Assembly (NCBI GenBank): GCA_000004985.1
Contig: GG738897.1
Source of the DNA: Naegleria gruberi
Taxonomy: Eukaryota
Strand: one strand, 5' to 3'
Length of the DNA stretch: 64,000 nt
Shown here: positions 1 through 64,000 of the stretch, in pieces
How positions within the stretch are numbered: position 1 is the first letter of the stretch
How the letters are laid out: each line of letters begins with the position of its first letter
Translations under genes and position numbers: made by a program
The notes under the pieces: generated by a model
Told to the model about the DNA's origin: nothing
The model's database searches: none
The model's input: only the letters and a program-made list of their open reading frames with translations

Positions 1-2478
1 CATAAATTCTAATTGACCGCCATATCTTGTACCTATTGTTGGAAGACCCATAGACATAGCCTCAGCAAATGGTAGGCCGTAACCTTCACCACGAGTGGCA
101 AGGACAAAGCAATCCATGAGATGGTACAATTGAGGCATGACAGTTGTTGGAATAACATGTGACATAATATTGACAAATGGAAGATCATCTTTGGTCAGCT
201 CAGGATGTTTCATCAAGAAAGCTTGACGTACTTTGTCGATTTCCATTTCTACCACCTCTTCATCTCTTCCATTAGGATGCATAAAGATGTAAGTTTGAAT
301 ATGTAGAGTTACATCCTTTACCTTTGCAAACTCTGAAAAGTAGGCATTGAGCAAGTATTCAGGACCCTTTCTTTCCTCATACTTGAACACAGAGAAGAAA
401 TGGTAATGGTTAGGTCTGTAATCCAATTGTTTAACAATCTTCTTCACTTGACTAACAGACAAGTATTTTGAATAGTTAGGGCTGTAAAATTCGATATCAA
501 CAGGTTCTGGAACCACAAAAATCTTATCTGGGTCAACACCATAGGTATTAATTAGAGGATCAACAAGAAAACTACTTGGAAGCCACAATTCATCAACATA
601 TTTCAAATTATGAATCCAAACTTCTGATAAAATTTCAGTTTCAGCCATACTTCTTCCAATCTTATATCTTGGAATACCTTCCAAATGAACCAATCCTTTG
701 TAAGGATGTTGTTTTGGATAACGTTCAGGAGGTTTGTGTGAAATAAATATATCAATCATTGGGCTAACATATGTCTTGGAGATGAGACGATCCATAGCTT
801 CAAATTTGAAGCTTTCTAAACCTAGACACATATCCTCTCTACCTGTGATGATTCTCAAATTAGGTACTCTTGATTCAATATCAAGATCAGTCACAAACTC
901 CATAGTTTCAATAAACCACCCACTGCAACTTCCAGCACCAAAATCCCAAACAACAGAAAGATTTGTTTGGTTGTTAGGTCTTGATTGGCTGTTGATATTC
1001 ATTACTTCCTTCATAGTATCCTTATACTTTTTAAGGAAACCTTTACGTTGGCCTTTAGAATAGGAATTGAATGGTATAAACTTGGAAGCTGTTTTTGGGG
1101 GCTTTTCAAACTTGTTAACTGCTTCAGTTTTTTCTGGTTGTTTCTTGTTCTTATTCTTCAGAGAGTTGAAGAATGCAAAAGAATCCTGTGATGTTTCTTC
1201 CTTGGCTTCAACTTTAGGAACAGAGTAAGGTACAATCACTGAAAAATCATTATAAGTAGCATCATGATTAAATATAACTTTCTTTTCCTTTTTAAATAAT
1301 TCCAAGCATAATTGTAATTCGTTGAGGTCTCTTCCACCAAAATCATCAAGTCTTATCTCCTTAAATTCTGATTTCTTAATAAATGAACCAGCCAAACCAG
1401 TACAAAAACTGTATTGGTAAGTTTTGGAAGTTTTTGGAAGGGCAAAGTAGTTTCTTCCTCTCTTGTGATGGAATGGTGCAGGTATGTTGTCATCTCTTTT
1501 TGAGAGTCTGTAAGACATGCTATAAATGTTAAATGATACATCACTTTCACGTTTAACATCAGTATTATAGGTTGGTAATTGTGTATAAATGTCAATTGGA
1601 TAGACTGAAAGGGATCCCATCACTGCTGCATCTGTATTGCATTTCAGTAATTTCAACTTGATATCAAATATTTCATAGCTTGTTAATTCTGGTTGAAGAA
1701 TTGTAACAGAATGTGGTAAGAAGAAAATATAATCTCCACTTGATTTCTTCAATCCTGTTGTGAGTAATTCCAGTTCGTGCTTTAAATTTTCCACTTCAAC
1801 TACTTGTTTTTGAACTGATCTCAAATGGGTTGGAATTACAGCTTGTCCCTTCGTTTTGAAAACAATCCATTCTATTGAAACACTCTTATCAAATGCTTGG
1901 TTTCTAATATAATTAAAATCAGACTCCCTTAAACTTGTAGTAACCAATATACTAATCTTTGTGTTTTTCAAAGGTGTTCCTAAAGGAGTTTGACATTCAT
2001 GCAAACCACTTTTAGGAGTGTTAACTAAACTCCTTGATAATCCACTCTGATGATTTAATGTTGTGATCAAGGCCTTGTTTTCAATCACTGTTGAATGCTT
2101 TAGTTTTGAAAGTAAAATTAACATCATGAAGAATAATAAAAATCCCGATACAGCCAAAATCATTAATAACCTTCTACCACAACAACTTCCCTTCCTGACA
2201 AATCCCTCTCTTGTTGATGCAGAAGAATTCTTTTTCCTATTCAAACATGAACAAATTGATACTTTGGATTTTCTAATCGGAATTTGAGATACCGAAGAAG
2301 AACTGCTGAAGGATACTGATGGAGGTGGACCAGTAGTCGATATAGCATCCTCATCATACGCCATACTGCCCCCTTGCTGCTCACGAAGAGAAGATGAAGA
2401 ATTAGTGTGCGTCAGATTTGGATTGCTCATTGTCGAACGCATTGATGATGAAGATGCACCCTGTGGTGAGGAGTACAT
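1..2478 (-). CDS. Glycosyltransferase family 4 (GT1/GT4 fold) protein, N-terminal TM anchor plus large lumenal domain; partial, C-terminus runs off the window start
   Basis: Hand translation of the minus strand from ATG at 2476-2478 gives an uninterrupted ~826-codon frame to position 1 (not listed in the track because there is no in-window stop). Start reads MYSSPQGASSSS..., then a hydrophobic segment LLMILAVSGFLLFFMMLILL. The end reads ...DCFVLATRGEGYGLPFAEAMSMGLPTIGTRYGGQLEFM, the classic GT4 E-x7-E nucleotide-sugar motif. The short - strand ORF 1353..1595 in the track is an out-of-frame shadow. Confidence 0.55.
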   Translation of the reverse strand, partial: MYSSPQGASSSSMRSTMSNPNLTHTNSSSSLREQQGGSMAYDEDAISTTGPPPSVSFSSSSSVSQIPIRKSKVSICSCLNRKKNSSASTREGFVRKGSCCGRRLLMILAVSGFLLFFMMLILLSKLKHSTVIENKALITTLNHQSGLSRSLVNTPKSGLHECQTPLGTPLKNTKISILVTTSLRESDFNYIRNQAFDKSVSIEWIVFKTKGQAVIPTHLRSVQKQVVEVENLKHELELLTTGLKKSSGDYIFFLPHSVTILQPELTSYEIFDIKLKLLKCNTDAAVMGSLSVYPIDIYTQLPTYNTDVKRESDVSFNIYSMSYRLSKRDDNIPAPFHHKRGRNYFALPKTSKTYQYSFCTGLAGSFIKKSEFKEIRLDDFGGRDLNELQLCLELFKKEKKVIFNHDATYNDFSVIVPYSVPKVEAKEETSQDSFAFFNSLKNKNKKQPEKTEAVNKFEKPPKTASKFIPFNSYSKGQRKGFLKKYKDTMKEVMNINSQSRPNNQTNLSVVWDFGAGSCSGWFIETMEFVTDLDIESRVPNLRIITGREDMCLGLESFKFEAMDRLISKTYVSPMIDIFISHKPPERYPKQHPYKGLVHLEGIPRYKIGRSMAETEILSEVWIHNLKYVDELWLPSSFLVDPLINTYGVDPDKIFVVPEPVDIEFYSPNYSKYLSVSQVKKIVKQLDYRPNHYHFFSVFKYEERKGPEYLLNAYFSEFAKVKDVTLHIQTYIFMHPNGRDEEVVEMEIDKVRQAFLMKHPELTKDDLPFVNIMSHVIPTTVMPQLYHLMDCFVLATRGEGYGLPFAEAMSMGLPTIGTRYGGQLEFM

Positions 2479-2821
2479 TTTTTACTTTGAAAAAATCTGG
2501 ATCATCTTTTGAGGAACGGAAAGGGAAAGGATTGAGCTCTGATCTTTGTTCATGAGCCTCTAGTGGAGAGTTAATTTCTCAAGGTAATTATCTCTTCTTA
2601 ACCGGTAAGAAAGTGTGTAACACACTCAATATCAGTCAGTGTTGGCGCCAATTTTTCCTTAATTCTTTTTAAAAAAAAATAACCGAAGAAGGTTGATAGT
2701 AGAATAGAAAACATTCTTCTTGTATTATATCTAGTATCTTTTGAATATTATTATTGTGTTCACATTTGATGCTCAACAAGAATTAGTATTGGCTTCATCA
2801 GTGTCAACAATATCAGTCTGA

Positions 2822-5395
2822 ATGCTGAATAATAAATCCATTCAAGATGAAAAGGGGTTACAAGCTGCCTTAGATAAAAAGAGTCTTCATCAACAAACTA
2901 CTCTTTTCCCTCCGTCATGTTCATCAGAGTCTCTGGATCAATCACCAAATATCCTTCCCTATATTGCCAGGATTTTCGATAATGAAACTATTCAAGAACA
3001 CAAAAGTTATTTAAAATCGAAAGAGGATGTCTATAATCAATTTCTGGCTCCTTATACCGAATCAACAACATCATCAACCCATGCGTCACCTATTTTAGCA
3101 TATAATCAGTTTGAGGATGCTCCGATCTTTGAGGAACCATTACCACCAGAGAACAAGGAAGTCAAAATGCCTCTCCTATTAAAATCCCAGAAAGAGAATG
3201 TCTTTAATTCATCTTTCAAATTTGCAAGTGAGGAAGAAGAAGCAAAGTACTTGGATATGGTGGAAGTAATGACTGAGTATACAGACAGTGATTTCCTCAA
3301 TTCAACATCCTCATCCATTTCCTCAATACGATCTATCTCTTCCATTAAATCCTTGCCAACCAACAATGAAAAAGGAACTATGAAATTTGATGACCCTAAA
3401 AGACCTCTTCTCCAAAAACACAACCATCAGCAACAGCTTATAACAAAAAAGACAGAAAAGAAAAAGAATAATGATACAAGACCTCCTTTCCTTCCTACCT
3501 CAAAGAATGTGACAACTGATGTTCTACCACCTCCACCACCTCCTCCAAAAAAGCTTTACAGCAATATTTCCTCAAAGATCTCTCAAATTTTCAAAAATAC
3601 TCAAAAGAAGTCAAAAAATGATTCTCCCTCCAACTCTTCAGAAAGTGAAGAGTCTCTGCTATTAGTACCTTCAAAAACAAGATCTGTTTCCCCTTCTTCC
3701 TTAAATACCTCCCCTCCAGCAGCACCTGCTAATACAGCGACTAACTTGAAAAAAGTTGTAACCAACGTGAAAAACACCAACTCTGAAAAAACTCAAACGA
3801 CTCACGCTTATCTTAAGAGAAAGAGCATTTCGTTTGTGATATCATCAGCAACTACTTCCAAATCCACAAAGCAATCAACCCCACCAGAGAGATTAACCAA
3901 ACTTAAGGCTGGTCCACGAAAGCAATTACAGAAGAGTGATACCTCTCCAACATTGCTTAAAGAACCTCCAGCATCTTCGCTCAGATCTTCATCTTCCCTC
4001 ATTAGTTCATTCGTAGCTGAATTCAATGAAAGAAAAAAGAAAGTGGAGTTTGTTGCTGGCTCAAACTCTATTGCGACACTGCATGCCATTGAAAGAAAAA
4101 TCAAAGAAAAGTTCCAGATTGATCGAAAGCAAAAGATTGGTTTGAGCTACTTTGACAGGGAGTATAAACAGTGGCTAGAGGTTGATAACATAAAGGAACT
4201 TCAAGGTGCTAAGGTTAAAGTAAGCATTACAGAGGAAAAGAGCGAACCATCTTCAATATCTAGATCAGATTCATCAGCAGGTACTGACAGTCCAAAATCT
4301 CCATTCCGAGACACGTTTGAAATTTCTAAAGGTTGGATTATTATCAAGACATTAGGTGTTGGCAGCTTCGGTAATGTTATGCTTTGTTTTGATTCGAATG
4401 CTAATGAAATGATGGCTGTCAAGAAGATCCTTTACTCAGCAGAGAGTCAAGTCAAGCAAAAGATTGAAAAGGAAACAACTATTATGAAGAGCTTGAATCA
4501 TGAAAATATTGTTCGTTTTAAAGGAGTTGAATTTTCAAATGACTTTTGCTTCATTTTGATGGAGTTCCTTAGTGGTGGTTCCTTGAAACAAGTTCTCAAG
4601 AGAATGAACAAAGGATTATCAGAAGCTGTAGTCCAGTTATACTTGAAACAAATTTTGGTTGCACTGAAATACCTTCATGAGGATAGGGACGAGCCAATCT
4701 ATCACAGAGATCTCAAAAGTGAGAACATCTTACTCAAGAATGCAGAAATCATCAAATTGGCTGACTTTGGAGAAGCCAAATTAATTTGTAAAAATAGCCA
4801 CTTAGATAAATCAAGACAAGATGGATCCCTCACCAAGACTAAAGCAATGACGGGAACAATACCTTTCCTTAGTATTGAACAATTGAGAGGAGAAACTTGT
4901 TATAAGAGAAGCCATATGCCAGACATTTGGAGTTTGGGAATGACCATTCTCGAAATGTTAATAGGAAGAAATATTTGGTTCTCTTTATATCCAGCCAATC
5001 TTACCACAGAATATCAATATGTAGAATTTATGATTAACAATACGCATTTAATTTATGAAAACATTCCGTCTTACATATCTCCTCAATTGAGAGATTTAAT
5101 AACGAAATGCCTTTCTCTGTAAGTAATTTTCTGTCAATTTATCCTAACCAAATACAGAACCCCTGAACAGAGGCCTAAAGCTTCTGAACTACTCCGCCAT
5201 GAATTCTTTGAGCTCGACTTTTCAAAGAATATCAAGAATGACATGTGTGATATTTATAAGCAATTAGACACGATAAGAGAAGAATATCACAAGTTACACC
5301 TTGCCAGATTGCCAACTTACAAGTCTCTAAACAAGGAGAATGAAAACATTGTAAACATGAGCTCTCTATCTTATTCACAGTCATTTTTTGAATAA
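2822..5395 (+). CDS. Ser/Thr protein kinase (STE/MAP3K-like) with a long S/T/P-rich N-terminal region; 2 exons (2822..5118, 5158..5395), intron 5119..5157
   Basis: ATG at 2822. Catalytic motifs are GVGSFGNV, AVKKI, HRDLKSENILL and DFGEAK. An LPPPPPPPKKL poly-Pro stretch is present. ORF 2822..5122 stops at taa, but GTAAGT at 5119 and acag at 5154-5157 splice in-frame to give ...DLITKCLSL|TPEQRPKASELLRHEFFELDF..., the canonical end of kinase subdomain XI. Stop taa at 5393-5395. Confidence 0.8.
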
Positions 5396-5416
5396 ATAGT
5401 TAGAGCTTTATTTACA

Positions 5417-6969
5417 TTATAGGGATCTATGTTTAGTATTTTGAGTGTTAATTAAAGAGCTTGGATTTTCTCTCTCTTTGATTTCGTTTTTGCATTCATC
5501 ATTCTTTGTTAGATTAGTGAGTAGTGCAGTAGCATTTTTAGAAACTCTCTTGTTTGAATGCTGTGCTAGAGGCATTAGTGAGGGAATAGCATCCATTTTG
5601 AGTATTAAATTTTGTGCATTCATGTTGAGCGAAATATTGTACAGGCATGCTGTCAGATATTCTTTGGATTTGATGTTGACACCTGCTTCAGAGTGATCAA
5701 ATCAAGCAATTCTGTTACAATACCAATCTCAAGGAGTGCCTTCTCTCCTTCCTTAATTTCAGAACAGATACATGAGATCATGATTGAAAAATCCAAGCAC
5801 TTTCTGTAGGTGCTTTCTTCTTGATAAATTGGAATTGATAGAATCTCCGTTTCAAGGAGTTTATACACCTGAATGAGTCCATTTCTGTCATTGACAAAGT
5901 ATTCAACCATACTTTCTTCTTTAGTGAGTAAGGTAACCAGACATGAAAGAACCTTTTCCACGCTCTTTATGTCTTTTTCCTTCAATACGCTTTCAAGTAA
6001 TTTGGAGAGAGAAGAAAGAGTTTTGTTAGAAATGCATGAAGCCAAATAATCATTTTGTGAAATGTTCCAAACTGCTGTCGATGCACCAGTTGCCTTCTTT
6101 AAATCTTCACAATTTACCAACTCGATCATTTCTTCGATACATTCCTTAAGGTCATCAGTCAACTCATCAACATGCTCCATAACCATTGACATGCATACAA
6201 GACAATTTCCAGCATCTTCACCTTCCAAACTTGACAGCGCTTCTCCAAGCGCTGGTAAAATATTTGCATTCATGAGTTTTCGAGTAATTTCTTCATCTCT
6301 TTCCACACAAATATTCCAAACACAATTCAATGAGAGCGAAACGATATTAGAATGGAGAGAGTTGAGACCACAAGCTATGGCACTGAACATTTCTTCATTG
6401 TCTCTGATGGATTCAGCTCGATCCATAATGAGATTGGAAATGAGACTAATTGAATTAGTTTGAGCTTCTGTAGAAAGATCGTTTTCAAGTGCTTGACCAA
6501 GAATCTTGAAGATGTTTGAATACTTGATAAAATCTTCTCTGCTCTTTTCATCCTGAACAAGATTGAGTAAGGCACCAGTTGCATACTCAACTGCTAAAGT
6601 TTCGTCTACTTTCTTCTTCAATAAACGACAAACTTCTGAAACACCACCCTGTGCAACTATTTCTTCTCTACATTCATCATTATTAGAAACGTTCAATAGA
6701 ATGCCACATATTCTTGGATCCAAACTATCATGTAGCAACTCTAACAATGTGGAAATACCTCCCATTTCTAATAATTCTTCTGCAGTTTCGTCCTCAGTTG
6801 AGAGTGAGAAAATAATGCCAATTACTTTCTTCCATGCAGCTGTCTGTGAGTTCCCTGTTGATAGTTTCTTCTTCAATTCTTTCAAACTCTCTTCAAGAGA
6901 ACCTACAAAATTTGGACGAAACCATTTTAGAAACCAAAGGAACGAATCATTAACGTTGTAATAGGACAT
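5417..6969 (-). CDS. Armadillo (ARM)-repeat protein; main exon 5653..6969 plus probable 3' terminal exon within 5417..5623, junction unresolved
   Basis: ATG at 6967-6969 (rc). Repeated ARM-like units such as GILLNVSNNDECREEIVAQGGVSEV and LLNLVQDEKSRE. Downstream ORF 5417..5623 in another frame encodes another ARM-like unit (NATALLTNLTKNDECKNEIKE) almost identical in pattern. The gene therefore continues through a short intron; a candidate is donor cag|gtgtca with acceptor cacag|cat giving ...LITLKQ|HSNKRVSKNATALL.... Alternatively there is a frameshift. Confidence 0.55.
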
Positions 6970-8026
6970 TTAAAGATTAATAATAAAACACTTACTGTGA
7001 TGATTTAAACTCATTCTTTTGTTTTTTTCTGAATTGTCTTTCACACTTCAGTTTTGACCAACGAACAAGAATGAGAAAATTTGGTGTGACCATGTCAACC
7101 CAAAGTAGTAGATAATAACACTTCCTAAAATTGATGACTAGCGATAAAAGGCCATAAATACTTGTTAATGCCTTGATGATTAGTTACAATTCTTACTATT
7201 TAGTATCCTGAAGGTGTTTTTTGATAGTATTATTCAATAATTTGCATTGACCATATCGAGATAAATGGTAACAATGAGGAAATGCTGAATGGCATCCCAA
7301 AACGAGAATCAACAGAAACAGTCACACACTCCTATTGATAAGCACAACAGAGAGAGTTTGTGAATGACAAAACCACCCAGGTATAATCTTCCATCATTTC
7401 AAACAATAGCTTTTTTCATACAGCAAGATTACTCTATTCATCAATAGTGATCAATGAGATTCTGCTCTCGGTCTCATCTGATTGAACATTACATATTTCC
7501 TTGAAAAACCACCTTCTGATCCAACAAAATATTTAAGATTTTTCACAAAGATCACTCCTGAAAACTGTCTGTATCTACAACTGCTCTCAATTCAACTCCT
7601 AACATCTTTAAGGTGAAGGCAAAACCTATCCTCAATGAGTTGGAATTTTAAACAACTTTTGTTTAAAGAGAAGTTTTAGAACTTGTATCATGTATGAAGA
7701 TGTCATCCAATAGTGAGATTGCTATCTTTAACAACATTCATATAGTCAACTGCCTCAACCTTTGCAAAAATTGAAAACAACCCTTTCAAACTTCCTTACT
7801 CCAATTAATCAGGAGCTGTAGATGAATATTAACCTAATACCTTGCAAAATGGAAACGGAAATTTATCTTTATAATAATTGAAGCTTCATGTCGTCGTGGC
7901 ACATATTTACTTTCCTACTCCTCATCAAAGATGTCTTCGTATTGTTGTGAACAGCACAATATCTTCATCACAAGAAGACAGTGGGAATAATTTGTTATTT
8001 ATCGCTCCTTCTCAAAAGCACAAAAA

Positions 8027-9142
8027 ATGTCCCAACAAGAGAATACTCCATCATCACAAGAAAACACAACCAAGACAATATGGTTGGATGGTTGTTTTGA
8101 TATGATGCACTTTGGTCATGCCAATGTTATTAGACAAGCTTATAATTTATTCCCAAATGTTAAACTTCTTGTTGGTGTTCACTCCGATGAAGAAATTTTG
8201 AGACACAAAGGTCCAACTATTATGAAGGCTAATGAACGTTATGAACACGTTAGAAGTTGTAAATGGGTTGATGGTGTTATTGAAGATGCTCCATACGTAA
8301 CCGATCTTGAAATGTTAAAAAAGTATAATGTTGATTATTGTGTCCATGGTGATGACATTTCCTTTGATGAAAATGGAGAAGATTCATACAAGGCTATTAG
8401 ACAAGCTGGTTTGATGATGATTGTACCAAGAACTGAAGGTGTTAGTACAACTGATATTATCGGAAGAATGTTAAAACTTTCAAAATATAGAGAATTAGTT
8501 GCTCAAGGAATTGACCCAAGTGGCATTGAAGAATTAAAGCCACAAAGTGAAGTTGATCAAACTTGCATTTCTCCATACACTCGTACTAGACAACATTATC
8601 CATCAGTTAACCAAATTAATCAATTTGCTGCCAAGACTTCTCCACCTCCACCAGGTGCCAAGATTGTCTATGTTGATGGTGCTTTTGATATGTTCCACAC
8701 TGGTCACATTGAATTTTTGAAGGCTGCTAAAAAGCTTGGTGATTACCTCATTGTTGGTTTGCATGAAGATAAGGTCATTTCACAATTTAAGGGCCCACAT
8801 CACCCAATTATGAATATTCATGAAAGATTATTGAGTGTATTGTCTTGTAGATATGTTGATGATGTCATTATTGGAGCTCCATTCATTGTCACACAAGATT
8901 TGGTTGATGTTATGAAGATTAATATTGTAGTTTCTGGAACTGTTTTGGAACCTGAAGTTAAGGTTGATCCATATGAATTGCCAAAGAAGCTTGGTATTTA
9001 TCATCAAATTGAATCACCATGTAAAGAATTGACCACAACAAATATTATTAACAGAATTATTGATAATGCTAAGAGATATGAAGAAAGAAATGCTAAGAAG
9101 CAAGCTAAGGAAGTTCAAGGTATTGCCAATTTGAACAATTAA
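8027..9142 (+). CDS. Ethanolamine-phosphate cytidylyltransferase (PCYT2/ECT1-type, tandem CTP-transferase domains)
   Basis: Single exon with ATG at 8027. It has two cytidylyltransferase HxGH motifs (HFGHANVIRQAY and HTGHIEFLKAAK), each followed by an RYVD-type second-half motif. This is the tandem-domain architecture typical of ECT rather than CCT. Confidence 0.9.
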   Translation: MSQQENTPSSQENTTKTIWLDGCFDMMHFGHANVIRQAYNLFPNVKLLVGVHSDEEILRHKGPTIMKANERYEHVRSCKWVDGVIEDAPYVTDLEMLKKYNVDYCVHGDDISFDENGEDSYKAIRQAGLMMIVPRTEGVSTTDIIGRMLKLSKYRELVAQGIDPSGIEELKPQSEVDQTCISPYTRTRQHYPSVNQINQFAAKTSPPPPGAKIVYVDGAFDMFHTGHIEFLKAAKKLGDYLIVGLHEDKVISQFKGPHHPIMNIHERLLSVLSCRYVDDVIIGAPFIVTQDLVDVMKINIVVSGTVLEPEVKVDPYELPKKLGIYHQIESPCKELTTTNIINRIIDNAKRYEERNAKKQAKEVQGIANLNN

Positions 9143-9292
9143 ATTGTATAATAAATTATTTATTTTAATAACATGCACAAGCACTTTGAAATTACAGAAC
9201 TTCAATACTATCCTAATTTATGGTACTAATTGAAACCTGAAGATTAAATGTAAATCCATTTGGCGCCAAATAATAATTAAAAAAAAGTAAAA

Positions 9293-9787
9293 ATGTCTGA
9301 TCAAGGTCCACCACAAGGAACTCAAGAATTAACTGTCTTTGTCCAAAATTTGCTCCACCAAATGGTAAGAAGATCTAGAAAATTTGTGATGATAGAGTAA
9401 TAATAATTAACGGATTTTGTTTTTTCGGAAAATTAATTTTGTGTGGATTGTATTATCAATGATTCATCAAACTATTATTTTGGATTGTTATGATTTGGAA
9501 AATAATTACTGGATAAATGATAAATAGCAAAAAAGATTCCAAGATATGTCTGATACCATTATAAAGAGGAGTATGTTTAAATTATTGTTGAATATTAATT
9601 AAACTAAATAATAATAACTAGTCGATGAAATGGGAACAAGAATCGATGACTTGGAAAAGAGTATTTCAGATCTCATGGAACAAGCCGGTAGTAAGTATTA
9701 TCACATCACACAAATATTAACAAGCACCAAGTCCCTGATGAACAACAAGGAAAGGACTCTTCCACAGATTCATCCACCAACAAATAA
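9293..9787 (+). CDS. HSBP1: Heat shock factor-binding protein 1 (HSBP1); 4 micro-exons: 9293..9364, 9528..9570, 9622..9687, 9732..9787
   Basis: Spliced product MSDQGPPQGTQELTVFVQNLLHQM|QKRFQDMSDTIIKR|IDEMGTRIDDLEKSISDLMEQAG|VPDEQQGKDSSTDSSTNK. It aligns along its whole length with the conserved HSBP1 heptad core (…[45 protein letters not shown]…). Donors are gtaaga, gtatgt and gtagta; acceptors are tag, tag and aag. Only one exon (9630..9824 ORF) appears in the track. Confidence 0.75.
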
Positions 9788-9987
9788 AGATCTCATCTTC
9801 AATTGTATTCAATCTTCATTCTAATCAATGAATGAAGGTTACCTCGTAATGTGCCTCTTTGAAGGACTTTCATCTCCTTCTCTTTTCCGTAGCCTTTTTA
9901 AAAAAATCAACAACAATATCTTGCGTCTTTGTCGGTGCTGATTTTCTCTTGTACTATAAATATCAAATTATTTGGAAAATCATCACA

Positions 9988-11154
9988 ATGATCATTACAT
10001 ATCGAAAGCACTCTAAACCGAACAAGATACAACATGTTTTCTCTCTGGTGGTATTTATGATGGTTTTATCAATGATGTCAATAGTGGTTTCATCTCTTCC
10101 TCTTCTTTCAAAAACAAGAGCTTTACCGGATTTTATTCCTCTCAACTTTAAATCGAGTTATCACTTGGATAATGTTGTACATAGCAAACCTATTTATTTT
10201 GAGTTGGCTCTTTCGCCCAATGAAACTTATCAAGGATTTTCAATTTCAATTTTATGTGATGGTGGAAATGGATGTAGTAATACTTATACTAGCTTGAATG
10301 TGAGTCTTGATCCATACTTGTTATTGGATGGGAAGTCAATGTGGCCATATAATGAATCAACAATTTATCCAGGTTTGACCATTACACAATTCTCAAATCC
10401 TCCATTCAAATCTGGAGTCACCTATTACATTGCATATGCCAGTTCTTCTGATATACCAAGTGCAAGTGTTGCATGTCAATCATTCCCTTCAAATCCTCGT
10501 CAATTAATGATGAATTCAAAGGAAACACTGGTTTCAATCAAGAGAAAAAATCAAAAAAATCTATTTGATTTTTCAGTGTTCGTTCCAATTGCTCACAATA
10601 ATCAAGTTGATGAATTAACAGAACATTACAAATCTCAAGAAAAGGCATTTACCTTATTCAAATCATCTCTCTCACATGTTGCTAATGGAGATTTTTCATT
10701 TGTAAGAAAGAATATTCACCCAAAGCACTACTCATCAGATCACTTAAAACTCAAACACACAGACTTTTGTCGTTCGTTTGAATATAAGGTTTATGAGGAT
10801 CATTCACCTTGGAGAAATATTTGGTCAAAGAAGGAAACAGCTCCACAATCAACAGAATATTTAAAGAAATTCTTCTTGGAAAATCAAGATAAGATGCATT
10901 TAATTTTCGATTCAAGTAACCATAAGGATTTCTGCTCTCTTATTCAAGATGTTCCATTTGGTATTTTCAACTACAGAGCCAATTTCTCTGATAAGAAATC
11001 TGTAACCTTATTTGTAACAATATCTGTAGATGGAGTTGTGGAATATGTCCACTATCCACTGGTTATTACTCCAACAAATGATACTCTCTTTAGCAAGTTC
11101 TCTGATTTCACTCACAGAGTACTTTCCAATATATCAAACTATCTGTTGCACTAA
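9988..11154 (+). CDS. Hypothetical protein with N-terminal signal-anchor/TM segment (lineage-specific)
   Basis: Track ORF 9859..11154 begins at a TTG. The first ATG in frame is at 9988 (MIITYRKHSKPNKIQHVFSLVVFMMVLSMMSIVVSSL…), followed by a 370-aa Cys/Asn-containing domain. I recognised no conserved catalytic motif. Confidence 0.4.
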   Translation: MIITYRKHSKPNKIQHVFSLVVFMMVLSMMSIVVSSLPLLSKTRALPDFIPLNFKSSYHLDNVVHSKPIYFELALSPNETYQGFSISILCDGGNGCSNTYTSLNVSLDPYLLLDGKSMWPYNESTIYPGLTITQFSNPPFKSGVTYYIAYASSSDIPSASVACQSFPSNPRQLMMNSKETLVSIKRKNQKNLFDFSVFVPIAHNNQVDELTEHYKSQEKAFTLFKSSLSHVANGDFSFVRKNIHPKHYSSDHLKLKHTDFCRSFEYKVYEDHSPWRNIWSKKETAPQSTEYLKKFFLENQDKMHLIFDSSNHKDFCSLIQDVPFGIFNYRANFSDKKSVTLFVTISVDGVVEYVHYPLVITPTNDTLFSKFSDFTHRVLSNISNYLLH

Positions 11155-11210
11155 AACAAGTTGGTGATCATAATCACCCAGTTATAGCAACGAGTTCAGA
11201 TAAATAAATT

Positions 11211-11618
11211 TTAATTATTATTTTGCACTTCTTGTTTAAATGTTGTTTGTTGTGCTTCTTCAATTCTTTGATAATCATGAAATAAATAGGTAGCCTCCAC
11301 ATCCGAAATTAATCTCAAAAGGTTTTGGCAAGCATCAACCATCGAAGATGCTGTTGTTGATAACTGTAATTCATCCTTTTCATTTTGTGTCTTATTTACA
11401 TATTTATTATTTACTGAAGCAGTATTACTATCCATAACTCGTGATGATTCAACAAGTGTTTCCATCAGTGAAGCTAATCTAGTTGTTTCTCTATCCAATG
11501 TTTCATATCTAGAATCTGTGAGAGAGAACAGATCCTTTCCGAGATGTTGTGCTTTTGTTGTATTTACAACTTCTTGCTTTGGCTGCTGGAGTTGTTGTGT
11601 GGAGGGATTTCTTTGCAT
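11211..11618 (-). CDS. Small coiled-coil nuclear protein, possibly Mediator subunit Med22/Surf5-like
   Basis: ATG at 11616-11618 (rc), 135 aa. Two predicted helices. The C-terminal SMVDACQNLLRLISDVEATYLFHDY resembles the Med22 LMKLVSDLKQFLILNDF helix. The assignment is weak. Confidence 0.4.
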   Translation of the reverse strand: MQRNPSTQQLQQPKQEVVNTTKAQHLGKDLFSLTDSRYETLDRETTRLASLMETLVESSRVMDSNTASVNNKYVNKTQNEKDELQLSTTASSMVDACQNLLRLISDVEATYLFHDYQRIEEAQQTTFKQEVQNNN

Positions 11619-11795
11619 TTTTTTAAATTTATTAATAAATTTTTGTTTGATTTATTTTGTTATTAAATCTGTATTATTGATGCTCAGTAGCAAATGATAA
11701 CCAGAAAAAAGTGGTATTACTGAGTGTAAGTTTTGCTTAGGATTAATGACCTAGGTCATGTTCCAGTTCTTTTAAGGTAAAAAGAGGTCAAAAGC

Positions 11796-11879
11796 TCCGA
11801 TGAGACGGAATCGAACCGCCGACCACAGGATAACAGGTACAACTACAGTCCCATGCTCTACCAGCTGAGCTATCATCGG
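11796..11879 (-). tRNA. tRNA-Tyr (anticodon GTA) with ~11-nt intron 3' of the anticodon
   Basis: The minus strand reads CCGATGA-TA-GCTC-AGCTGGTA-GAGC-A-TGGGA-CTGTAG-[ttgtacctgtt]-A-TCCTG-TGGTC-GGCGG-TTCGATT-CCGTC-TCATCGG-A. It has a 7-bp acceptor stem, a canonical D-arm (TAGCTCAGCTGGTAGAGC), a TΨC loop GGTTCGATTCC and a GTA anticodon with the intron one nt after it, as is typical for eukaryotic tRNA-Tyr. Confidence 0.8.
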
Positions 11880-12027
11880 TACATTAATTGGTTTATTTTT
11901 GCCTTTAAAACTTCTAAAAATAAGCAAATTTGATAACACAAGAAGTTCAACTAAACACTGAGTGCTTTGGTGGAATGTGAACATTGTGCTATAAAGTGCA
12001 GACTTGAACTTTACCATGTAGAAAAAA

Positions 12028-14472
12028 ATGCAAGCTCAAGATTGCACCAGTTCATCTCCTTGCGTCGAAAAATTGATCATCGACCTCGGAAAGAAGATTC
12101 AGCAAGGAGAAAACGTTGAGGAAAATTCAAAATTATTGAAGGAATTAGAAATACAAGAAGGATTGCCTCTTTCCCAGAATGTGTCAAATATGTTATATAA
12201 TTTGGATATTATTAAATTTTCGGATGAAGAATCTTTGATAAAATCCGTATTGTATGAAGATGTAAAAATTATGAATGAAAAGAAATTATATGAATGGTTG
12301 GAAAGTAAAATGGAAACTGATAGGGAGTGCATGTTGAGCTATCTTATAAAACCAAAGAGAATTCTTGAAGGAGAAGAGAAGGATCAATTCGAAAGGGTTA
12401 GACTTGGCTCTATTTGTTTGAGAAAGATTATTGAAATGTTGGATCCAATTCTGTTTAATTGGTTTTCATATGAAACTTATCAAGATTTGAGACAATTTTA
12501 TGGAGAATTTACTTGTGACAATTTTCTTCCAAAATCACAAGGTCCAATTTCAACATTCAACTTAATAATGGATTTGTATTGGAGAAAGGAATACTTTACT
12601 TGTTTTTCAATTGGTATTACCTTTTTGGAGAGAACATTGGGCGATTTATTATTACTTGTCTCGAAAAAATCAAAAGATAACCCAAATGATTTGGTTTCAA
12701 TTATCGAAAATTTCAGAGAGTTAAAAATTAATGAGCTGTTGATGGTTGAAGAAATTGAAGAGGCTCTTGGAAAGGAATTTGTATTTATTTTCAGATGTTT
12801 CTCAGGCCCACTACAAGGATTGAATTTAAGAAACGTTTTATGGCATGGATTTTTGGATTCTGAAAATTTCCCTAGATGCTTTGCATCTTTCCTGATCCTT
12901 CTCATCATTAGCATTTCAAAAAGAGAGGAAACCAAGCAAGTATTAGAGAATGCTTCCTCCAAGCAAGTTAGAAGATCTTTCAATACAATGCTGGATATTC
13001 CCGTCAATTCTGGTAATCCATTGAGAAGAGACTTTTCTGATTACATCAAGAATGGAGAACATGCATTGGAAGAGAGTTTTGATTTAATTGATGAGAGCTA
13101 CCTTATACCATACAGAAGTAAGAGAGATTGGAAAAAGTCTATCGAATACTATAGAAATGGGCATATTTTCTTGAGCTTTGTCACTCTCTTCCCACATTTA
13201 GAGCACGCCTTGAGAAGAATGTTTGCCTACTCGAATAATAATTTTGAAAGGCTCTTCTCAGCAGAGACTGACCAAGTTTACACAACATTTGATGAAATTA
13301 TGCACCCTAGCATTGATTATACAGAGGTTTCATCAAATTTGACAGATGGTGGTGATAAGACCTCCACTTGGACATTTGAAAACAGAAACCGTATATTTGA
13401 AGAAATAGGAGATAGCCTCATGTTATCCCTCTTTGATATTCTCTTCTTTAAGGATGGCCCAAGAATAAGAGACAAGTTGAGTCATGGTGTTGTTGATCCA
13501 CATCAAATTTTGGAAATTGAAAATCTGTCTGAGCAGGTAATCGCCATCGTGATGTGCATTATTTTCAATTGTTCCACACTCAATAGAGAAAATCAATCAA
13601 CTAACGAGCTAACCAATAAGATTTTAGAATTAAGAAATAATTTTACCTTTCAAACCTACCATCCCCAAATGAACTTTTTCAAAGAGTTTGACACCACTCT
13701 TGAAAAGTTCAAATCATTTGTTGAAAATACAGTTTCAAAAGCTTATTATTTTAGATATAAGGATGAATTTACAAAGAAATTATTTGAAAAGTATCCAAAT
13801 ACAGAAAGAGGAGAAAAGAGATTTATCGTCAAGCAATCATCAGATTTAGTCAACTTGATTGAAGTCTATAATAAGAGAATGCAAGATATTGGCCACGATT
13901 CAGTTGTATATAGAGATTTGTATCAACACAATATCAAACTTAACATCTTACTTGAAGAACCATCCGAAACAGAAACTATACAAAGTTTGGATTTGGAAAT
14001 GATACAAAATTCATTTGCTACCCTTAAGAAAACCAAAATGAAACCAAGACTTCCATTAACATTTTGTGGAAAAGTTGGAAATATTCAATCGATAGAATTT
14101 ACAAAAATATACAGACTCACAGATATTGTAAAGGCCAGTGGACAATTTGTTGATGAAGTCACTGCACTCTTAGCAGAATTGGAAGAACCAATTTTGAGTA
14201 GAAAGGCCTACTCTAGACATAGAAAGCGTTTCGTCTACACTTGCTACAATATGATTGACTTTTACAATCAATGCATTCTCCAACTTATGGCAGTTGAATT
14301 TTTATCCCTTAGCCCTGTCAACAAAATTGAATTGGACGAAAGAGGAATTATTTTGAGATTGGCTCGAGCAAGTCCACCAAGTGTGAAATCTTCAACATTA
14401 GACAAGATTGAAAAGCTAAATCTCGAATGGAAAACATTTATCCAAAATATCCAACTTGAAAAAAGCCCTTAA
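12028..14472 (+). CDS. Large conserved hypothetical protein (814 aa), α-helical, single exon
   Basis: ATG at 12028 and a long uninterrupted ORF. There is no kinase, ATPase or other catalytic signature. It contains an LRNVLWHGFLDSENFPR motif and may belong to a DUF-type family, which I cannot name with certainty. Confidence 0.55.
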   Translation: MQAQDCTSSSPCVEKLIIDLGKKIQQGENVEENSKLLKELEIQEGLPLSQNVSNMLYNLDIIKFSDEESLIKSVLYEDVKIMNEKKLYEWLESKMETDRECMLSYLIKPKRILEGEEKDQFERVRLGSICLRKIIEMLDPILFNWFSYETYQDLRQFYGEFTCDNFLPKSQGPISTFNLIMDLYWRKEYFTCFSIGITFLERTLGDLLLLVSKKSKDNPNDLVSIIENFRELKINELLMVEEIEEALGKEFVFIFRCFSGPLQGLNLRNVLWHGFLDSENFPRCFASFLILLIISISKREETKQVLENASSKQVRRSFNTMLDIPVNSGNPLRRDFSDYIKNGEHALEESFDLIDESYLIPYRSKRDWKKSIEYYRNGHIFLSFVTLFPHLEHALRRMFAYSNNNFERLFSAETDQVYTTFDEIMHPSIDYTEVSSNLTDGGDKTSTWTFENRNRIFEEIGDSLMLSLFDILFFKDGPRIRDKLSHGVVDPHQILEIENLSEQVIAIVMCIIFNCSTLNRENQSTNELTNKILELRNNFTFQTYHPQMNFFKEFDTTLEKFKSFVENTVSKAYYFRYKDEFTKKLFEKYPNTERGEKRFIVKQSSDLVNLIEVYNKRMQDIGHDSVVYRDLYQHNIKLNILLEEPSETETIQSLDLEMIQNSFATLKKTKMKPRLPLTFCGKVGNIQSIEFTKIYRLTDIVKASGQFVDEVTALLAELEEPILSRKAYSRHRKRFVYTCYNMIDFYNQCILQLMAVEFLSLSPVNKIELDERGIILRLARASPPSVKSSTLDKIEKLNLEWKTFIQNIQLEKSP

Positions 14473-14616
14473 TATCTCTCTTAACAACACACTGTATAAC
14501 TGTATAACAATTCATTGAAATTGAAATCAATTTCAGTTATTTCATAAAAATTTACCGCCAAAAAAATTACAGTAAGTTTTTTGCTTTTTTGGCAATATCA
14601 AAACCTTTAAAAAAAA

Positions 14617-15033
14617 ATGGCAAATGTAGCAGCAACTCTTTCATCTTCTTCACCAGTTCGCTCTAGAAAACAAGCTGCTACATCTTCAAATTCAGGGGCG
14701 AATGCTTCCCTCAATATAAGTAACCTCAGTTCCAGTAGTAATTCAACAAGTGTTTATAGAACACACGAATATACGGATCAAGCTCGACATATTAGCTTGA
14801 GTCCCTTCATTTCTCTTCCTCATTTAAATCCGGATAATTCAAATCCAAGTCATACATCGACAAAATCAGCAACAGCTACCCATAGTCCTGAGGCAAACAG
14901 AATTAAGGTGGGAATGGCTAAATTATTGGGATCATTTGATTTGTTGGAACAAGTGGAGATGGAAAAGAGAGATTGGAAAGATGCCATCAAATCATTACAT
15001 AAGAGGTTTGTGTCACCAAGCTTACTTTTCTAA
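14617..15033 (+). CDS. Ser-rich 138-aa ORF; either an independent small gene or the 5' coding exon of the downstream cNMP-binding-domain gene
   Basis: ATG at 14617. It is in the same frame as ORF 15079 and separated from it only by two stops. The candidate splice (donor ag|gtttgt at 15006, acceptor at 15052-15053) has a poor acceptor, so linkage is unproven. Confidence 0.3.
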   Translation: MANVAATLSSSSPVRSRKQAATSSNSGANASLNISNLSSSSNSTSVYRTHEYTDQARHISLSPFISLPHLNPDNSNPSHTSTKSATATHSPEANRIKVGMAKLLGSFDLLEQVEMEKRDWKDAIKSLHKRFVSPSLLF

Positions 15034-15078
15034 TTAGTATTTTGAAAAAAAAGAGGAGAACTACGTACCACCTATGAC

Positions 15079-16224
15079 ATGTCTCTACTGCTGACATTAG
15101 CAGGGAGATTGAAAGTATTTTCTGATCCATCAATTCGGTTTTCAAATGAGGAATTGGAGGAAGCCCTTAGGTTTGCATCAATGGAAACTGTAAAGGTTAA
15201 TGATGTTGTATGTGAAGTGGATTATCCAACAAAGAAGCCACAGTATTTTTATGTGGTCCTTAAAGGAAGTATTTCGTTAACATCCTCTCCCTATCCTGCC
15301 TCTTATAAAGTGGGAAAGAGAGGTAGCAGTTTTAGAAGTAACTCTGATTATACATCAGCATCACCAAGATCAAATTTTTCATACAAGAATATTTGTAGTT
15401 TCTTCTCAGGAGATGCTTTTGGAGGTGATTTATGTAATGATGAATATTCAAAGGAAGGATTATGGAAATGGGTTGCAAATGAGGAAAGTGATATATTAAG
15501 GATACCTACGGAAGTTTACAATAACGCTATCAAACCAAAATATGAAAAGGAACTTAAATCAAGAGTTTCCTTTTTGAAGAATTTGGTTGTACCATTGTTT
15601 GGTTATTACAAGCCATCAATGCTTTATGAATTGGCAAAATCATTCTTTGTTCAACATTTACCATCCAGGCACACAATAATCAAACAAGGAAGACCCGGAA
15701 ATATGATGTATTTTATCAAATCAGGAGAAGTTGCTGTTCTAAGGAGACTTAAATTCCAAGACACAGTGGGTGTTAAAACTACTGAGTTTGTTAGATTTGT
15801 GGAGCTGTCAAGATTAAAGCAAAAAGAATATTTTGGAGAGCGAGTTCTCTTGGCATGTGTAAACGAAAACCTAAATGAGTCAAAAACTGACATTAGTATT
15901 TCAAATAATTACTGCTCAAGACTAGCCTCAATTTATACAACCACAGAGACTATTCTGTATTGTATCAATAGAACCAGTTTTTCAAATTGTAAGTGTTAAT
16001 CCATTAGTTCTCAATAACTAGAATCCTCAATAACCCAAACAGTTTTCAATAAGGATGCCATAACTAAAATGCAAAAGTATGCCGATACCTATCCAAGAGA
16101 GAAGGAAATTAGAAAAGTATTTGCAGGTCAACAGGAGTGGCAAAAGTATAAATCGAAATTAATGAGAGAAATAATCGAGAAACCGAAACCAGACGAAATA
16201 CTCTCACCAAGAAATAAAATGTAA
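15079..16224 (+). CDS. Tandem cyclic-nucleotide-binding (CNB) domain protein (PKA-regulatory-subunit-like); exons 15079..15988 and 16043..16224
   Basis: CNB-B signature: HTIIKQGRPGNMMYFIKSGEVAVLRR … YFGERVLLACVNE. An earlier CNB-like segment is VCEVDYPTKKPQYFYVVLKGSISL. Donor aatt|gtaagt and acceptor aaacag|tt join in-frame to MQKYADTYPREKEIRKVFAGQQEWQKYKSK…, with stop at 16222-16224. Confidence 0.6.
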
Positions 16225-16246
16225 ATAATATAATGAGCTATATAAT

Positions 16247-17223
16247 TTATTGATTCTTCTTACCATCCAAACCTAATTTAGCAAGAATATCCTTAGCTTG
16301 AGGTGGCAATTTAGAAATACCCAAATCAATGTACTTCTTAGATTGATCACAAGCAATCTTGAGAACAGAGTCAATTTCATCTTGTTTCCATTCATAAATT
16401 AATGGGAGAGTGAAGAGGACATTCAAAGCAAGATACAAGAAAGTTTCACCGGCCATCTTTTTACCCAACCAGCTGACAATGAGAACAACAACACCGAAAG
16501 CAAGGGTCTTACCCAATTCCTTACAGCTCAAAATGTCAAGATAATACTTCAAGCCAGAGTTAACGTTTGCAACGATACCAGTGACAATCTTATTGACGAG
16601 TTCTTGACTAATTTCAACATTTTGGAATGGGAAAGTATGACTATTAAAATATGTTAATATATGAATTGGCTCAAAAATAAAACTTACTTTGGATTGTTTT
16701 GAATAATTTTAAAGACAACCATGTAACCAACAGAAATGAGAACTTGAATAAAGACAACCTTGCCAATGAGGTTGACAAGTGTGAATTCATATTTGCAGAG
16801 AAGGAGGAAAAGAGCTTGAATAGCAAGGAAGACTGGGACAGTGACAAAGATATTTCTCCACATGAGAATATCAGCCAAACTTAATTGTTCAACTGGAGTT
16901 TGATCGGTTGGATTAATACTGAAAGGAAGTGGTTGTCCCTTGCTAGATCTTTTAACAGGAGTGGCAGTAAGAGTTGATGTTGGTGTTGTGGTGGCAGCAA
17001 CCTTTGGAGTAGAAGTTGTTGTTGTTGTTGGAGAAGTAGAGGCAACAACTGGTGTAACAACAGCCTTTGGTTTTTCTTCAACTACATCAGCAACAGTTTC
17101 AACAACTGGTGTGATTGTTGCAGGAACTTCTGGTGTAGTAGTAACTGGTGTTGTGGTTTCTTCAACCTTTTCATCATCATCAAGAGCAGTAAAGCTGGTT
17201 TGTTCTAATTCTTCGGCAGACAT
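16247..17223 (-). CDS. Reticulon (RHD-domain ER-shaping protein); exons 17223..16688 and 16640..16247, 47-nt intron
   Basis: The N-terminus is acidic and poly-Thr. The reticulon homology domain has two long hydrophobic hairpins (LADILMWRNIFVTVPVFLAIQALFLLL… and TLAFGVVVLIVSWLG…). Conserved blocks VISQELVNKIV and PLIYEWKQDEIDSVLKI correspond to reticulon AISEELVQKY and IYERHQAQIDHYL. Donor caaa|gtaagt, acceptor ttttaatag. Confidence 0.8.
16960..17200. repeat. Imperfect trinucleotide (GTT/GGT/AGT; ACN on coding strand) microsatellite-like tract encoding the poly-Thr/Pro/Val region of the reticulon N-terminus
   Basis: Runs such as gttgttgttgttgttgg and repeated gtagtagtaactggtgttgtgg, read directly in the sequence. 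Confidence 0.5.
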
Positions 17224-17948
17224 TGTGTTTTGCGTTTTTTGATTTTTTTACAACGATGATTTTATATAAAGCTTAGGAATTTTTTATTTTTAGAGTCCAA
17301 AACGGAAATTAAATAATGAGCGCCAAGACAATTAAAACATATTTGACACTTTTTCATCAAAGACGTGTCTTTAAGAAGAAGAGACATCTTTGAATTTCTA
17401 ATGTCTTAGAATATTTTCGTGTTTTTTACAGTGATATGAAAATTTGATTCATAGTTGAGGTTGTTTTTCAATTTTTGCTCAATATTATCTTTGGTTTTAT
17501 TTGAAAATTGTCCTATTCAATCTTGTTCTTTTTTTGAAAATCTGATTCATTACTCAACATTTTCAAATATACCATTCTATCCATCCATACGGTTACACCA
17601 TCTCTCAAATAATAACATTTTATATGGATTCTTTCTTGTCTCTCAAAATCAAACACCTGATTATAATTCTCTCCACGAGAACTTCGTAGTAAACCAAATT
17701 TCAGAGGCTTGGAAAAAAGAGAATCAAAAATTTTGAATTAAAAAAAATTTTGTTGAACAAGGATCATCAGCTCATCACTGAAGGATAAAACCACAACAAG
17801 AGAGGACAGAAGAAGAACATCAAAAAGTATAATATTGGTTCTCATAAAACGCTTGATTATTGTTCATCATATTTTAAAATTAATTACCGGAACAACGAAT
17901 TATAATTATAATATTATTATTATTTAAATAACAACATATAAATTCATC

Positions 17949-20615
17949 ATGAGTTGGGTTCCAAACGAGCAAGGACTTCAACAAGTCATGGAACTTCTTA
18001 TTAACAGTAGGAAGGGAAGTACACAAATTCAAAAGGAATGTACTCTGAAGTTACAACAATTCAACGATAATGTTCACGATTTCAACAATTATTTGGTACA
18101 CATCTTCTCTAAATGTAAAGAAGTTGATCCAGCTGACAGACAAGCAGCTGGTCTTATTTTGAAAGCTAACTTGAAACAAAAGTTGGTTTCTCTCACTGAT
18201 ATTGAAAAGGAACACTTGAGATTATTGTTATTGGAAGCTCTTGGTGATGATATTCCTTTCATTAGATCAACAGCCGGAACTCTTATTGCTTTCATCTTTT
18301 TTTGGGACCAAATTGAAGCTTGGCCACAATGTATTTCACAACTTTTGACTCTTCTTGGTAATAGTAATAATCAACAACTTGTCGATGGTACAATGGCTTG
18401 TTTATCGAAAGTTTGTGAAGATAACTATGCTCAATTTGAGGGCGATTACGCACAACAGCTCACTGTTCTTATTCCAGTTTTGATTAAATTCATGGAATAT
18501 CCAAATGAAGGTATTAGAAAGAATGCTCTCAGCTCAATCCTCCAATTCTTCCAATTGGATCCAGTTCCTACTGCCATTACTGATAATATGGATGCTTACT
18601 TGAGATCTCTTTTCAATATTGCCAATGATAATTCCGTAACTCTTCGTAAATATGCTTGCCGTGCATTTGTCTTGCTTTTGGACATTCCTCACTATTTGAA
18701 ACAAGCCATTTCTACTGTTATTGAATATATGATTCACTGTACAGCCTCTGATGATGAAACCTTGTCATTGGAAGCTTGCGAATTTTGGACTGTTTTACTC
18801 AGTCTTGATCCAAAGAATCCATGTCAACCATTCTATCCAATTCTCCAAAACCATCTCCCTCAACTTGTTCCAGTTTTATTGAGTAAGATGCAATATTCTG
18901 AATTTGAACAAGCTTCACTTTTACACGATTCTGAAAGACCAGACAGAGATTCTGATATTAACCCATCTGTTTACCACATCAAACCAAAAGACTCTCTCGA
19001 AGAAGAATACGACGACGAAGATGATGAAGACTATGAAGATTTTGATGAAGACGATTTTGGTGGTGATAGTGATTGGTCTTTGAGAAAATGCAGTGCTACT
19101 TCATTGGATTTGTTATCTAACGTTTTTGGATCCTCAATTCTTCCATATTTGTTACCTCAAATTGAACAAAAGATGAATGGTGAAGTTCCATGGCCAGTTA
19201 GAGAAAGTGCAATTTTGGCTTTGGGTGCTGTTTCTGATGGATGCATGACTGGAATGTTGCAACATCTTCCAAAGTTGATCCCATATCTTCTTGCTGTTAT
19301 TAATGACGAAAAGCCATTGGTAAGAAATATTACTTGTTGGTCTTTGAGTAGATATGCCAGATGGATTGTTGAACAACCATTGGACAAGTACTTTGAACCA
19401 GTTTTGGCTGCCATCCTCTCTAAAATGTTAGATAACAACAAGTGTGTTCAAGAGGCTGCCAGTTCTGCATTTGCCACTCTTGAAGAAAATGCCAAGACAC
19501 TTGTCATTCCATACTTGAAGCCAATCTTGGAAACTATTGCTAGTGCTTTCCAAATCTATCAAAAGAAGAATATTTTCATTTTGTACGATGCTATTAGAAC
19601 CTTGGCTGACTCTGTAGGCTCTCATTTGAACAAACCAATCTTTATTCAACTTATCATTCCTCCACTCATTACTAAATGGAATAATTTGATGGATGACGAT
19701 AAGGATTTGTTACCCCTTCTTGAATGTTTAACTGGTGTAGCAGCTGCTCTCCAAAATGGTTTCCACTCATTTGCTGAACCAGTTTTCCACAGATGTATCA
19801 AGATTATTCAAACTATCTTTGAAATTGACCAAAAGAGGCCACAAGAAGCTGACAGAGAATTTGTCATTTGTTCTCTTGACCTCATTGGTGGCATTCTTGA
19901 AGGATTAGGTCCAAATGTCAACCAAATTCTTACTACTTCAAAGTTATTGGATGTCTTGTTCATTTGTATTAAGGACAGATTCTCAGACGTCAGACAAAGT
20001 GGTTTGGGTGTAATTGGTGATTTGGCCAAGAATGGTATTGAATACTTAAAGAATGGTCTTCCTCAATTCCTCCCAATTATTATTGCCAACATTAATCCAA
20101 AGGCCCAATCAGTGTGTAACAATGCTTGTTGGTCTTTCGGTGAAATTACTGTAAAGATTGGTCCAGAAATTGCATCCTACGCCACAGAAATCTTCCCAAA
20201 GATGATTCCAATCCTCAATTCTCCATCTACCAACAACTCCCTTGTAGAAAACTTATCTGTTACCATTGGTAGAATTGCATTGGTTTGTCCACAAATTGTT
20301 GCTCCAAATTTACCAGTTATTTGCAAGAATTTGTGCTTGGGATTGAGCAAGGTTACTAATAAGATTGAAAGAGAACATGGTTATGCTGGATTGTGTGCTG
20401 CTATTAAGGCTAATCCTTCAGGAGCAGTTCAACACTTCTCATTCGTTCTCGATACTATTTCAAACTGCACTGATCCAAGCCAAGAGCTCAAGAATGAATT
20501 TGTGCAAATTCTCCAAGGTTTCAAGCAAGGAATGGGTGATCAAGCTTGGATTTCTTACTTGACAAGTATCCCAGAAGATATTACCCTTAAACTCAGACAA
20601 GATTATAACATTTAA
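17949..20615 (+). CDS. TNPO1: Transportin-1 / karyopherin-β2 (importin-β family, Kap104 orthologue)
   Basis: Single exon with ATG at 17949. Full-length collinear similarity to transportin-1. Examples: EQGLQQVMELL…FNNYL, ACEFWTVLLS, the acidic loop DDEDDEDYEDFDEDDFGGDSDWSLRKCSA, HLPKLIPYLL…ITCWSLSRYA, VQEAASSAFATLEE, ILYDAIRTLADSVG and VCNNACWSFGEI. Confidence 0.9.
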   Translation: MSWVPNEQGLQQVMELLINSRKGSTQIQKECTLKLQQFNDNVHDFNNYLVHIFSKCKEVDPADRQAAGLILKANLKQKLVSLTDIEKEHLRLLLLEALGDDIPFIRSTAGTLIAFIFFWDQIEAWPQCISQLLTLLGNSNNQQLVDGTMACLSKVCEDNYAQFEGDYAQQLTVLIPVLIKFMEYPNEGIRKNALSSILQFFQLDPVPTAITDNMDAYLRSLFNIANDNSVTLRKYACRAFVLLLDIPHYLKQAISTVIEYMIHCTASDDETLSLEACEFWTVLLSLDPKNPCQPFYPILQNHLPQLVPVLLSKMQYSEFEQASLLHDSERPDRDSDINPSVYHIKPKDSLEEEYDDEDDEDYEDFDEDDFGGDSDWSLRKCSATSLDLLSNVFGSSILPYLLPQIEQKMNGEVPWPVRESAILALGAVSDGCMTGMLQHLPKLIPYLLAVINDEKPLVRNITCWSLSRYARWIVEQPLDKYFEPVLAAILSKMLDNNKCVQEAASSAFATLEENAKTLVIPYLKPILETIASAFQIYQKKNIFILYDAIRTLADSVGSHLNKPIFIQLIIPPLITKWNNLMDDDKDLLPLLECLTGVAAALQNGFHSFAEPVFHRCIKIIQTIFEIDQKRPQEADREFVICSLDLIGGILEGLGPNVNQILTTSKLLDVLFICIKDRFSDVRQSGLGVIGDLAKNGIEYLKNGLPQFLPIIIANINPKAQSVCNNACWSFGEITVKIGPEIASYATEIFPKMIPILNSPSTNNSLVENLSVTIGRIALVCPQIVAPNLPVICKNLCLGLSKVTNKIEREHGYAGLCAAIKANPSGAVQHFSFVLDTISNCTDPSQELKNEFVQILQGFKQGMGDQAWISYLTSIPEDITLKLRQDYNI

Positions 20616-20788
20616 ACAATGGGATTGAAAGATAATTGATCTAATCCCAAGGATCATTTAAAATAGAATAACTCGCGACAACAACTTTAAATTAATCAAC
20701 ATGAAAACAAGGCACATCAGGACCCTGCCTCAAAACATCAGCATCAACAACCAACATCAGCAATAAAATATTAAATAATCATTAAAAT

Positions 20789-22447
20789 TTATTGATGTTC
20801 TTCTTCGTTATGAGCAACAACATTAAGACCTCTTCTCAAATCAAAGTTGAGCAAATCAGAAACATTATCAACAGCTGAAGTTGGATCATGCTTGTGTGAC
20901 ATAAAGTGACCTTGTAATTCAGCACAAGTAAAACGTCTAATTTCCTTATGTTCTGCGAAAATCTTAGCACAGAATAAATCAGCACAATCGTATTCACGAG
21001 GATAAAAGTTGAGGAACATTTCTCTAGTTTGAATTTCATCAGCAAAGTCAATCAAATATTTTACATCAATTCTGCCAGGCCTAATTAAGGCATCTGGTAA
21101 TCTGTCAATATGATTGGTGGTCATGAACAAAATTCTTCCTTCTTGAGCTACAACGCCATCAATACAATTCAAAAGTCCACCCAGTGTTACGTTTGATCCA
21201 GTTCCATGAGTGGAAAGCTCAGAAACTGAATTATCATCACTTGCTTCAGGTTGGGATGGATGTGGTGGTCTAGTTTGTTTTCGTTCCATCTTAATTGGAG
21301 CAGAAAAACAAGCATCAATATCTTCCAACAGTATTATAGAGTTGAATGGTGTATTCAATAAGAGACTGTTCAAATTATCATCATTGAGATTCTTATTACT
21401 AATATTAATGCAACAAATATTCTTATCCAAGGCACCTGCCAATGCAGTTACTGTACTTGTTTTACCTGTACCAGGTGGTCCCTATTTTGATAATTCAATT
21501 CAAAATTATAAATATTATTAAATATTATCATGATGTTAATAATACTAATACAATATAAAAAATATACTTACATAGAGAAGATAACCTCTTCTGAATGGAA
21601 TACCATGATCGTTATACCACTTTTCAAGTCCAATAAAATTCTTAGCATCCATCAACAACTTTTCGAAAATATTCGATTGTAATTTAACAGTACTAGGTGG
21701 ACGTTTCAATTTTGAAATTCTTGGCTCCCAAAAATCACAATACGAATCTGGAAGATAAATCAATGTTTTACCATGTTTAGATTCCAAATATTTCTGTTGA
21801 CAATCGATAATAAATTCCTTCAAAAAGTTTGGACTTGTTGCCAAACAACTAATTTCAATTTGTTCACTTGGAGAATTTGGTGATGATCCCAAAGATGCAC
21901 CTGATGATAAATTTCTTTCATATGAAATCTTGATAGTTTTTCCTTTAAATTTCAAATAATGAATACCAGGTGATGGAATAAATTTGATTGGAACTGAATG
22001 TTTATCCTTTTCAGAAGGATTATGTTTAAAACTAGAGAAATCAAAATGAGTTTTGGATGCTAAAATAGCCAAATGATTCGAATCTTGACTATAACTATCC
22101 TCAGCCAACCAATACATGAACCAATGATATGCTTCATCATTATTATTAATTTGCAACTTGCTCACAAAATTCTTTTGAAACAAGTAATTAATGGAACTGT
22201 ACCAAAATGTACCAAGTCCCAAACTTCCCAAAAACAAATACAAATGTCCAATATTAATATTCTTTGCAAGGCTGAGAAATTTCTCCCAGAGTGATGAAAG
22301 TGTTCCCGATGATCCAACTCCAACAGCAGCAGCAACAACACTTGCTCCGATTAATCCTGTCGTTGTTGATGGAGTGTTTGTTGTTTGCACGTTGTTTCCG
22401 AGAGTTGGTGATTGAACGAGCGTGGTGCTTGTTAGATTTGTATTCAT
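20789..22447 (-). CDS. BCS1: Mitochondrial chaperone BCS1 (AAA+ ATPase); exons 22447..21572 and 21481..20789, 90-nt intron
   Basis: The track start at 22528 is a TTG; the first ATG is at 22445-22447 (MNTNLTS…). The N-terminus has a TM region plus the BCS1_N domain. Exon 1 ends …HGIPFRRGYLLY|gtaagt. Exon 2 opens with Walker A GPPGTGKTSTV. Walker B is ILLLEDIDA. The ending TNHIDRLDPALIRPGRID… is typical of BCS1. Confidence 0.85.
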
Positions 22448-22541
22448 TTTTTTTAAACTTTTAAAGTTTTCGTAAAATTGATTGAATTTGAAAGAAGCCA
22501 AAAAGGCAACAGTGTTAAAAAATATCAATTATTAAGAGAGT

Positions 22542-23297
22542 TTATTGGATAATCCACTTGGGTTTTCCAATGGAATCGTTAAGGCCATAGATGGGAATGA
22601 TCTGTTGAAAATCTGTCTTGTCATCTCTAACCAATTGCATAATTTCAGGTGTGTTTGGAATTACATAATGAGACCAATAGTCAATTGTCTTTTTCTGTTT
22701 GGTATTCTTATCTTTGAGGTTATTTCCAAGAATAGACCATCCATTACTGGCCTCAATTTCCATACTTCTTGGCACAATCACATTATTATCCATTAATTGA
22801 AATAACTCATCTCTTAATTGCTCTCCATATGGTTGACTAGTTCCAGAATAATCACAACCAGAGAAACAAACATGTAATTTGATAGATCTACATTGTGGAG
22901 CTTCATTTAGATAGGGAGCTAACAATTTGGCTAAGGAATTGGCATTAACAAAGGCCTTCTGTATGGTTGGTCTTACTGGACCAGACGAAAGTAAACCGAA
23001 AGTTCCATCATGAGCATAAATGTGAAGAGAACTGTGTTGATCTTTCAATTCTTTAGTATTTACAAGTAATGGTTGAAATTGCTTTCGGAATTGTTCCTTC
23101 ATGAAATCTACAACCTCATCATCGACTGTTGTTTTATTCTTGTGGTATCGTCCTCTGATTTCTAATGTGCAAACTTTCTTATAGTTTCCATTCTTATATT
23201 TTGTGGTTTTTACACGATGGCTCGATAGGATCAGCTCGTTATTGAGTGCTTTAGAATTGGTGCAAGTGCCATTGTTGGTGAGGATGAGTAGTTGCAT
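22542..23297 (-). CDS. Hypothetical protein (251 aa)
   Basis: ATG at 23295-23297 with a complete ORF. I recognised no domain. It sits only ~90 bp from the genes on either side on the same strand (see findings). Confidence 0.45.
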   Translation of the reverse strand: MQLLILTNNGTCTNSKALNNELILSSHRVKTTKYKNGNYKKVCTLEIRGRYHKNKTTVDDEVVDFMKEQFRKQFQPLLVNTKELKDQHSSLHIYAHDGTFGLLSSGPVRPTIQKAFVNANSLAKLLAPYLNEAPQCRSIKLHVCFSGCDYSGTSQPYGEQLRDELFQLMDNNVIVPRSMEIEASNGWSILGNNLKDKNTKQKKTIDYWSHYVIPNTPEIMQLVRDDKTDFQQIIPIYGLNDSIGKPKWIIQ

Positions 23298-23386
23298 TTC
23301 TTTTTAAATTTTGTTTCTAATATTTTCAATTTTGAAATTGAAATTGTTTTTCATATTGAAATTGATATTTATTTCATGTTAGAAAA

Positions 23387-34100: not shown

Positions 34101-35462
34101 TTAATGTTGCGTATGAATTACAATGTCAAGAATTAGTCTGTTATTTTCACTGGAATAATCCGATGCCTTCAAGAGGTGAGCAAACATTTTGGAAGACAAA
34201 CCTCCTCCATAATCACAAATACAAAATATTCCTTTAGGTTGCAGAACAACTTTGACCATATTCTTGTAAAAGTCTGATTTTCTATACTGAGGATAAAGTC
34301 CCTTATTAAATTCACTGAATGGCATCAATGTTTCTAGAGATAGTTCAGTATTATCAAATGGATTACTACCATAATAACTGGAACCATCAAGATAAATCTT
34401 CTCTGGATTTTCTTCGTATCTATGTAGGAAGAAATCTCTTGTAAATTGTTGTTCAAATACTTTTTCATCTTTGTGATGTCTTATAGCCTTCTTTTTTTTG
34501 TCTTCTTTTGTTGCAACAAAATCAAAGGTTTTAGCTCCAAAAAAATAGTATCTGAGCTTTCCTTCGAATCCTACCTTGGACTGATAAAGTACACTGTTGC
34601 TTCCAGAGAAGATATTGCTGATATTTGAGAATAGAACACCAAAAGGTTGATTGTAAGTGTGTGTGGCATCAGAAGTTAATTGATTTGAAGAGTTACTTCC
34701 TCCGACAGCAACTGTACCATCTTTGAGGAGAGCTAGCACATGAAAATCTCCACATTCAAGTTTTGTAACTGGTTTTTTTAAATCTTGAATTAGTGTTGGC
34801 CATTGGAAATAACCATCAACATGTGTTTGACCTCCTGAAAGCCAATTTTGACCAGTAAAATGTAAGAGTGTATCATTAATTACACAACAACTAAATGAAT
34901 AACAACATCCAATATGATTAATCACGTAAGGAAATCCGACATTTGGCATTTCTCTTCTTGGTTCAAACATTAACTCAATGGTGTTGCAAGAATAATCATT
35001 GGTTTTATCGTGTGTCATACGAAAGTATCCATTATGACCTCTTCCATAAATAAAACTTTCACCAGATATCTTGTCTCTCACAAGGAAAAGCACAGCTTCA
35101 GTATAACTGGAAATTTGCAATACTTCCAAATCTTCATTATCATCGATAATCAATCTTTTTGGTGTATCACTACCATTCACAATTTCAAATAATTTTCCAT
35201 CTCCACTAACAATATATAAACAATCCATGTTGGAGTAAGCATGCACCAGTCTAATATTATCAATTTTTTCATCACTATTTAATTTAATTCTTATCGGAGC
35301 TTTACTTGAATGATTACCATATACCGATTGAAATACAATTTCTGTTCCGCAATTAATAGATGGTAAATATGGCAAATCAGTCGAGTCATAACCACAAGGA
35401 TTATTAGAACCAACGAGAGGGAGTGTATAGTGAGAAGACATTTTTTTTGCTTTGATCATCAT
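34101..35462 (-). CDS. RCC1-like repeat (β-propeller) protein
   Basis: 453-aa ORF starting MMIKAKKM…. RCC1-type blades include GDFHVLALLKDGTVAVGGSNSSNQL, YGRGHNGYF and SGDGKLFEIVNG. Confidence 0.55.
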   Translation of the reverse strand: MMIKAKKMSSHYTLPLVGSNNPCGYDSTDLPYLPSINCGTEIVFQSVYGNHSSKAPIRIKLNSDEKIDNIRLVHAYSNMDCLYIVSGDGKLFEIVNGSDTPKRLIIDDNEDLEVLQISSYTEAVLFLVRDKISGESFIYGRGHNGYFRMTHDKTNDYSCNTIELMFEPRREMPNVGFPYVINHIGCCYSFSCCVINDTLLHFTGQNWLSGGQTHVDGYFQWPTLIQDLKKPVTKLECGDFHVLALLKDGTVAVGGSNSSNQLTSDATHTYNQPFGVLFSNISNIFSGSNSVLYQSKVGFEGKLRYYFFGAKTFDFVATKEDKKKKAIRHHKDEKVFEQQFTRDFFLHRYEENPEKIYLDGSSYYGSNPFDNTELSLETLMPFSEFNKGLYPQYRKSDFYKNMVKVVLQPKGIFCICDYGGGLSSKMFAHLLKASDYSSENNRLILDIVIHTQH

Positions 35463-35628
35463 AATAAAAATAGATTGTAAAACAAGTTCATCTTTCGAAT
35501 ACGAGTGAAAAACATTGGGAAATTGAGGAAGTGAATAATTATTTATTCTGATTGTAATATTCCCTATGTTTCTTCAGAAAAACCCTATTGAAATTTTGAT
35601 TATATAATACTCTATTAAATGATGATGA

Positions 35629-37087
35629 TTATTGACTGACAAGGTCGATGATTCTGTCCATTGTTTTCTTAATGCAAGGTGAATAGCTGTGGAATAATGG
35701 ATAACCATGAACATGACCATCCTCAGCAATGACAGTAACATTTGGATGTTGAGATTGTAAGAGAGAGGCAAATTGCTTATTTTCAAAAGTTACTTCTTCA
35801 TGATTACTGTAGACGATAAGCATCTTGGTGTCTTTGAAGGTTGAAATGACAGATGAATCAAAACGAATTGGAACCAATGAATCTGGAATATTTGGATATA
35901 ATTCTTCCATGATGTCAATATTATTTGGAGCTGCAATGACAGAATTTTCAATATCAAAGTGTTCTCTAAAACTCTTGACAGTAGTATCGAAGAATCCTGA
36001 TAATGTGACAGCCATGTAAGGTTGCTTTTCAATGCCGAGCTCAGCACCAATCTTGGCTAATAAATTTGCAACAACAGCTCCACCAAATGAATCACCCATG
36101 AAAACAATATCCTTTGGATCATACTTTTCAATAAGCCACTTGTAAGCATCCATACAATCTTGTAATTGTTCCTCAAAGCTTGAAGCAAATTTGGACTTAT
36201 TCTTTCTTTCTTCCTCATCCAATCCCATCAAACGATAGGCAACAGAGAAGATTGTGTGAATTGAATGATCATCTCTACCATTCAAATACTCAACCATTGA
36301 ACTAACTTGAAGACCATCACAACAATTACCAAAACCACCTCCACCATGAATATAGAACTAATCAAAGAAGGTTGTTAACAAATCAACGTTTACACATAAA
36401 AACAACATACCAAAACTTTCTTCTTATCAGGTGAATCTTTCAATTTAGCCAAAACTGAATTTCTCAAAGATGGAATTCTCTCCAATTTCAAAGTATTTCT
36501 ACTAGAAATTGGTGGGAATAGAATTTGATGTTGCATAGCCTTTCTCAATCCATACTTATCCAACAAGTGTTGTCCACTCTTGGCACTTGAAAAGGCAACA
36601 AGACTTGAAAGGGTTTGAGCCTCAATATCCAAATTAACATGAGAAGGACGAATGTAAGATCCCACATACAATAAACTTTCATTAATCTTTTTCTTTTCCT
36701 CTGCTGTACAGACTGTCATTCCAATCAACTTGTTTTTCCATACAAAGCATTGAAGAACAGATCGGAATATCATGGTAGGTGTTGATAACTTTCTAATCAT
36801 ATTGAAACAATCTTATTCTAGATGAAAACTTACCTACTATAATACAATGTTACTAAGAACAAAGATAATGATGATCCGATAAGGGAGAGTTTCAATGGTG
36901 AGGAATTCTTGAGTTGACTCTCAATCAAATCTACCAAATATTGATAACAATTCTCAGCACCACTTCCGATTGCTGATAAAGTAGTACAAGCAGCAGAAGA
37001 TGCTGATGACCATGACGCACAACCACTTGACAATTCTGCTGCAGAAGCAGTTGGTGATGAGCTATTACTAACAACTTGTTGAGACAT
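35629..37087 (-). CDS. Arylacetamide-deacetylase / hormone-sensitive-lipase-family α/β-hydrolase with N-terminal signal anchor; 3 exons: 37087..36834, 36792..36401, 36357..35629
   Basis: Exon 1 (ORF 36830..37087) reads MSQQVV…LSLIGSSLSLFLVTLYYS, ending ag|gtaagt. Exon 2 (…RKLSTPTMIFRSV…KDSPDKKKVL) ends ttg|gtatgt. Exon 3 starts FYIHGGGGFG (HGGG oxyanion motif), then the nucleophile elbow FMGDSFGGAVVANLLAK, then a DGHVHGY-type His. The overall order mirrors AADAC (TM anchor, …RRGLFYIHGGGW, GDSAGG). Introns are 41 and 43 nt. Confidence 0.7.
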
Positions 37088-37263
37088 TTTTTTTTGGGTT
37101 TGAAAATCGCCATTGCGAAAGCACCATTTTTATTTTATTTTGTGCTATCCAATTCAAATATCAGATTTATTAATGGTGCGTTTTCGATTCAATCAATTTA
37201 TGATTCTGAAGAATTGATTGGAATAAGGTTAATCATGATTGACCGTTGTAAAATGTGAGTGGA

Positions 37264-39447
37264 TTATTGTAAGAAACAATAACTTTTGGAATTCGTTTCA
37301 TAGCCAATGTTAGGGTTTTCAATTTTGTAAACAATGTCTTTCTTTGAATGAGGGAGAATGAGTTTTGGAGCTGATTTTCCTTGTGATCTAATGTTTAGTT
37401 TTGCAAGTTCAATTTCTTCCTTGATGAATTCTCCACTATCCAAAAACAATAGTATCATACTAGGCATGGATTCTACAAACTGTTTCAATACAAAATTTTC
37501 AAAATGTTCTATTGGTTTCTCAGGTTTTCCTGAAAGATAAATCATTTCCAAGTTTTTGAAATATTGCACTTTTTTAAACGTCTCAATTGTTGGACCACTA
37601 TTTCCCAAGTTAACTTGAATCTTTTTTAACAGTTGTGGGTTAAGTAAGTCCAGTAATTTGATAAAATCATCGTTAGGTATTGTGCAATCTGGTAGTGATA
37701 AAGTGGTTATTTTGCTCAAGTATGGTTGTTGTAACAGGAATGAGCTAGTAATATTCTTTCCATTGAAAGAAAAATCAATACCATATTCTAAAGAAACAGG
37801 ACTGAAAGAGTTGAAAAACTTTACAATAATATCATCAGTGAATTCTGCTCCTGTGACTTTAAACACTGAAAGTGATGAAGCCTTACTAAAAAGTGAGAGA
37901 AGACTATTCTGACCAATTGAGTAAGTATTTTCTAAAATTACAGAATGTAAATAAGGTAAATTTTTCTTAAGAATGTTTGAAAATACTATTGGATACCTTT
38001 CGCTACAAGTACTGATATGAATATATCGTAGTTGTGAGTCTATCTCCTGATTCTCAAATTCTAACATTGAATCGTCTAGTGTTCCTCTCACCTTAACATT
38101 ATCCATCGTAAGGATCTTTAGATTAGGAGAATTATCAATTATATGATTAAGTAAATAGACTGATATTCTGGATTTTTTGATATCCAACTGTTCTATTGAC
38201 GTGTGAATATTTTTAAAATCATATCTCATGTTGTTAGTTTCAACATTAAACAAATGCAAATCTTTCAAAGAGGTACAAGCTGCCAAATTTTCATAAAACC
38301 CATTTAGATTGATCTGTGATCTTGAGATTGTATATTTGGATGTATCAACAATTGGTAAATTAGTAATATCTTGCGAACAGTTGAAGAAACTTTGACATTT
38401 AGGTACATCAATTTTGTTAAGGGCAGTGGTCATATTCATTGAAACAGTTTGAAGAGGATGATTCGGCAAAAAAACTAAATTCATATCTGGACTCATGAGA
38501 TGGTTAGAATATATTTTCAATTTAGGGAATACAGGTCTTGTCTTGTTTTCTGTTAATTGATTGATAACCCTGAAATTATCAAAATTAAATGATGTATCAA
38601 ATCGAAGAATTTCCAAATTACTGTTGCATATTATTTCCATTAACTCATCAGTGATTTCAAAGTCGTCTTCTCTCATAGTTGAATAGGAACGATAATTTTC
38701 GTTGGAAAATCCATTGATGAACAAGTTAAATTCTCGAAGTGATGGGCAGTTTTTCAATATTTCTTTAAATGAATATCCCAACACTGAGGTATAGACACAC
38801 AACGTCAATACCTTCAATCCGCTACAGAGCTGGGTATTGCCAATAATATTTTTAACATCCATAGCATTCTTTGCACATAGTCCATTACAAACAATTAATG
38901 GTTTCTGAATGAGCGTTTGGAAATAATTACCATCCCCAACATCCAATTCTTTACCAAATGATAATCTAGATATTGACTTGAGAGATGAATTAATTTCGTT
39001 TTTAACCCAATTATAATGTTTAGGAGAAACTATCAGCTCTGGGATGTTGAATTTTGAAATGAATTTTGATAGCTTTACAAACTCCTTAGAACCAAGAGTT
39101 GTAAAATTAATTAAATTAATTCTATCCATTTCAACTTCTTGTTCCGTCATCAAGGAATCAATATAATTGCCCAATAAATTTGCAGGATAAATTTCCTTTC
39201 TATCTTCTGAATTACTAGAATACCAATTAGCGCCAGGAGTTCCCTCAATAATAATTTCATCATATCTAAATCCCATCAATAAAATCTGCATGGTAATTGT
39301 TCTCAAATTCTTACTACAACAAATAACATTTACCAACGATCTCGGATCACAATAACTCATTATACAAAATAACATCTCTCTCGGAAGATCATCCAATGAT
39401 TGGCAAAGTAGTGCATCATCCTCTCTATCGTTCTCATTTTGCGCCAT
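37264..39447 (-). CDS. F-box / leucine-rich-repeat protein (727 aa)
   Basis: ATG at 39445-39447. N-terminal F-box LLCQSLDDLPREMLFCIMSYCDPRSLVNVICCSKNLRTI, followed by many irregular LRR-like units (LKILTMDNVKV, LKDLHLFNVETN, LEILRFDTSFN …). Confidence 0.65.
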   Translation of the reverse strand: MAQNENDREDDALLCQSLDDLPREMLFCIMSYCDPRSLVNVICCSKNLRTITMQILLMGFRYDEIIIEGTPGANWYSSNSEDRKEIYPANLLGNYIDSLMTEQEVEMDRINLINFTTLGSKEFVKLSKFISKFNIPELIVSPKHYNWVKNEINSSLKSISRLSFGKELDVGDGNYFQTLIQKPLIVCNGLCAKNAMDVKNIIGNTQLCSGLKVLTLCVYTSVLGYSFKEILKNCPSLREFNLFINGFSNENYRSYSTMREDDFEITDELMEIICNSNLEILRFDTSFNFDNFRVINQLTENKTRPVFPKLKIYSNHLMSPDMNLVFLPNHPLQTVSMNMTTALNKIDVPKCQSFFNCSQDITNLPIVDTSKYTISRSQINLNGFYENLAACTSLKDLHLFNVETNNMRYDFKNIHTSIEQLDIKKSRISVYLLNHIIDNSPNLKILTMDNVKVRGTLDDSMLEFENQEIDSQLRYIHISTCSERYPIVFSNILKKNLPYLHSVILENTYSIGQNSLLSLFSKASSLSVFKVTGAEFTDDIIVKFFNSFSPVSLEYGIDFSFNGKNITSSFLLQQPYLSKITTLSLPDCTIPNDDFIKLLDLLNPQLLKKIQVNLGNSGPTIETFKKVQYFKNLEMIYLSGKPEKPIEHFENFVLKQFVESMPSMILLFLDSGEFIKEEIELAKLNIRSQGKSAPKLILPHSKKDIVYKIENPNIGYETNSKSYCFLQ

Positions 39448-39593
39448 TTTTTTTTGTTTTAATTTTACAAGTTCATTTCAAACGAACACTTGGAAGTAAA
39501 TTGGAAATCTTAAATCAGTGGTAGATGCATTATTAAGGTTTCGTCTATACTGAAATAGATCATTGTGTATTTTTCTAGAGTTTAAAACAAAGT

Positions 39594-41543
39594 TTAATGG
39601 AAATAATTGAAAATGCACTTGATGGATTCCTCTCTTAGCATTCTTCTTAAATTGTATTCCTTACTCAATTCCTCATTTGCATGTTCCTCACTTTCGTCTT
39701 TAGATTCCAATAATTGAAGTGAATCTTTTCCAAAATATTCCAAGTCTTCTTTTCTGTTTAATTCCAACAGTTCTGATTCACTCAAAGTTTGATAATCAAT
39801 TTCATTTTCTTTCCATTCATTTGTTTGAGAAATATTCGAATGTGTATGATTGAAGAATAATGAGCCATGCCCATACCAATTCTTTAAATAGAGTTTCTCT
39901 GAGAGCGTTCGTTCCTCTCCATAAAGTTCTGAATGAACTCTAATGGAAACCTTTAATAATTCATCCTCTAGGGAACCTTCCAATATTTTGCTTTCGTCCA
40001 AAGTTTCAATTTCTGAATCGTCAATAAAATCTTCATCCTTTTTTGCACCATCTTTCTCCTCAGCGATATTAGATTCCTTATTGATAATAATAAATTCATC
40101 ATTCTCCTCATCTGAATTTTCATTTTCTGTATATTCTAATAGGAATTCCATTTCATTATCAGAAACTTCCTCATCGTCCACATCACTAGGGACATCTGAT
40201 TCAGGTCTTGATCTTTTATTCTCAATGACATAATAAAATTTAGAATTATCCAACGCATCCATAATTTCTATATCCGAAACTTTCAATTCTTCATCCTCTT
40301 CCAAGTCTCCTCCAATTTCTGCATTACTTCTTAAAAAATGCTCATAATCCATTGGGTGTTCAGTGTATGGAATAGGAACATCCTTATTGTCTCCATACTT
40401 GTTCTCCACAACTATTTTCAATAAATTTCGAAGATATTCCTGTAAGAGAAAGAGTGCATTTTCAATCATAATTGGTTCAAAATAAATGATTCCTCTTTTT
40501 CTAAATAGATTCTTGATACCATCTCGAATAGAATGATACATAAAAGTGTCATCTAAATGAACGCAAATTTCAAACTTTCGAAATTCACTGCATTGATAAG
40601 TTTCTAATAAAATTGAAGTCTGCTCGTCATTGGAAACTGCCGATTTCTGTACATCATTAATATATGAATCAATTTGTCTTTGATCATTCTTAATTTTATC
40701 ATAGAAAAGTAAGAAATCTTCATCTAATTTCAAATTATGCACTTGTTCATCTGTCAACTTTAAATATTTCTGAACTAGTCCTTTATATTCTTCAGAATAA
40801 ATAGTATCTTGTGAAAGATAGAATTGCTCATCAATTGAACCTTCACAAAGTGGAATACCAAATGGAATTCTCTTGTCAATAATCTCATTTTCATCTTCCA
40901 TTTCAATTGTCTCATCATTTTCTATAATTTCATCTTCTTCTACTGTCGCTTCAACTTCATTCTCTTCATCATCTTCATCTTTGTGAAAATAAATTGGTTT
41001 AACTCCAAAACGAAAATTTCCAGATTTGAATTCTTCTAGATTAGTGGCGTAGGTATCAAAATCTACATGAGATACTTGCTCCCAATCAGTTTCATTTAAA
41101 AATATGGTTGGCTTCCAAGTAGAAAGATCAGTAAATAGATCTGGATGCCTTGTGTGAATAGTTTCGAATTTTCTAATCTTATCAAATATCCCATGCATGT
41201 GTAAATTGGTTTCGTAAATATATTTGGTTGCATCACGAAATATGGAAAGCAGCATGGATGTTAAATCTTTACAGAGGAATAACAATTCGAAACTTTCGTC
41301 CACTTCTAGAAACCTCATAACATGAAACCAACAATCGGAAATTTTAACAAGATCACACGATTTGTTTTTGATATTCGAATGTTGAATAGTTGAGTTGAAA
41401 TCAAATTGTCGTTCAACATTTTCTATTTCTTCATCACAAGATGATTGTGAATCATCCGATTCGTTATCTAAAGTAGCCGAAACAATCAGAAACTTGCTTG
41501 GGCGCAAATATTCACTATTTAGCAGCGGAAGTGTTCTCTTCAT
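39594..41543 (-). CDS. F-box-like protein with extremely acidic (D/E-rich) central and C-terminal regions
   Basis: ATG at 41541-41543. Degenerate F-box CDLVKISDCWFHVMRFLEVDESFELLFLCKDLTSML. Long DEEENEVEATVEEDEIIENDETIEMEDENE and DEEVSDNEMEFLLEYTENENSDEENDEF tracts. Confidence 0.5.
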   Translation of the reverse strand: MKRTLPLLNSEYLRPSKFLIVSATLDNESDDSQSSCDEEIENVERQFDFNSTIQHSNIKNKSCDLVKISDCWFHVMRFLEVDESFELLFLCKDLTSMLLSIFRDATKYIYETNLHMHGIFDKIRKFETIHTRHPDLFTDLSTWKPTIFLNETDWEQVSHVDFDTYATNLEEFKSGNFRFGVKPIYFHKDEDDEENEVEATVEEDEIIENDETIEMEDENEIIDKRIPFGIPLCEGSIDEQFYLSQDTIYSEEYKGLVQKYLKLTDEQVHNLKLDEDFLLFYDKIKNDQRQIDSYINDVQKSAVSNDEQTSILLETYQCSEFRKFEICVHLDDTFMYHSIRDGIKNLFRKRGIIYFEPIMIENALFLLQEYLRNLLKIVVENKYGDNKDVPIPYTEHPMDYEHFLRSNAEIGGDLEEDEELKVSDIEIMDALDNSKFYYVIENKRSRPESDVPSDVDDEEVSDNEMEFLLEYTENENSDEENDEFIIINKESNIAEEKDGAKKDEDFIDDSEIETLDESKILEGSLEDELLKVSIRVHSELYGEERTLSEKLYLKNWYGHGSLFFNHTHSNISQTNEWKENEIDYQTLSESELLELNRKEDLEYFGKDSLQLLESKDESEEHANEELSKEYNLRRMLREESIKCIFNYFH

Positions 41544-41890
41544 TTTTTCTGAAAAAGTAATTGTAAATCTTCCCTATTTTACTGGAAAAACTGAGGTAAA
41601 CAGTGTTTCATACTTTTGTAACTGTTGCATCGTGTTCAATATTGTAAATAAATTTTATGATAAATTAAGGTTGGCAGTTTCCGTAGAGCTCCATTGCCAA
41701 AATATCCACTGCCTCTTTCATATTTGCACAAGATAGGCAAATTTAAAGAAGCGTAATTTGTCAATGATGGTTAAGGATTTGAATTGGTGAATTTCCAAAT
41801 TTCTCCTTAATTATTGGAGAGGGTCTCAAGTTTTGACATTTTTTAAATTAAATATTTTAATTGTTTTAATTCAAAATTATTAATTAAAAA

Positions 41891-43210
41891 ATGCAACCAC
41901 TAGATCATACCCTCTCACTCACAGGCTTTGCAATTTTAATTGTATTATTGGTGATTGTGTGGATTTTGGTGAGAAAAAGGGTTCGGAATTATTGCAATAA
42001 TCATCCAAGTAGAAAGGAATTTAAAGTTTATTTGCCATTTTGTAGTGATGAATTGGCATTAATTATTTCATTTCTTGAAAAATCAGACATCGGAAATCTT
42101 TCTCTTGTTTGTAGAGAGGCTAAACAAGCTACTTATTCAAGTACAGTTTGGAATGAGTTATGTGGAACTGTTTCTCTTCGGAGAGTTGAAGGATTGTTGA
42201 ATTTGGAGAGATATGAAGGGAAAATTAAAAATTTGAAATTAATTACTGATCAAGATGAGTATTTTGATGATGATTTTATTTGTAGGATATTCGAAAGATT
42301 GAATGAAAGGTTTCAAATAAGAAAGATGACTATCGAAGTTTCTACATTGGAATTATTCAAGTTTAATTTATTGAATCATTTGGATTGCTTAGAATGTTTG
42401 GAACATTTGAAAATATTGGATAATTCTACAATTTCTATTTTGTTTAATAATTCTTTGATGCCAATTAGATTACCCAAGAAATTGGAATCTATCAAAGTAA
42501 GAGGATTTAGTAGAGTTGCAAATAGAAGTTATGTGTTTGACACTATTTTTATACAAACAGAAAATATCAAAATTGTAAAATTTGAGAACAATCAAGGTTT
42601 TAATGAAATCAAGTTTCAATCACCAAAGGTTGATTTGAAACACTTGACCTCTATTTCACTCTCTTGGACAAGCAATATTTCAACTGAGTATTTCAATAAT
42701 TTAATGGGGAAGTGTAAAAATCTCAAAAAATTGGATCTATCAGGATCTACTTTTGTGGCAAATAATTTGAATATCCCAACCACTATTGAAGTATTGGACA
42801 TTTCCTCCTGCTTGTTTGATGACACAACTCTAACAATGATAGCGTGCCTACCATATTTGAAATTTGTTAACCTTTCATCAACACTCATACCTTTAGATAT
42901 CTTGATACTTTATTGCCAAGTTGGACGATGTGTTATTTGTCAAATTGGAAGTAAGGAAGAGTTGCAAATTCTAAAATCCAACAAACATATTCGTTTATCA
43001 CGCATTTCTCCTCTAGATTTTGATTCCAAAATCAAAGAAATTAAGAAGTCCACCTCAGTAGAATCCAACATTTGTAAAATGTACTATCAACAAGTATTTA
43101 CCGATCCTATTGAGCCTCCAAAGCTAACTCTAAAACCAACAAAACTCTACAAGGCAAAACTAGTCAAATTTTCAGCCTCCAAAGACATTGAAATTGATAA
43201 TGGAAATTAA
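41891..43210 (+). CDS. F-box / LRR protein with N-terminal TM segment
   Basis: ATG at 41891. The N-terminal hydrophobic segment is LTGFAILIVLLVIVWILV. F-box FCSDELALIISFLEKSDIGNLSLVCREAKQATYSSTVWNEL. LRR-like units follow (LKHLTSISLSWTSNIS, LKKLDLSGSTFV, LKFVNLSST). Confidence 0.6.
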   Translation: MQPLDHTLSLTGFAILIVLLVIVWILVRKRVRNYCNNHPSRKEFKVYLPFCSDELALIISFLEKSDIGNLSLVCREAKQATYSSTVWNELCGTVSLRRVEGLLNLERYEGKIKNLKLITDQDEYFDDDFICRIFERLNERFQIRKMTIEVSTLELFKFNLLNHLDCLECLEHLKILDNSTISILFNNSLMPIRLPKKLESIKVRGFSRVANRSYVFDTIFIQTENIKIVKFENNQGFNEIKFQSPKVDLKHLTSISLSWTSNISTEYFNNLMGKCKNLKKLDLSGSTFVANNLNIPTTIEVLDISSCLFDDTTLTMIACLPYLKFVNLSSTLIPLDILILYCQVGRCVICQIGSKEELQILKSNKHIRLSRISPLDFDSKIKEIKKSTSVESNICKMYYQQVFTDPIEPPKLTLKPTKLYKAKLVKFSASKDIEIDNGN

Positions 43211-43250
43211 GGCAGAAGAGATTTAATTACTTCGGATTGAGGTGGTAAAT

Positions 43251-43369
43251 GGCTACGGCCATATCACGATGAATGCACCTCATCCCGTCCGATTTGAGAA
43301 GTTAAGCATCGTCGAGCCACATCAGTACTGAGGTTGGAGACAACTTGGGAACCTGTGGTGCTGTAGTCT
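43251..43369 (+). rRNA. 5S ribosomal RNA gene (dispersed copy)
   Basis: ggctacggccatatcacgatgaatgcacctcatcccgtccgatttgagaagttaagcatcgtcgagccacatcagtactgaggttggagacaacttgggaacctgtggtgctgtagtct matches the universal 5S blocks: GCCTACGGCCATAC, CCCGTCCGATCTG, GAAGTTAAGC, AGTACT, GGGAGACC, CTGGGAA and GGTGCTGTAGGCT. Length ~119 nt. Confidence 0.8.
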
Positions 43370-43375
43370 TTTTAT
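43370..43375 (+). terminator. RNA polymerase III oligo-T terminator of the 5S gene
   Basis: tcttTTTTATT immediately 3' of the 5S 3' end. Confidence 0.6.
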
Positions 43376-43735
43376 TCATATCAATAACAATGAAAACTAA
43401 TAAGTAATTAAGAAGTAAGACTGCCTTTCAAATAATTCCCCGGCCAGAAGAACTCGCGTTTTTTCCAACTCCACCCAATGTACTAATATGGAGAATTTTC
43501 TACGCTTCCAACACCCACAATAGCAGAGAAGAAAATAAGCGAGAGTAGAAGGAATTTCCCAAGTTTCTAGGGACAATTATTCATCAAAACAACAAAAAAA
43601 TCACCTAAGTAATAGGTAAGTGTTGCTGCACGCTTTAGAGAAGATTTATCGGAGTGGTGTTGATATTATTACTTGTTTGCTTGTTTTGGTGTGATGATGT
43701 TTGTTCGGAATGAATGCATACTCTTACTATGCTGA

Positions 43736-45212
43736 ATGATATCAAATCTATGCACACAAATAATAGGAATGGAACGTGTTTTTCCAAAGTTTGCAAATGC
43801 AACCAAGTTGCACAAAACTCTCCTTCTCTCCCTTCCACATAAAGTCACTTCATTAACAAGTTCTTTGGCTGTGTTTTCAAAGCACAATGTTAATTTGATA
43901 AAGATTGAATCACGTCCTAATCGATTTGATAAGAAGGTTATTGATTTTGTTGTCAATGTTGATGAAGGAGTGAGTAAGGATATTGTTGATAGAGCCATCA
44001 AGGAAATGGTTCAAGAAAAGATTTGTGATCATGTACAATATTTGGGATTTGAAAATAAGATTCCTTGGTTCCCAACAAAGATTGCAGATATTGACCATTT
44101 CGCAAGAGAATGTCTTGAAGCTGGTGCTGTTTTGCAAGCTGATCATCCAGGTTTCCATGATCAAGGTAAGGAATTGATTTATTGACATTGTTTCTAATGT
44201 TTATCAAATCAATAGAATACAGAGATCGTAGAAAGATGATCGCAGACATTGCTTTGAATTACAAACATGGAAGTCCAATTCCACGTATTGATTACACTGA
44301 AACTGAAAATAAGACTTGGAGTATTATTTACAAGAAATTGACAGCTCTCTATCCTAAATATGCTTGCGAACAATATAACAACTTGTTCCCATTATTTGAA
44401 CAAAACTGTGGTTTCAAGGAAGATAAAATCCCACAATTACAAGATGTCAGTGACTTTTTGTTGAGCTCAACAGGTTTCAGAATTAGACCTGTCTCTGGTT
44501 TGCTCACTTCAAGAGAGTAAGTTTTCAATTTTGAAATTTTTCATCATTTAACCCAAATAGTTTCCTTAATGCTCTTGCTTTTAGAGTTTTCCACAGTACC
44601 CAATATATTAGACATCACAGTAAGCCATACTATACACCAGAACCTGATGTTGTTCACGAAATGCTTGGTCACATGCCATTATTGGCTGATTCTGATTTTG
44701 CTGAATTCTCTCAACAAATTGGTCTTGCATCTCTCGGAGCTTCCGATGAAGAAATTGACAGACTTGTTAGACTCTACTGGTACTGTCTCGAATTTGGTAT
44801 CCTCAAGGAAAACGGTTCCTTGAAGGCTTATGGTGCTGGTTTGTTAAGCTCGTTTGGTGAACTAGAATATGGTTGTTCAGGCATTGATGCAGAAACTGGA
44901 AAGAAACCAGAATATTTACCATTCGTTCCAGAAGATGCTGCTAATAGAGTTTATCCAATCACTCACTACCAACCAATCTATTATGTTGTTGAAAGCTTGG
45001 AATCATGCAAAGATTTAATTAGAAGATACGTCAACAATTCTCTCGATAGACCATTCCAACTCAAATATAATCCATACACAAGTACTGTAGATGTTTTGGA
45101 TTCTCAAGAAAAATTAATAAGCTTGACAAAAACCATTCAAAACAACATGGATCTGTTAAAGTCTTCCCTTTCAAAGATTGGTCGTTCCTATGAAATTAAC
45201 AATAAAAAATAA
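43736..45212 (+). CDS. Biopterin-dependent aromatic amino acid hydroxylase (phenylalanine-4-hydroxylase-like) with N-terminal ACT regulatory domain; exons 43736..44165, 44216..44516, 44561..45212
   Basis: ACT domain: [34 protein letters not shown]. The catalytic domain is collinear with PAH. Examples: [15 protein letters not shown]…DHPGFHDQ|[42 protein letters not shown]…[15 protein letters not shown]|[43 protein letters not shown]…[14 protein letters not shown]. This includes the Fe-binding HxxxxH…E context. Donors are g|gtaagg and ga|gtaagt; acceptors are aatag and aaatag. Confidence 0.85.
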
Positions 45213-47288
45213 AAATTTAGCTATGGAAATTAGTATACTAATTTGAATTAATTAGAGCTTTTGGCAACCAACTATAACTCAGGGTCATACGTGTTAATTT
45301 TGATGTTGTGAATTAGGCAAGCTTAACTTGCCGCCAAAAATCAACGTGTTAAGCTTTGCCGGTTGACTGTGGCCAAAAAAATTTTGGTATTACAACGGTA
45401 TTTAAAAATATTATAAAATATTAAAAAACAAAATGTCCCTACATCCAACATGATGTTGTCTACTTGAACATATTTTTCAATGGATGCTGCTGATGTTGAA
45501 CACATCCTGTCTTCAAGCTATAACATTGTTACATGTACATCTCCCATACAACATCCTAAATGTATTAATGTTGTTGTTGCTCTTGTTATAATAGACTACA
45601 ATATATATTATGAATAATACAACAATAACAGCTATAACAGTACCATAATATATTACATCATCTTTTCAAACAGGCACAACTAATGCTAGGAACATGATGT
45701 GGAGCAAACAACAACAATAGAAGATGTTTCTTGTTGTTCTTGGTTGTGATTTATCCTGTTGTTTGTTGTTCTTCCCGCCAAATATCAGGGAATTACACAT
45801 GTTGAATTCTTGAAACATTCAACGAGGAGGCAATTACATGTCATTTGTATACATATACATGTGCGGATCATATGATGATGGATAACACACATGATAACAT
45901 GCAAATTGTTTACATAACATGTTGTTGATATGTTTTGCACAACTTATTGTGGATGTGTGAAGATTTCAAAATTTGTGGATGTAATCTGACGGTTGGAAAA
46001 TGTGGAATGTTTTCAAGATGGACATTATCTAACGCATTATCATTACCACATTTATTTTTTCTTTGGATGAATAGGAAAATGTTTTTGGAATGTTGTTGAA
46101 TGTGATGAAACTAAACTAATAGTACATTCTATACAACTTTACCATGCATTGAAAACATGCATTTTCTTTTATTCTAATGCACATGCATCAATTCATAGAT
46201 TCAATTTCATTCAACCCAATTAATATCGAATCTACATCATGTACCATTCGATTCTTTCCAAACTTTCGAATAATAGTGTAAATTAAAAGTGCATTCCAAT
46301 ACAACTAGTCAGAATCCAACAAATTAGTTAGTAGCCCATCTATTCGATCTATACTTGCTGTATTAGTATATGCACATTTACAGTAACATTGCAAAACATG
46401 TACATTTGGAGTAATAAGTGGATATAAAGAATTTGTGAATTTCATGGCAAAATAAATTGGAGAAATTCAAAACATAATCACCACAACCAGAAACTGGAAA
46501 ATTCAATTGTATACAGTAACACATTATTATGATTGTTTGCTCAGTCGATATTATTCGAAATCTTTCCAATAATTAAAGAACTTAATGGTTATCCACATAC
46601 ACAACAACAACATGTATTATCGAAACATTCCCAAACACTGACACATTCCAAACAAACACCCATGACCAATAATACTTGTCCACTCAATTCTGAATATTGA
46701 GAATTTCACAACATGAAATTGTCTCTTTTAATCATGTACCAACACTTCATGGTTTTTAAAATTAAAGAAATTGCGAAAAATGTTGAAAAAATCCGCATCA
46801 ACTAAAAAGCCCCTACTTTACCAATTCACTACAATTCATCATGAATCATTACCTTGTTTAGAGTTGACCAAACCTCGTAAAGGAATGAGAACGGAAGAAA
46901 GGTCCACAACGACCAAGAAATTAGTCAAACAGGCAAGACCTCGATCAATACGTGTAGATCCCTCGTTTCGAATAAACAATCTAATAGTTTGTGTTGATTC
47001 ACAGAGTTGACTAAAGTGGCAATTGACTAGAGCAGTGGGTAAAGCTAGTGGTGGTCGCAACAGTTAATAGTTTCATCAGCATTATGTTTATTCCGCCACA
47101 AGAAGAAGTATTTTTCAAAAAAGTGTCTTTACAATAACTATTAAATATATTGCAATTGCTTGGTATTATATTATTTAATATTTCTAAACAAAAAAAACAA
47201 CACTAATCACTGCACATTAGGTAAAGGCAGTAAACAATCGCAATTTTACCATCTAAGTTTCGAATAATTGTCATCATTGGACAATAAG

Positions 47289-49070
47289 ATGATACCCTTC
47301 TCTTCACGACCAACAACACAAACAACAACTCACATAACAACAACAACAACAACATTATCCGATCATCAGCAACATCAGCAACAGCAGCAGAATTATCCAC
47401 TGTTCTACATGTCGCAAAATATCACACCTTCTGATAATTTTCTTTCGTATAATTCCAATAATATTTCAAATATTAATATTGCTAATACTAATCAAACTAT
47501 TGCTAATACTGTTACAGCAACAGCAACAGCAACAGCAACAGTGGACAGTAACTCAAATTCTTCACCAATTCCATGCTATTACATCTTACGAGAGGAATGT
47601 GTTGGAGATTTAGAGGAAGAATTACGAAGAAGAGCAAGAGCTGTGAAAGATGTTGGACTTTCGAATAGTAATCAGTTAAGGAGAAACCTACCGCAGCAAA
47701 ATTCTATAATCAAACCTGTTATTGTTGAGAGACATGGCATCTTACCACTTTCAAATCAGGATTCTAATACTACTTTAGGTAAACTTAAAAATTATACTAA
47801 TTCCAATATAGGAATAATGATTACGACTCAAACAACATCTGAACCACTGAGTAAATCTCCTCATTATCCAATTACTCAACATGACCAGTCCGCCGTGCAA
47901 AAAGTAAATCTCCAATTGAGTAACAATCAGATTTTCCAACAACCAAACCAACAACCTTTCCAAACGCATGTTTCGAATAATACAACAATTACTAATACAA
48001 CTAGTACAACAATAGGCCCATCTCTAACTAATTTCTCACATGTTATTAATAATAATACTAATAGTACTAATACGAATCAACATGTTCTTGGAGGCATGAA
48101 TGTTTCGAATAATTCTAACGGTCAAATGCAACAAACTTCGAATGCACTTTTAGTACATACTACTAGCAGTCCTCAACAAGATGCTATTCTAAATCAAATA
48201 TTTGATGAGGAACAAGATGTGATTAAAAATAGTGAACTTGATGAGCTATTGGCAGTTGGCATGGATGACAATTCATTTCTGCAAAGTCCAACAATTAATA
48301 CCAATAATATTGGAAACATGTTTTATAGTGGAAGTAATGTAGGTGGTGCTGCCTCATCTTCTCCCTTATCACCACCAACTGTTCAAACTAATCTATTCGA
48401 AAGTAAGGTAAAGAAGGAAAAGAAGAGAGGCAAATCAGCAATGATACATGTTGAGATACCACCTCCTCTACTAGCACCCAATCAACCCACTCTTAACTCG
48501 CCCCAAAACAACTCAATTGGTGGAACACCATCCTACTCGACAACCAATAAGAAAGTCGCAAAAACATCAAAAAAGAAGAGAAAGCAATCAGCTGCTAGCT
48601 CCTCATCAATGCCATCAAGTAGCACGAGTACAAACACCAACGATCAACACTTCTTTTTTGGAAGTGGTAGTTCAACAGGTGGTAATTTACATGTTCTTCC
48701 AATGTTTCCTCCAAGCATCATGAATGGTGAAGAGGGAGGAGGACCAGATGAAGAAAGTAATGCACCACCAAGGAGAAAAAGAGGAAGACCACCAACTGTG
48801 TAAGTATTGACATTCAGTTTCTTTTCTAAATATTTTAATTTTTACAAACATGTAATATGAACAATATGCAAACATGTGATATTATTGTTTATAAACAGAC
48901 ATACGTGGAGTTTTGGTATTGGAGAGAACACCTATAATACCTTCACACGTTTCAGTAATCCATTAGAACAGGCAAATACTGTCAATTCGTATAATTCTTC
49001 TTCTTCCTCGAATTCTGATTCTGAATCTTCCAAGAAGAAAAAGAAGGAAAGTAAGAAGAAATCAAAATAA
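47289..49070 (+). CDS. Gln/Asn/Thr-rich low-complexity nuclear protein with C-terminal AT-hook (RRKRGRPPT); probable 2 exons 47289..48799 and 48899..49070
   Basis: The track start at 47268 is a TTG; the first ATG is at 47289 (MIPFSS…). Poly-Q and poly-T tracts and a (acagca)n repeat are present. An AT-hook core GRP is flanked by K/R. ORF 47268..48803 ends at taa overlapping GTAAGT at 48800. The acceptor ataaacag at 48898 joins in frame to HTWSFGIGENTY…SSSSSNSDSESSKKKKKESKKKSK (track ORF 48876..49070). Confidence 0.5.
47511..47545. repeat. (ACAGCA)n hexanucleotide microsatellite inside coding sequence (encodes TATATATAT)
   Basis: acagcaacagcaacagcaacagcaacag, read directly in the sequence. 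Confidence 0.6.
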
Positions 49071-49081
49071 ATAATTATTTA

Positions 49082-50097
49082 TTATTCAATTTGAACTGAA
49101 TCACCCTTCTTTAAGAGAATGTACTCAATAATTGGAGCTGGCATCCAAGGTCTGAAATATTGAATCAAGAAACGTTCAGTATAAGGTACAATAAATAAAA
49201 AGTCTCCATTCTTTCCTTCTACATTGGTAACCATTCTGGAAACACATTCGTCAACTTCCATGAATTGTGATAAATCTCTTTTAACATTGGAGGCTGACTT
49301 GTTTTCAGTTCCAAGAGCATTGAAGTGAATTTGAGTTTTAACAAAGCCAGGACAAACAATTGAAATAGTGACCTTCTTTCCATAAATTCCCTCCTTCAAT
49401 AATTCCAATTTCAAAGCTTCATAAAATCCATGAAGAGCAAATTTGCTACTAGAATAGGCAGTTCTATAACTTGATGAAATAGTTAGAATGATTAGAATCA
49501 TCATAAAACATACCAAACACCTGATAATCCAGCAAGACTTGAAACAACACAAATAGAGCAATGAGATTCTTGCTTTTCTCTCAAATGTTTCATCAAGTAG
49601 AATGTTGGTGTGACACATCCAAAGAAATTAGTCTCCATCAAGCTTCTATGACCATCTAAATTTGTAGCTTGAGCAAACATTTGCACTGCTGATCTTCCAG
49701 CATTCAAATAAATTACATCAATTCTCTCATTTAAATATTTAGCACTCAACTCGATCAAATTTTTACATTCCTCATCAACGGAAACATCTGTCTTGACACA
49801 GAAAATCTCGTGACCCTTTCCACTATATTCCTTCAACATGATTTCCTTCAATTCTTGCAATTTCTCAACATTTCTAGCAGTTATGACAATTTTATTTCTC
49901 TTTCCGATGGTACAATAGTGTCGCAATAATTGTTCTCCAATGCCAGAGCTTGCTCCGGTGATGATAATATGTCTATTGGAGAGGCACTCTTCAGAATTGA
50001 CTCTCTTTCTCTCCTTCTCAAATTCTAAATATCTAAACACATTCAAGCCAATTACTCCAATTAAAAGCAACAAGACTCCCGCCAAATATTCGATCAT
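49082..50097 (-). CDS. Short-chain dehydrogenase/reductase (SDR) with N-terminal membrane anchor (11β-HSD1/DHRS7-like); exons 50097..49514 and 49469..49082, 44-nt intron
   Basis: ATG at 50095-50097 (MIEYLAGVLLLLIGVIGLNVF, TM). It has the cofactor motif TGASSGIG, an NAG motif, and the catalytic Ser within VVSSLAGLSG. Donor tttg|gtatgt and acceptor tcatcaag join as …LSGV|C|YRTAYSSSKFALHGF…, restoring the YxxxK active site. A ctaac branch-like element lies inside the intron. Confidence 0.8.
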
Positions 50098-50673
50098 TTT
50101 TTTTAATAAATTGAAAAAAATGAAAAACCAATCGAACCATAATTTTCATCCGAGTGAGGATGGAGAATTTACCTAGCACATTAAATCTTGTCCGATTTGA
50201 TTGTTAAATTGAATGATGATACAATCATGACGGTCTTCTGAGGAAATAGTGAAGAGGAAACATGTTTAAACCCAATTTATTGGCTGACCAAATAGTGTAT
50301 TATACTAAATATGATTTTATGTATTTTATATTGATTTGGTTGAAAGATAATATTAAAGGATTATTTGAGAAAATTAAATTTGATTTTATAATTAAGTGAA
50401 TTTAATAATAATCAGATATCCAACTTTAATTAAATGTTAATCCGTTTCCATAAATCAATTTTTGATTTCAATTTCTAATATTCACCATTTTCCAATTAAC
50501 TAATTAATTTGACCTTCCATTGAAAATTATCAGGAAATTGTAATGAATTGTGAAAAGAGATCCCTCAACATTTCGATTTGTCAAGGTTCTTCCTATCCTT
50601 GACTAAGAAATATCAAAATTTCCAATTATCCAATACCTTAATGAACCAGCATATGAAAGTTAAATAAGGAGTT

Positions 50674-51096
50674 TCAGTCATACTTGTCAAGAAGAGCCTG
50701 TCTTTTCTTTCTTTCCTCATCAGAAATATCATTCAATTCCTCATGTGAATAATATTCTTGTTGAGGGATGTTTCCCTTCTTTTTGGTATTCAATGGTTTC
50801 ATCATCATTGGAATTACTAATTGAAAAGGTAAATGAGCAGAGTTTGTTATTTCTCCCTCTGTTAGAATTGACTTGATATACATATCCCGATCATGTTCAA
50901 TGGAAGTTGATTTAGGTACTTTAGGAATACCATTCGGAAAGAACAATGAATCAGGTGTATCATCAAACAGTGTACTAGAATTGTTAAATGACAAATCATT
51001 GATTGGTTCAAGATTATCATCATTAGAAAGAAGATTCGTTCCATTTGTTAGTGCAAGAGCAGCCTTCATAACATTCGACAGTAGAAATGATGACAT
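50674..51096 (-). CDS. Hypothetical 140-aa protein
   Basis: ATG at 51094-51096 with a complete ORF. The C-terminus is acidic and basic (DISDEERKKRQALLDKYD). No assignable family. Confidence 0.4.
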   Translation of the reverse strand: MSSFLLSNVMKAALALTNGTNLLSNDDNLEPINDLSFNNSSTLFDDTPDSLFFPNGIPKVPKSTSIEHDRDMYIKSILTEGEITNSAHLPFQLVIPMMMKPLNTKKKGNIPQQEYYSHEELNDISDEERKKRQALLDKYD

Positions 51097-51171
51097 TTTT
51101 AATTTGTTGGTTTTTAATTATTAATTATTGATATTTTCGATTTAAATTATTAATATTTACAAAATGTACAA

Positions 51172-52367
51172 TTAGTGCCTCATTCGTGCAAATAAAGCTG
51201 GTAAATGTGGCAATATTTCATGATAACTAATGTTACCGTCACCATCAACATCACAATCATGCAGCATTTCATCAACTAAATCTGAAATGTCTTCCTCCGA
51301 AATATCTTCATCACCATTCTTTGAGAGAGCTTCCTGCACGTCTTGCATGAAGCTTAATAGTTCATCTCTTTCAATTACACCAGATCCATCTCCATCATAA
51401 TATTCAAATATATAACGAAGTAACCTGGATTGAAGCTTCTTTTGCAGTTTGCTAACCTCTTTGGAATCAAATATTGGTGATGGAGTTTCAAAATCTTCAT
51501 CTGCTAATATCTTCATGAACAGATTGATATCTCGAAGTAAATTACCAGTAGGCCGATAATCAAAGAACCTAAAGAACAAGTCAAATTCCTTTTTCAATTC
51601 TCTTGATGTGAGATTTTCAAGAAATTGTATTTGTTCTGTCGATAAGCTTGGATTAAACACTATATAAGACTCGTCTAACTGGCCACATGAATCAATCATT
51701 TCACCTCTCATTATATTAGAACTCCAAAATAATTCAAAACTCAGTCTGTCAAACTTTTGAGCCTTAATTACATTTTGCAAGCTCTCCACCAGTGTTGTTA
51801 TACTCTCTATAGGAAAAATAGCAACAAGTATTAGTTTTAGTAACAACAATAACAAAACTTACTTTCTGTTACTTTGGTTTGACCACACATGTATAATAAA
51901 TCTCTACAAAACTTTCTCAACTCTGATGAATCTAAAAATCCACTCTTATCCCTATCATATGAATCAAATACTATCTTTGAAAGCTTCATTGATACTTCTT
52001 CCTTTGATTCATTCTGATCAAAATATGTAATGATTGAATTTACATTCTCGAATAAGTTCGTATGAACTGGCAGATCAAAAAACTTTAATATATTCTCAAA
52101 TTGCTTATTCATTTCCGCCATCTTAGTGTTCCTCCTCCTCCTTTTAATATTAAGATAACCTTTCAGTGATTCCTTTGATGTATTGAGAAGGTTTTTCTTG
52201 GCCTTATTTATATTTACATAAGGCGTTGTACTCGATTTTATAGGAGAGACCGTTGTTGAATTGTCGCTAACTTTTGTTGATGATGAGAAGAATGTCCTCA
52301 CTGATGATGAATTCGAAGAGGAGGACACGGAATTTCCACAAGATATAGATGAGCAAATTCCCCCCAT
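51172..52367 (-). CDS. EF-hand calcium-binding protein (≥3 EF hands); exons 52367..51863 and 51806..51172, 56-nt intron
   Basis: The N-terminus MGGICSS… looks like a myristoylation/palmitoylation site. EF loops are DRDKSGFLDSSEL, DGDGSGVIERDEL and DVDGDGNISYHEI. Exon 1 ends …GQTKVTE(a)|gtaagt. The acceptor cctatag gives …K SITTLVESLQNVIKAQKFDRLSFELF…. Confidence 0.75.
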
Positions 52368-53039
52368 TTTTTATGTTGTGTGTTGGGGCTGGCAACGAAT
52401 AATTGCTTCTTTTTCCCTCAATAAATTTTTAATGGAAATAGAGCACATTTAGGGCTATTTTGTTGGCTCCTTCATTAAGGTGGACCTTATGAAATGTCCA
52501 CAAACAAGCCATACCAGTCCATGGAGGCAATCACTAATTAAGGTAAAATCACCCTTATTAATCGAGATGTATTGTGATATTAATTCCAGTCCATTAAGAT
52601 TTATTATCTTAACGTAGAGGACTTGATAGTCAGTCGATGTGAAAATAAGACAAATGTTTGTTTGTGAATATATTCTTTGGGGATTATGTCTCCTCCATTA
52701 TACAGTTGTTTACTGATTGAAAATGTGTTACCTCTTCCTCAATAGTAGAAACAAAAGCTTCAGACTTTTTCTCACATCGGTTTTGGAATGGAGATAAGGT
52801 TCGAATTGAATATATTTTGGTGCTAAAGTCCATTTTAATTTTCCATATTAATATTACTTTCAATACCAATGTATTATCCACAAGAAAGCTTTGTTTCAAT
52901 CAGTTAATATTATTGACGTTAACCAGCTATCTAATTTTAAAAATTCATCATCATATAAATAGCAAATTGTAAAATATTAGCCAATTTGAAATACAAAAAC
53001 AAATTATTATTAAATAATTTATAAAAATAGATTTAAAAA

Positions 53040-54080
53040 ATGACGACGAATAACCAATCGATGGCAATGTATTCCTCTGCTACTCAGCAACAGGATACAA
53101 ATGGCCAACAACAACAAGATGGTAAAAACGGTGCAAATTATAATACAAACCGATTAAACGCTAGACAACAGATGAATATTGGAGTTTTAAAGAGAAAAGA
53201 TAAATTTATTACGACAATACACTCGACCTTTGATCATGTAGTATTTTACAAGTTTCAAGATGATTCATGGGATAAATTGGAAGTAGAAGGAGCCATGTTT
53301 ATTGTAGAGAGAAACGAACCAAAATTTCCCAAGTATCGTATTGTAGTGATGAATAGAAAGAGTAGTGATGATTTTCGTCAAGATATTACAAAGGATTTAG
53401 AATTGGAAGTCCATCACCCATATGTATTCTATAGAACCAAAGGTCGTATTATCAAGGGAATTTGGTTCTACAAATCTTTGCAATGTATTGAATTTAATGA
53501 CCTCATCGTTTCGTTGAAAGAAAAGGCCTATGGAAAGACGGAACCAGAAAGCAAACAATCAAATACTTTTGTACAACCACCAACTACTTTGCAACCATCT
53601 CCTCTAATTAATTACCATCCAAACCATGCTGATTCAATTTATCATCCATCATCACAATCCCATCAAATTAATCATCATCAAAACGATTCACAACCATCAT
53701 CAGATGCTTCATCTTTACTTAAGAATATGCTAGGAATTGGAGGTGTAACAGGATTACCACCAGTTGAAAATGGTTCCTTTAATCCATCATCTGCAATGGA
53801 CGGAAATAATTATCTAGATGAAGAATCACTTATCAGAGAACACTTTTTCAACTCTAGTGCCAATCAACAAGTTTCTACTGTGGTTGAACCAGAATATTCA
53901 TCTGTGTTATCTCAAGAGTGTGTTCAACAATTCGGAAAGAGGAAGTTTGTCACTAAGGAAATGTTCATCAATCAGCTCATGTTCACACTAGAATCTAACA
54001 AGGACTTTTCCGATGCTTGCTACAATCAATATTGCCAATTTCTAGCTGATGAAAATAAACAATCAGGAAATAGGTGCTAG
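53040..54080 (+). CDS. DCP1: mRNA-decapping enzyme subunit 1 (Dcp1, EVH1/PH-like domain)
   Basis: ATG at 53040. After a Q-rich N-terminus comes the Dcp1 EVH1 core: VVFYKFQDDSWDKLEVEGAMFIVERNEPKFPKYRIVVMNRKSSDDFRQDITKDLELEVHHPYVFYRTKGRIIKGIWFY. This corresponds to the conserved W-x-K-x-x-EG-x-LF…NR…G-IW-FY pattern. A short 3' exon cannot be excluded. Confidence 0.75.
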   Translation: MTTNNQSMAMYSSATQQQDTNGQQQQDGKNGANYNTNRLNARQQMNIGVLKRKDKFITTIHSTFDHVVFYKFQDDSWDKLEVEGAMFIVERNEPKFPKYRIVVMNRKSSDDFRQDITKDLELEVHHPYVFYRTKGRIIKGIWFYKSLQCIEFNDLIVSLKEKAYGKTEPESKQSNTFVQPPTTLQPSPLINYHPNHADSIYHPSSQSHQINHHQNDSQPSSDASSLLKNMLGIGGVTGLPPVENGSFNPSSAMDGNNYLDEESLIREHFFNSSANQQVSTVVEPEYSSVLSQECVQQFGKRKFVTKEMFINQLMFTLESNKDFSDACYNQYCQFLADENKQSGNRC

Positions 54081-54260
54081 ATATATAGGTAAAATAATTT
54101 ACAATTTCTTCTTCTCCAATAATGATGATTATTATCTTATCCTATTCATCATTATTAATTCAACAACTTCTAACACCAAGATAACCAACAGTTCTCTGCA
54201 AATCTCAAAGTCCTCCTCCATCGAAGTGCGATCCTGATGAAAAAAGGCTTGTGAAAAAAA

Positions 54261-56120
54261 ATGTCATTCAAAACAACAACAGCTTCATCATCATCGTGTT
54301 CATCATCTGATGGTGGTGTGGTATCATCATTGATGAATATGAGTGTTTTTACTTTTGGACAATATGCCATCTATACCGTGATTGGTTATATGGTTATTAA
54401 ATTTATTTATAAATTAATATTTGGAAGAAGTTACATGTGGAAGCAAGTTAAACCATTCGATACTAAGAAACGTCTTTCAACACCACTTCAAGAATGGGTT
54501 GCTACAACAAGAAAGAATCCACAAGGAAGACAAATGATTCCTTGTACTAATCCAGGAACAGGTGAAGAATTATGTGATCCTGTACCAGCAATGAATACTC
54601 AAGATGTTGAAGAAAGAATTTCCTCTGCTAAGAAGGCTTTTGAAGGTTGGTCCAAGACATCATTTGAGGATAGAAAGAGAGTACTCTTGCATTTGTTGGA
54701 CAATATCTTGAAACACAAACATGAAATTGTTGCCAAGAGTTGTAAAGATACTGGTAAGACAATGTTTGAAGCTCATTTGGGTGAAGTTGTCATGACTTGT
54801 GAAAAGATTAGATGGTTAACTACTAGAGGTGAACAATTCCTTTCACCTGAAACTAGACATGTTCCATTAATGATGATTTACAAAGTTGCCACAGTTCAAT
54901 ATTTACCATTGGGTGTTATTGGTATGATTGTTCCATGGAATTATCCTTTCCAAAATGCTATCAATGCTATTATTGCTGCTCTATTTGCTGGTAACTCTGT
55001 TGTTATTAAGGTTAGTGAATGGGCTACTTGGTCAAGTGTTGAATTATATGAACATTTAGTTCAAGATGCTTTAATTAAGGCTGGTTTCTCTCCAGATACT
55101 GTTCAATTCATTGTTGGTTTTGGTGAAGCTGGTAATGCTCTTGCTAAATCAAAGAATACTAGTCACGTTTTCTTTATTGGTTCTCCTGAAATCGGAAAGA
55201 AGGTCATGATGGCTGCCACTGAAAATTTGACACCTGTTACATTGGAATTGGGAGGCAAGGATCCATTCATTGTTTGTGAAGATGCTAACGTTGATATTGC
55301 TGTTGATGTTGCTATTAGAGCTTCTCTTTACAATTGTGGCCAAAATTGTATTGCTGCTGAAAGATTGTACGTTCATGAAAAGATTCATGACAAGTTTGTT
55401 GCTAAGGCAGTTGAACTTATGAAATCACTCAGACAAAGACCAACCTGTACTAAGGATTGTGCTCTTGAACCAGAAGAAATTAACGATATTGGTGCCATGA
55501 CCATGTCAACATCTATTGAAAAGATTGAAAAAGTCATTCAAGATGCTGTTAAGGGAGGTGCTAAGCTCGTTCTTGGTGGTAAGAGAAATCCAAATTTGAA
55601 GGGTCAATTCTTGGAACCAACTCTCCTCACTGAAGTTAAGAATGATATGAATGTTGTTCAAGATGAAGTTTTTGGACCAGTTGTCACTATTGTCAAGTGG
55701 AAGGATGAAGAAGAAGTCATTGGAATGGCTAATAGTACTTGTTATGCTCTTGGTTCATATGTATTTGCTGGTGATCAAAAGCGTGCTGAAAGAATTGGTA
55801 ACCGTCTCGTTGCTGGTTTGACCATGGTTAATGACTATGGTTTGAGCTACTTGATTCAAGATTTGCCATTCGGTGGTGTTAAGGTTTCTGGTTTTGGTAG
55901 ATTCAATGGTCCAGAAGGTCTCCGTGCTTTCACTATCCAAAAGAGTTTCGTTACTAACAGATTCCCAATTGATATGCCTCCACCAAAACTTATTAGATAC
56001 CCAACTGAAGGTTATGCTCATATGGTTGTTGCTCACTTGGTTGACTTCTTATATGGTCCATGGACTGGTACTGTTGGTTCTCTCTTCCGTTTAGTTGGAG
56101 CTTTAATGGGAAAGAAATAA
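54261..56120 (+). CDS. Aldehyde dehydrogenase family protein with ~100-aa N-terminal extension containing a TM helix (Msc7-like)
   Basis: ATG at 54261. TM helix VFTFGQYAIYTVIGYMVIKFIYKLIFG. ALDH motifs are ELGGKDPFIV (catalytic Glu) and NCGQNCIAAER (catalytic Cys). GxGxxG-like FIGSPEIGKKV. Single exon. Confidence 0.85.
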   Translation: MSFKTTTASSSSCSSSDGGVVSSLMNMSVFTFGQYAIYTVIGYMVIKFIYKLIFGRSYMWKQVKPFDTKKRLSTPLQEWVATTRKNPQGRQMIPCTNPGTGEELCDPVPAMNTQDVEERISSAKKAFEGWSKTSFEDRKRVLLHLLDNILKHKHEIVAKSCKDTGKTMFEAHLGEVVMTCEKIRWLTTRGEQFLSPETRHVPLMMIYKVATVQYLPLGVIGMIVPWNYPFQNAINAIIAALFAGNSVVIKVSEWATWSSVELYEHLVQDALIKAGFSPDTVQFIVGFGEAGNALAKSKNTSHVFFIGSPEIGKKVMMAATENLTPVTLELGGKDPFIVCEDANVDIAVDVAIRASLYNCGQNCIAAERLYVHEKIHDKFVAKAVELMKSLRQRPTCTKDCALEPEEINDIGAMTMSTSIEKIEKVIQDAVKGGAKLVLGGKRNPNLKGQFLEPTLLTEVKNDMNVVQDEVFGPVVTIVKWKDEEEVIGMANSTCYALGSYVFAGDQKRAERIGNRLVAGLTMVNDYGLSYLIQDLPFGGVKVSGFGRFNGPEGLRAFTIQKSFVTNRFPIDMPPPKLIRYPTEGYAHMVVAHLVDFLYGPWTGTVGSLFRLVGALMGKK

Positions 56121-56186
56121 ACTTGTTAATTTATTTGTATTTTAATTTGAATCTAAAGTTTTATTATGATTCAAAGAAAGATGTCA

Positions 56187-59100
56187 TTATTTTGAATTAG
56201 ATGTTGGTTGAGTTGGCAATACAATTTGAACTCCATGATCTTTCAAATATTTCAGACAGTGCTCAGCTATTGTTTGAGTTGCCTTAGAATCAACCTGATT
56301 GCAATAATCGAAAATTAATTTGACATCATCCAAGTTATCACATTTCACAGCAATCAAATAAGCTGCTTTGAATCTATTACACAACAAACAAGCTCTAACC
56401 TTCTTGGAATCGTTTCTCAATTTTGCAATAAATTTTTCTGCATTCTTTTCATCATTCATTTCCTTAATATAAAGTTTGATAATATTATTAATGATTGCAT
56501 CCCAATCTTCATCACTAATTGGAGTTCCTCTAATTTGTTTCAATAAATTTTCTATAATTGCTATTTGCTTCTTTCTCACAAGACTACACAGAGTACGAAT
56601 ATATAGCTTGACCATTGGTAAATGGAACTCAGATGCAATTCTAAATGATAAATCAAATGACTGCAACATTAAAAATTCAGTTATTTCACATTTTCCTTTA
56701 ACTGCATCAAATAGAGTAATCTTAGTGTTAGGAGTTGATGGACTCATGACATTTCCAAACTTTTTTGTGACTTCTGTTTGTAAATTGATAGTTTTGACAT
56801 ATCTTGAAATTTCATCAGGTTTTAACACTTGCTTTTGAACATCATTTTCTGTAGAACTATTTTGAAGCCCAGTCATGAAATGTTTCTTTGCACCTTCCAA
56901 GTGGGAGAGTTGTTGATTTTGATCATCAGTCTTTAAGAATAATCTAATCTTGGTCAAACCAGCTCTGATGTTATCATCCATAAAAACTTGGAAATCATAG
57001 AGCAAGTTGAGTGCTTGTTTTTGATTCAAATATTTACAAGTGGCAGTGAGATATGGATAACACTTTGTAAAGGTAGTGTCATATTGTTTGATTACATTTT
57101 GTAAGAATTTCATCAATCCATATTTAACACAATATGTTACAATTACATCCACAAAAAGAGATTGAGACATTTGTTTCTTGAAAAGATAAAGAATAGCAGC
57201 ATCTAATTTTCCATTTCTAACCAGGAATGAAATGTAAATATCACTCGAACCAAAGTGTTTGATATAGTACTGGGCCTCTCTCATTCTTTCTTCATCGAGA
57301 TGAGTGTGAAGTTGTGACTTTTCAACTTGTTCAATACTTATAGAGGCTCTTTTCTTTGATGGACTGTTACCAGGTGAGTCCAATACAGATTCTTTCAACT
57401 TGTCTCCCATTTTCTGATCAACTGCAACTACAGATGGAGCTCCTTCGAGAATAGCCAATATTCTATTAAGAAGTTGTTGTTTTTGCTGAGGAGTGAGAGT
57501 AAGGCAATATTTGAGTTTGTCTCGGGCTTGTTTGTACTTTCCTAAAGTTAAAAGGGTAATACCCCATTGAGTCCAAATAGGATCAGATTCGATTTGACAT
57601 CTGGTAGCAACATTCAATGCTAAATTCAAATGGTCAAGTTGAATTAGACTGTCACGAATTTGTCTGGCTCTATTTTGTTGACTTAAATCACTTAGAGAAA
57701 TACTTCCAATGGCACAATTATGATAAATAATTTGCTTTAAAATTTCCACATGAGAAAGGATAGTATCACATAAACCTAATCTTTCATGAGATTCCGTATC
57801 CTTACTGAAACAAATTTTAGCATATCTGACAATTTGACCAACCAGACTGATTCTGTTCGTTCTTGAAATATGTTGGGTTTTGCTGATTTCATCACAGAGC
57901 GTCAAGATGGAATCTCCAACCTTTCTATTATTCTTGCAAATATCCAAGATTGACTTGGCTAGCAGAATACTAGGAGCTTGAGGGAAGGAAAAATTGATTC
58001 TAATATTGTTGTTGTGCTCCTCATTATTGAGAGTGAAAACACGAGAAGAGGATTTCTTCTTTGTGGTATCTGTTTGTTCAAAATTCTTTAAGGACAATGC
58101 TTTCATACCATATTCAATCAGCAAGTCGTCGTTTTGAAGTTCTGGTAATTCGTTGAGTATTCTTGAAACTTTCAACATTTCATTATTGATAATTAAATTT
58201 TCAATTATCAGTGATGGTTTCAAAAGTAGGTGATTATACTTTTTCTTATTTTCCTCATCTAAAAGTTTTAAAACTCTCATACCCATCAAGCTAGCAGTAT
58301 ATTGTTCCAATTGATCCTTTTTGAGATGTTCCTTGTATACTGAGAGAATAAATTCACAAACAAATAGCTTATTCTCATAAATTTCCAACTTTTCCAAAAC
58401 ATGTTTGCAAACAGAAAGAGCATTTTCAGGACTGAGTCTGGATAAAGCTTGTGTCACTTTGCTTATAATCTTGTCTGTAATTGCTTTTTCTCCCAAAATA
58501 TAAAGACAATATTCTTGTTCTATGTGTATCATGACAGAATCATAGCCCTCACCAATATTCATTGGGGTGGAGGTAGAAAGAAGATTCTTGGCAGCTCTTC
58601 TAGCAAGATCAAACTCACACACTGTAATCAAATCAGAAATAAATCTGTATGGATTATGATCGCAAATTTCTTTCATCTCAGTCCATGAATCATAGTTATC
58701 TCTTAGCTCACTGCTGAGGACCTCCTTGAAAATGTGTAACCTTTCCAAAACCTTACTGGCTCTTTCGTAGATTTTTTGTTTTGTTTTATCACTTCTAAAA
58801 GTACTGCAACATGATCTGATAAGTTCAATGCAAACTTCAATATCCCATTCATCCATATAAATTTCAATTAAAGAAAATGCAAGCTCCTTATCCTTGATAT
58901 TATAAATGTACTTGTGACATTCAGAGTGGTCAGGCATATTTTCAATATAAAGTTTTAACAGAAAATCAGGTGTAAAGTGAGTAAGACCTTTCTCAGCCAT
59001 TTCCAATGCAAGATTGTAATCGTCAGCATCTATCAAGTTTTGAATGATAGCAAGATACAGTGAGTCTGCTTGATCTGACTCAAAACTTGAAATGGTATAC

Positions 59101-62100
59101 TTTTTGAGGTTTCTTGAGAGGTCAAGTCGTTTAGATAATTGAATGGCATCTTTTACAGGTTCTAGCTTAATAGCCATCCATCTATTCATCACTTCACTAT
59201 TCTGGCATTGACTTTCTATAAACTCTAGGAACTGTGGATTCATCTTGGAGTAATCAGCAAAGTATAAAGAGGACAAAGCTCCCACTAACGAAGATTTTTG
59301 AGATATTATCTTTGCTAAATCTAGTGAAATACTCAAATCATTCGATTTTGATATTTTAGATTGTGAAGCTGACTCTAAGATAAATGATAAAATGTGAATA
59401 CCATTGAGATCAGCTAACTTTGACGCCTTTTCATCTAGAAAAAATTAATAATCATTGGTAAAATAGTCAAATTACGTACAATTTCCTTCTTCAAAGAGAG
59501 TTTCTGATAAAATTTGGGCTAATCCTCTCTTAAATAATGTAAATACTGATGTATTACTCTTCTCATTCAAAATTTCCTTGTTTTTCAAAAGGTTTGATAA
59601 GAGTTGTGAAATATAATCATATCTTTCGTTTCCATGTCTTAACTCTTCTATCAGTTCTGAAATATCCTTACTTTCGAATCCTCTGTTATCATAAATACAT
59701 AAATCTTTTAGAGAGGTTGATTTTGTTTTTTCTACCTCTATGTACTTTCTCAAAATTTCGATATTATCCTCACGATTGTAATTGAATAGTTTGGAATATA
59801 CTCTGAATATTGGTCCTTGATATGGTGAATCCAAATACATTGCAAACAAATCAAGTAGAGGAATACCAGGTTTGAGCTCTTTGATTTTTTCTATGAGTAC
59901 GCCATGTAGTTCCTTGTTTTCAGTCTTTAAAGAAAAGAGCACATCAAAAAGTGTTATAAAATTAGGGAATTTTTGAATAATCTCACCAACACTCTTATCC
60001 TTATGTTCATTATGAATGGTATACATTATTTCAGCATCTATTACTTGATTCTTGAATGATTCACCAAGATTAAATCTTGTAATGACTTCCTTTGCCTGAG
60101 AGAAAAGATTTCTCTTAATGCAAATAACAAAAAGTGTGTTAGGGGAAGCGGTCCACATTTGCACAAATTGGTGTTGCTTGTAGGAACTATTGAGAGAATT
60201 TCTATCAAACTCGGAAATCATTCTTGTCAAACTAAATCTCCACAATGCTTCATCGAGTATTTTGACGAATCTTTCGATTCTAAAAACCATTCTCTCATCT
60301 TTACTCGACTGTTGTAATAGTTCTGTGGCTGTCTTTAAGAAAACCAGCATATCATGTAAATTATTTGGTGAAATGACAAATACAGAATTATTGTCTGTAT
60401 GACCCTTGATATGTGATGATTTTGTTAAAATAATTTGGAAAATATTCTCCAAAGTACTGAGCCTGTAGGATTCACTTGATATATTTACAATGCTGTCTTC
60501 AATGCTCTTCAAGGAGTCTAGAATGGATGTTGATTTGTTTCTTACTATTTGTATTGCTTCGTGAATAGCAAAATAAGCTCTCAACAAAGTCAAATCGATA
60601 TTTCTCTCATTTTCTGTCGTTTCACGCAGCTGAGGTCTTTTCTTTAAAAGAGAAACCAAATCATTTTCTTTCAAATTACCCAGCCATGGCAGAAGTAAAT
60701 TAAGAGTGCTTTGACTTGGAGCCAAATCTATTAATAAATTGGCAATTTCTTTCTTGTTTGTAAACTTAAAGTCATTTTCAGCCAATTTCTTCATCTTGAC
60801 CGACTTGATAAGATCTCTACTATGTTTCTTTTCAATAGTATTCATAGATCTATTGGCCTCTAAAAGAAGTTCAGATGCATCCAAAGAAAAGTCCAAAAAG
60901 AATGCAAGTTCATTACATGTAAACTCTACCCATGGATCAGAAATTGGGGTTCTTTTTTGTTTTCCTTGAATCCAAATATTTTGGATGATATTATGTCGTT
61001 CAGTAATGTCAGACTTGTAATTATCCCAGCTTAATAAAATTATAAGAGGCCTCATGTTTGAAAAGTTTTCTTGATCCAAAAGAATATTCAGTGAGGCATA
61101 GTCTTTCTTAGCAACGAGATCCAGTGCTAAATTGAGCCCAGATTCTAAAATATGATTATTAGTAACTCGAATATATTCCATATAGTGAAACCAAAAACTT
61201 TGAGATGAAGGAGAAGCTTGTATAATATCAATTAATTTTTGTTTTGATAACAACTCCTCATCCAAAGATGTGAAAATTCTAGTTAATTTGAATTGTTCAT
61301 CACTATATTCCTTGTCTGAAATATCAGCAATAAATAATGACTCGTAAATGATATCAATTAATTGATTATTTGGTCTAGACTTTAGAGCTATAGCCTTATT
61401 TTCAATTAATTGTTTAAAAATGTTTTTCAATAAATAAATCGACTCTGAATCCATAGTAATTTGTTTAGATATGAAACGAAGCATATAGGAAGCTTTTTCA
61501 TAATCTCTATCATTACACAAATTTTCTAACTTTTCTATTAAAATACTTTTTCCATTAATAAACTCAAATGCATTCCTCTCTAAATAGAAAGCTAGAAATG
61601 GACATTTTTCATACATTTCTCCAATTAAATCCATGATAGAACTATCCATATTTTGTGAAAATGTTAACCCAGTTGATGATAATGTTGTTATTACAGTCTC
61701 TGTTGTTGACTTCTTTTTTGATAATAACCTAAATGAATAAATATATTTCATATGCCTGACAAGCTCTTTAGAAAATTTATCCGATAATTTAAAAGTATTT
61801 ACACAACAATCCAATAATGTTTCAAAAGATATTACATCAATATTATAACCTTTTAGGCTTGAATTATTGGTCAGTTGTTGTAACTCGGTATATACACAAT
61901 AACAAAACCACTTAAATCTACTAGTGACGTGAGGATTTTTGGGATCCTTCAATTCTTCAATACAGTGATTAAGAATAAACAATGTATCCGACTCTGATAC
62001 AGTTTTAAAGTAATCAATAAAAAGTGCTCTTGCCAATTCATATTCATGAGTAGCAAGAAAGTTTAGTAAACATGTTCTCATCTTGACATTTTCTTTATCA

Positions 62101-62231
62101 GAGAGGAAGGGATACAAATGATGATGTTGTTGCTCTTCCGATGATGTGATGATCGGTTGCTGATGTATCACGGAAAGATTTTTAATTTCACTCATTTTTT
62201 TGTTGTGTGATTTTTTGTCTTGAAAATCCAT
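56187..62231 (-). CDS. Giant (~2,000 aa) α-helical scaffold protein of unknown function; exons 62231..59480 and 59434..56187 joined by a 45-nt intron
   Basis: Track ORFs 59472..62237 (GTG start; first ATG at 62229-62231) and 56187..59336 (TTG start) are in different frames. The donor aatt|gtacgt at 59479 and acceptor ttttttctag at 59435 join them as …LFEEGN|Y|EKASKLADLNGIHILSFILESASQSKISKSNDLSISLDLAKI…. The sequence is uniformly helical with no catalytic motifs. Conserved-looking C-terminal blocks (LVRNGKLDAAILYLF, LYDFQVFMDDNIRAGLTKIRLF) are reminiscent of large vesicle-trafficking scaffolds such as spatacsin or spastizin, but there is no FYVE finger. Confidence 0.55.
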
Positions 62232-62326
62232 CAACACAGAGAGAAAATCTAATAGCAGTAGATGCTTGAATGTGTTATGAAGGTGTTGGAGTAATTGCTT
62301 TTGTTGAGTAATTCAATGCTCATGGT

Positions 62327-63998
62327 TTATTGATTTGAAGAATTCTGGAGCTTTTGACTATTTTGTCTGGAGAGAACGGCAGGTCTGAAATTTGAGTTGA
62401 CCACTTGATGAACCTCCTTGGTGTGGAATTTTTGTTGTTTTTCTAGAGCTTTTGCCGATATTATTAGCTGTTGTTTAGGTGCAAGTAAATTATTCGTGAG
62501 GTCCACAGCATCTATTGGATGACTTTCCTTGATGAGTGAGGAAAGAGTGTGAAGATATCTTTTCTTTACAATGGATTCCTTTTCTTGGAAGAACATTGGA
62601 TTGTAAATGGTGTTCATGAGCTTTTCTTCACTTTCTCTGACTTTAAGTTGAAAGTTTTTAAAATTCAAATAGTCAAGATTTTGTCTCATATTCACCAACT
62701 CCAATCTGTCAACGTGATCAGTATTAGTTGGAGCTCCTCTTGAAGAAAAAGGGGCCATTCTAGAAGCTCTTCTTTGTGGGCTCTTTGTTGGTAGCTCTCC
62801 TGTATTCTTAATCTTTTCCTCTAGATCCTTTGCATATGTCTCAAAGCTCAAAATATCGTTTTGCATCTTTTCAATAGCTTCTAAGTAAACATTCTCTTCA
62901 CTCATGGCAAGTTCATATTTTTCTCTAAATCCTTCCAAGTCTCTCAACTTTTGAGTAAGTTTCTTGAATTCCTCATCCTTGTCATTTGACTCGGCTAAAC
63001 TCTTTTCCAATTCATCTTTTTGCTCAAGAGTTTTTCTAAGTTTAAGTTCAATTTCTTCAAGGGTTCTTTTCAAAGACTGGTTTTCTTTTTCCACCTTCTC
63101 CATTGAAGGTCTCATGTTCTCGTAAATGGATAAGTCTTTCTTCACAGAGATTAATCTTTCCTCAAATGTGTCCTTTAGAGATTCTCTATTTTTTGGATTC
63201 ATGATCATCTCCTCACAAAAAGAGTTCAACTCCTCGCATAGACCTCCAATAAATTGATTAGGTATGTAGAACGTATCTGAATCATCTCCTATGGAAACTA
63301 ATCTTAGTACTTCCTCGTGAGGCATTCCCAAAGCAGCCACAAATAAATTAGAAGATTGTCTAAATGAAATATCAGCAAACATATGAGACGGTATATAATT
63401 AAATTCAGTTGCCTTTTCACTCATTATGCTTTGAACTCTAATCAATTGGCTTTCATGCAAATCCATGTAGTAAGTATAAACATATCCCATCTTGGTGTTC
63501 TTTGATAAAAGGGCTTCGTAATAAATTAAAGAAATAAAGAATAATTGTTCGCATAAATTATGAAACTTTTCGTTGCATACTATTTGAGGGGTTTCGGTTA
63601 ATAACTTTTGAATTATTCTACAATTTTGGTTCAAGCTTTCAAATTCTGCTTGTGAGGCAATCAAGTTTGAAGAAATCTGCTTTACAACTGGAAGTACTCT
63701 TTCTTTTTCTGGTAAAATCTTCTCAATCAAAACCTGAATTGAGGTAAACAACTCAAGTATTGTTGAAATCATCATTATCATTCCTTCTAAAATACAAGAA
63801 TATCCACTAATAATGTGAGAAATACCAACACAAATAATCAAACACATACCTATTCTGCCTGCTGATCGAATCTATCTCCTGTACAAGGTTTGTCAAAATA
63901 AACGAAATTGTCACAGTATTTTCATTGGAAAAATCTTCTGTTAAATCATCTCTTTTGAGAACCTCTAAAAATCTATCCGCTACGTTATCTAGTTCCAT
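62327..63998 (-). CDS. Coiled-coil protein (N-terminal globular region, central coiled coil, basic C-terminus); exons 63998..63850 and 63806..62327; may extend beyond the window end
   Basis: Exon 1 ORF 63807..63998 (MELDNVADRFLEVLKR…SISRQN) ends ag|gtatgt. The acceptor cattattag joins to SGYSCILEGMIMM… of ORF 62327..63847, whose listed start is a non-ATG. The central region has strong heptad character (EKVEKENQSLKRTLEEIELKLRKTLEQKDELEKSLAE…). Confidence 0.55.
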
Positions 63999-64000
63999 CA

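Follow-up and report, generated by a model that had tools for sequence, protein, structure and literature searches.

Three consecutive genes in a 64-kb stretch of DNA from the amoeboflagellate Naegleria gruberi (the whole of the stretch that was analysed, referred to as the window) probably form a heterogeneous neighbourhood of three different F-box genes rather than a recently duplicated family, a reading that includes the mechanism proposed below for gene 2 and to which we give a probability of about 0.6. Their products are candidates for three different subunits by which SCF (Skp1-Cullin-F-box) ubiquitin ligases recognise substrates, and the middle gene is, judged by its sequence, a member of a small family, specific to amoebae, in which an F-box is combined with an H4-like histone fold, acidic tracts and a C-terminal domain.

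The three open reading frames are exact matches of NAEGRDRAFT_52226, 52227 and 72470; the coordinates given for them in a first-pass annotation of the window are exact, and the peptides quoted there are found in the proteins. Gene 1 (NAEGRDRAFT_52226; 37264..39447, minus strand) encodes 727 amino acids identical to EFC39799.1, gene 2 (NAEGRDRAFT_52227; 39594..41543, minus strand) encodes 649 identical to EFC39800.1, and gene 3 (NAEGRDRAFT_72470; 41891..43210, plus strand) encodes 439 identical to EFC39737.1. EFC39799.1 and EFC39737.1 are both named 'F-box domain-containing protein' in UniRef. Gene 2 is followed 146 bp downstream by gene 1, while genes 2 and 3 are transcribed divergently from an AT-rich intergenic region of 347 bp (41544..41890) that is possibly a shared promoter.

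F-boxes of the three proteins

The F-box of gene 1 (39283..39396, minus strand; aa 18-55, LDDLPREMLFCIMSYCDPRSLVNVICCSKNLRTITMQI) scores 28.5 bits with Pfam F-box (aa 18-51; threshold 20.5) and 24.3 bits with Pfam F-box-like in the whole protein, and reaches 32.3 and 30.1 bits, respectively, as a fragment. That of gene 3 (42032..42163, plus strand; aa 48-91) falls just below the Pfam cut-offs within the whole protein (F-box-like 23.8 vs. 24.3; F-box 19.8 vs. 20.5), but the segment alone clears both (26.8 and 22.0 bits). Gene 2 carries a degenerate F-box (41214..41354, minus strand; aa 64-110, DLVKISDCWFHVMRFLEVDESFELLFLCKDLTSMLLSIF...) in which IS stands in place of the usual LP and L in place of the usual W, and neither the whole protein nor the segment alone gave a Pfam match even at E <= 10. 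In the family alignment, aa 69-110 are in register with the F-box of the homologues, five of 15 family members match Pfam F-box (best 1.3e-11), and 41 of 42 PDB matches to the N-terminal family profile are F-box proteins, the best being FBXL5 (E 1.3e-8), along with TIR1, FBXL2 and Skp2. With an HMM of the relatives from which gene 2 was left out, its segment scored 13.4 bits, against 10.5 for the top of 6000 shuffles. A six-frame scan of the 64-kb window with the relatives' F-box HMM singled out only the three genes (17.9, 13.3 and 12.2 bits; runner-up 7.6).

The first-pass claim that all three proteins open with an F-box is therefore sustained, for genes 1 and 3 by Pfam and for gene 2, perhaps better called F-box-derived, by the family profile; a Pfam scan taken alone passes gene 1 and the gene 3 segment but fails gene 2. 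Since the domain occurs in all three, the SCF substrate-adaptor role predicted for them is plausible. Skp1 binding by the gene 2 copy is doubtful, because Pfam does not recognise its F-box, in which the LP and W positions are no longer kept.

An F-box and a histone H4-like fold in one family

An exhaustive search recovered 21 proteins of the gene 2 family, query included (closest relative E 7e-57), and the family occurs in Heterolobosea (Naegleria, Willaertia), the amoebozoan Thecamoeba and other amoeba-like genomes. From N to C terminus its members carry the F-box, an acidic tract, the H4-like fold with an insertion before alpha3, another acidic tract and a conserved C-terminal domain. F-box and H4-like fold share one polypeptide in uninterrupted single ORFs of independent assemblies and of the window, and also in a Thecamoeba transcript; a literature search found no account of a histone fold within an F-box protein. 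Identity between gene 2 and the remaining heterolobosean members is 30-37%, whereas these reach 36-69% among themselves, which by this alignment makes gene 2 the fastest-evolving or most diverged heterolobosean member among those aligned and agrees, for gene 2, with the rapid divergence proposed earlier. Most invariant columns of the family are kept. The two acidic tracts of gene 2 lie at 40878..40985 (minus strand; aa 187-222, with 60% D/E in aa 191-220) and 40032..40223 (minus strand; aa 441-504, with 40-47% D/E in 30-residue windows). They had been described as very long poly-acidic tracts; the protein is indeed acidic (D+E 24% overall and at most 60% per 30-residue window), but the length was overstated, as the longest pure D/E run has 6 residues. 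The C-terminal domain (39597..40031, minus strand; aa 505-649) holds most of the family-invariant columns, with the motif DFIDDSE ... LLKVSIRVH.E.YG.ER...EKLYLKNWYG ... EY.LRR.LREES..CI, and gave neither a Pfam match nor a PDB sequence match at E <= 10.

The histone-H4-like fold of gene 2 (40224..40535, minus strand; aa 337-440) comprises alpha1 (IKNLFRKRG), L1 (IIYFEP), alpha2 (IMIENALFLLQEYLRNLLKIVVENKY), an insertion of ~35 aa and alpha3 (LKVSDIEIMDALDNS), then KFYYV. The link of gene 2 to H4 is made by family-level profiles, and its histone-fold segment by itself found no match in PDB. With the unedited full-length family profile, all 60 PDB matches among those listed were H4 (E 1.5e-4); once the insertion was excised, the profile matched H4 residues 31-99 at E 3.8e-7, a value that depends on removal of the insertion by eye. 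The family profile scores 30.1 bits for H4, 1.3 for H3 and 1.0 for H2B, with 10.0 for the top of 8000 shuffles, and human H4 used in tblastn reached the Willaertia gene 2 homologue with 48.6% identity over 37 aa. In a poor AF2 model of gene 2 (mean pLDDT 50), helices at 334-349, 357-383 and 424-433 (pLDDT 66-78) have lengths that fit alpha1, alpha2 and alpha3. The models of genes 2 and 3 are both poor (mean pLDDT 50 and 42), and fold searches returned no significant match. The histone-fold domain was absent from the first-pass annotation.

Compared with histone H4 itself (PDB 7wlr_B, 2yfv_B, 1aoi_B), the family aligns with residues ~31-99, spanning alpha1-L1-alpha2-L2-alpha3 and the C-terminal LYGF strand, with conservation of the motif RRLxRRxGVK and of the hydrophobic pattern in alpha2. 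Unlike H4, it lacks a basic N-terminal tail, the fold is placed behind an F-box inside a protein of 550-830 aa, and ~30-50 residues are inserted ahead of alpha3. In L1, the positions of H4 R45 and S47 are taken by Y/F and by E in the family, which also has acidic flanks; binding of nucleosomal DNA by this fold is therefore unlikely.

LRR-like regions and a predicted membrane anchor

Gene 1 can be read as a soluble F-box protein with an irregular LRR-like region, weakly supported, at 37498..38850 (minus strand; aa ~200-650). Pfam LRR_At5g56370 matches at E 5e-4 and 20.2 bits, under its cut-off of 27, the core LxxLxLxxNxL-type motif occurs in 8 copies against 3.1+-1.6 expected from shuffles, and the region has no sequence match in PDB. 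In gene 3, LRR-like repeats (42623..42910, plus strand; aa 245-340) are represented by three core motifs (LKKLDLSGS.., IEVLDISSC.., LKFVNLSST..) spaced 21 and 24 residues apart, with 4 copies of the core against 2.0 expected. All Pfam LRR matches of gene 3 stayed under cut-off, but at E <= 10 its aa 260-338 matched only LRR proteins in PDB (internalin K, 4ezg; E 0.028-0.12). The LRR-like character earlier given to these proteins thus has some footing in the motif excess and in the internalin likeness of gene 3, with the sub-threshold Pfam scores keeping the support weak. With an F-box at the N terminus and LRR-like repeats after it, genes 1 and 3 are similar to FBXL-type F-box/LRR receptors (Skp2, FBXL2, FBXL5, TIR1). 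They differ in that no repeat reaches a Pfam LRR cut-off, full-length homologues of gene 1 and of gene 3 were not found in a word-indexed search, and gene 3 has an extra N-terminal membrane anchor.

This predicted signal-anchor or TM segment (41915..41971, plus strand; aa 9-27, SLTGFAILIVLLVIVWILV) averages 2.93 on the Kyte-Doolittle scale over its 19 residues, which supports the TM helix previously noted in gene 3. M1 is the earliest start codon past an upstream in-frame stop and the sole Met ahead of the F-box. In the AF2 single-sequence model, the helix at 7-37 alone reaches pLDDT 73-80. The residues before the hydrophobic segment are acidic and RKRVR follows it; from this charge distribution the F-box and LRR portion is predicted to be cytosolic, which fits a signal anchor. 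On that side, the protein could join with Skp1 and target substrates close to the membrane. Such a helix is unusual for F-box proteins, as had been remarked, but has a precedent, because the FBXW7beta isoform carries a unique transmembrane domain (PMC10111352, citing Matsumoto et al. 2011). FBXW7beta is an ER-resident human F-box/WD40 isoform, and both it (PMC10111352) and, by prediction, gene 3 have a single N-terminal transmembrane segment ahead of the F-box. FBXW7beta has WD40 repeats and gene 3 LRR-like repeats; the resemblance is architectural only.

Proposed function and origin of the gene neighbourhood

For the gene 2 family, we infer an SCF receptor that may capture an H3-type partner through histone-fold pairing. 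The H4-like fold would form the usual histone handshake with a histone-fold partner of the H3 type, whose basic surfaces would be shielded by the acidic tracts, and the F-box would bring the complex to SCF. Acidic stretches are characteristic of histone chaperones, as in nucleoplasmin, Nap1 and the acidic tails of Spt16 and nucleolin. Gene 2 likewise has long D/E-rich stretches beside a putative histone-binding module; the resemblance is compositional only, as no homology to these chaperones was detected. The function proposed for the family, SCF directed at an H3-family histone, is that of yeast SCF-Met30 and SCF-Cdc4, which act on the H3 variant Cse4 (PMC7032732). Met30 and Cdc4 recognise substrates by WD40 domains, whereas the recognition module proposed here is a histone fold.

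Alternatively, the F-box of gene 2 could have decayed, the protein no longer serving as an SCF adaptor but acting, or decaying, as an SCF-independent acidic protein that binds histone folds as a chaperone or a decoy would. Its status as the most diverged heterolobosean member of the alignment, the lost LP and W positions of an F-box that fails Pfam, and the chaperone-like acidity would agree with this, but all 649 codons form an uninterrupted ORF, the hydrophobic pattern of the F-box is in register and outscores all shuffles, and most invariant family columns are retained. This reading is rather unlikely. A further alternative concerns the locus as a whole. The first-pass annotation saw a tandemly duplicated family, in which a single F-box ancestor would have been duplicated locally, with later divergence or C-terminal replacement leaving the F-box alone recognisable. 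The confinement of F-box-like segments in 64 kb to three consecutive genes and the fast evolution of gene 2 speak for such a history. The pairwise alignments do not bear it out: BLASTP found nothing among the three proteins (best E 0.53-8.9), and Smith-Waterman comparison without the F-boxes gave z of 1.4 (genes 1 and 3), -1.45 (1 and 2) and 0.08 (3 and 2), leaving the ~45-residue F-box as the sole detectable similarity common to them. The C-terminal architectures differ in each gene, and gene 2 has a family of its own, common to several genera. In addition, the W. magna locus syntenic with the window (L006), which has ALDH (75% identity), DCP1 (70%) and EF-hand genes in common with it, contains the gene 2 homologue, and no F-box neighbour was found there; the F-box cluster thus appears not to be ancestral. 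As similarity outside the F-box is lacking and the syntenic locus has the gene 2 homologue alone, recent tandem duplication is unsupported, and an ancient duplication of which the F-box is the last recognisable trace, though conceivable, also seems improbable.

F-box genes do adjoin gene 2 homologues, or lie within a few kb of them, at W. magna L005, JGI L004, JGI L003 and N. fowleri L001, a pattern that would be expected from recurrent local duplication. Alternatively, the adjacency could be functional, the gene 2 family and a partner F-box/LRR gene forming a conserved, possibly co-regulated pair, for example as two receptors in one dimeric SCF or through a bidirectional promoter of genes 2 and 3. 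At L004 a gene for a 672-aa F-box/LRR protein lies 72 bp downstream of the homologue on the same strand, much as gene 1 follows gene 2. With F-boxes removed, gene 1 and this protein gave a colinear Smith-Waterman score of 94 vs. 48.9+-7.4 for shuffles, with 0 of 1500 as high, whereas genes 1 and 3 gave z = 1.4. The shuffle control is lenient for LRR-like sequences and BLASTP found nothing for the pair (E 5.8). At L005 an F-box gene is divergent from the homologue at 227 bp, similar to the placing of gene 3; no TM segment was found in it and beyond the F-box it is unlike gene 3, which also speaks against duplication. The N. fowleri homologue adjoins a Skp1 gene, but this adjacency was not found in the close relative N. 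lovaniensis (L002), where F-box neighbours were not found either, as at L006, and W. magna L007 has a single weak F-box HMM match (14.5 bits) about 6.6 kb off. A conserved functional pair is accordingly a minor prospect, and the heterogeneous neighbourhood of three different F-box genes is preferred. Against that preference, chance would seldom place three F-box genes in a row except in a genome very rich in them, and the F-box genes near gene 2 homologues in other genomes hint at more than chance.

Domain content of the three genes

The cluster of F-box genes at 37264-43210 is ordinary as such, two of its three members being already labelled F-box in UniProt. Gene 2, the middle member, leads to a small Heterolobosea/Thecamoeba/amoeba-like family, apparently undescribed, in which an F-box is fused to an H4-like histone fold flanked by acidic tracts. 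The ORFs lie exactly where the first-pass annotation, made by eye from the sequence, had placed them: gene 1 at 37264-39447 (minus strand, 727 aa), gene 2 at 39594-41543 (minus strand, 649 aa) and gene 3 at 41891-43210 (plus strand, 439 aa). They correspond, with all residues identical, to EFC39799.1 (NAEGRDRAFT_52226), EFC39800.1 (NAEGRDRAFT_52227) and EFC39737.1 (NAEGRDRAFT_72470), respectively. UniRef names genes 1 and 3 "F-box domain-containing protein" and gene 2 only "predicted protein".

All three proteins had been proposed to open with an F-box. Against the Pfam profiles PF00646 (F-box, cut-off 20.5 bits) and PF12937 (F-box-like, cut-off 24.3 bits), this holds for gene 1, where aa 18-51 score 28.5 bits against the cut-off of 20.5 (32.3 bits as a fragment). 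It also holds for gene 3 as a fragment: the whole protein falls 0.5-0.7 bits below both cut-offs, and aa 37-110 alone pass both, with 26.8 (cut-off 24.3) and 22.0 bits (cut-off 20.5). Gene 2 yields no Pfam F-box match, as whole protein or fragment, even at E <= 10. The call made by eye for gene 2 was nevertheless right in kind, as the family alignment, the profiles and an HMM score indicate, but the copy is degenerate. Residues 64-110 align in register with the textbook F-boxes of its relatives (e.g. FLPNDVLFEIMSFLEMNDLLRISLVSTTWHQL), and 5 of 15 family members match Pfam F-box or F-box-like directly, the best at 1.3e-11. When the N-terminal profile of the family was compared with the PDB, 41 of 42 matches were F-box proteins, led by FBXL5 (1.3e-8) and followed by FBXO3, TIR1, KDM2A/B, FBXL2 and Skp2. 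With an HMM built from the relatives, gene 2 left out, aa 69-110 of gene 2 reach 13.4 bits, as against 10.5 for the best of 6000 composition-matched shuffles; across the six frames of the 64 kb, genes 1-3 alone stand out with the same HMM, at 17.9, 13.3 and 12.2 bits (next 7.6). The N-terminal segment of gene 2 thus appears to be a degenerate copy derived from an F-box, with LP replaced by IS and the conserved W by L, and binding of Skp1 by this copy is in doubt.

A family with H4-type similarity

An exhaustive HMMER search with gene 2 recovered 20 relatives, with E-values down to 7e-57. At least three full-length copies come from N. gruberi, which is also represented by partial entries in additional clusters; Willaertia magna has three copies, and N. 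fowleri and N. lovaniensis have one each. The amoebozoan Thecamoeba quadrilineata contributes one member, as a transcript, and several environmental eukaryote contigs carry the family as well. A giant-virus origin was considered and set aside, the viral contigs searched containing no relatives. Gene 2 shares 30-37% identity with the other heterolobosean members, which share 36-69% among themselves, and is the outlier of this group. Conservation within the family is highest in a C-terminal domain (DFIDDSE ... VHEEVYGKERTH.EKLYLKNWYG ... EYHLRRLLREES..CI), which has no Pfam match and whose profile finds nothing in the PDB.

Two of the relatives show peculiarities of their own. In P0014, a family protein from a Logan assembly, a NUDIX domain (Pfam E 3.1e-13) stands at the C-terminus; either the fusion is genuine or two genes of the 4.9-kb contig were merged in the model. 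For the Willaertia protein P0010 the F-box is found upstream, in an ORF annotated separately (9373-9894, plus strand, of its locus L007; 58.5 bits with the family HMM), and the gene model as deposited has probably been split or cut short.

The first-pass annotation, which had seen long acidic tracts behind the F-box of gene 2, overlooked the H4-like fold between them, found here from the family alignment. The segment reads LRxGIxRLxRRAGVKYYEPxxIxDxxxLLKxxIxxVIxxAY ... DLKxNxxDIxxAxEKxxGxKLYGF, and in gene 2 its flanks consist of 40-60% D/E. Compared with the PDB, the unedited full-length family profile found H4 in all 60 of the matches listed (best E 1.5e-4, H4 residues 30-84). Once an insertion of 30-50 residues before the last helix had been excised, the profile covered H4 residues 31-99 at E 3.8e-7, and again all matches listed were H4. 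With this profile human H4 scores 30.1 bits, H3 1.3 and H2B 1.0, as against 10.0 for the best of 8000 shuffles, and no match was reported for H2A. In the reverse direction, tblastn with human H4 hit a Willaertia homologue with 48.6% identity over 37 aa. Another histone fold, the Pfam family TFIID-31kDa (TAF9), was weakly touched by 6 of 14 excised segments.

The gene 2 segment by itself matched nothing in the PDB. In an AF2 model of gene 2 built on a 15-sequence alignment (mean pLDDT 50), helices were predicted at 334-349, 357-383 (27 residues) and 424-433, with pLDDT 66-78, and the predicted lengths are those expected of alpha1, alpha2 and alpha3. A Foldseek comparison of this model with the PDB gave no match at E <= 0.001, the top six being F-box protein chains, all with E > 3, and these matches were given no weight. 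Taken at the level of the family, the sequence profiles show H4-type similarity extending across alpha1-L1-alpha2-L2-alpha3. A second, H3-like fold within the gene 2 protein, which would make it a histone doublet, was considered and found no support.

Canonical H4 has about 100 aa, a basic, lysine-rich N-terminal tail and L1 and L2 loops that contact DNA, whereas gene 2 encodes 649 aa, lacks a basic tail and carries the F-box and acidic tracts ahead of the fold. The family further differs from H4 at the equivalents of R45 and S47 in L1, which are Y/F and E, and in the insertion ahead of alpha3. Judged by these features the gene 2 protein is plainly not a histone. No histone genes were found in the window or the seven related loci. 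The conserved region before the histone fold (DQFxLxQDxLxxxEYxxLVxxxL, gene 2 aa 235-262) gave a single match, to the N-terminal pseudo-EF-hand of S100-A16, which at E 0.03 is not significant and was treated as noise.

Possible role of the gene-2 family

Histone folds need a partner, with H4-type folds usually pairing with H3-type ones, and proteins that deal with free histones typically have acidic tracts. Since both features come together here, we infer that members of the gene-2 family might act as SCF receptors that catch H3, its centromeric form or some other H3-like fold by mimicking H4. In full, the family would represent a new class of SCF receptor, in which a built-in H4 mimic pairs with H3 or CenH3 lacking H4, acidic tracts mask the captured histone, and the substrate is handed over for ubiquitination. 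This reading is tentative and, with roughly one chance in five, unlikely as it stands. If it were true, these amoebae would possess a quality-control or dosage route dedicated to unpaired H3. Should the fold pair with a histone of the H3 type, its bearer would serve as a ubiquitin-ligase adaptor in which substrate recognition works by histone mimicry.

Usual accounts of how cells dispose of unpaired or surplus histones invoke recognition of the WD40 or RING type, and the route proposed for the gene-2 family would differ from both. SCF-Met30 and SCF-Cdc4, which act on Cse4 and recognise it through WD40 domains (PMC7032732), would be functional analogues that differ from the proposed recognition by a histone fold. 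The literature searched contained no description of a protein that has both an F-box and a histone fold, and the recent surveys consulted, on unusual histone-fold proteins of eukaryotes, do not mention the combination.

Origin of the cluster

The three genes had been taken for a tandemly duplicated family, and the comparisons made gave no evidence for this. BLASTP among the three proteins gave best E-values of only 3.1, 0.53 and 8.9, and with the F-boxes removed the pairwise Smith-Waterman scores did not stand out from those of shuffled sequences (z = 1.4, -1.45 and 0.08). The architectures differ as well: gene 1 combines an F-box with a long LRR-like region, gene 2 an F-box with the histone fold and acidic tracts, and gene 3 a transmembrane segment with an F-box and a short LRR-like region. 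Gene 2, moreover, belongs to a family of its own with members in other genera.

Comparison with other genomes indicates that the cluster is not ancestral. The window has a syntenic counterpart in the W. magna locus L006 (ALDH 75% identity over 597 aa, DCP1 70%, EF-hand 56-61%), the shared block of EF-hand, DCP1 and ALDH genes (window 51172-56120, L006 12856-19468) being inverted relative to the gene-2 homologue. The homologue is present there, and no second F-box gene lies within 10 kb on either side. A conserved synteny of all three genes was considered and set aside: in a comparison of 18 window proteins with all seven related loci (E <= 1e-5), genes 1 and 3 went unmatched throughout; tblastn of the two against the N. 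fowleri and N. lovaniensis loci likewise gave no matches. Word-indexed homologue searches with all three proteins returned the queries alone, and this apparent lack of homologues is weak evidence for genes 1 and 3 because the same search missed the 20 relatives of gene 2. An old duplication, of which only the F-box is still recognisable, is possible.

In several genomes, on the other hand, gene-2 homologues do have F-box genes nearby. In the W. magna locus L005 a 431-aa F-box gene lies 227 bp upstream of the homologue and is transcribed divergently; its product has no transmembrane segment and no likeness to gene 3 outside the F-box. In L004, from JGI sample 3300062347, a 672-aa F-box/LRR gene (11714-13732, plus strand) follows 72 bp downstream of the homologue on the same strand, an arrangement that mirrors gene 2 and gene 1 in the window. 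BLASTP between gene 1 and this neighbour found nothing. A colinear local alignment of gene 1 aa 130-529 with aa 156-511 of the neighbour has a Smith-Waterman score of 94 against 48.9+-7.4 in shuffles (0 of 1500 as high), a null that is lenient for repeat proteins. The distance between F-box gene and homologue is 3.4 kb in a further JGI locus (L003), and L007 has one weak F-box HMM match (14.5 bits) about 6.6 kb off. In N. fowleri (L001) an unannotated F-box frame, IQSRDVLFEIFSFSLAPSVLFKYSLVCKSWNDQF (7488-7772, minus strand; 22.1 bits with the family HMM), lies 2.2 kb upstream of the homologue amid many short ORFs in differing frames (5.8-7.9 kb), and may represent an F-box gene, either rich in introns or decayed, that annotation overlooked. 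No F-box neighbours were found in the N. lovaniensis locus (L002) or in L006.

This recurrence is a residual signal that cannot be dismissed. It could reflect a functional pairing of neighbouring F-box proteins, for which the mirrored arrangement in L004 might speak, or a recurrent local duplication; both are minority readings. The reading preferred here is a mixed neighbourhood of F-box genes that did not arise by recent duplication.

In N. fowleri the homologue is followed, after 277 bp, by a Skp1 gene (Pfam Skp1_POZ and Skp1) in convergent orientation (VFQX01000001.1, L001 12714-13479, minus strand). This adjacency is the sole circumstantial hint of SCF assembly; the N. lovaniensis locus does not share it, and it was rejected as a conserved feature. 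Between the F-box frame and the F-box/H4-like gene of the same N. fowleri locus, a gene at 7929-9656 (plus strand) carries a DGNCCPQS motif that, by eye, resembles those of OTU deubiquitinases.

Membrane anchor and repeat regions of genes 1 and 3

The N-terminal transmembrane helix proposed for gene 3 found support. Residues 9-27 (SLTGFAILIVLLVIVWILV) form a predicted segment of bilayer length ahead of the F-box, with a Kyte-Doolittle mean of 2.93 over 19 residues, preceded by D5 and followed by RKRVR; for a signal peptide that is cleaved, the hydrophobic core is long. Translation can begin at M1, the first ATG past an in-frame stop, and no further Met precedes the F-box. As only one start codon is possible, segment and F-box should be translated together, barring an unseen intron. 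The AF2 model of gene 3 (single sequence, mean pLDDT 42) has helix 7-37 as its only moderately confident element. The positive-inside rule is the basis for predicting membrane topology, and by this rule the F-box and LRR part would face the cytosol, where an SCF complex could form. A word-indexed search found no orthologue of gene 3. Human FBXW7beta, which combines an N-terminal membrane anchor with an F-box as predicted for gene 3, is a precedent for a membrane-anchored F-box protein (PMC10111352). The architecture of gene 3 is thus unusual, with an animal precedent, and a smaller curiosity beside gene 2.

The LRR repeats attributed to genes 1 and 3 are weakly supported. Their Pfam LRR matches (20.2 and 14.4 bits) stay below the cut-off of 27. 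Enrichment of the LRR motif reaches p ~0.01 in gene 1, whose LRR-like region has no match in the PDB, and p 0.115 in gene 3, which weakly resembles internalin LRRs in the PDB (E 0.03-0.12). By standard F-box logic, the F-boxes of both proteins would bind Skp1 and their repeat domains substrates, and the action of gene 3 would be confined to a membrane surface; for all three genes the functional steps are ones that we infer.

Other genes of the window

G+C content is about 33% throughout the window. Its other genes encode a protein kinase, importin-beta, BCS1, an RCC1-like protein, an alpha/beta hydrolase, a short-chain dehydrogenase, EF-hand proteins, DCP1, an aldehyde dehydrogenase and an aromatic amino-acid hydroxylase split by introns. 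The last of these, at 43736-45212 (plus strand), is a Biopterin_H gene (E 1e-63) with an ACT-like N-terminal part that extends over several ORFs in different frames; it presumably has introns in a stretch that is otherwise intron-poor. A 770-aa ORF at 23387-25699 (minus strand) joins BTB_2 to an extended series of pentapeptide repeats and also matches RGS weakly. The combination of BTB and pentapeptides is reminiscent of KCTD9, and the addition of RGS looks unusual.

Follow-up and report, generated by a model that had tools for sequence, protein, structure and literature searches.

An ORF-free island in the Naegleria gruberi genome and a predicted regulatory array at the start of NAEGRDRAFT_81214

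The island and its neighbours

The region considered here lies within a 64-kb stretch of the Naegleria gruberi genome, referred to as the window, and consists of the 2,076 bp (45213-47288) between the stop codon of a phenylalanine-hydroxylase gene (PAH; Pfam Biopterin_H), its 5' neighbour, and the start codon at 47289 of NAEGRDRAFT_81214 (EFC39739), at which the NCBI model of the latter gene also begins. The first exon of NAEGRDRAFT_81214 (47289-48799, plus strand), which encodes a protein that is rich in Q, N and T and has RKRGRP as its AT-hook core, is separated by an intron (48800-48898) from the second (48899-49070). Protein searches identify the product as an orphan, an exhaustive HMMER search returning its own relative alone. 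The accession numbering suggests that there is no space for another annotated gene within the island.

No ATG-initiated ORF of at least 100 aa is found in the island, which is the longest stretch of this kind in the window other than the first 2.8 kb, cut by the window edge; all remaining such stretches are at most 1,090 bp long. An earlier note on this sequence was correct in describing a gene-free island of ~2.1 kb, but not in stating that it held no ORF longer than 63 aa: the longest, at 46780-47010 on the plus strand, is 76 aa in length, and has no record as a called gene. The longest open frame in the island, at 92 codons, is of the length expected by chance (78 ± 16 in shuffled sequence), no codon-usage signal is observed (the best 50-codon score is 0.12, compared with 0.24-0.42 for real exons) and none of the ten longest frames matches a Pfam family at E ≤ 1. 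Splice donors of the form GTAAGT or GTAAG are absent from both strands of the island, there being a single GTATGT on the minus strand. Of ten long ORFs, eight are identical to N. gruberi NEG-M proteins, and the island represents non-coding, intergenic DNA of this strain. An intergenic region of 2 kb is roughly twice the average for this genome, a length that is just mildly unusual, and taken alone the island is ordinary. The same note considered it less homopolymeric than other intergenic DNA, a weak distinction given that A/T runs of at least 5 make up 3.8% of the island and 1.5-10.5% of the 14 other ORF-free stretches of the window.

Two AATAAA hexamers are present on the plus strand at 45201-45213, the second overlapping the PAH stop codon (TAA, 45210-45212), and these are likely to represent the poly(A) signal of PAH. 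The poly(A) rules of N. gruberi involve AAUAAA and a median 3' UTR of 39 nt, falling to 22 nt where the signal overlaps the stop codon (PMC11529991). The overlap seen here implies that the PAH 3' UTR should occupy just ~20-40 nt of the island. A short distance downstream is the hairpin GGCAAG-CTTAA-CTTGCC (6-bp stem, 5-nt loop), found at 45316-45332 rather than at the previously reported ~45318-45336, and flanked by two copies of ACGTGTTAA (45289 and 45344). The hairpin exists, but it is not distinctive: perfect 6-bp hairpins are common in the island (12 observed, against 6.3 ± 3.1 in shuffles), and the 188 nt surrounding this one fold no better than shuffled sequence (z = -0.5 and -1.3). No evidence supports a function for it.

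An imperfect hairpin of 106 nt on the minus strand at 46277-46382 (dG -35 to -38 kcal/mol) represents a candidate hairpin RNA, and would be consistent with the island encoding an independent non-coding RNA, whether a minus-strand small-RNA precursor containing this structure or a longer lncRNA. Its stability is high relative to shuffled sequence (z = -4.5 in a 120-nt window; z = -3.2 over 171 nt, with 0 of 200 shuffles as stable) and strand specific (z = +0.8 on the plus strand), and it ranks first of 2,130 windows in a GC-corrected search for outliers, although its residual of -3.7 SD is approximately the chance extreme of that number of windows and the mean folding z of the island is -0.54. 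A minus-strand AATAAA is located ~105 nt downstream of the hairpin (46168-46173), the base skews flip sign near 46.25 kb, as divergent transcription would predict, and the sole hairpin substitution in a relative of 98% identity falls in the terminal loop. Against this, no Rfam family reaches or approaches its curated threshold in the island, the highest score being 25.6 bits (C/D) relative to a cut-off of 50 bits. An RNA gene of either type is decidedly unlikely, and the lncRNA previously put forward finds no support in Rfam, its sole structural support being this minus-strand hairpin, which lies inside the tail of the window-wide distribution. The only Rfam matches to pass in the window are a 5S rRNA and a tRNA-Leu, both outside the island; the 5S rRNA gene is 2 kb upstream of it. 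A snoRNA cluster was also considered and rejected, as the few C-box-like words lack matching D boxes or terminal stems.

The tetranucleotide bias of the island tracks the CDS of NAEGRDRAFT_81214 on the same strand (r = 0.31), unlike the opposite strand (-0.01), with values of -0.10 to 0.18 for other intergenic regions; an excess of A over T continues unbroken from ~46.3 kb through the CDS; and the frame at 46533-46700 is rich in Q, T and N, as is the N-terminus of the AT-hook protein. Such similarities might be expected if NAEGRDRAFT_81214 had a long 5' leader, or a non-coding exon upstream, transcribed from the right half of the island, or if this half were a decayed part of its former N-terminal coding region. 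Against these possibilities are the plus-strand AATAAA hexamers at 46451 and 46971, the 15 upstream ATGs that the final 1.1 kb of the island contains, the lack of a GTAAGT donor and the missing codon-usage signal. Apart from low complexity of the (CAA)n type, neither blastn nor tblastx detects significant similarity of the island to the gene. These origins are very unlikely, and the long 5' UTR or intron suggested previously is unlikely, given the absent donor, the two plus-strand AATAAA hexamers and the upstream ATGs.

Excess and clustering of TTTCGAATA

Four exact copies of the 9-mer TTTCGAATA are found in the island (46264+, 46552-, 46966+ and 47258+). In total there are 18 in the window, in either orientation, compared with the 0.8 expected from dinucleotide shuffles or 1.7 from a third-order Markov model, with all such statistics drawn from 64 kb of the 41-Mb genome. 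The earlier observation of several copies of a palindromic motif is borne out with regard to their number, which is far above chance, but only the TTCGAA core is palindromic. The flanks of the motif are unconserved except for S at -1 and A at +9, giving an extended 11-mer, S-TTTCGAATA-A; no occurrence of TATTCGAATA was found. An unbiased scan of the 9-mers of the window ranks TTTCGAATA first for clustering. Of the 18 copies, 16 are grouped in two eight-copy arrays, at 25719-27697 and 46264-48402, and the probability of eight of the 18 sites falling within 2.2 kb is 1.5e-5 for each of these two clusters. Relative to the window, where the CpG observed/expected ratio (o/e) is 0.42, the island (0.58) and the domain of the second array (0.63) are raised, largely because of TTTCGAATA itself. 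With a G+C of 0.31-0.34, these sequences do not resemble CpG islands, which have a high G+C and a CpG o/e above ~0.6 over the domain.

The array that includes the island copies (array 2) spans about ±1-1.1 kb around the start codon of NAEGRDRAFT_81214, its midpoint (47329) lying within 40 bp of the ATG at 47289. Upstream of this ATG are the copies at 46264-46272 (plus strand; -1025), 46552-46560 (minus strand; -737), 46966-46974 (plus strand; -323), where the 3' extension makes an AATAAA, and 47258-47266 (plus strand; -31). The remaining four are within the CDS, three on the plus strand at 47659-47667 (encoding L-S-N-S), 47971-47979 and 48103-48111 (both V-S-N-N), and one antisense on the minus strand at 48394-48402 (L-F-E-S).

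Array 1, with exact copies at 25719+, 26034-, 26299+, 26585-, 26602+, 27019-, 27258- and 27689-, surrounds a divergent promoter between the ATG at 26298 (minus strand) and that at 26950 (plus strand). Its midpoint, 26704, is within 80 bp of that of the promoter, 26624. Both arrays are therefore centred on start codons; they are equal in size, ~20 kb apart, and each extends into coding exons. The possibility that the island arose by duplication, whether of the downstream gene or of array 1, was rejected, since blastn and tblastx similarity is limited to (CAA)n and the two low-complexity proteins are unrelated to each other.

There is no sequence self-similarity at lags of 141 or 705, which, together with the lack of conservation in the flanks, indicates that the sites are discrete elements rather than a decayed repeat. 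A decayed tandem repeat was accordingly rejected as the source of the arrays, autocorrelation being absent at both lags. The presence of the motif in both orientations argues against a signal acting at the level of RNA. Within coding DNA, the antisense copies occupy three different frames (Y-S-K, I-R-N and F-E), which argues for selection on the DNA rather than on the peptide. An origin as a peptide repeat was likewise rejected, both for this use of three frames and because half of the copies are non-coding. The motif is thus kept in coding DNA in several frames. At four genes, a copy of TTTCGAATA is positioned 1-45 nt 5' of the ATG.

The copies in both arrays fit a lattice of ~141-142 bp, with a joint P of ≈0.002 over the 16 points. 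The eight copies of array 2 take lattice indices 0, 2, 5, 7, 10, 12, 13 and 15 in order of position (R = 0.92, P = 0.008), and array 1 gives P = 0.015 at the predicted period but is not significant alone (P = 0.36). This suggests that the ~141-bp spacing matters. Such regularity is what would be anticipated if a factor of the chromatin or chromosome were loaded in phase on the arrays, for instance at a boundary or insulator, a replication origin, a barrier that phases nucleosomes or a nucleation element of the Polycomb type, with the coincidence with 5' gene ends reflecting open chromatin and not gene control. The disregard of the sites for the borders between coding and non-coding sequence, the equal size of two arrays about 20 kb apart, and the existence in N. 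gruberi of heterochromatic regions marked by H3K27me3 and H3K9me3 (PMC12344493) all agree with this possibility. The evidence for the lattice is modest, however, and 141 bp, being shorter than the nucleosome core, is implausible as a nucleosome repeat length; nor is a periodic nucleosome-linked signal seen in Naegleria (PMC12695648). The single copies close to four start codons also resemble an ordinary promoter element. An architectural role independent of gene control is consequently considered unlikely.

The least probable of the interpretations weighed, and a highly doubtful one, is that the island has no function of its own, being either plain spacer or a mobile-element relic, and that the motif copies arose by chance or as a side effect of mutation or composition. 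Chance cannot account for the motif excess and the double clustering, and in this CpG-depleted window (CpG o/e 0.42) the CpG-containing TTTCGAATA is more common than all of its CpG-free, A/T-richer one-mismatch variants. This reading would fit with the length of the island, at around twice the genome average, and with its divergence from the 98% relative, which is similar to that of the CDS (9 substitutions in 1,051 bp and 8 in 1,511 bp, respectively). The degraded mobile element proposed in the earlier note is not supported: the island has neither terminal inverted nor long terminal repeats, the arms present being (GTT)n/(AAC)n of low complexity, its direct repeats are all at most 18 nt long, no transposase, reverse-transcriptase or integrase remnants are detected using Pfam, and no second copy of the island exists within the window. 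Searches for Naegleria orthologues of the AT-hook protein, of the product of the PAH exon and of the BTB/pentapeptide protein identified only relatives of 95-100% protein identity, in ENA metagenomes, and none of the genes at this locus returned a JGI relative. Two contigs of ~98% DNA identity, L001 and L004, retain the spacing and all 13 of the motif copies that they cover; as approximately one change would be expected among 13 copies, this retention is uninformative on constraint. Another two, L002 and L003, reach just 63 nt beyond the PAH stop codon.

Comparison with known elements

A literature search using the motif string returned only primers, and no Naegleria transcription factor motif or promoter architecture was found defined in the literature searched. 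Several known elements of other eukaryotes share features with TTTCGAATA. The URS2 region of the yeast HO promoter contains ten SCB sites (CACGAAA), and constitutes a homotypic cluster of transcription factor sites. As in that case, many copies of TTTCGAATA occur in both orientations over 1-2 kb around the control region of one gene, and the two motifs have CGAAA in common; by contrast, the TTTCGAATA copies are all exact 9-mers, half of them are in coding exons 3' of the ATG, and they follow the ~141-bp lattice.

Regularly spaced arrays of a single motif, extending over 1-2 kb beside particular protist genes, are also known from Plasmodium falciparum, in which PfSIP2 binds arrays of SPE2 upstream of upsB var genes. 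These arrays have been linked to chromatin state rather than to simple activation. SPE2 is bipartite, subtelomeric and found upstream only, however, whereas the arrays described here straddle a start codon in a gene-dense internal region. The TTCGAA(T) of TTTCGAATA is likewise shared with the B-box of TFIIIC and the 'extra TFIIIC' (ETC) sites, with consensus GGTTCGAANCC, clusters of which are chromatin boundaries in yeasts. Unlike the B-box, all 18 copies read T-TTCGAA-TA, with T in place of the invariant G and A in place of C. The B-box-like word TTCGAATCC occurs twice in the window, at 34563 and 59673, in neither case within an array. Identification of TTTCGAATA as a heat-shock element, which requires nTTCnnGAAn, or as a STAT site, TTCnnnGAA, was rejected on the basis of spacing.

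The CHR element, which is bound by LIN54 of the MuvB/DREAM complex, has the consensus TTYRAA (PMC4974476), and this accommodates the TTCGAA core. The four copies just 5' of start codons are also reminiscent of the location of CHRs near transcription starts. Human LIN54 favours an A-T pair in one of the central positions (PMC4974476), which would make TTCGAA a weaker, lower-affinity variant for the human protein. In contrast to the CHR, a single 6-mer in each promoter, TTTCGAATA occurs in arrays of an 11-mer whose flanking T, TA and A vary no more than its core, and the functions of the genes here (an orphan, a BTB/pentapeptide/RGS protein, an RCC1-like protein and a membrane protein) carry no cell-cycle signal.

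A predicted regulatory array

The excess and clustering of one motif and its location at a gene control region, two of the features by which homotypic binding-site clusters are recognised, are both found here. The interpretation judged to have around an even chance of being correct is that the right-hand ~1 kb of the non-coding island (46.26-47.29 kb) forms the upstream half of a regulatory array centred on the start codon of NAEGRDRAFT_81214. Of the options listed in the earlier note, it is thus the regulatory domain that is favoured. The first few tens of bases of the island would be the 3' end of the PAH transcript. The copies of TTTCGAATA are candidate binding sites for one sequence-specific DNA-binding protein, which may load repeatedly along the promoter and the 5' region of this gene and thereby set the transcription or chromatin state of NAEGRDRAFT_81214; the second array, at the divergent promoter 20 kb away, would act likewise. 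That a protein binds TTTCGAATA, and that the array regulates the gene, are suggested by the number and arrangement of the sites.

For ordinary transcription factors, eight exact copies reaching 1.1 kb into coding exons would be unusual. The left half of the island differs from the right. Between 45400 and 46250 there is no copy of TTTCGAATA, ACATG(T) and TGTTG/CAACA are abundant, and on the plus strand G exceeds C while T is at least as frequent as A. ACATGT shows no periodicity in the island. This half (45.4-46.25 kb), with its local excess of ACATGT, is unaccounted for by a regulatory array.

A more speculative interpretation, and an improbable one, is that S-TTTCGAATA-A represents an undescribed cis-element of Naegleria, in which start-centred arrays on the ~141-bp lattice nucleate or phase a chromatin domain, such as a Polycomb-type silenced or poised state. 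Selection would then maintain exact copies at a subset of genes, even within coding exons. If true, a chromatin array encoded in the DNA sequence itself would exist in a deep-branching eukaryote, and an exact CpG-containing 11-mer at start codons would offer a way to approach how genes are regulated and chromatin is organised in the Heterolobosea. Public RNA-seq, direct-RNA, EM-seq and histone ChIP data exist for NEG-M (PMC11529991, PMC12344493, PMC12695648 and bioRxiv 10.1101/2025.03.17.643675).

An over-represented nonamer in start-centred arrays

What gives this finding its worth is the motif that the earlier note mentioned in passing while describing the ORF-free island upstream of the AT-hook gene. 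The nonamer TTTCGAATA occurs 18 times on the two strands of the 64-kb window, which constitutes 0.15% of the genome, compared with 0.8 copies in dinucleotide shuffles (maximum 3) and 1.7 under a third-order Markov model. CAG/CAA repeats and the splice donor aside, no other 9- or 10-mer in the window is as over-represented, and an unbiased scan of all the 8- to 10-mers in the window also identifies TTTCGAATA as the most clustered word. The motif is hence real and far above expectation, but it is not the palindrome that had been suggested, TATTCGAATA occurring 0 times. Each of the one-mismatch, A/T-richer variants is rarer than TTTCGAATA in the window, CpG is depleted (observed/expected 0.42), and the core TTCGAA (39 copies) outnumbers the next CG-centred palindromic hexamer threefold. 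This CpG depletion stands despite 5mC being sparse (0.28%) and without CpG preference in published N. gruberi methylomes; H3K27me3 and H3K9me3 domains are present (PMC12344493). Alignment of the 18 copies reveals bias at two flanking positions, G or C at -1 (15/18) and A at +9 (12/18), and at no others within ±30 nt. This implies that the motif, S-TTTCGAATA-A, is an asymmetric 11-mer and a discrete element rather than part of a longer repeat. No published description of the TTTCGAATA motif was found in a literature search.

Exact copies of the motif form arrays centred on starts, one at the island and one at another promoter, 20 kb from it. These two arrays hold eight copies each, 16 of the 18 in all; for a single array, the probability of eight out of 18 random sites falling inside 2.2 kb is 1.5e-5. 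Array 2 (46264-48402) lies around ATG 47289 of the AT-hook gene, with four of its copies in the island's right half (at -1025, -737, -323 and -31 from this ATG) and four in exon 1 (at +370, +682, +814 and +1105). Array 1 (25719-27697) straddles a divergent promoter bounded by ATG 26298 (-) and ATG 26950 (+), the latter being the start of a 678-aa membrane protein, and includes an inverted pair, TATTCGAAA-N8-TTTCGAATA, at 26585-26610. The midpoint of array 2 (47329) is 40 bp from ATG 47289, and that of array 1 (26704) is 80 bp from the midpoint of its promoter (26624); assuming around 30 gene starts in 64 kb, we roughly estimate the probability of both midpoints falling this near to starts as 0.006.

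On the minus-strand side of array 1, the S/N-rich ORF at 25792-26298 appears to be exon 1 of a BTB/pentapeptide/RGS gene (23387-26298). This exon, reconstructed as 26298-25800 (-), joins the ORF at 23387-25698 in frame via a 101-nt GTAAGT...AG intron at 25799-25699 (donor 25799-25794, acceptor AG 25700-25699), within which one copy of TTTCGAATA is found. Four ATGs (25684, 26298, 35462 and 47289) each have a single copy of the motif 1-45 nt upstream; the first of them, 25684, was subsequently reinterpreted as the start of exon 2. Around a further divergent promoter, between ATG 41543 (-) and ATG 41891 (+), seven TTCGAA cores are more loosely grouped (39835-42290), of which one is an exact 9-mer and three are one-mismatch variants.

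Probable constraint on the motif, and the spacing of its copies

Sense copies in N-rich coding sequence encode (V/L)-S-N using the rare serine codon TCG, which accounts for 6% of Ser codons overall as against 21% where AAT comes next. Antisense coding copies read Y-S-K, I-R-N, F-E-T and F-E-S, such that all three frames are used. Outside of CDSs, six of the 16 array copies are intergenic, four of these being in the island, and one of the 16 is in the intron at 25699-25799; furthermore, each array holds copies in both orientations. The three antisense frames, the non-coding copies and the presence of both orientations count against an origin of the motif at the level of peptide or RNA and, along with the use of TCG, argue for a constraint on double-stranded DNA. 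As the copies point to such a constraint, a putative sequence-specific DNA-binding protein may recognise them.

In their likely mode of working, both arrays would most resemble homotypic binding-site clusters at promoters. The half-site spacing of heat-shock and STAT sites does not fit the motif, and the regularly spaced SPE2 arrays of Plasmodium represent a conceptual parallel. The TFIIIC B-box shares TTCGAA(T) with the motif, but T and A stand where the B-box has its invariant flanking G and C. The TTYRAA consensus of the LIN54 CHR fits the motif core, TTCGAA being a lower-affinity variant for human LIN54, although the CHR is a single hexamer whereas the Naegleria motif is an 11-mer found in arrays (PMC4974476).

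The positions of the array 2 copies fit a 142-bp lattice (Rayleigh R = 0.92; P = 0.008 after scanning periods of 60-460 bp) with offsets of +4, +9, -4, +4, -21, +7, -3 and +5, at indices 0, 2, 5, 7, 10, 12, 13 and 15, corresponding to a super-period of about 705 bp. Array 1 has its own peak at 139-140 bp (R = 0.75), not significant alone (P = 0.36) but with P = 0.015 at the period predicted from array 2; the joint P for the same period in both arrays is 0.002. No autocorrelation of the sequence is observed at 141 or 705 bp, hence the arrays are not a decayed tandem repeat. This lattice of approximately 141 bp is suggestive and unexplained. A nucleosome core is longer than 141 bp. No periodic nucleosome-linked 6mA signal was seen in a published survey of Naegleria (PMC12695648).

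The island and its flanking genes

The island (45213-47288; 2,076 bp) lacks any ATG ORF of at least 100 aa. No other stretch of the window without such an ORF is longer, bar the first 2.8 kb, which the window edge truncates; the rest reach 1,090 bp at most. The claim that it has no ORF above 63 aa was slightly off, as there is a 76-aa ATG ORF at 46780-47010 (+) and a 92-codon open frame. Open-frame lengths in the island are those of shuffled sequence (78 ± 16 codons), no frame carries a codon-usage signal (maximum 0.12, versus 0.24-0.42 in real exons), none of its ten longest frames matches Pfam at E ≤ 1, and the GTAAGT donor is absent from both its strands. The island was also thought to be less homopolymeric, a weak distinction given that A/T runs of at least 5 make up 3.8% of it, inside the 1.5-10.5% range of other ORF-free stretches. 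No Rfam family came near its gathering score in the island even at permissive thresholds, the sole finds in the window being a dispersed 5S rRNA gene (43251-43369, +; 105 bits), between the F-box and PAH genes, and a tRNA-Leu(TAG) gene (11796-11879, -). The island is real but ordinary: an intergenic region of above-average length upstream of an orphan gene.

Neither the proposed degraded mobile element nor a duplicate of the neighbouring gene is supported, because the island has no long direct or inverted repeats and no notable tandem arrays, and (CAA)n/(TTG)n microsatellites are its only matches elsewhere in the window. An AATAAA at 45208 overlaps the stop codon of PAH, forming a 'dual-use' stop/poly(A) signal (region 45201-45213). 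As the N. gruberi poly(A) signal is AAUAAA, and the median 3'UTR is 39 nt, or 22 nt where the signal overlaps the stop codon (PMC11529991), the PAH 3'UTR should take only the first few tens of bases of the island. The suggested long 5' leader of the AT-hook gene fares poorly, since a plus-strand transcript would have to run past two AATAAA signals (46451 and 46971) and would contain 15 upstream ATGs.

N. gruberi NEG-M proteins at NCBI (326,913-bp scaffold) exactly match eight of ten long ORFs of the window. To its left the island is flanked by the last exon of the phenylalanine-hydroxylase gene, PAH (Pfam Biopterin_H, E = 1e-63), and to its right by NAEGRDRAFT_81214, the AT-hook gene (47289-49070, +), encoding a 560-aa 'predicted protein', EFC39739, the NCBI model of which starts at ATG 47289. 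It comprises exon 1 (47289-48799, +), a GTAAGT intron (48800-48898, +) and exon 2 (48899-49070, +); the protein, in which no Pfam domain was found, is rich in Q/N/T/S and has an AT-hook core, RKRGRP. Apart from its own relative in an ENA metagenome, 98-99% identical, no homologue emerged from a word-indexed search or from an exhaustive HMMER scan against 1.84 billion representatives, and the gene is therefore an orphan. This relative, a Naegleria about 98% identical to NEG-M, is present in ERZ929261 as contigs corresponding to 46238-50061 and 21574-26668. The AT-hook gene differs from it by indels of 3, 9 and 3 nt, all in frame, and by substitutions of which 4/8 are synonymous, and is thus real coding sequence; its intron has a 17-nt deletion in the relative. 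All 13 covered motif copies (13/13) are intact in the relative with unchanged spacing, a comparison that is uninformative on constraint as only about one change would be expected. Accessions run from D2VTY1 at 39594 through D2VTY4, the AT-hook gene, to D2VTY8 at 53040 (UniProt), and EFC39739 is followed by EFC39740 (NCBI); since this numbering runs on, the island would seem to have no slot for an annotated gene.

Minor features of the island

The small hairpin reported earlier is present, at 45316-45332, but amounts to no more than chance expectation; it is flanked by two exact copies of ACGTGTTAA, 55 nt apart (45289-45352). ACATG(T) is locally abundant in the left half of the island (45.4-46.25 kb), and 15 of the 31 copies of ACATGT in the window fall within 45531-48872, a stretch spanning this left half as well as the CDS and intron of the AT-hook gene, with no window-wide excess (31 versus 25 ± 5) and no periodicity of the copies. 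At about 46.25 kb the base skews switch, A>T being continuous from there into the AT-hook CDS, and the tetranucleotide bias of the island tracks that CDS only when the same strand is compared (r = 0.31, versus -0.01 on the opposite strand). These skews and biases could reflect transcription, a shared low-complexity origin or the decay of former coding sequence. At the skew switch, a 106-nt imperfect hairpin (46277-46382) is stable on the minus strand only (dG -35 kcal/mol, z -3.2 to -4.5; plus strand z = +0.8). Among 2,130 windows it is the strongest outlier after GC correction, but no more extreme than so many trials give. The hairpin, which could represent either the precursor of a small RNA or an extreme reached by chance, is a lead, not a finding. 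A minus-strand AATAAA lies about 105 nt downstream of it.

What the first reader, a model, noticed from the sequence alone, without database searches (positions are those of the whole stretch)
56187..62231. Giant ~2,000-aa helical protein encoded by two long ORFs stitched by a 45-nt GTACGT…TAG intron
The track shows two adjacent minus-strand ORFs of 921 and 1,049 aa, both with non-ATG starts and in different frames. A GTACGT donor two codons before the first ORF's stop and a ttttttctag acceptor 45 nt downstream join them in frame, giving a roughly 6-kb coding sequence.

The protein is entirely α-helical repeat-like, with no enzymatic motif and no FYVE finger. Its C-terminal conserved blocks are faintly reminiscent of spatacsin/spastizin-type AP-5-associated scaffolds. 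Its identity is open, and it is the largest gene in the window.
Basis: inference. Interest (0 to 1): 0.55.

Follow-up and report, generated by a model that had tools for sequence, protein, structure and literature searches.

The report
Naegleria spastizin (SPG15) gene, FYVE-less
The two long reading frames are one Naegleria gruberi gene, split by a 45-base intron, that encodes the amoeba's version of spastizin (SPG15/ZFYVE26), a known helical scaffold of the AP-5 vesicle coat; it is an ordinary, already catalogued gene, although the public gene model for it is wrong in two places.

Summary
Two minus-strand ORFs (59472..62237 and 56187..59336) are joined in frame by a 45-nt GTACGT…TTTTTTCTAG intron (59479..59435). 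This gives a 1999-aa protein from ATG 62231.

The window is Naegleria gruberi. N. fowleri has an intron at the same codon and phase, and the tyrosine made by the splice is conserved in many orthologues.

The protein is the spastizin/SPG15/ZFYVE26 orthologue, not spatacsin:
- Pfam TPR_ZFYVE26 scores 102 bits against a cut-off of 27.
- Human ZFYVE26 (PDB 8yad_C) matches at E=8e-67 in four collinear stretches spanning both ORFs.

The FYVE finger is really absent, replaced by a 57-aa cysteine-free loop. This is normal outside animals: every named FYVE-less orthologue in my sample was from amoebae, metamonads, euglenozoans or plants, and every named FYVE-bearing one was an animal.

Hirst et al. 2011 already listed an N. 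gruberi SPG15, so the identity is not open.

New here:
- The public 1885-aa model uses a 237-nt intron that deletes 64 conserved residues.
- It also starts 50 codons too late.

Function as an AP-5/SPG11 scaffold is inferred, not shown.

The parts
59480..62231 (-). Exon 1, codons 1-917 plus the first base of Tyr918. The start is taken as the first ATG of the ORF (62231). ATG 62195 (Met13, A-rich context AAAAAAATGAGT) is an equally plausible start and aligns with the N. fowleri 'MS...' start.
   Evidence: ORF1 alone hits the human ZFYVE26 N-terminal region at E=7.4e-5
59435..59479 (-). 45-nt spliceosomal intron, phase 1: GTACGT donor, T-rich tract, TAG acceptor, 22% GC.
   Evidence: homologous-position intron in N. 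fowleri; the junction residue is conserved across the family
56187..59434 (-). Exon 2: the last two bases of Tyr918, codons 919-1999 and the stop (56189-56187).
   Evidence: no insertion relative to N. fowleri, so no hidden in-frame intron
59480..59671 (-). 192 coding nt (64 aa, SKDISELIEELRHGNERYDYISQLL...ETLFEEGN). The public N. gruberi model P0001 wrongly treats them as part of a 237-nt intron (59671..59435, donor GTAAGG).
   Evidence: The frame is open over 64 codons (36 of 20000 shuffles). 27 of 65 residues are identical to N. fowleri (the 64 deleted residues plus the junction Tyr918). The segment aligns to conserved blocks in about 30 orthologues.
58005..58175 (-). The 'FYVE slot', aa 1338-1394: a 57-aa segment with no Cys and one His, at the position where animal orthologues carry the FYVE zinc finger. 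Part of it is modelled as a low-confidence loop.
   Evidence: the human FYVE (1806-1873) lies in disordered linkers 1738-1908 (bioRxiv 10.1101/2024.06.14.598999)
56250..56615 (-). C-terminal ZFYVE26-like TPR domain (Pfam PF25569), aa 1858-1979.
   Evidence: E=2.7e-29, 102.4 bits against a cut-off of 27, with full profile coverage (2-123 of 123)

Best explanation
This is a single protein-coding gene of Naegleria gruberi with two exons and one 45-nt intron. It encodes a protein of about 1999 aa (1987 aa if Met13 is the start) that is the orthologue of spastizin (SPG15/ZFYVE26).

Shown here: the gene structure, membership of the family, the all-helical solenoid fold, and the absence of the FYVE zinc finger.

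Inferred from work on the human and Arabidopsis proteins: the protein pairs side by side with spatacsin (SPG11) to form an arched alpha-solenoid scaffold. That scaffold carries the AP-5 adaptor complex on late endosomal or lysosomal membranes and helps retrieve or re-form membrane there.

The Naegleria protein has no FYVE finger. The PI3P docking that is essential for the human protein therefore cannot be made by this subunit. Membrane recruitment must rely on other determinants, such as curvature sensing by the SPG11-SPG15 arch, a small GTPase of the Rag type, or another subunit. Which one is unknown.
For: Organism:
- A 100%-identical N. gruberi protein and a 62%-identical N. fowleri orthologue covering 98% of the query.
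- The aldehyde dehydrogenase and DCP1 neighbours are syntenic.

Splice:
- Covered.

Family:
- PF25569 at 102 bits against a cut-off of 27.
- phmmer against PDB sequences: 8yad_C, human ZFYVE26, E=8.2e-67, with four collinear stretches (query 336-407, 669-726, 1088-1337 and 1388-1981 against human 309-379, 805-862, 1459-1691 and 1915-2524).
- ORF1 alone still picks 8yad_C as its top hit at E=7.4e-5.
- 1302 homologues in the representative library.

FYVE absent:
- No PF01363 hit, while the Drosophila control scores 72 bits.
- No R[RK]HHCR motif.
- A custom FYVE HMM gives E=6.5.
- The slot has 0 Cys.

Partners in the same genome:
- Hirst 2011 supplement lists N. gruberi SPG15, SPG11 (XP_002682129.1), beta5 and mu5.

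FYVE-less orthologues and AP-5:
- Arabidopsis AT2G25730 co-purifies with AP-5 (bioRxiv 10.1101/2022.08.31.505729). I did not test AT2G25730 itself for FYVE. The three plant orthologues I did test lack it.
Against: - No RNA-seq or EST evidence was available for the junction or the start codon.
- Foldseek against PDB missed 8yad_C even for the C-terminal model.
- Function, partners and localisation in Naegleria are untested.
- In human cells an intact FYVE is required for recruitment (R1836A is cytosolic; PMC7814351). A FYVE-less protein may therefore behave differently.
- I found no conserved basic patch or other substitute in the slot.
- I could not confirm that the JGI model listed by Hirst 2011 (248187, scaffold_53) is this exact locus. 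That is an inference from there being one SPG15-like gene.
Confidence: 0.88

Rival explanations
1. The public gene model is right. The intron is 237 nt (59671..59435, donor GTAAGG) and the protein is 1885 aa starting at ATG 62081. Alternatively, both donors are used as alternative isoforms.
For: This is the deposited N. gruberi prediction (P0001). It uses the same acceptor, and GTAAGG is an acceptable donor.
Against: - The extra 192 nt are an open frame. Only 36 of 20000 shuffles keep it open.
- They encode 64 aa that align with N. fowleri (27 of 65 identical when the junction Tyr918 is counted) and with conserved blocks in about 30 orthologues.
- The N. fowleri intron sits at the 45-nt site.
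- The residues upstream of Met51 ('YPFL..EN.K') are conserved in N. fowleri.
Confidence: 0.06
2. There are two separate genes, or an operon-like pair, and the GT...AG pair is coincidental.
For: Each ORF is long on its own. No transcript data are available.
Against: - ORF2 has no ATG at its start.
- Both ORFs map collinearly onto single-chain orthologues from animals, amoebae, plants and metamonads.
- A conserved motif spans the junction.
- The intron position is conserved in N. fowleri.
Confidence: 0.02
3. The gene is a pseudogene or carries an assembly frameshift. On this reading the 45 nt are damaged coding sequence, not an intron.
For: A frame change with stops in both frames could also come from an indel.
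Against: - The splice signals are canonical and the tract is T-rich.
- The 45 nt have 22% GC against 31% in the flanking exons.
- Removing exactly these 45 nt gives a gap-free alignment with N. fowleri and the family.
- Both exons are otherwise intact over 6 kb.
Confidence: 0.02
4. The protein is spatacsin (SPG11), or an unrelated alpha-solenoid such as a nucleoporin, an IFT-A subunit or a HOPS subunit, rather than spastizin.
For: - Foldseek returns generic solenoids: IFT-A, Ski3, Vps16 and Nups.
- One orthologue is mislabelled 'Nup85' in GenBank.
Against: - There is no Spatacsin_C hit at E<=1.
- Among all PDB chain sequences the only significant match was ZFYVE26.
- The specific PF25569 domain is present with full coverage.
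- Hirst 2011 assign a different N. gruberi protein (XP_002682129.1) to SPG11.
Confidence: 0.01

Closest known systems
Human spastizin / SPG15 / ZFYVE26 (PDB 8yad chain C; SPG11-SPG15 and AP5:SPG11-SPG15 cryo-EM, bioRxiv 10.1101/2024.06.14.598999)
   Same: - Collinear homology along the whole length (E=8e-67).
- C-terminal TPR_ZFYVE26 domain.
- SPG11 and AP-5 subunits are reported in the same genome (Hirst 2011).
   Different: - About 540 residues shorter.
- The FYVE finger with its roughly 170-aa disordered linkers (human 1738-1908) is replaced by a 57-aa Cys-free segment.
- The N-terminal half is very divergent.
Naegleria fowleri FDP41_010912 (P0002, 2026 aa)
   Same: - 62% identity over 98% of the length; 81-92% in most of the last 600 aa.
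- Same FYVE-less slot (58 aa).
- Same intron position and phase.
- Same downstream neighbours.
   Different: - N. fowleri has three further short introns that N. gruberi lacks.
- The upstream neighbour differs.
FYVE-less SPG15 orthologues of plants and amoebae (for example Arabidopsis AT2G25730, Selaginella, Diphasiastrum, Polysphondylium, Balamuthia, Mastigamoeba, Anaeramoeba, Entosiphon)
   Same: - Same architecture: a long solenoid, a Cys-poor slot of 52-181 aa and the PF25569 C-terminus.
- The Arabidopsis member co-purifies with AP-5.
   Different: - Naegleria has one of the shortest slots.
- Identity in the C-terminal region is only 25-32%.
Spatacsin / SPG11
   Same: It is also a protein of more than 2000 aa that is largely alpha-solenoid, and it is a partner in the same coat.
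   Different: - This protein has no Spatacsin_C domain.
- It gave no significant match to any other PDB chain sequence.
- The literature assigns a separate N. gruberi gene to SPG11.

Membership tests
Spastizin / SPG15 / ZFYVE26 orthologue group | C-terminal ZFYVE26-like TPR domain (Pfam PF25569) above the curated cut-off | tested here: met
   102.4 bits against a cut-off of 27, E=2.7e-29, profile positions 2-123 of 123, at aa 1858-1979
Spastizin / SPG15 / ZFYVE26 orthologue group | Collinear full-length homology to an experimentally characterised member (human ZFYVE26) | tested here: met
   phmmer E=8.2e-67 with four collinear stretches covering both ORFs. ORF1 alone gives E=7.4e-5. The N-terminal half is weak.
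Spastizin / SPG15 / ZFYVE26 orthologue group | Fold of the solved SPG15 alpha-solenoid | tested here: met
   [not shown]
Spastizin / SPG15 / ZFYVE26 orthologue group | FYVE zinc finger that binds PI3P. It gives the animal protein its name. My survey shows it is a feature of the animal members and does not define the orthologue group. | tested here: not met
   - No PF01363 hit, while the Drosophila control is positive at 72 bits.
- No R[RK]HHCR motif.
- A custom FYVE HMM gives E=6.5.
- The slot has 0 Cys.
- The same absence is seen in 22 other long orthologues, from Amoebozoa, Metamonada, Euglenozoa and plants where named.
- All named FYVE-bearing members are Metazoa.
Spastizin / SPG15 / ZFYVE26 orthologue group | Co-occurrence with SPG11 and AP-5 subunits in the same genome | not tested
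   Taken from the literature only. Hirst 2011 supplement lists N. gruberi SPG11 (XP_002682129.1), beta5 (XP_002677583.1), mu5 (XP_002677485.1) and SPG15 (JGI 248187).
Spastizin / SPG15 / ZFYVE26 orthologue group | Physical complex with SPG11 and AP-5, and late endosome/lysosome localisation | not testable with these tools
   Shown for human and Arabidopsis, not for Naegleria.
Spatacsin / SPG11 | Spatacsin_C domain and sequence homology to SPG11 | tested here: not met
   No Spatacsin_C hit at E<=1. ZFYVE26 was the only significant match among all PDB chain sequences.
Spliceosomal intron (Naegleria type) | GT...AG boundaries that restore the frame, with a position shared with an orthologue | tested here: met
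   GTACGT...TAG, 45 nt, phase 1. N. fowleri has GTAAGT...CAG, 43 nt, at the same codon and phase. Transcript evidence was not available.

The most novel reading that the evidence does not exclude
The FYVE finger of spastizin may be an insertion acquired in the animal (or holozoan) lineage. On this reading the ancestral AP-5/SPG11/SPG15 coat, still present in Naegleria, amoebae, metamonads, euglenozoans and plants, is recruited to membranes without any intrinsic PI3P-binding finger in SPG15. Naegleria carries close to the minimal version, a 57-aa loop. The PI3P/FYVE docking model drawn from human cells would then be a lineage-specific add-on, and the ancestral docking mechanism would remain unidentified.
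Probability: 0.55. Interest if true: 0.4.

Novelty: already known. Interest (0 to 1): 0.2.

Why it matters
For the genome scan this finding is resolved as an ordinary gene. It is the Naegleria orthologue of the hereditary-spastic-paraplegia protein spastizin, which was already in the 2011 AP-5 comparative table.

Two modest points have practical value:
- The deposited N. gruberi protein is mis-modelled. It lacks 64 conserved internal residues and about 38-50 N-terminal residues. This would degrade alignments, phylogenies and structure predictions that use it.
- The current mechanistic model makes the SPG15 FYVE-PI3P contact essential for coat recruitment. In my sample FYVE occurs only in animal orthologues. 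Non-animal systems such as Naegleria, Dictyostelium relatives and plants are therefore the place to look for the ancestral, FYVE-independent recruitment signal. I found no paper in the searchable library that states this, but I cannot claim it is unpublished.

Tried and rejected
- **afdb50** was not available.
- **The search for homologous proteins** with a C-terminal profile and with the junction segment returned almost nothing, because of the word index. The exhaustive representative search replaced them.
- **Exact look-ups** failed. I therefore could not tie the window to JGI scaffold_53 directly.
- **A substitute membrane-binding element in the FYVE slot** (polybasic patch) was not found. 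Net charge ranges from -14 to +9 among FYVE-less orthologues, with no conserved basic cluster.
- **Alternative in-frame acceptors** for the 59479 donor (59414, 59375, 59369) were rejected, because they would delete the conserved EKASKLADLNGIHIL block.
- **Hidden in-frame introns** were rejected. There is no insertion of 13 residues or more relative to N. fowleri inside the ORFs.
- **Non-coding features** were absent. There are no Rfam families and no tandem repeats in the region.
- **Literature searches** for a statement that non-animal SPG15 lacks FYVE found none.
Full report
**What is in the sequence**

The window has about 33% GC throughout. The region holds two long minus-strand ORFs in different frames. 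One is 59472..62237 (921 aa, GTG as the first start-like codon). The other is 56187..59336 (1049 aa, TTG).

Read on the minus strand, the boundary is ...GAA GAA GGA AAT T|GTACGTAATTTGACTATTTTACCAATGATTATTAATTTTTTCTAG|AT GAA AAG GCG.... ORF1's stop is TAA at 59474-59472. ORF2's frame is closed upstream by TAA at 59447-59445. The GT at 59479 and the AG at 59435 are the nearest possible sites flanking those two stops.

Removing the 45 nt between them joins the frames through a split TAT (Tyr) codon. The product is a 6000-nt CDS of 1999 codons from the first ATG (62231), with one terminal stop.

**Source organism and comparative support for the splice**

A protein search returned a 100%-identical 'predicted protein [Naegleria gruberi]' of 1885 aa (P0001). 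It also returned a 2026-aa Naegleria fowleri protein that is 62% identical over 98% of the query (P0002).

The N. fowleri locus (L001) has the same downstream neighbours, aldehyde dehydrogenase and DCP1, in the same relative orientation. Mapping P0002 back onto its DNA shows four introns. The first reads GAA GAT T|GTAAGT...TATCAG|AT GTC. It is 43 nt, phase 1, and lies inside the Tyr codon that aligns with N. gruberi Tyr918.

The pairwise protein alignment runs through the junction without a gap...SETLFEEGNYEKASKLADLNGIHIL against ...SELVFENEDYVTAQKLSEENRIHLL. In a 36-sequence family alignment the junction Tyr and the surrounding F-x7-A[ES]xxA motif recur in Balamuthia, Anaeramoeba, Polysphondylium, Pelomyxa, Mastigamoeba and several unnamed sequences.

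No insertion relative to N. fowleri suggests a further hidden intron in N. gruberi. Other candidate introns in the window have the same form, 44-56 nt with GTAAGT/GTATGT...TAG (unverified). No transcript data were available, so the splice rests on comparative evidence. That evidence is strong.

**The public model is wrong in two places**

P0001 reads ...NRGFE|N|EKASKL.... It uses a donor at 59671 (GTAAGG) with the same acceptor, giving a 237-nt intron. The additional 192 nt behave as coding sequence:
- They are open in frame. Only 36 of 20000 shuffles of the segment stay open.
- With the junction Tyr918 counted, 27 of 65 residues are identical to N. fowleri.
- They align to conserved blocks in the family.

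P0001 also starts at Met51 (ATG 62081). The residues just upstream (YPFLSDKENVK against YPFLYENENEK) are conserved in N. fowleri. The true start is either ATG 62231 or ATG 62195. The latter has an A-rich context and aligns with the N. fowleri 'MS' start.

**Identity of the protein**

- Pfam gives one significant domain, PF25569 'ZFYVE26-like, TPR repeats', at aa 1858-1979. It scores 102.4 bits against a cut-off of 27 and covers the whole profile.
- Against all PDB chain sequences, the only significant hit is 8yad chain C, human ZFYVE26, at E=8.2e-67. Four collinear stretches span both ORFs.
- ORF1 alone still selects 8yad_C as its best hit, at E=7.4e-5.
- An exhaustive HMMER search with a C-terminal profile found 1302 homologues at E<=1e-3.
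- An AlphaFold model of aa 951-1999 built on 35 homologues has mean pLDDT 85 and is entirely helical.
- There is no Spatacsin_C hit, so this is spastizin and not spatacsin.

**The missing FYVE finger**

In human SPG15 the FYVE domain (1806-1873) sits in a disordered insertion (1738-1908) between two solenoid segments (bioRxiv 10.1101/2024.06.14.598999). In N. gruberi the flanking blocks (...LIIENLIINNEM and IRINFSFPQAPS...) are 57 residues apart. That segment has no Cys and one His.

Three tests agree that FYVE is absent:
- Pfam finds no FYVE, while it finds one at 72 bits in the Drosophila orthologue used as a control.
- There is no R[RK]HHCR motif.
- An HMM built from 80 orthologue FYVE segments gives no hit, E=6.5.

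This is not peculiar to Naegleria. Of 76 homologues of at least 1700 aa, 52 carry the motif and 24 do not. In the 35-sequence alignment, FYVE-less slots are 52-181 aa with 0-1 Cys, and FYVE-bearing slots are 99-398 aa with 8-14 Cys.

The named sequences split cleanly by lineage:
- Named FYVE-less members are Balamuthia, Polysphondylium, Pyxidicula, Pelomyxa, Mastigamoeba, two Anaeramoeba species, Entosiphon, Selaginella, Diphasiastrum and Tanacetum.
- All named FYVE-bearing members are animals.
- A rough neighbour-joining tree of the C-terminal region puts all FYVE-bearing sequences in one cluster.

**How it most likely works**

The steps in this section are inferred. In human cells SPG15 and SPG11 pair in parallel to form a W-shaped arch. 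AP-5 attaches through the SPG11 N-terminus. The FYVE domain docks the assembly on PI3P membranes, and the arch also senses curvature. An R1836A FYVE mutant is cytosolic, and recruitment also needs Rag GTPases (PMC7814351).

Hirst et al. 2011 list N. gruberi orthologues of SPG15, SPG11, beta5 and mu5 (PMC3191125 supplement). In Arabidopsis the SPG15 homologue AT2G25730 co-purifies with AP-5.

I therefore take the Naegleria protein to be the SPG15 scaffold subunit of an AP-5/SPG11/SPG15 coat. Its membrane recruitment must be independent of an SPG15 FYVE finger. I looked for a conserved basic patch in the slot as a substitute and found none.

**Novelty and verdict**

The identity of the gene is already in the literature: an N. 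gruberi SPG15, JGI 248187 on scaffold_53, in Hirst 2011. I could not map that model to this window directly.

The finding is therefore an ordinary, known gene. Their tentative family guess is right for spastizin and wrong for spatacsin.

The only mildly interesting residue is the pattern that FYVE is confined to animal orthologues. I did not find this stated in the papers I could search. If it holds up, it makes the ancestral recruitment mechanism of this coat an open question.

Noticed in passing
window 59480-59671 and 62082-62231 (minus strand): The deposited N. gruberi protein (P0001, 1885 aa) omits 64 conserved internal residues by using a 237-nt intron (donor 59671). It also starts at Met51 (ATG 62081), although the upstream residues are conserved in N. 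fowleri.
   Followed up: yes
L001 about 9212-9257 and 9480-9543, plus one further site in the last third of the gene: The N. fowleri orthologue has three additional short GTAAGT introns. N. gruberi lacks them and has an uninterrupted ORF at the homologous positions. This is intron gain or loss between the two species.
   Followed up: partly
window 44517-44560 (+), 44166-44215 (+), 16641-16687 (-), 51807-51862 (-), 36358-36410 (-): Other candidate 44-56-nt GTAAGT/GTATGT...TAG introns join adjacent ORFs in frame. This suggests several more split genes in the window. None was verified.
   Followed up: no
window 62327-63847 (-): A 506-aa ORF lies directly upstream, about 95 nt from the spastizin start. 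It looks coiled-coil-like and has no Pfam hit. It is not the upstream neighbour in N. fowleri, where a Peptidase_C97 gene sits instead.
   Followed up: partly
window 53040-56120 (+); L001 12305-15279: Aldehyde dehydrogenase (54261-56120) and DCP1 (53040-54080) lie downstream, convergent with the spastizin gene. The same pair is syntenic in N. fowleri. Only 66 nt separate the two convergent stop codons.
   Followed up: partly
window 51172-51855 (-): An EF-hand protein ORF has a TTG 'start' and a candidate 56-nt intron just upstream (51862-51807). It is probably another two-exon gene.
   Followed up: no
[not shown]
   Followed up: no
homologue P0028 (Balamuthia mandrillaris KAL6058640.1): This clear ZFYVE26-family protein (PF25569 at 86 bits, no FYVE) is labelled 'Nuclear pore complex protein Nup85' in GenBank, which is an annotation error. 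Several FYVE-less orthologues are also named 'zinc finger FYVE domain protein'.
   Followed up: partly
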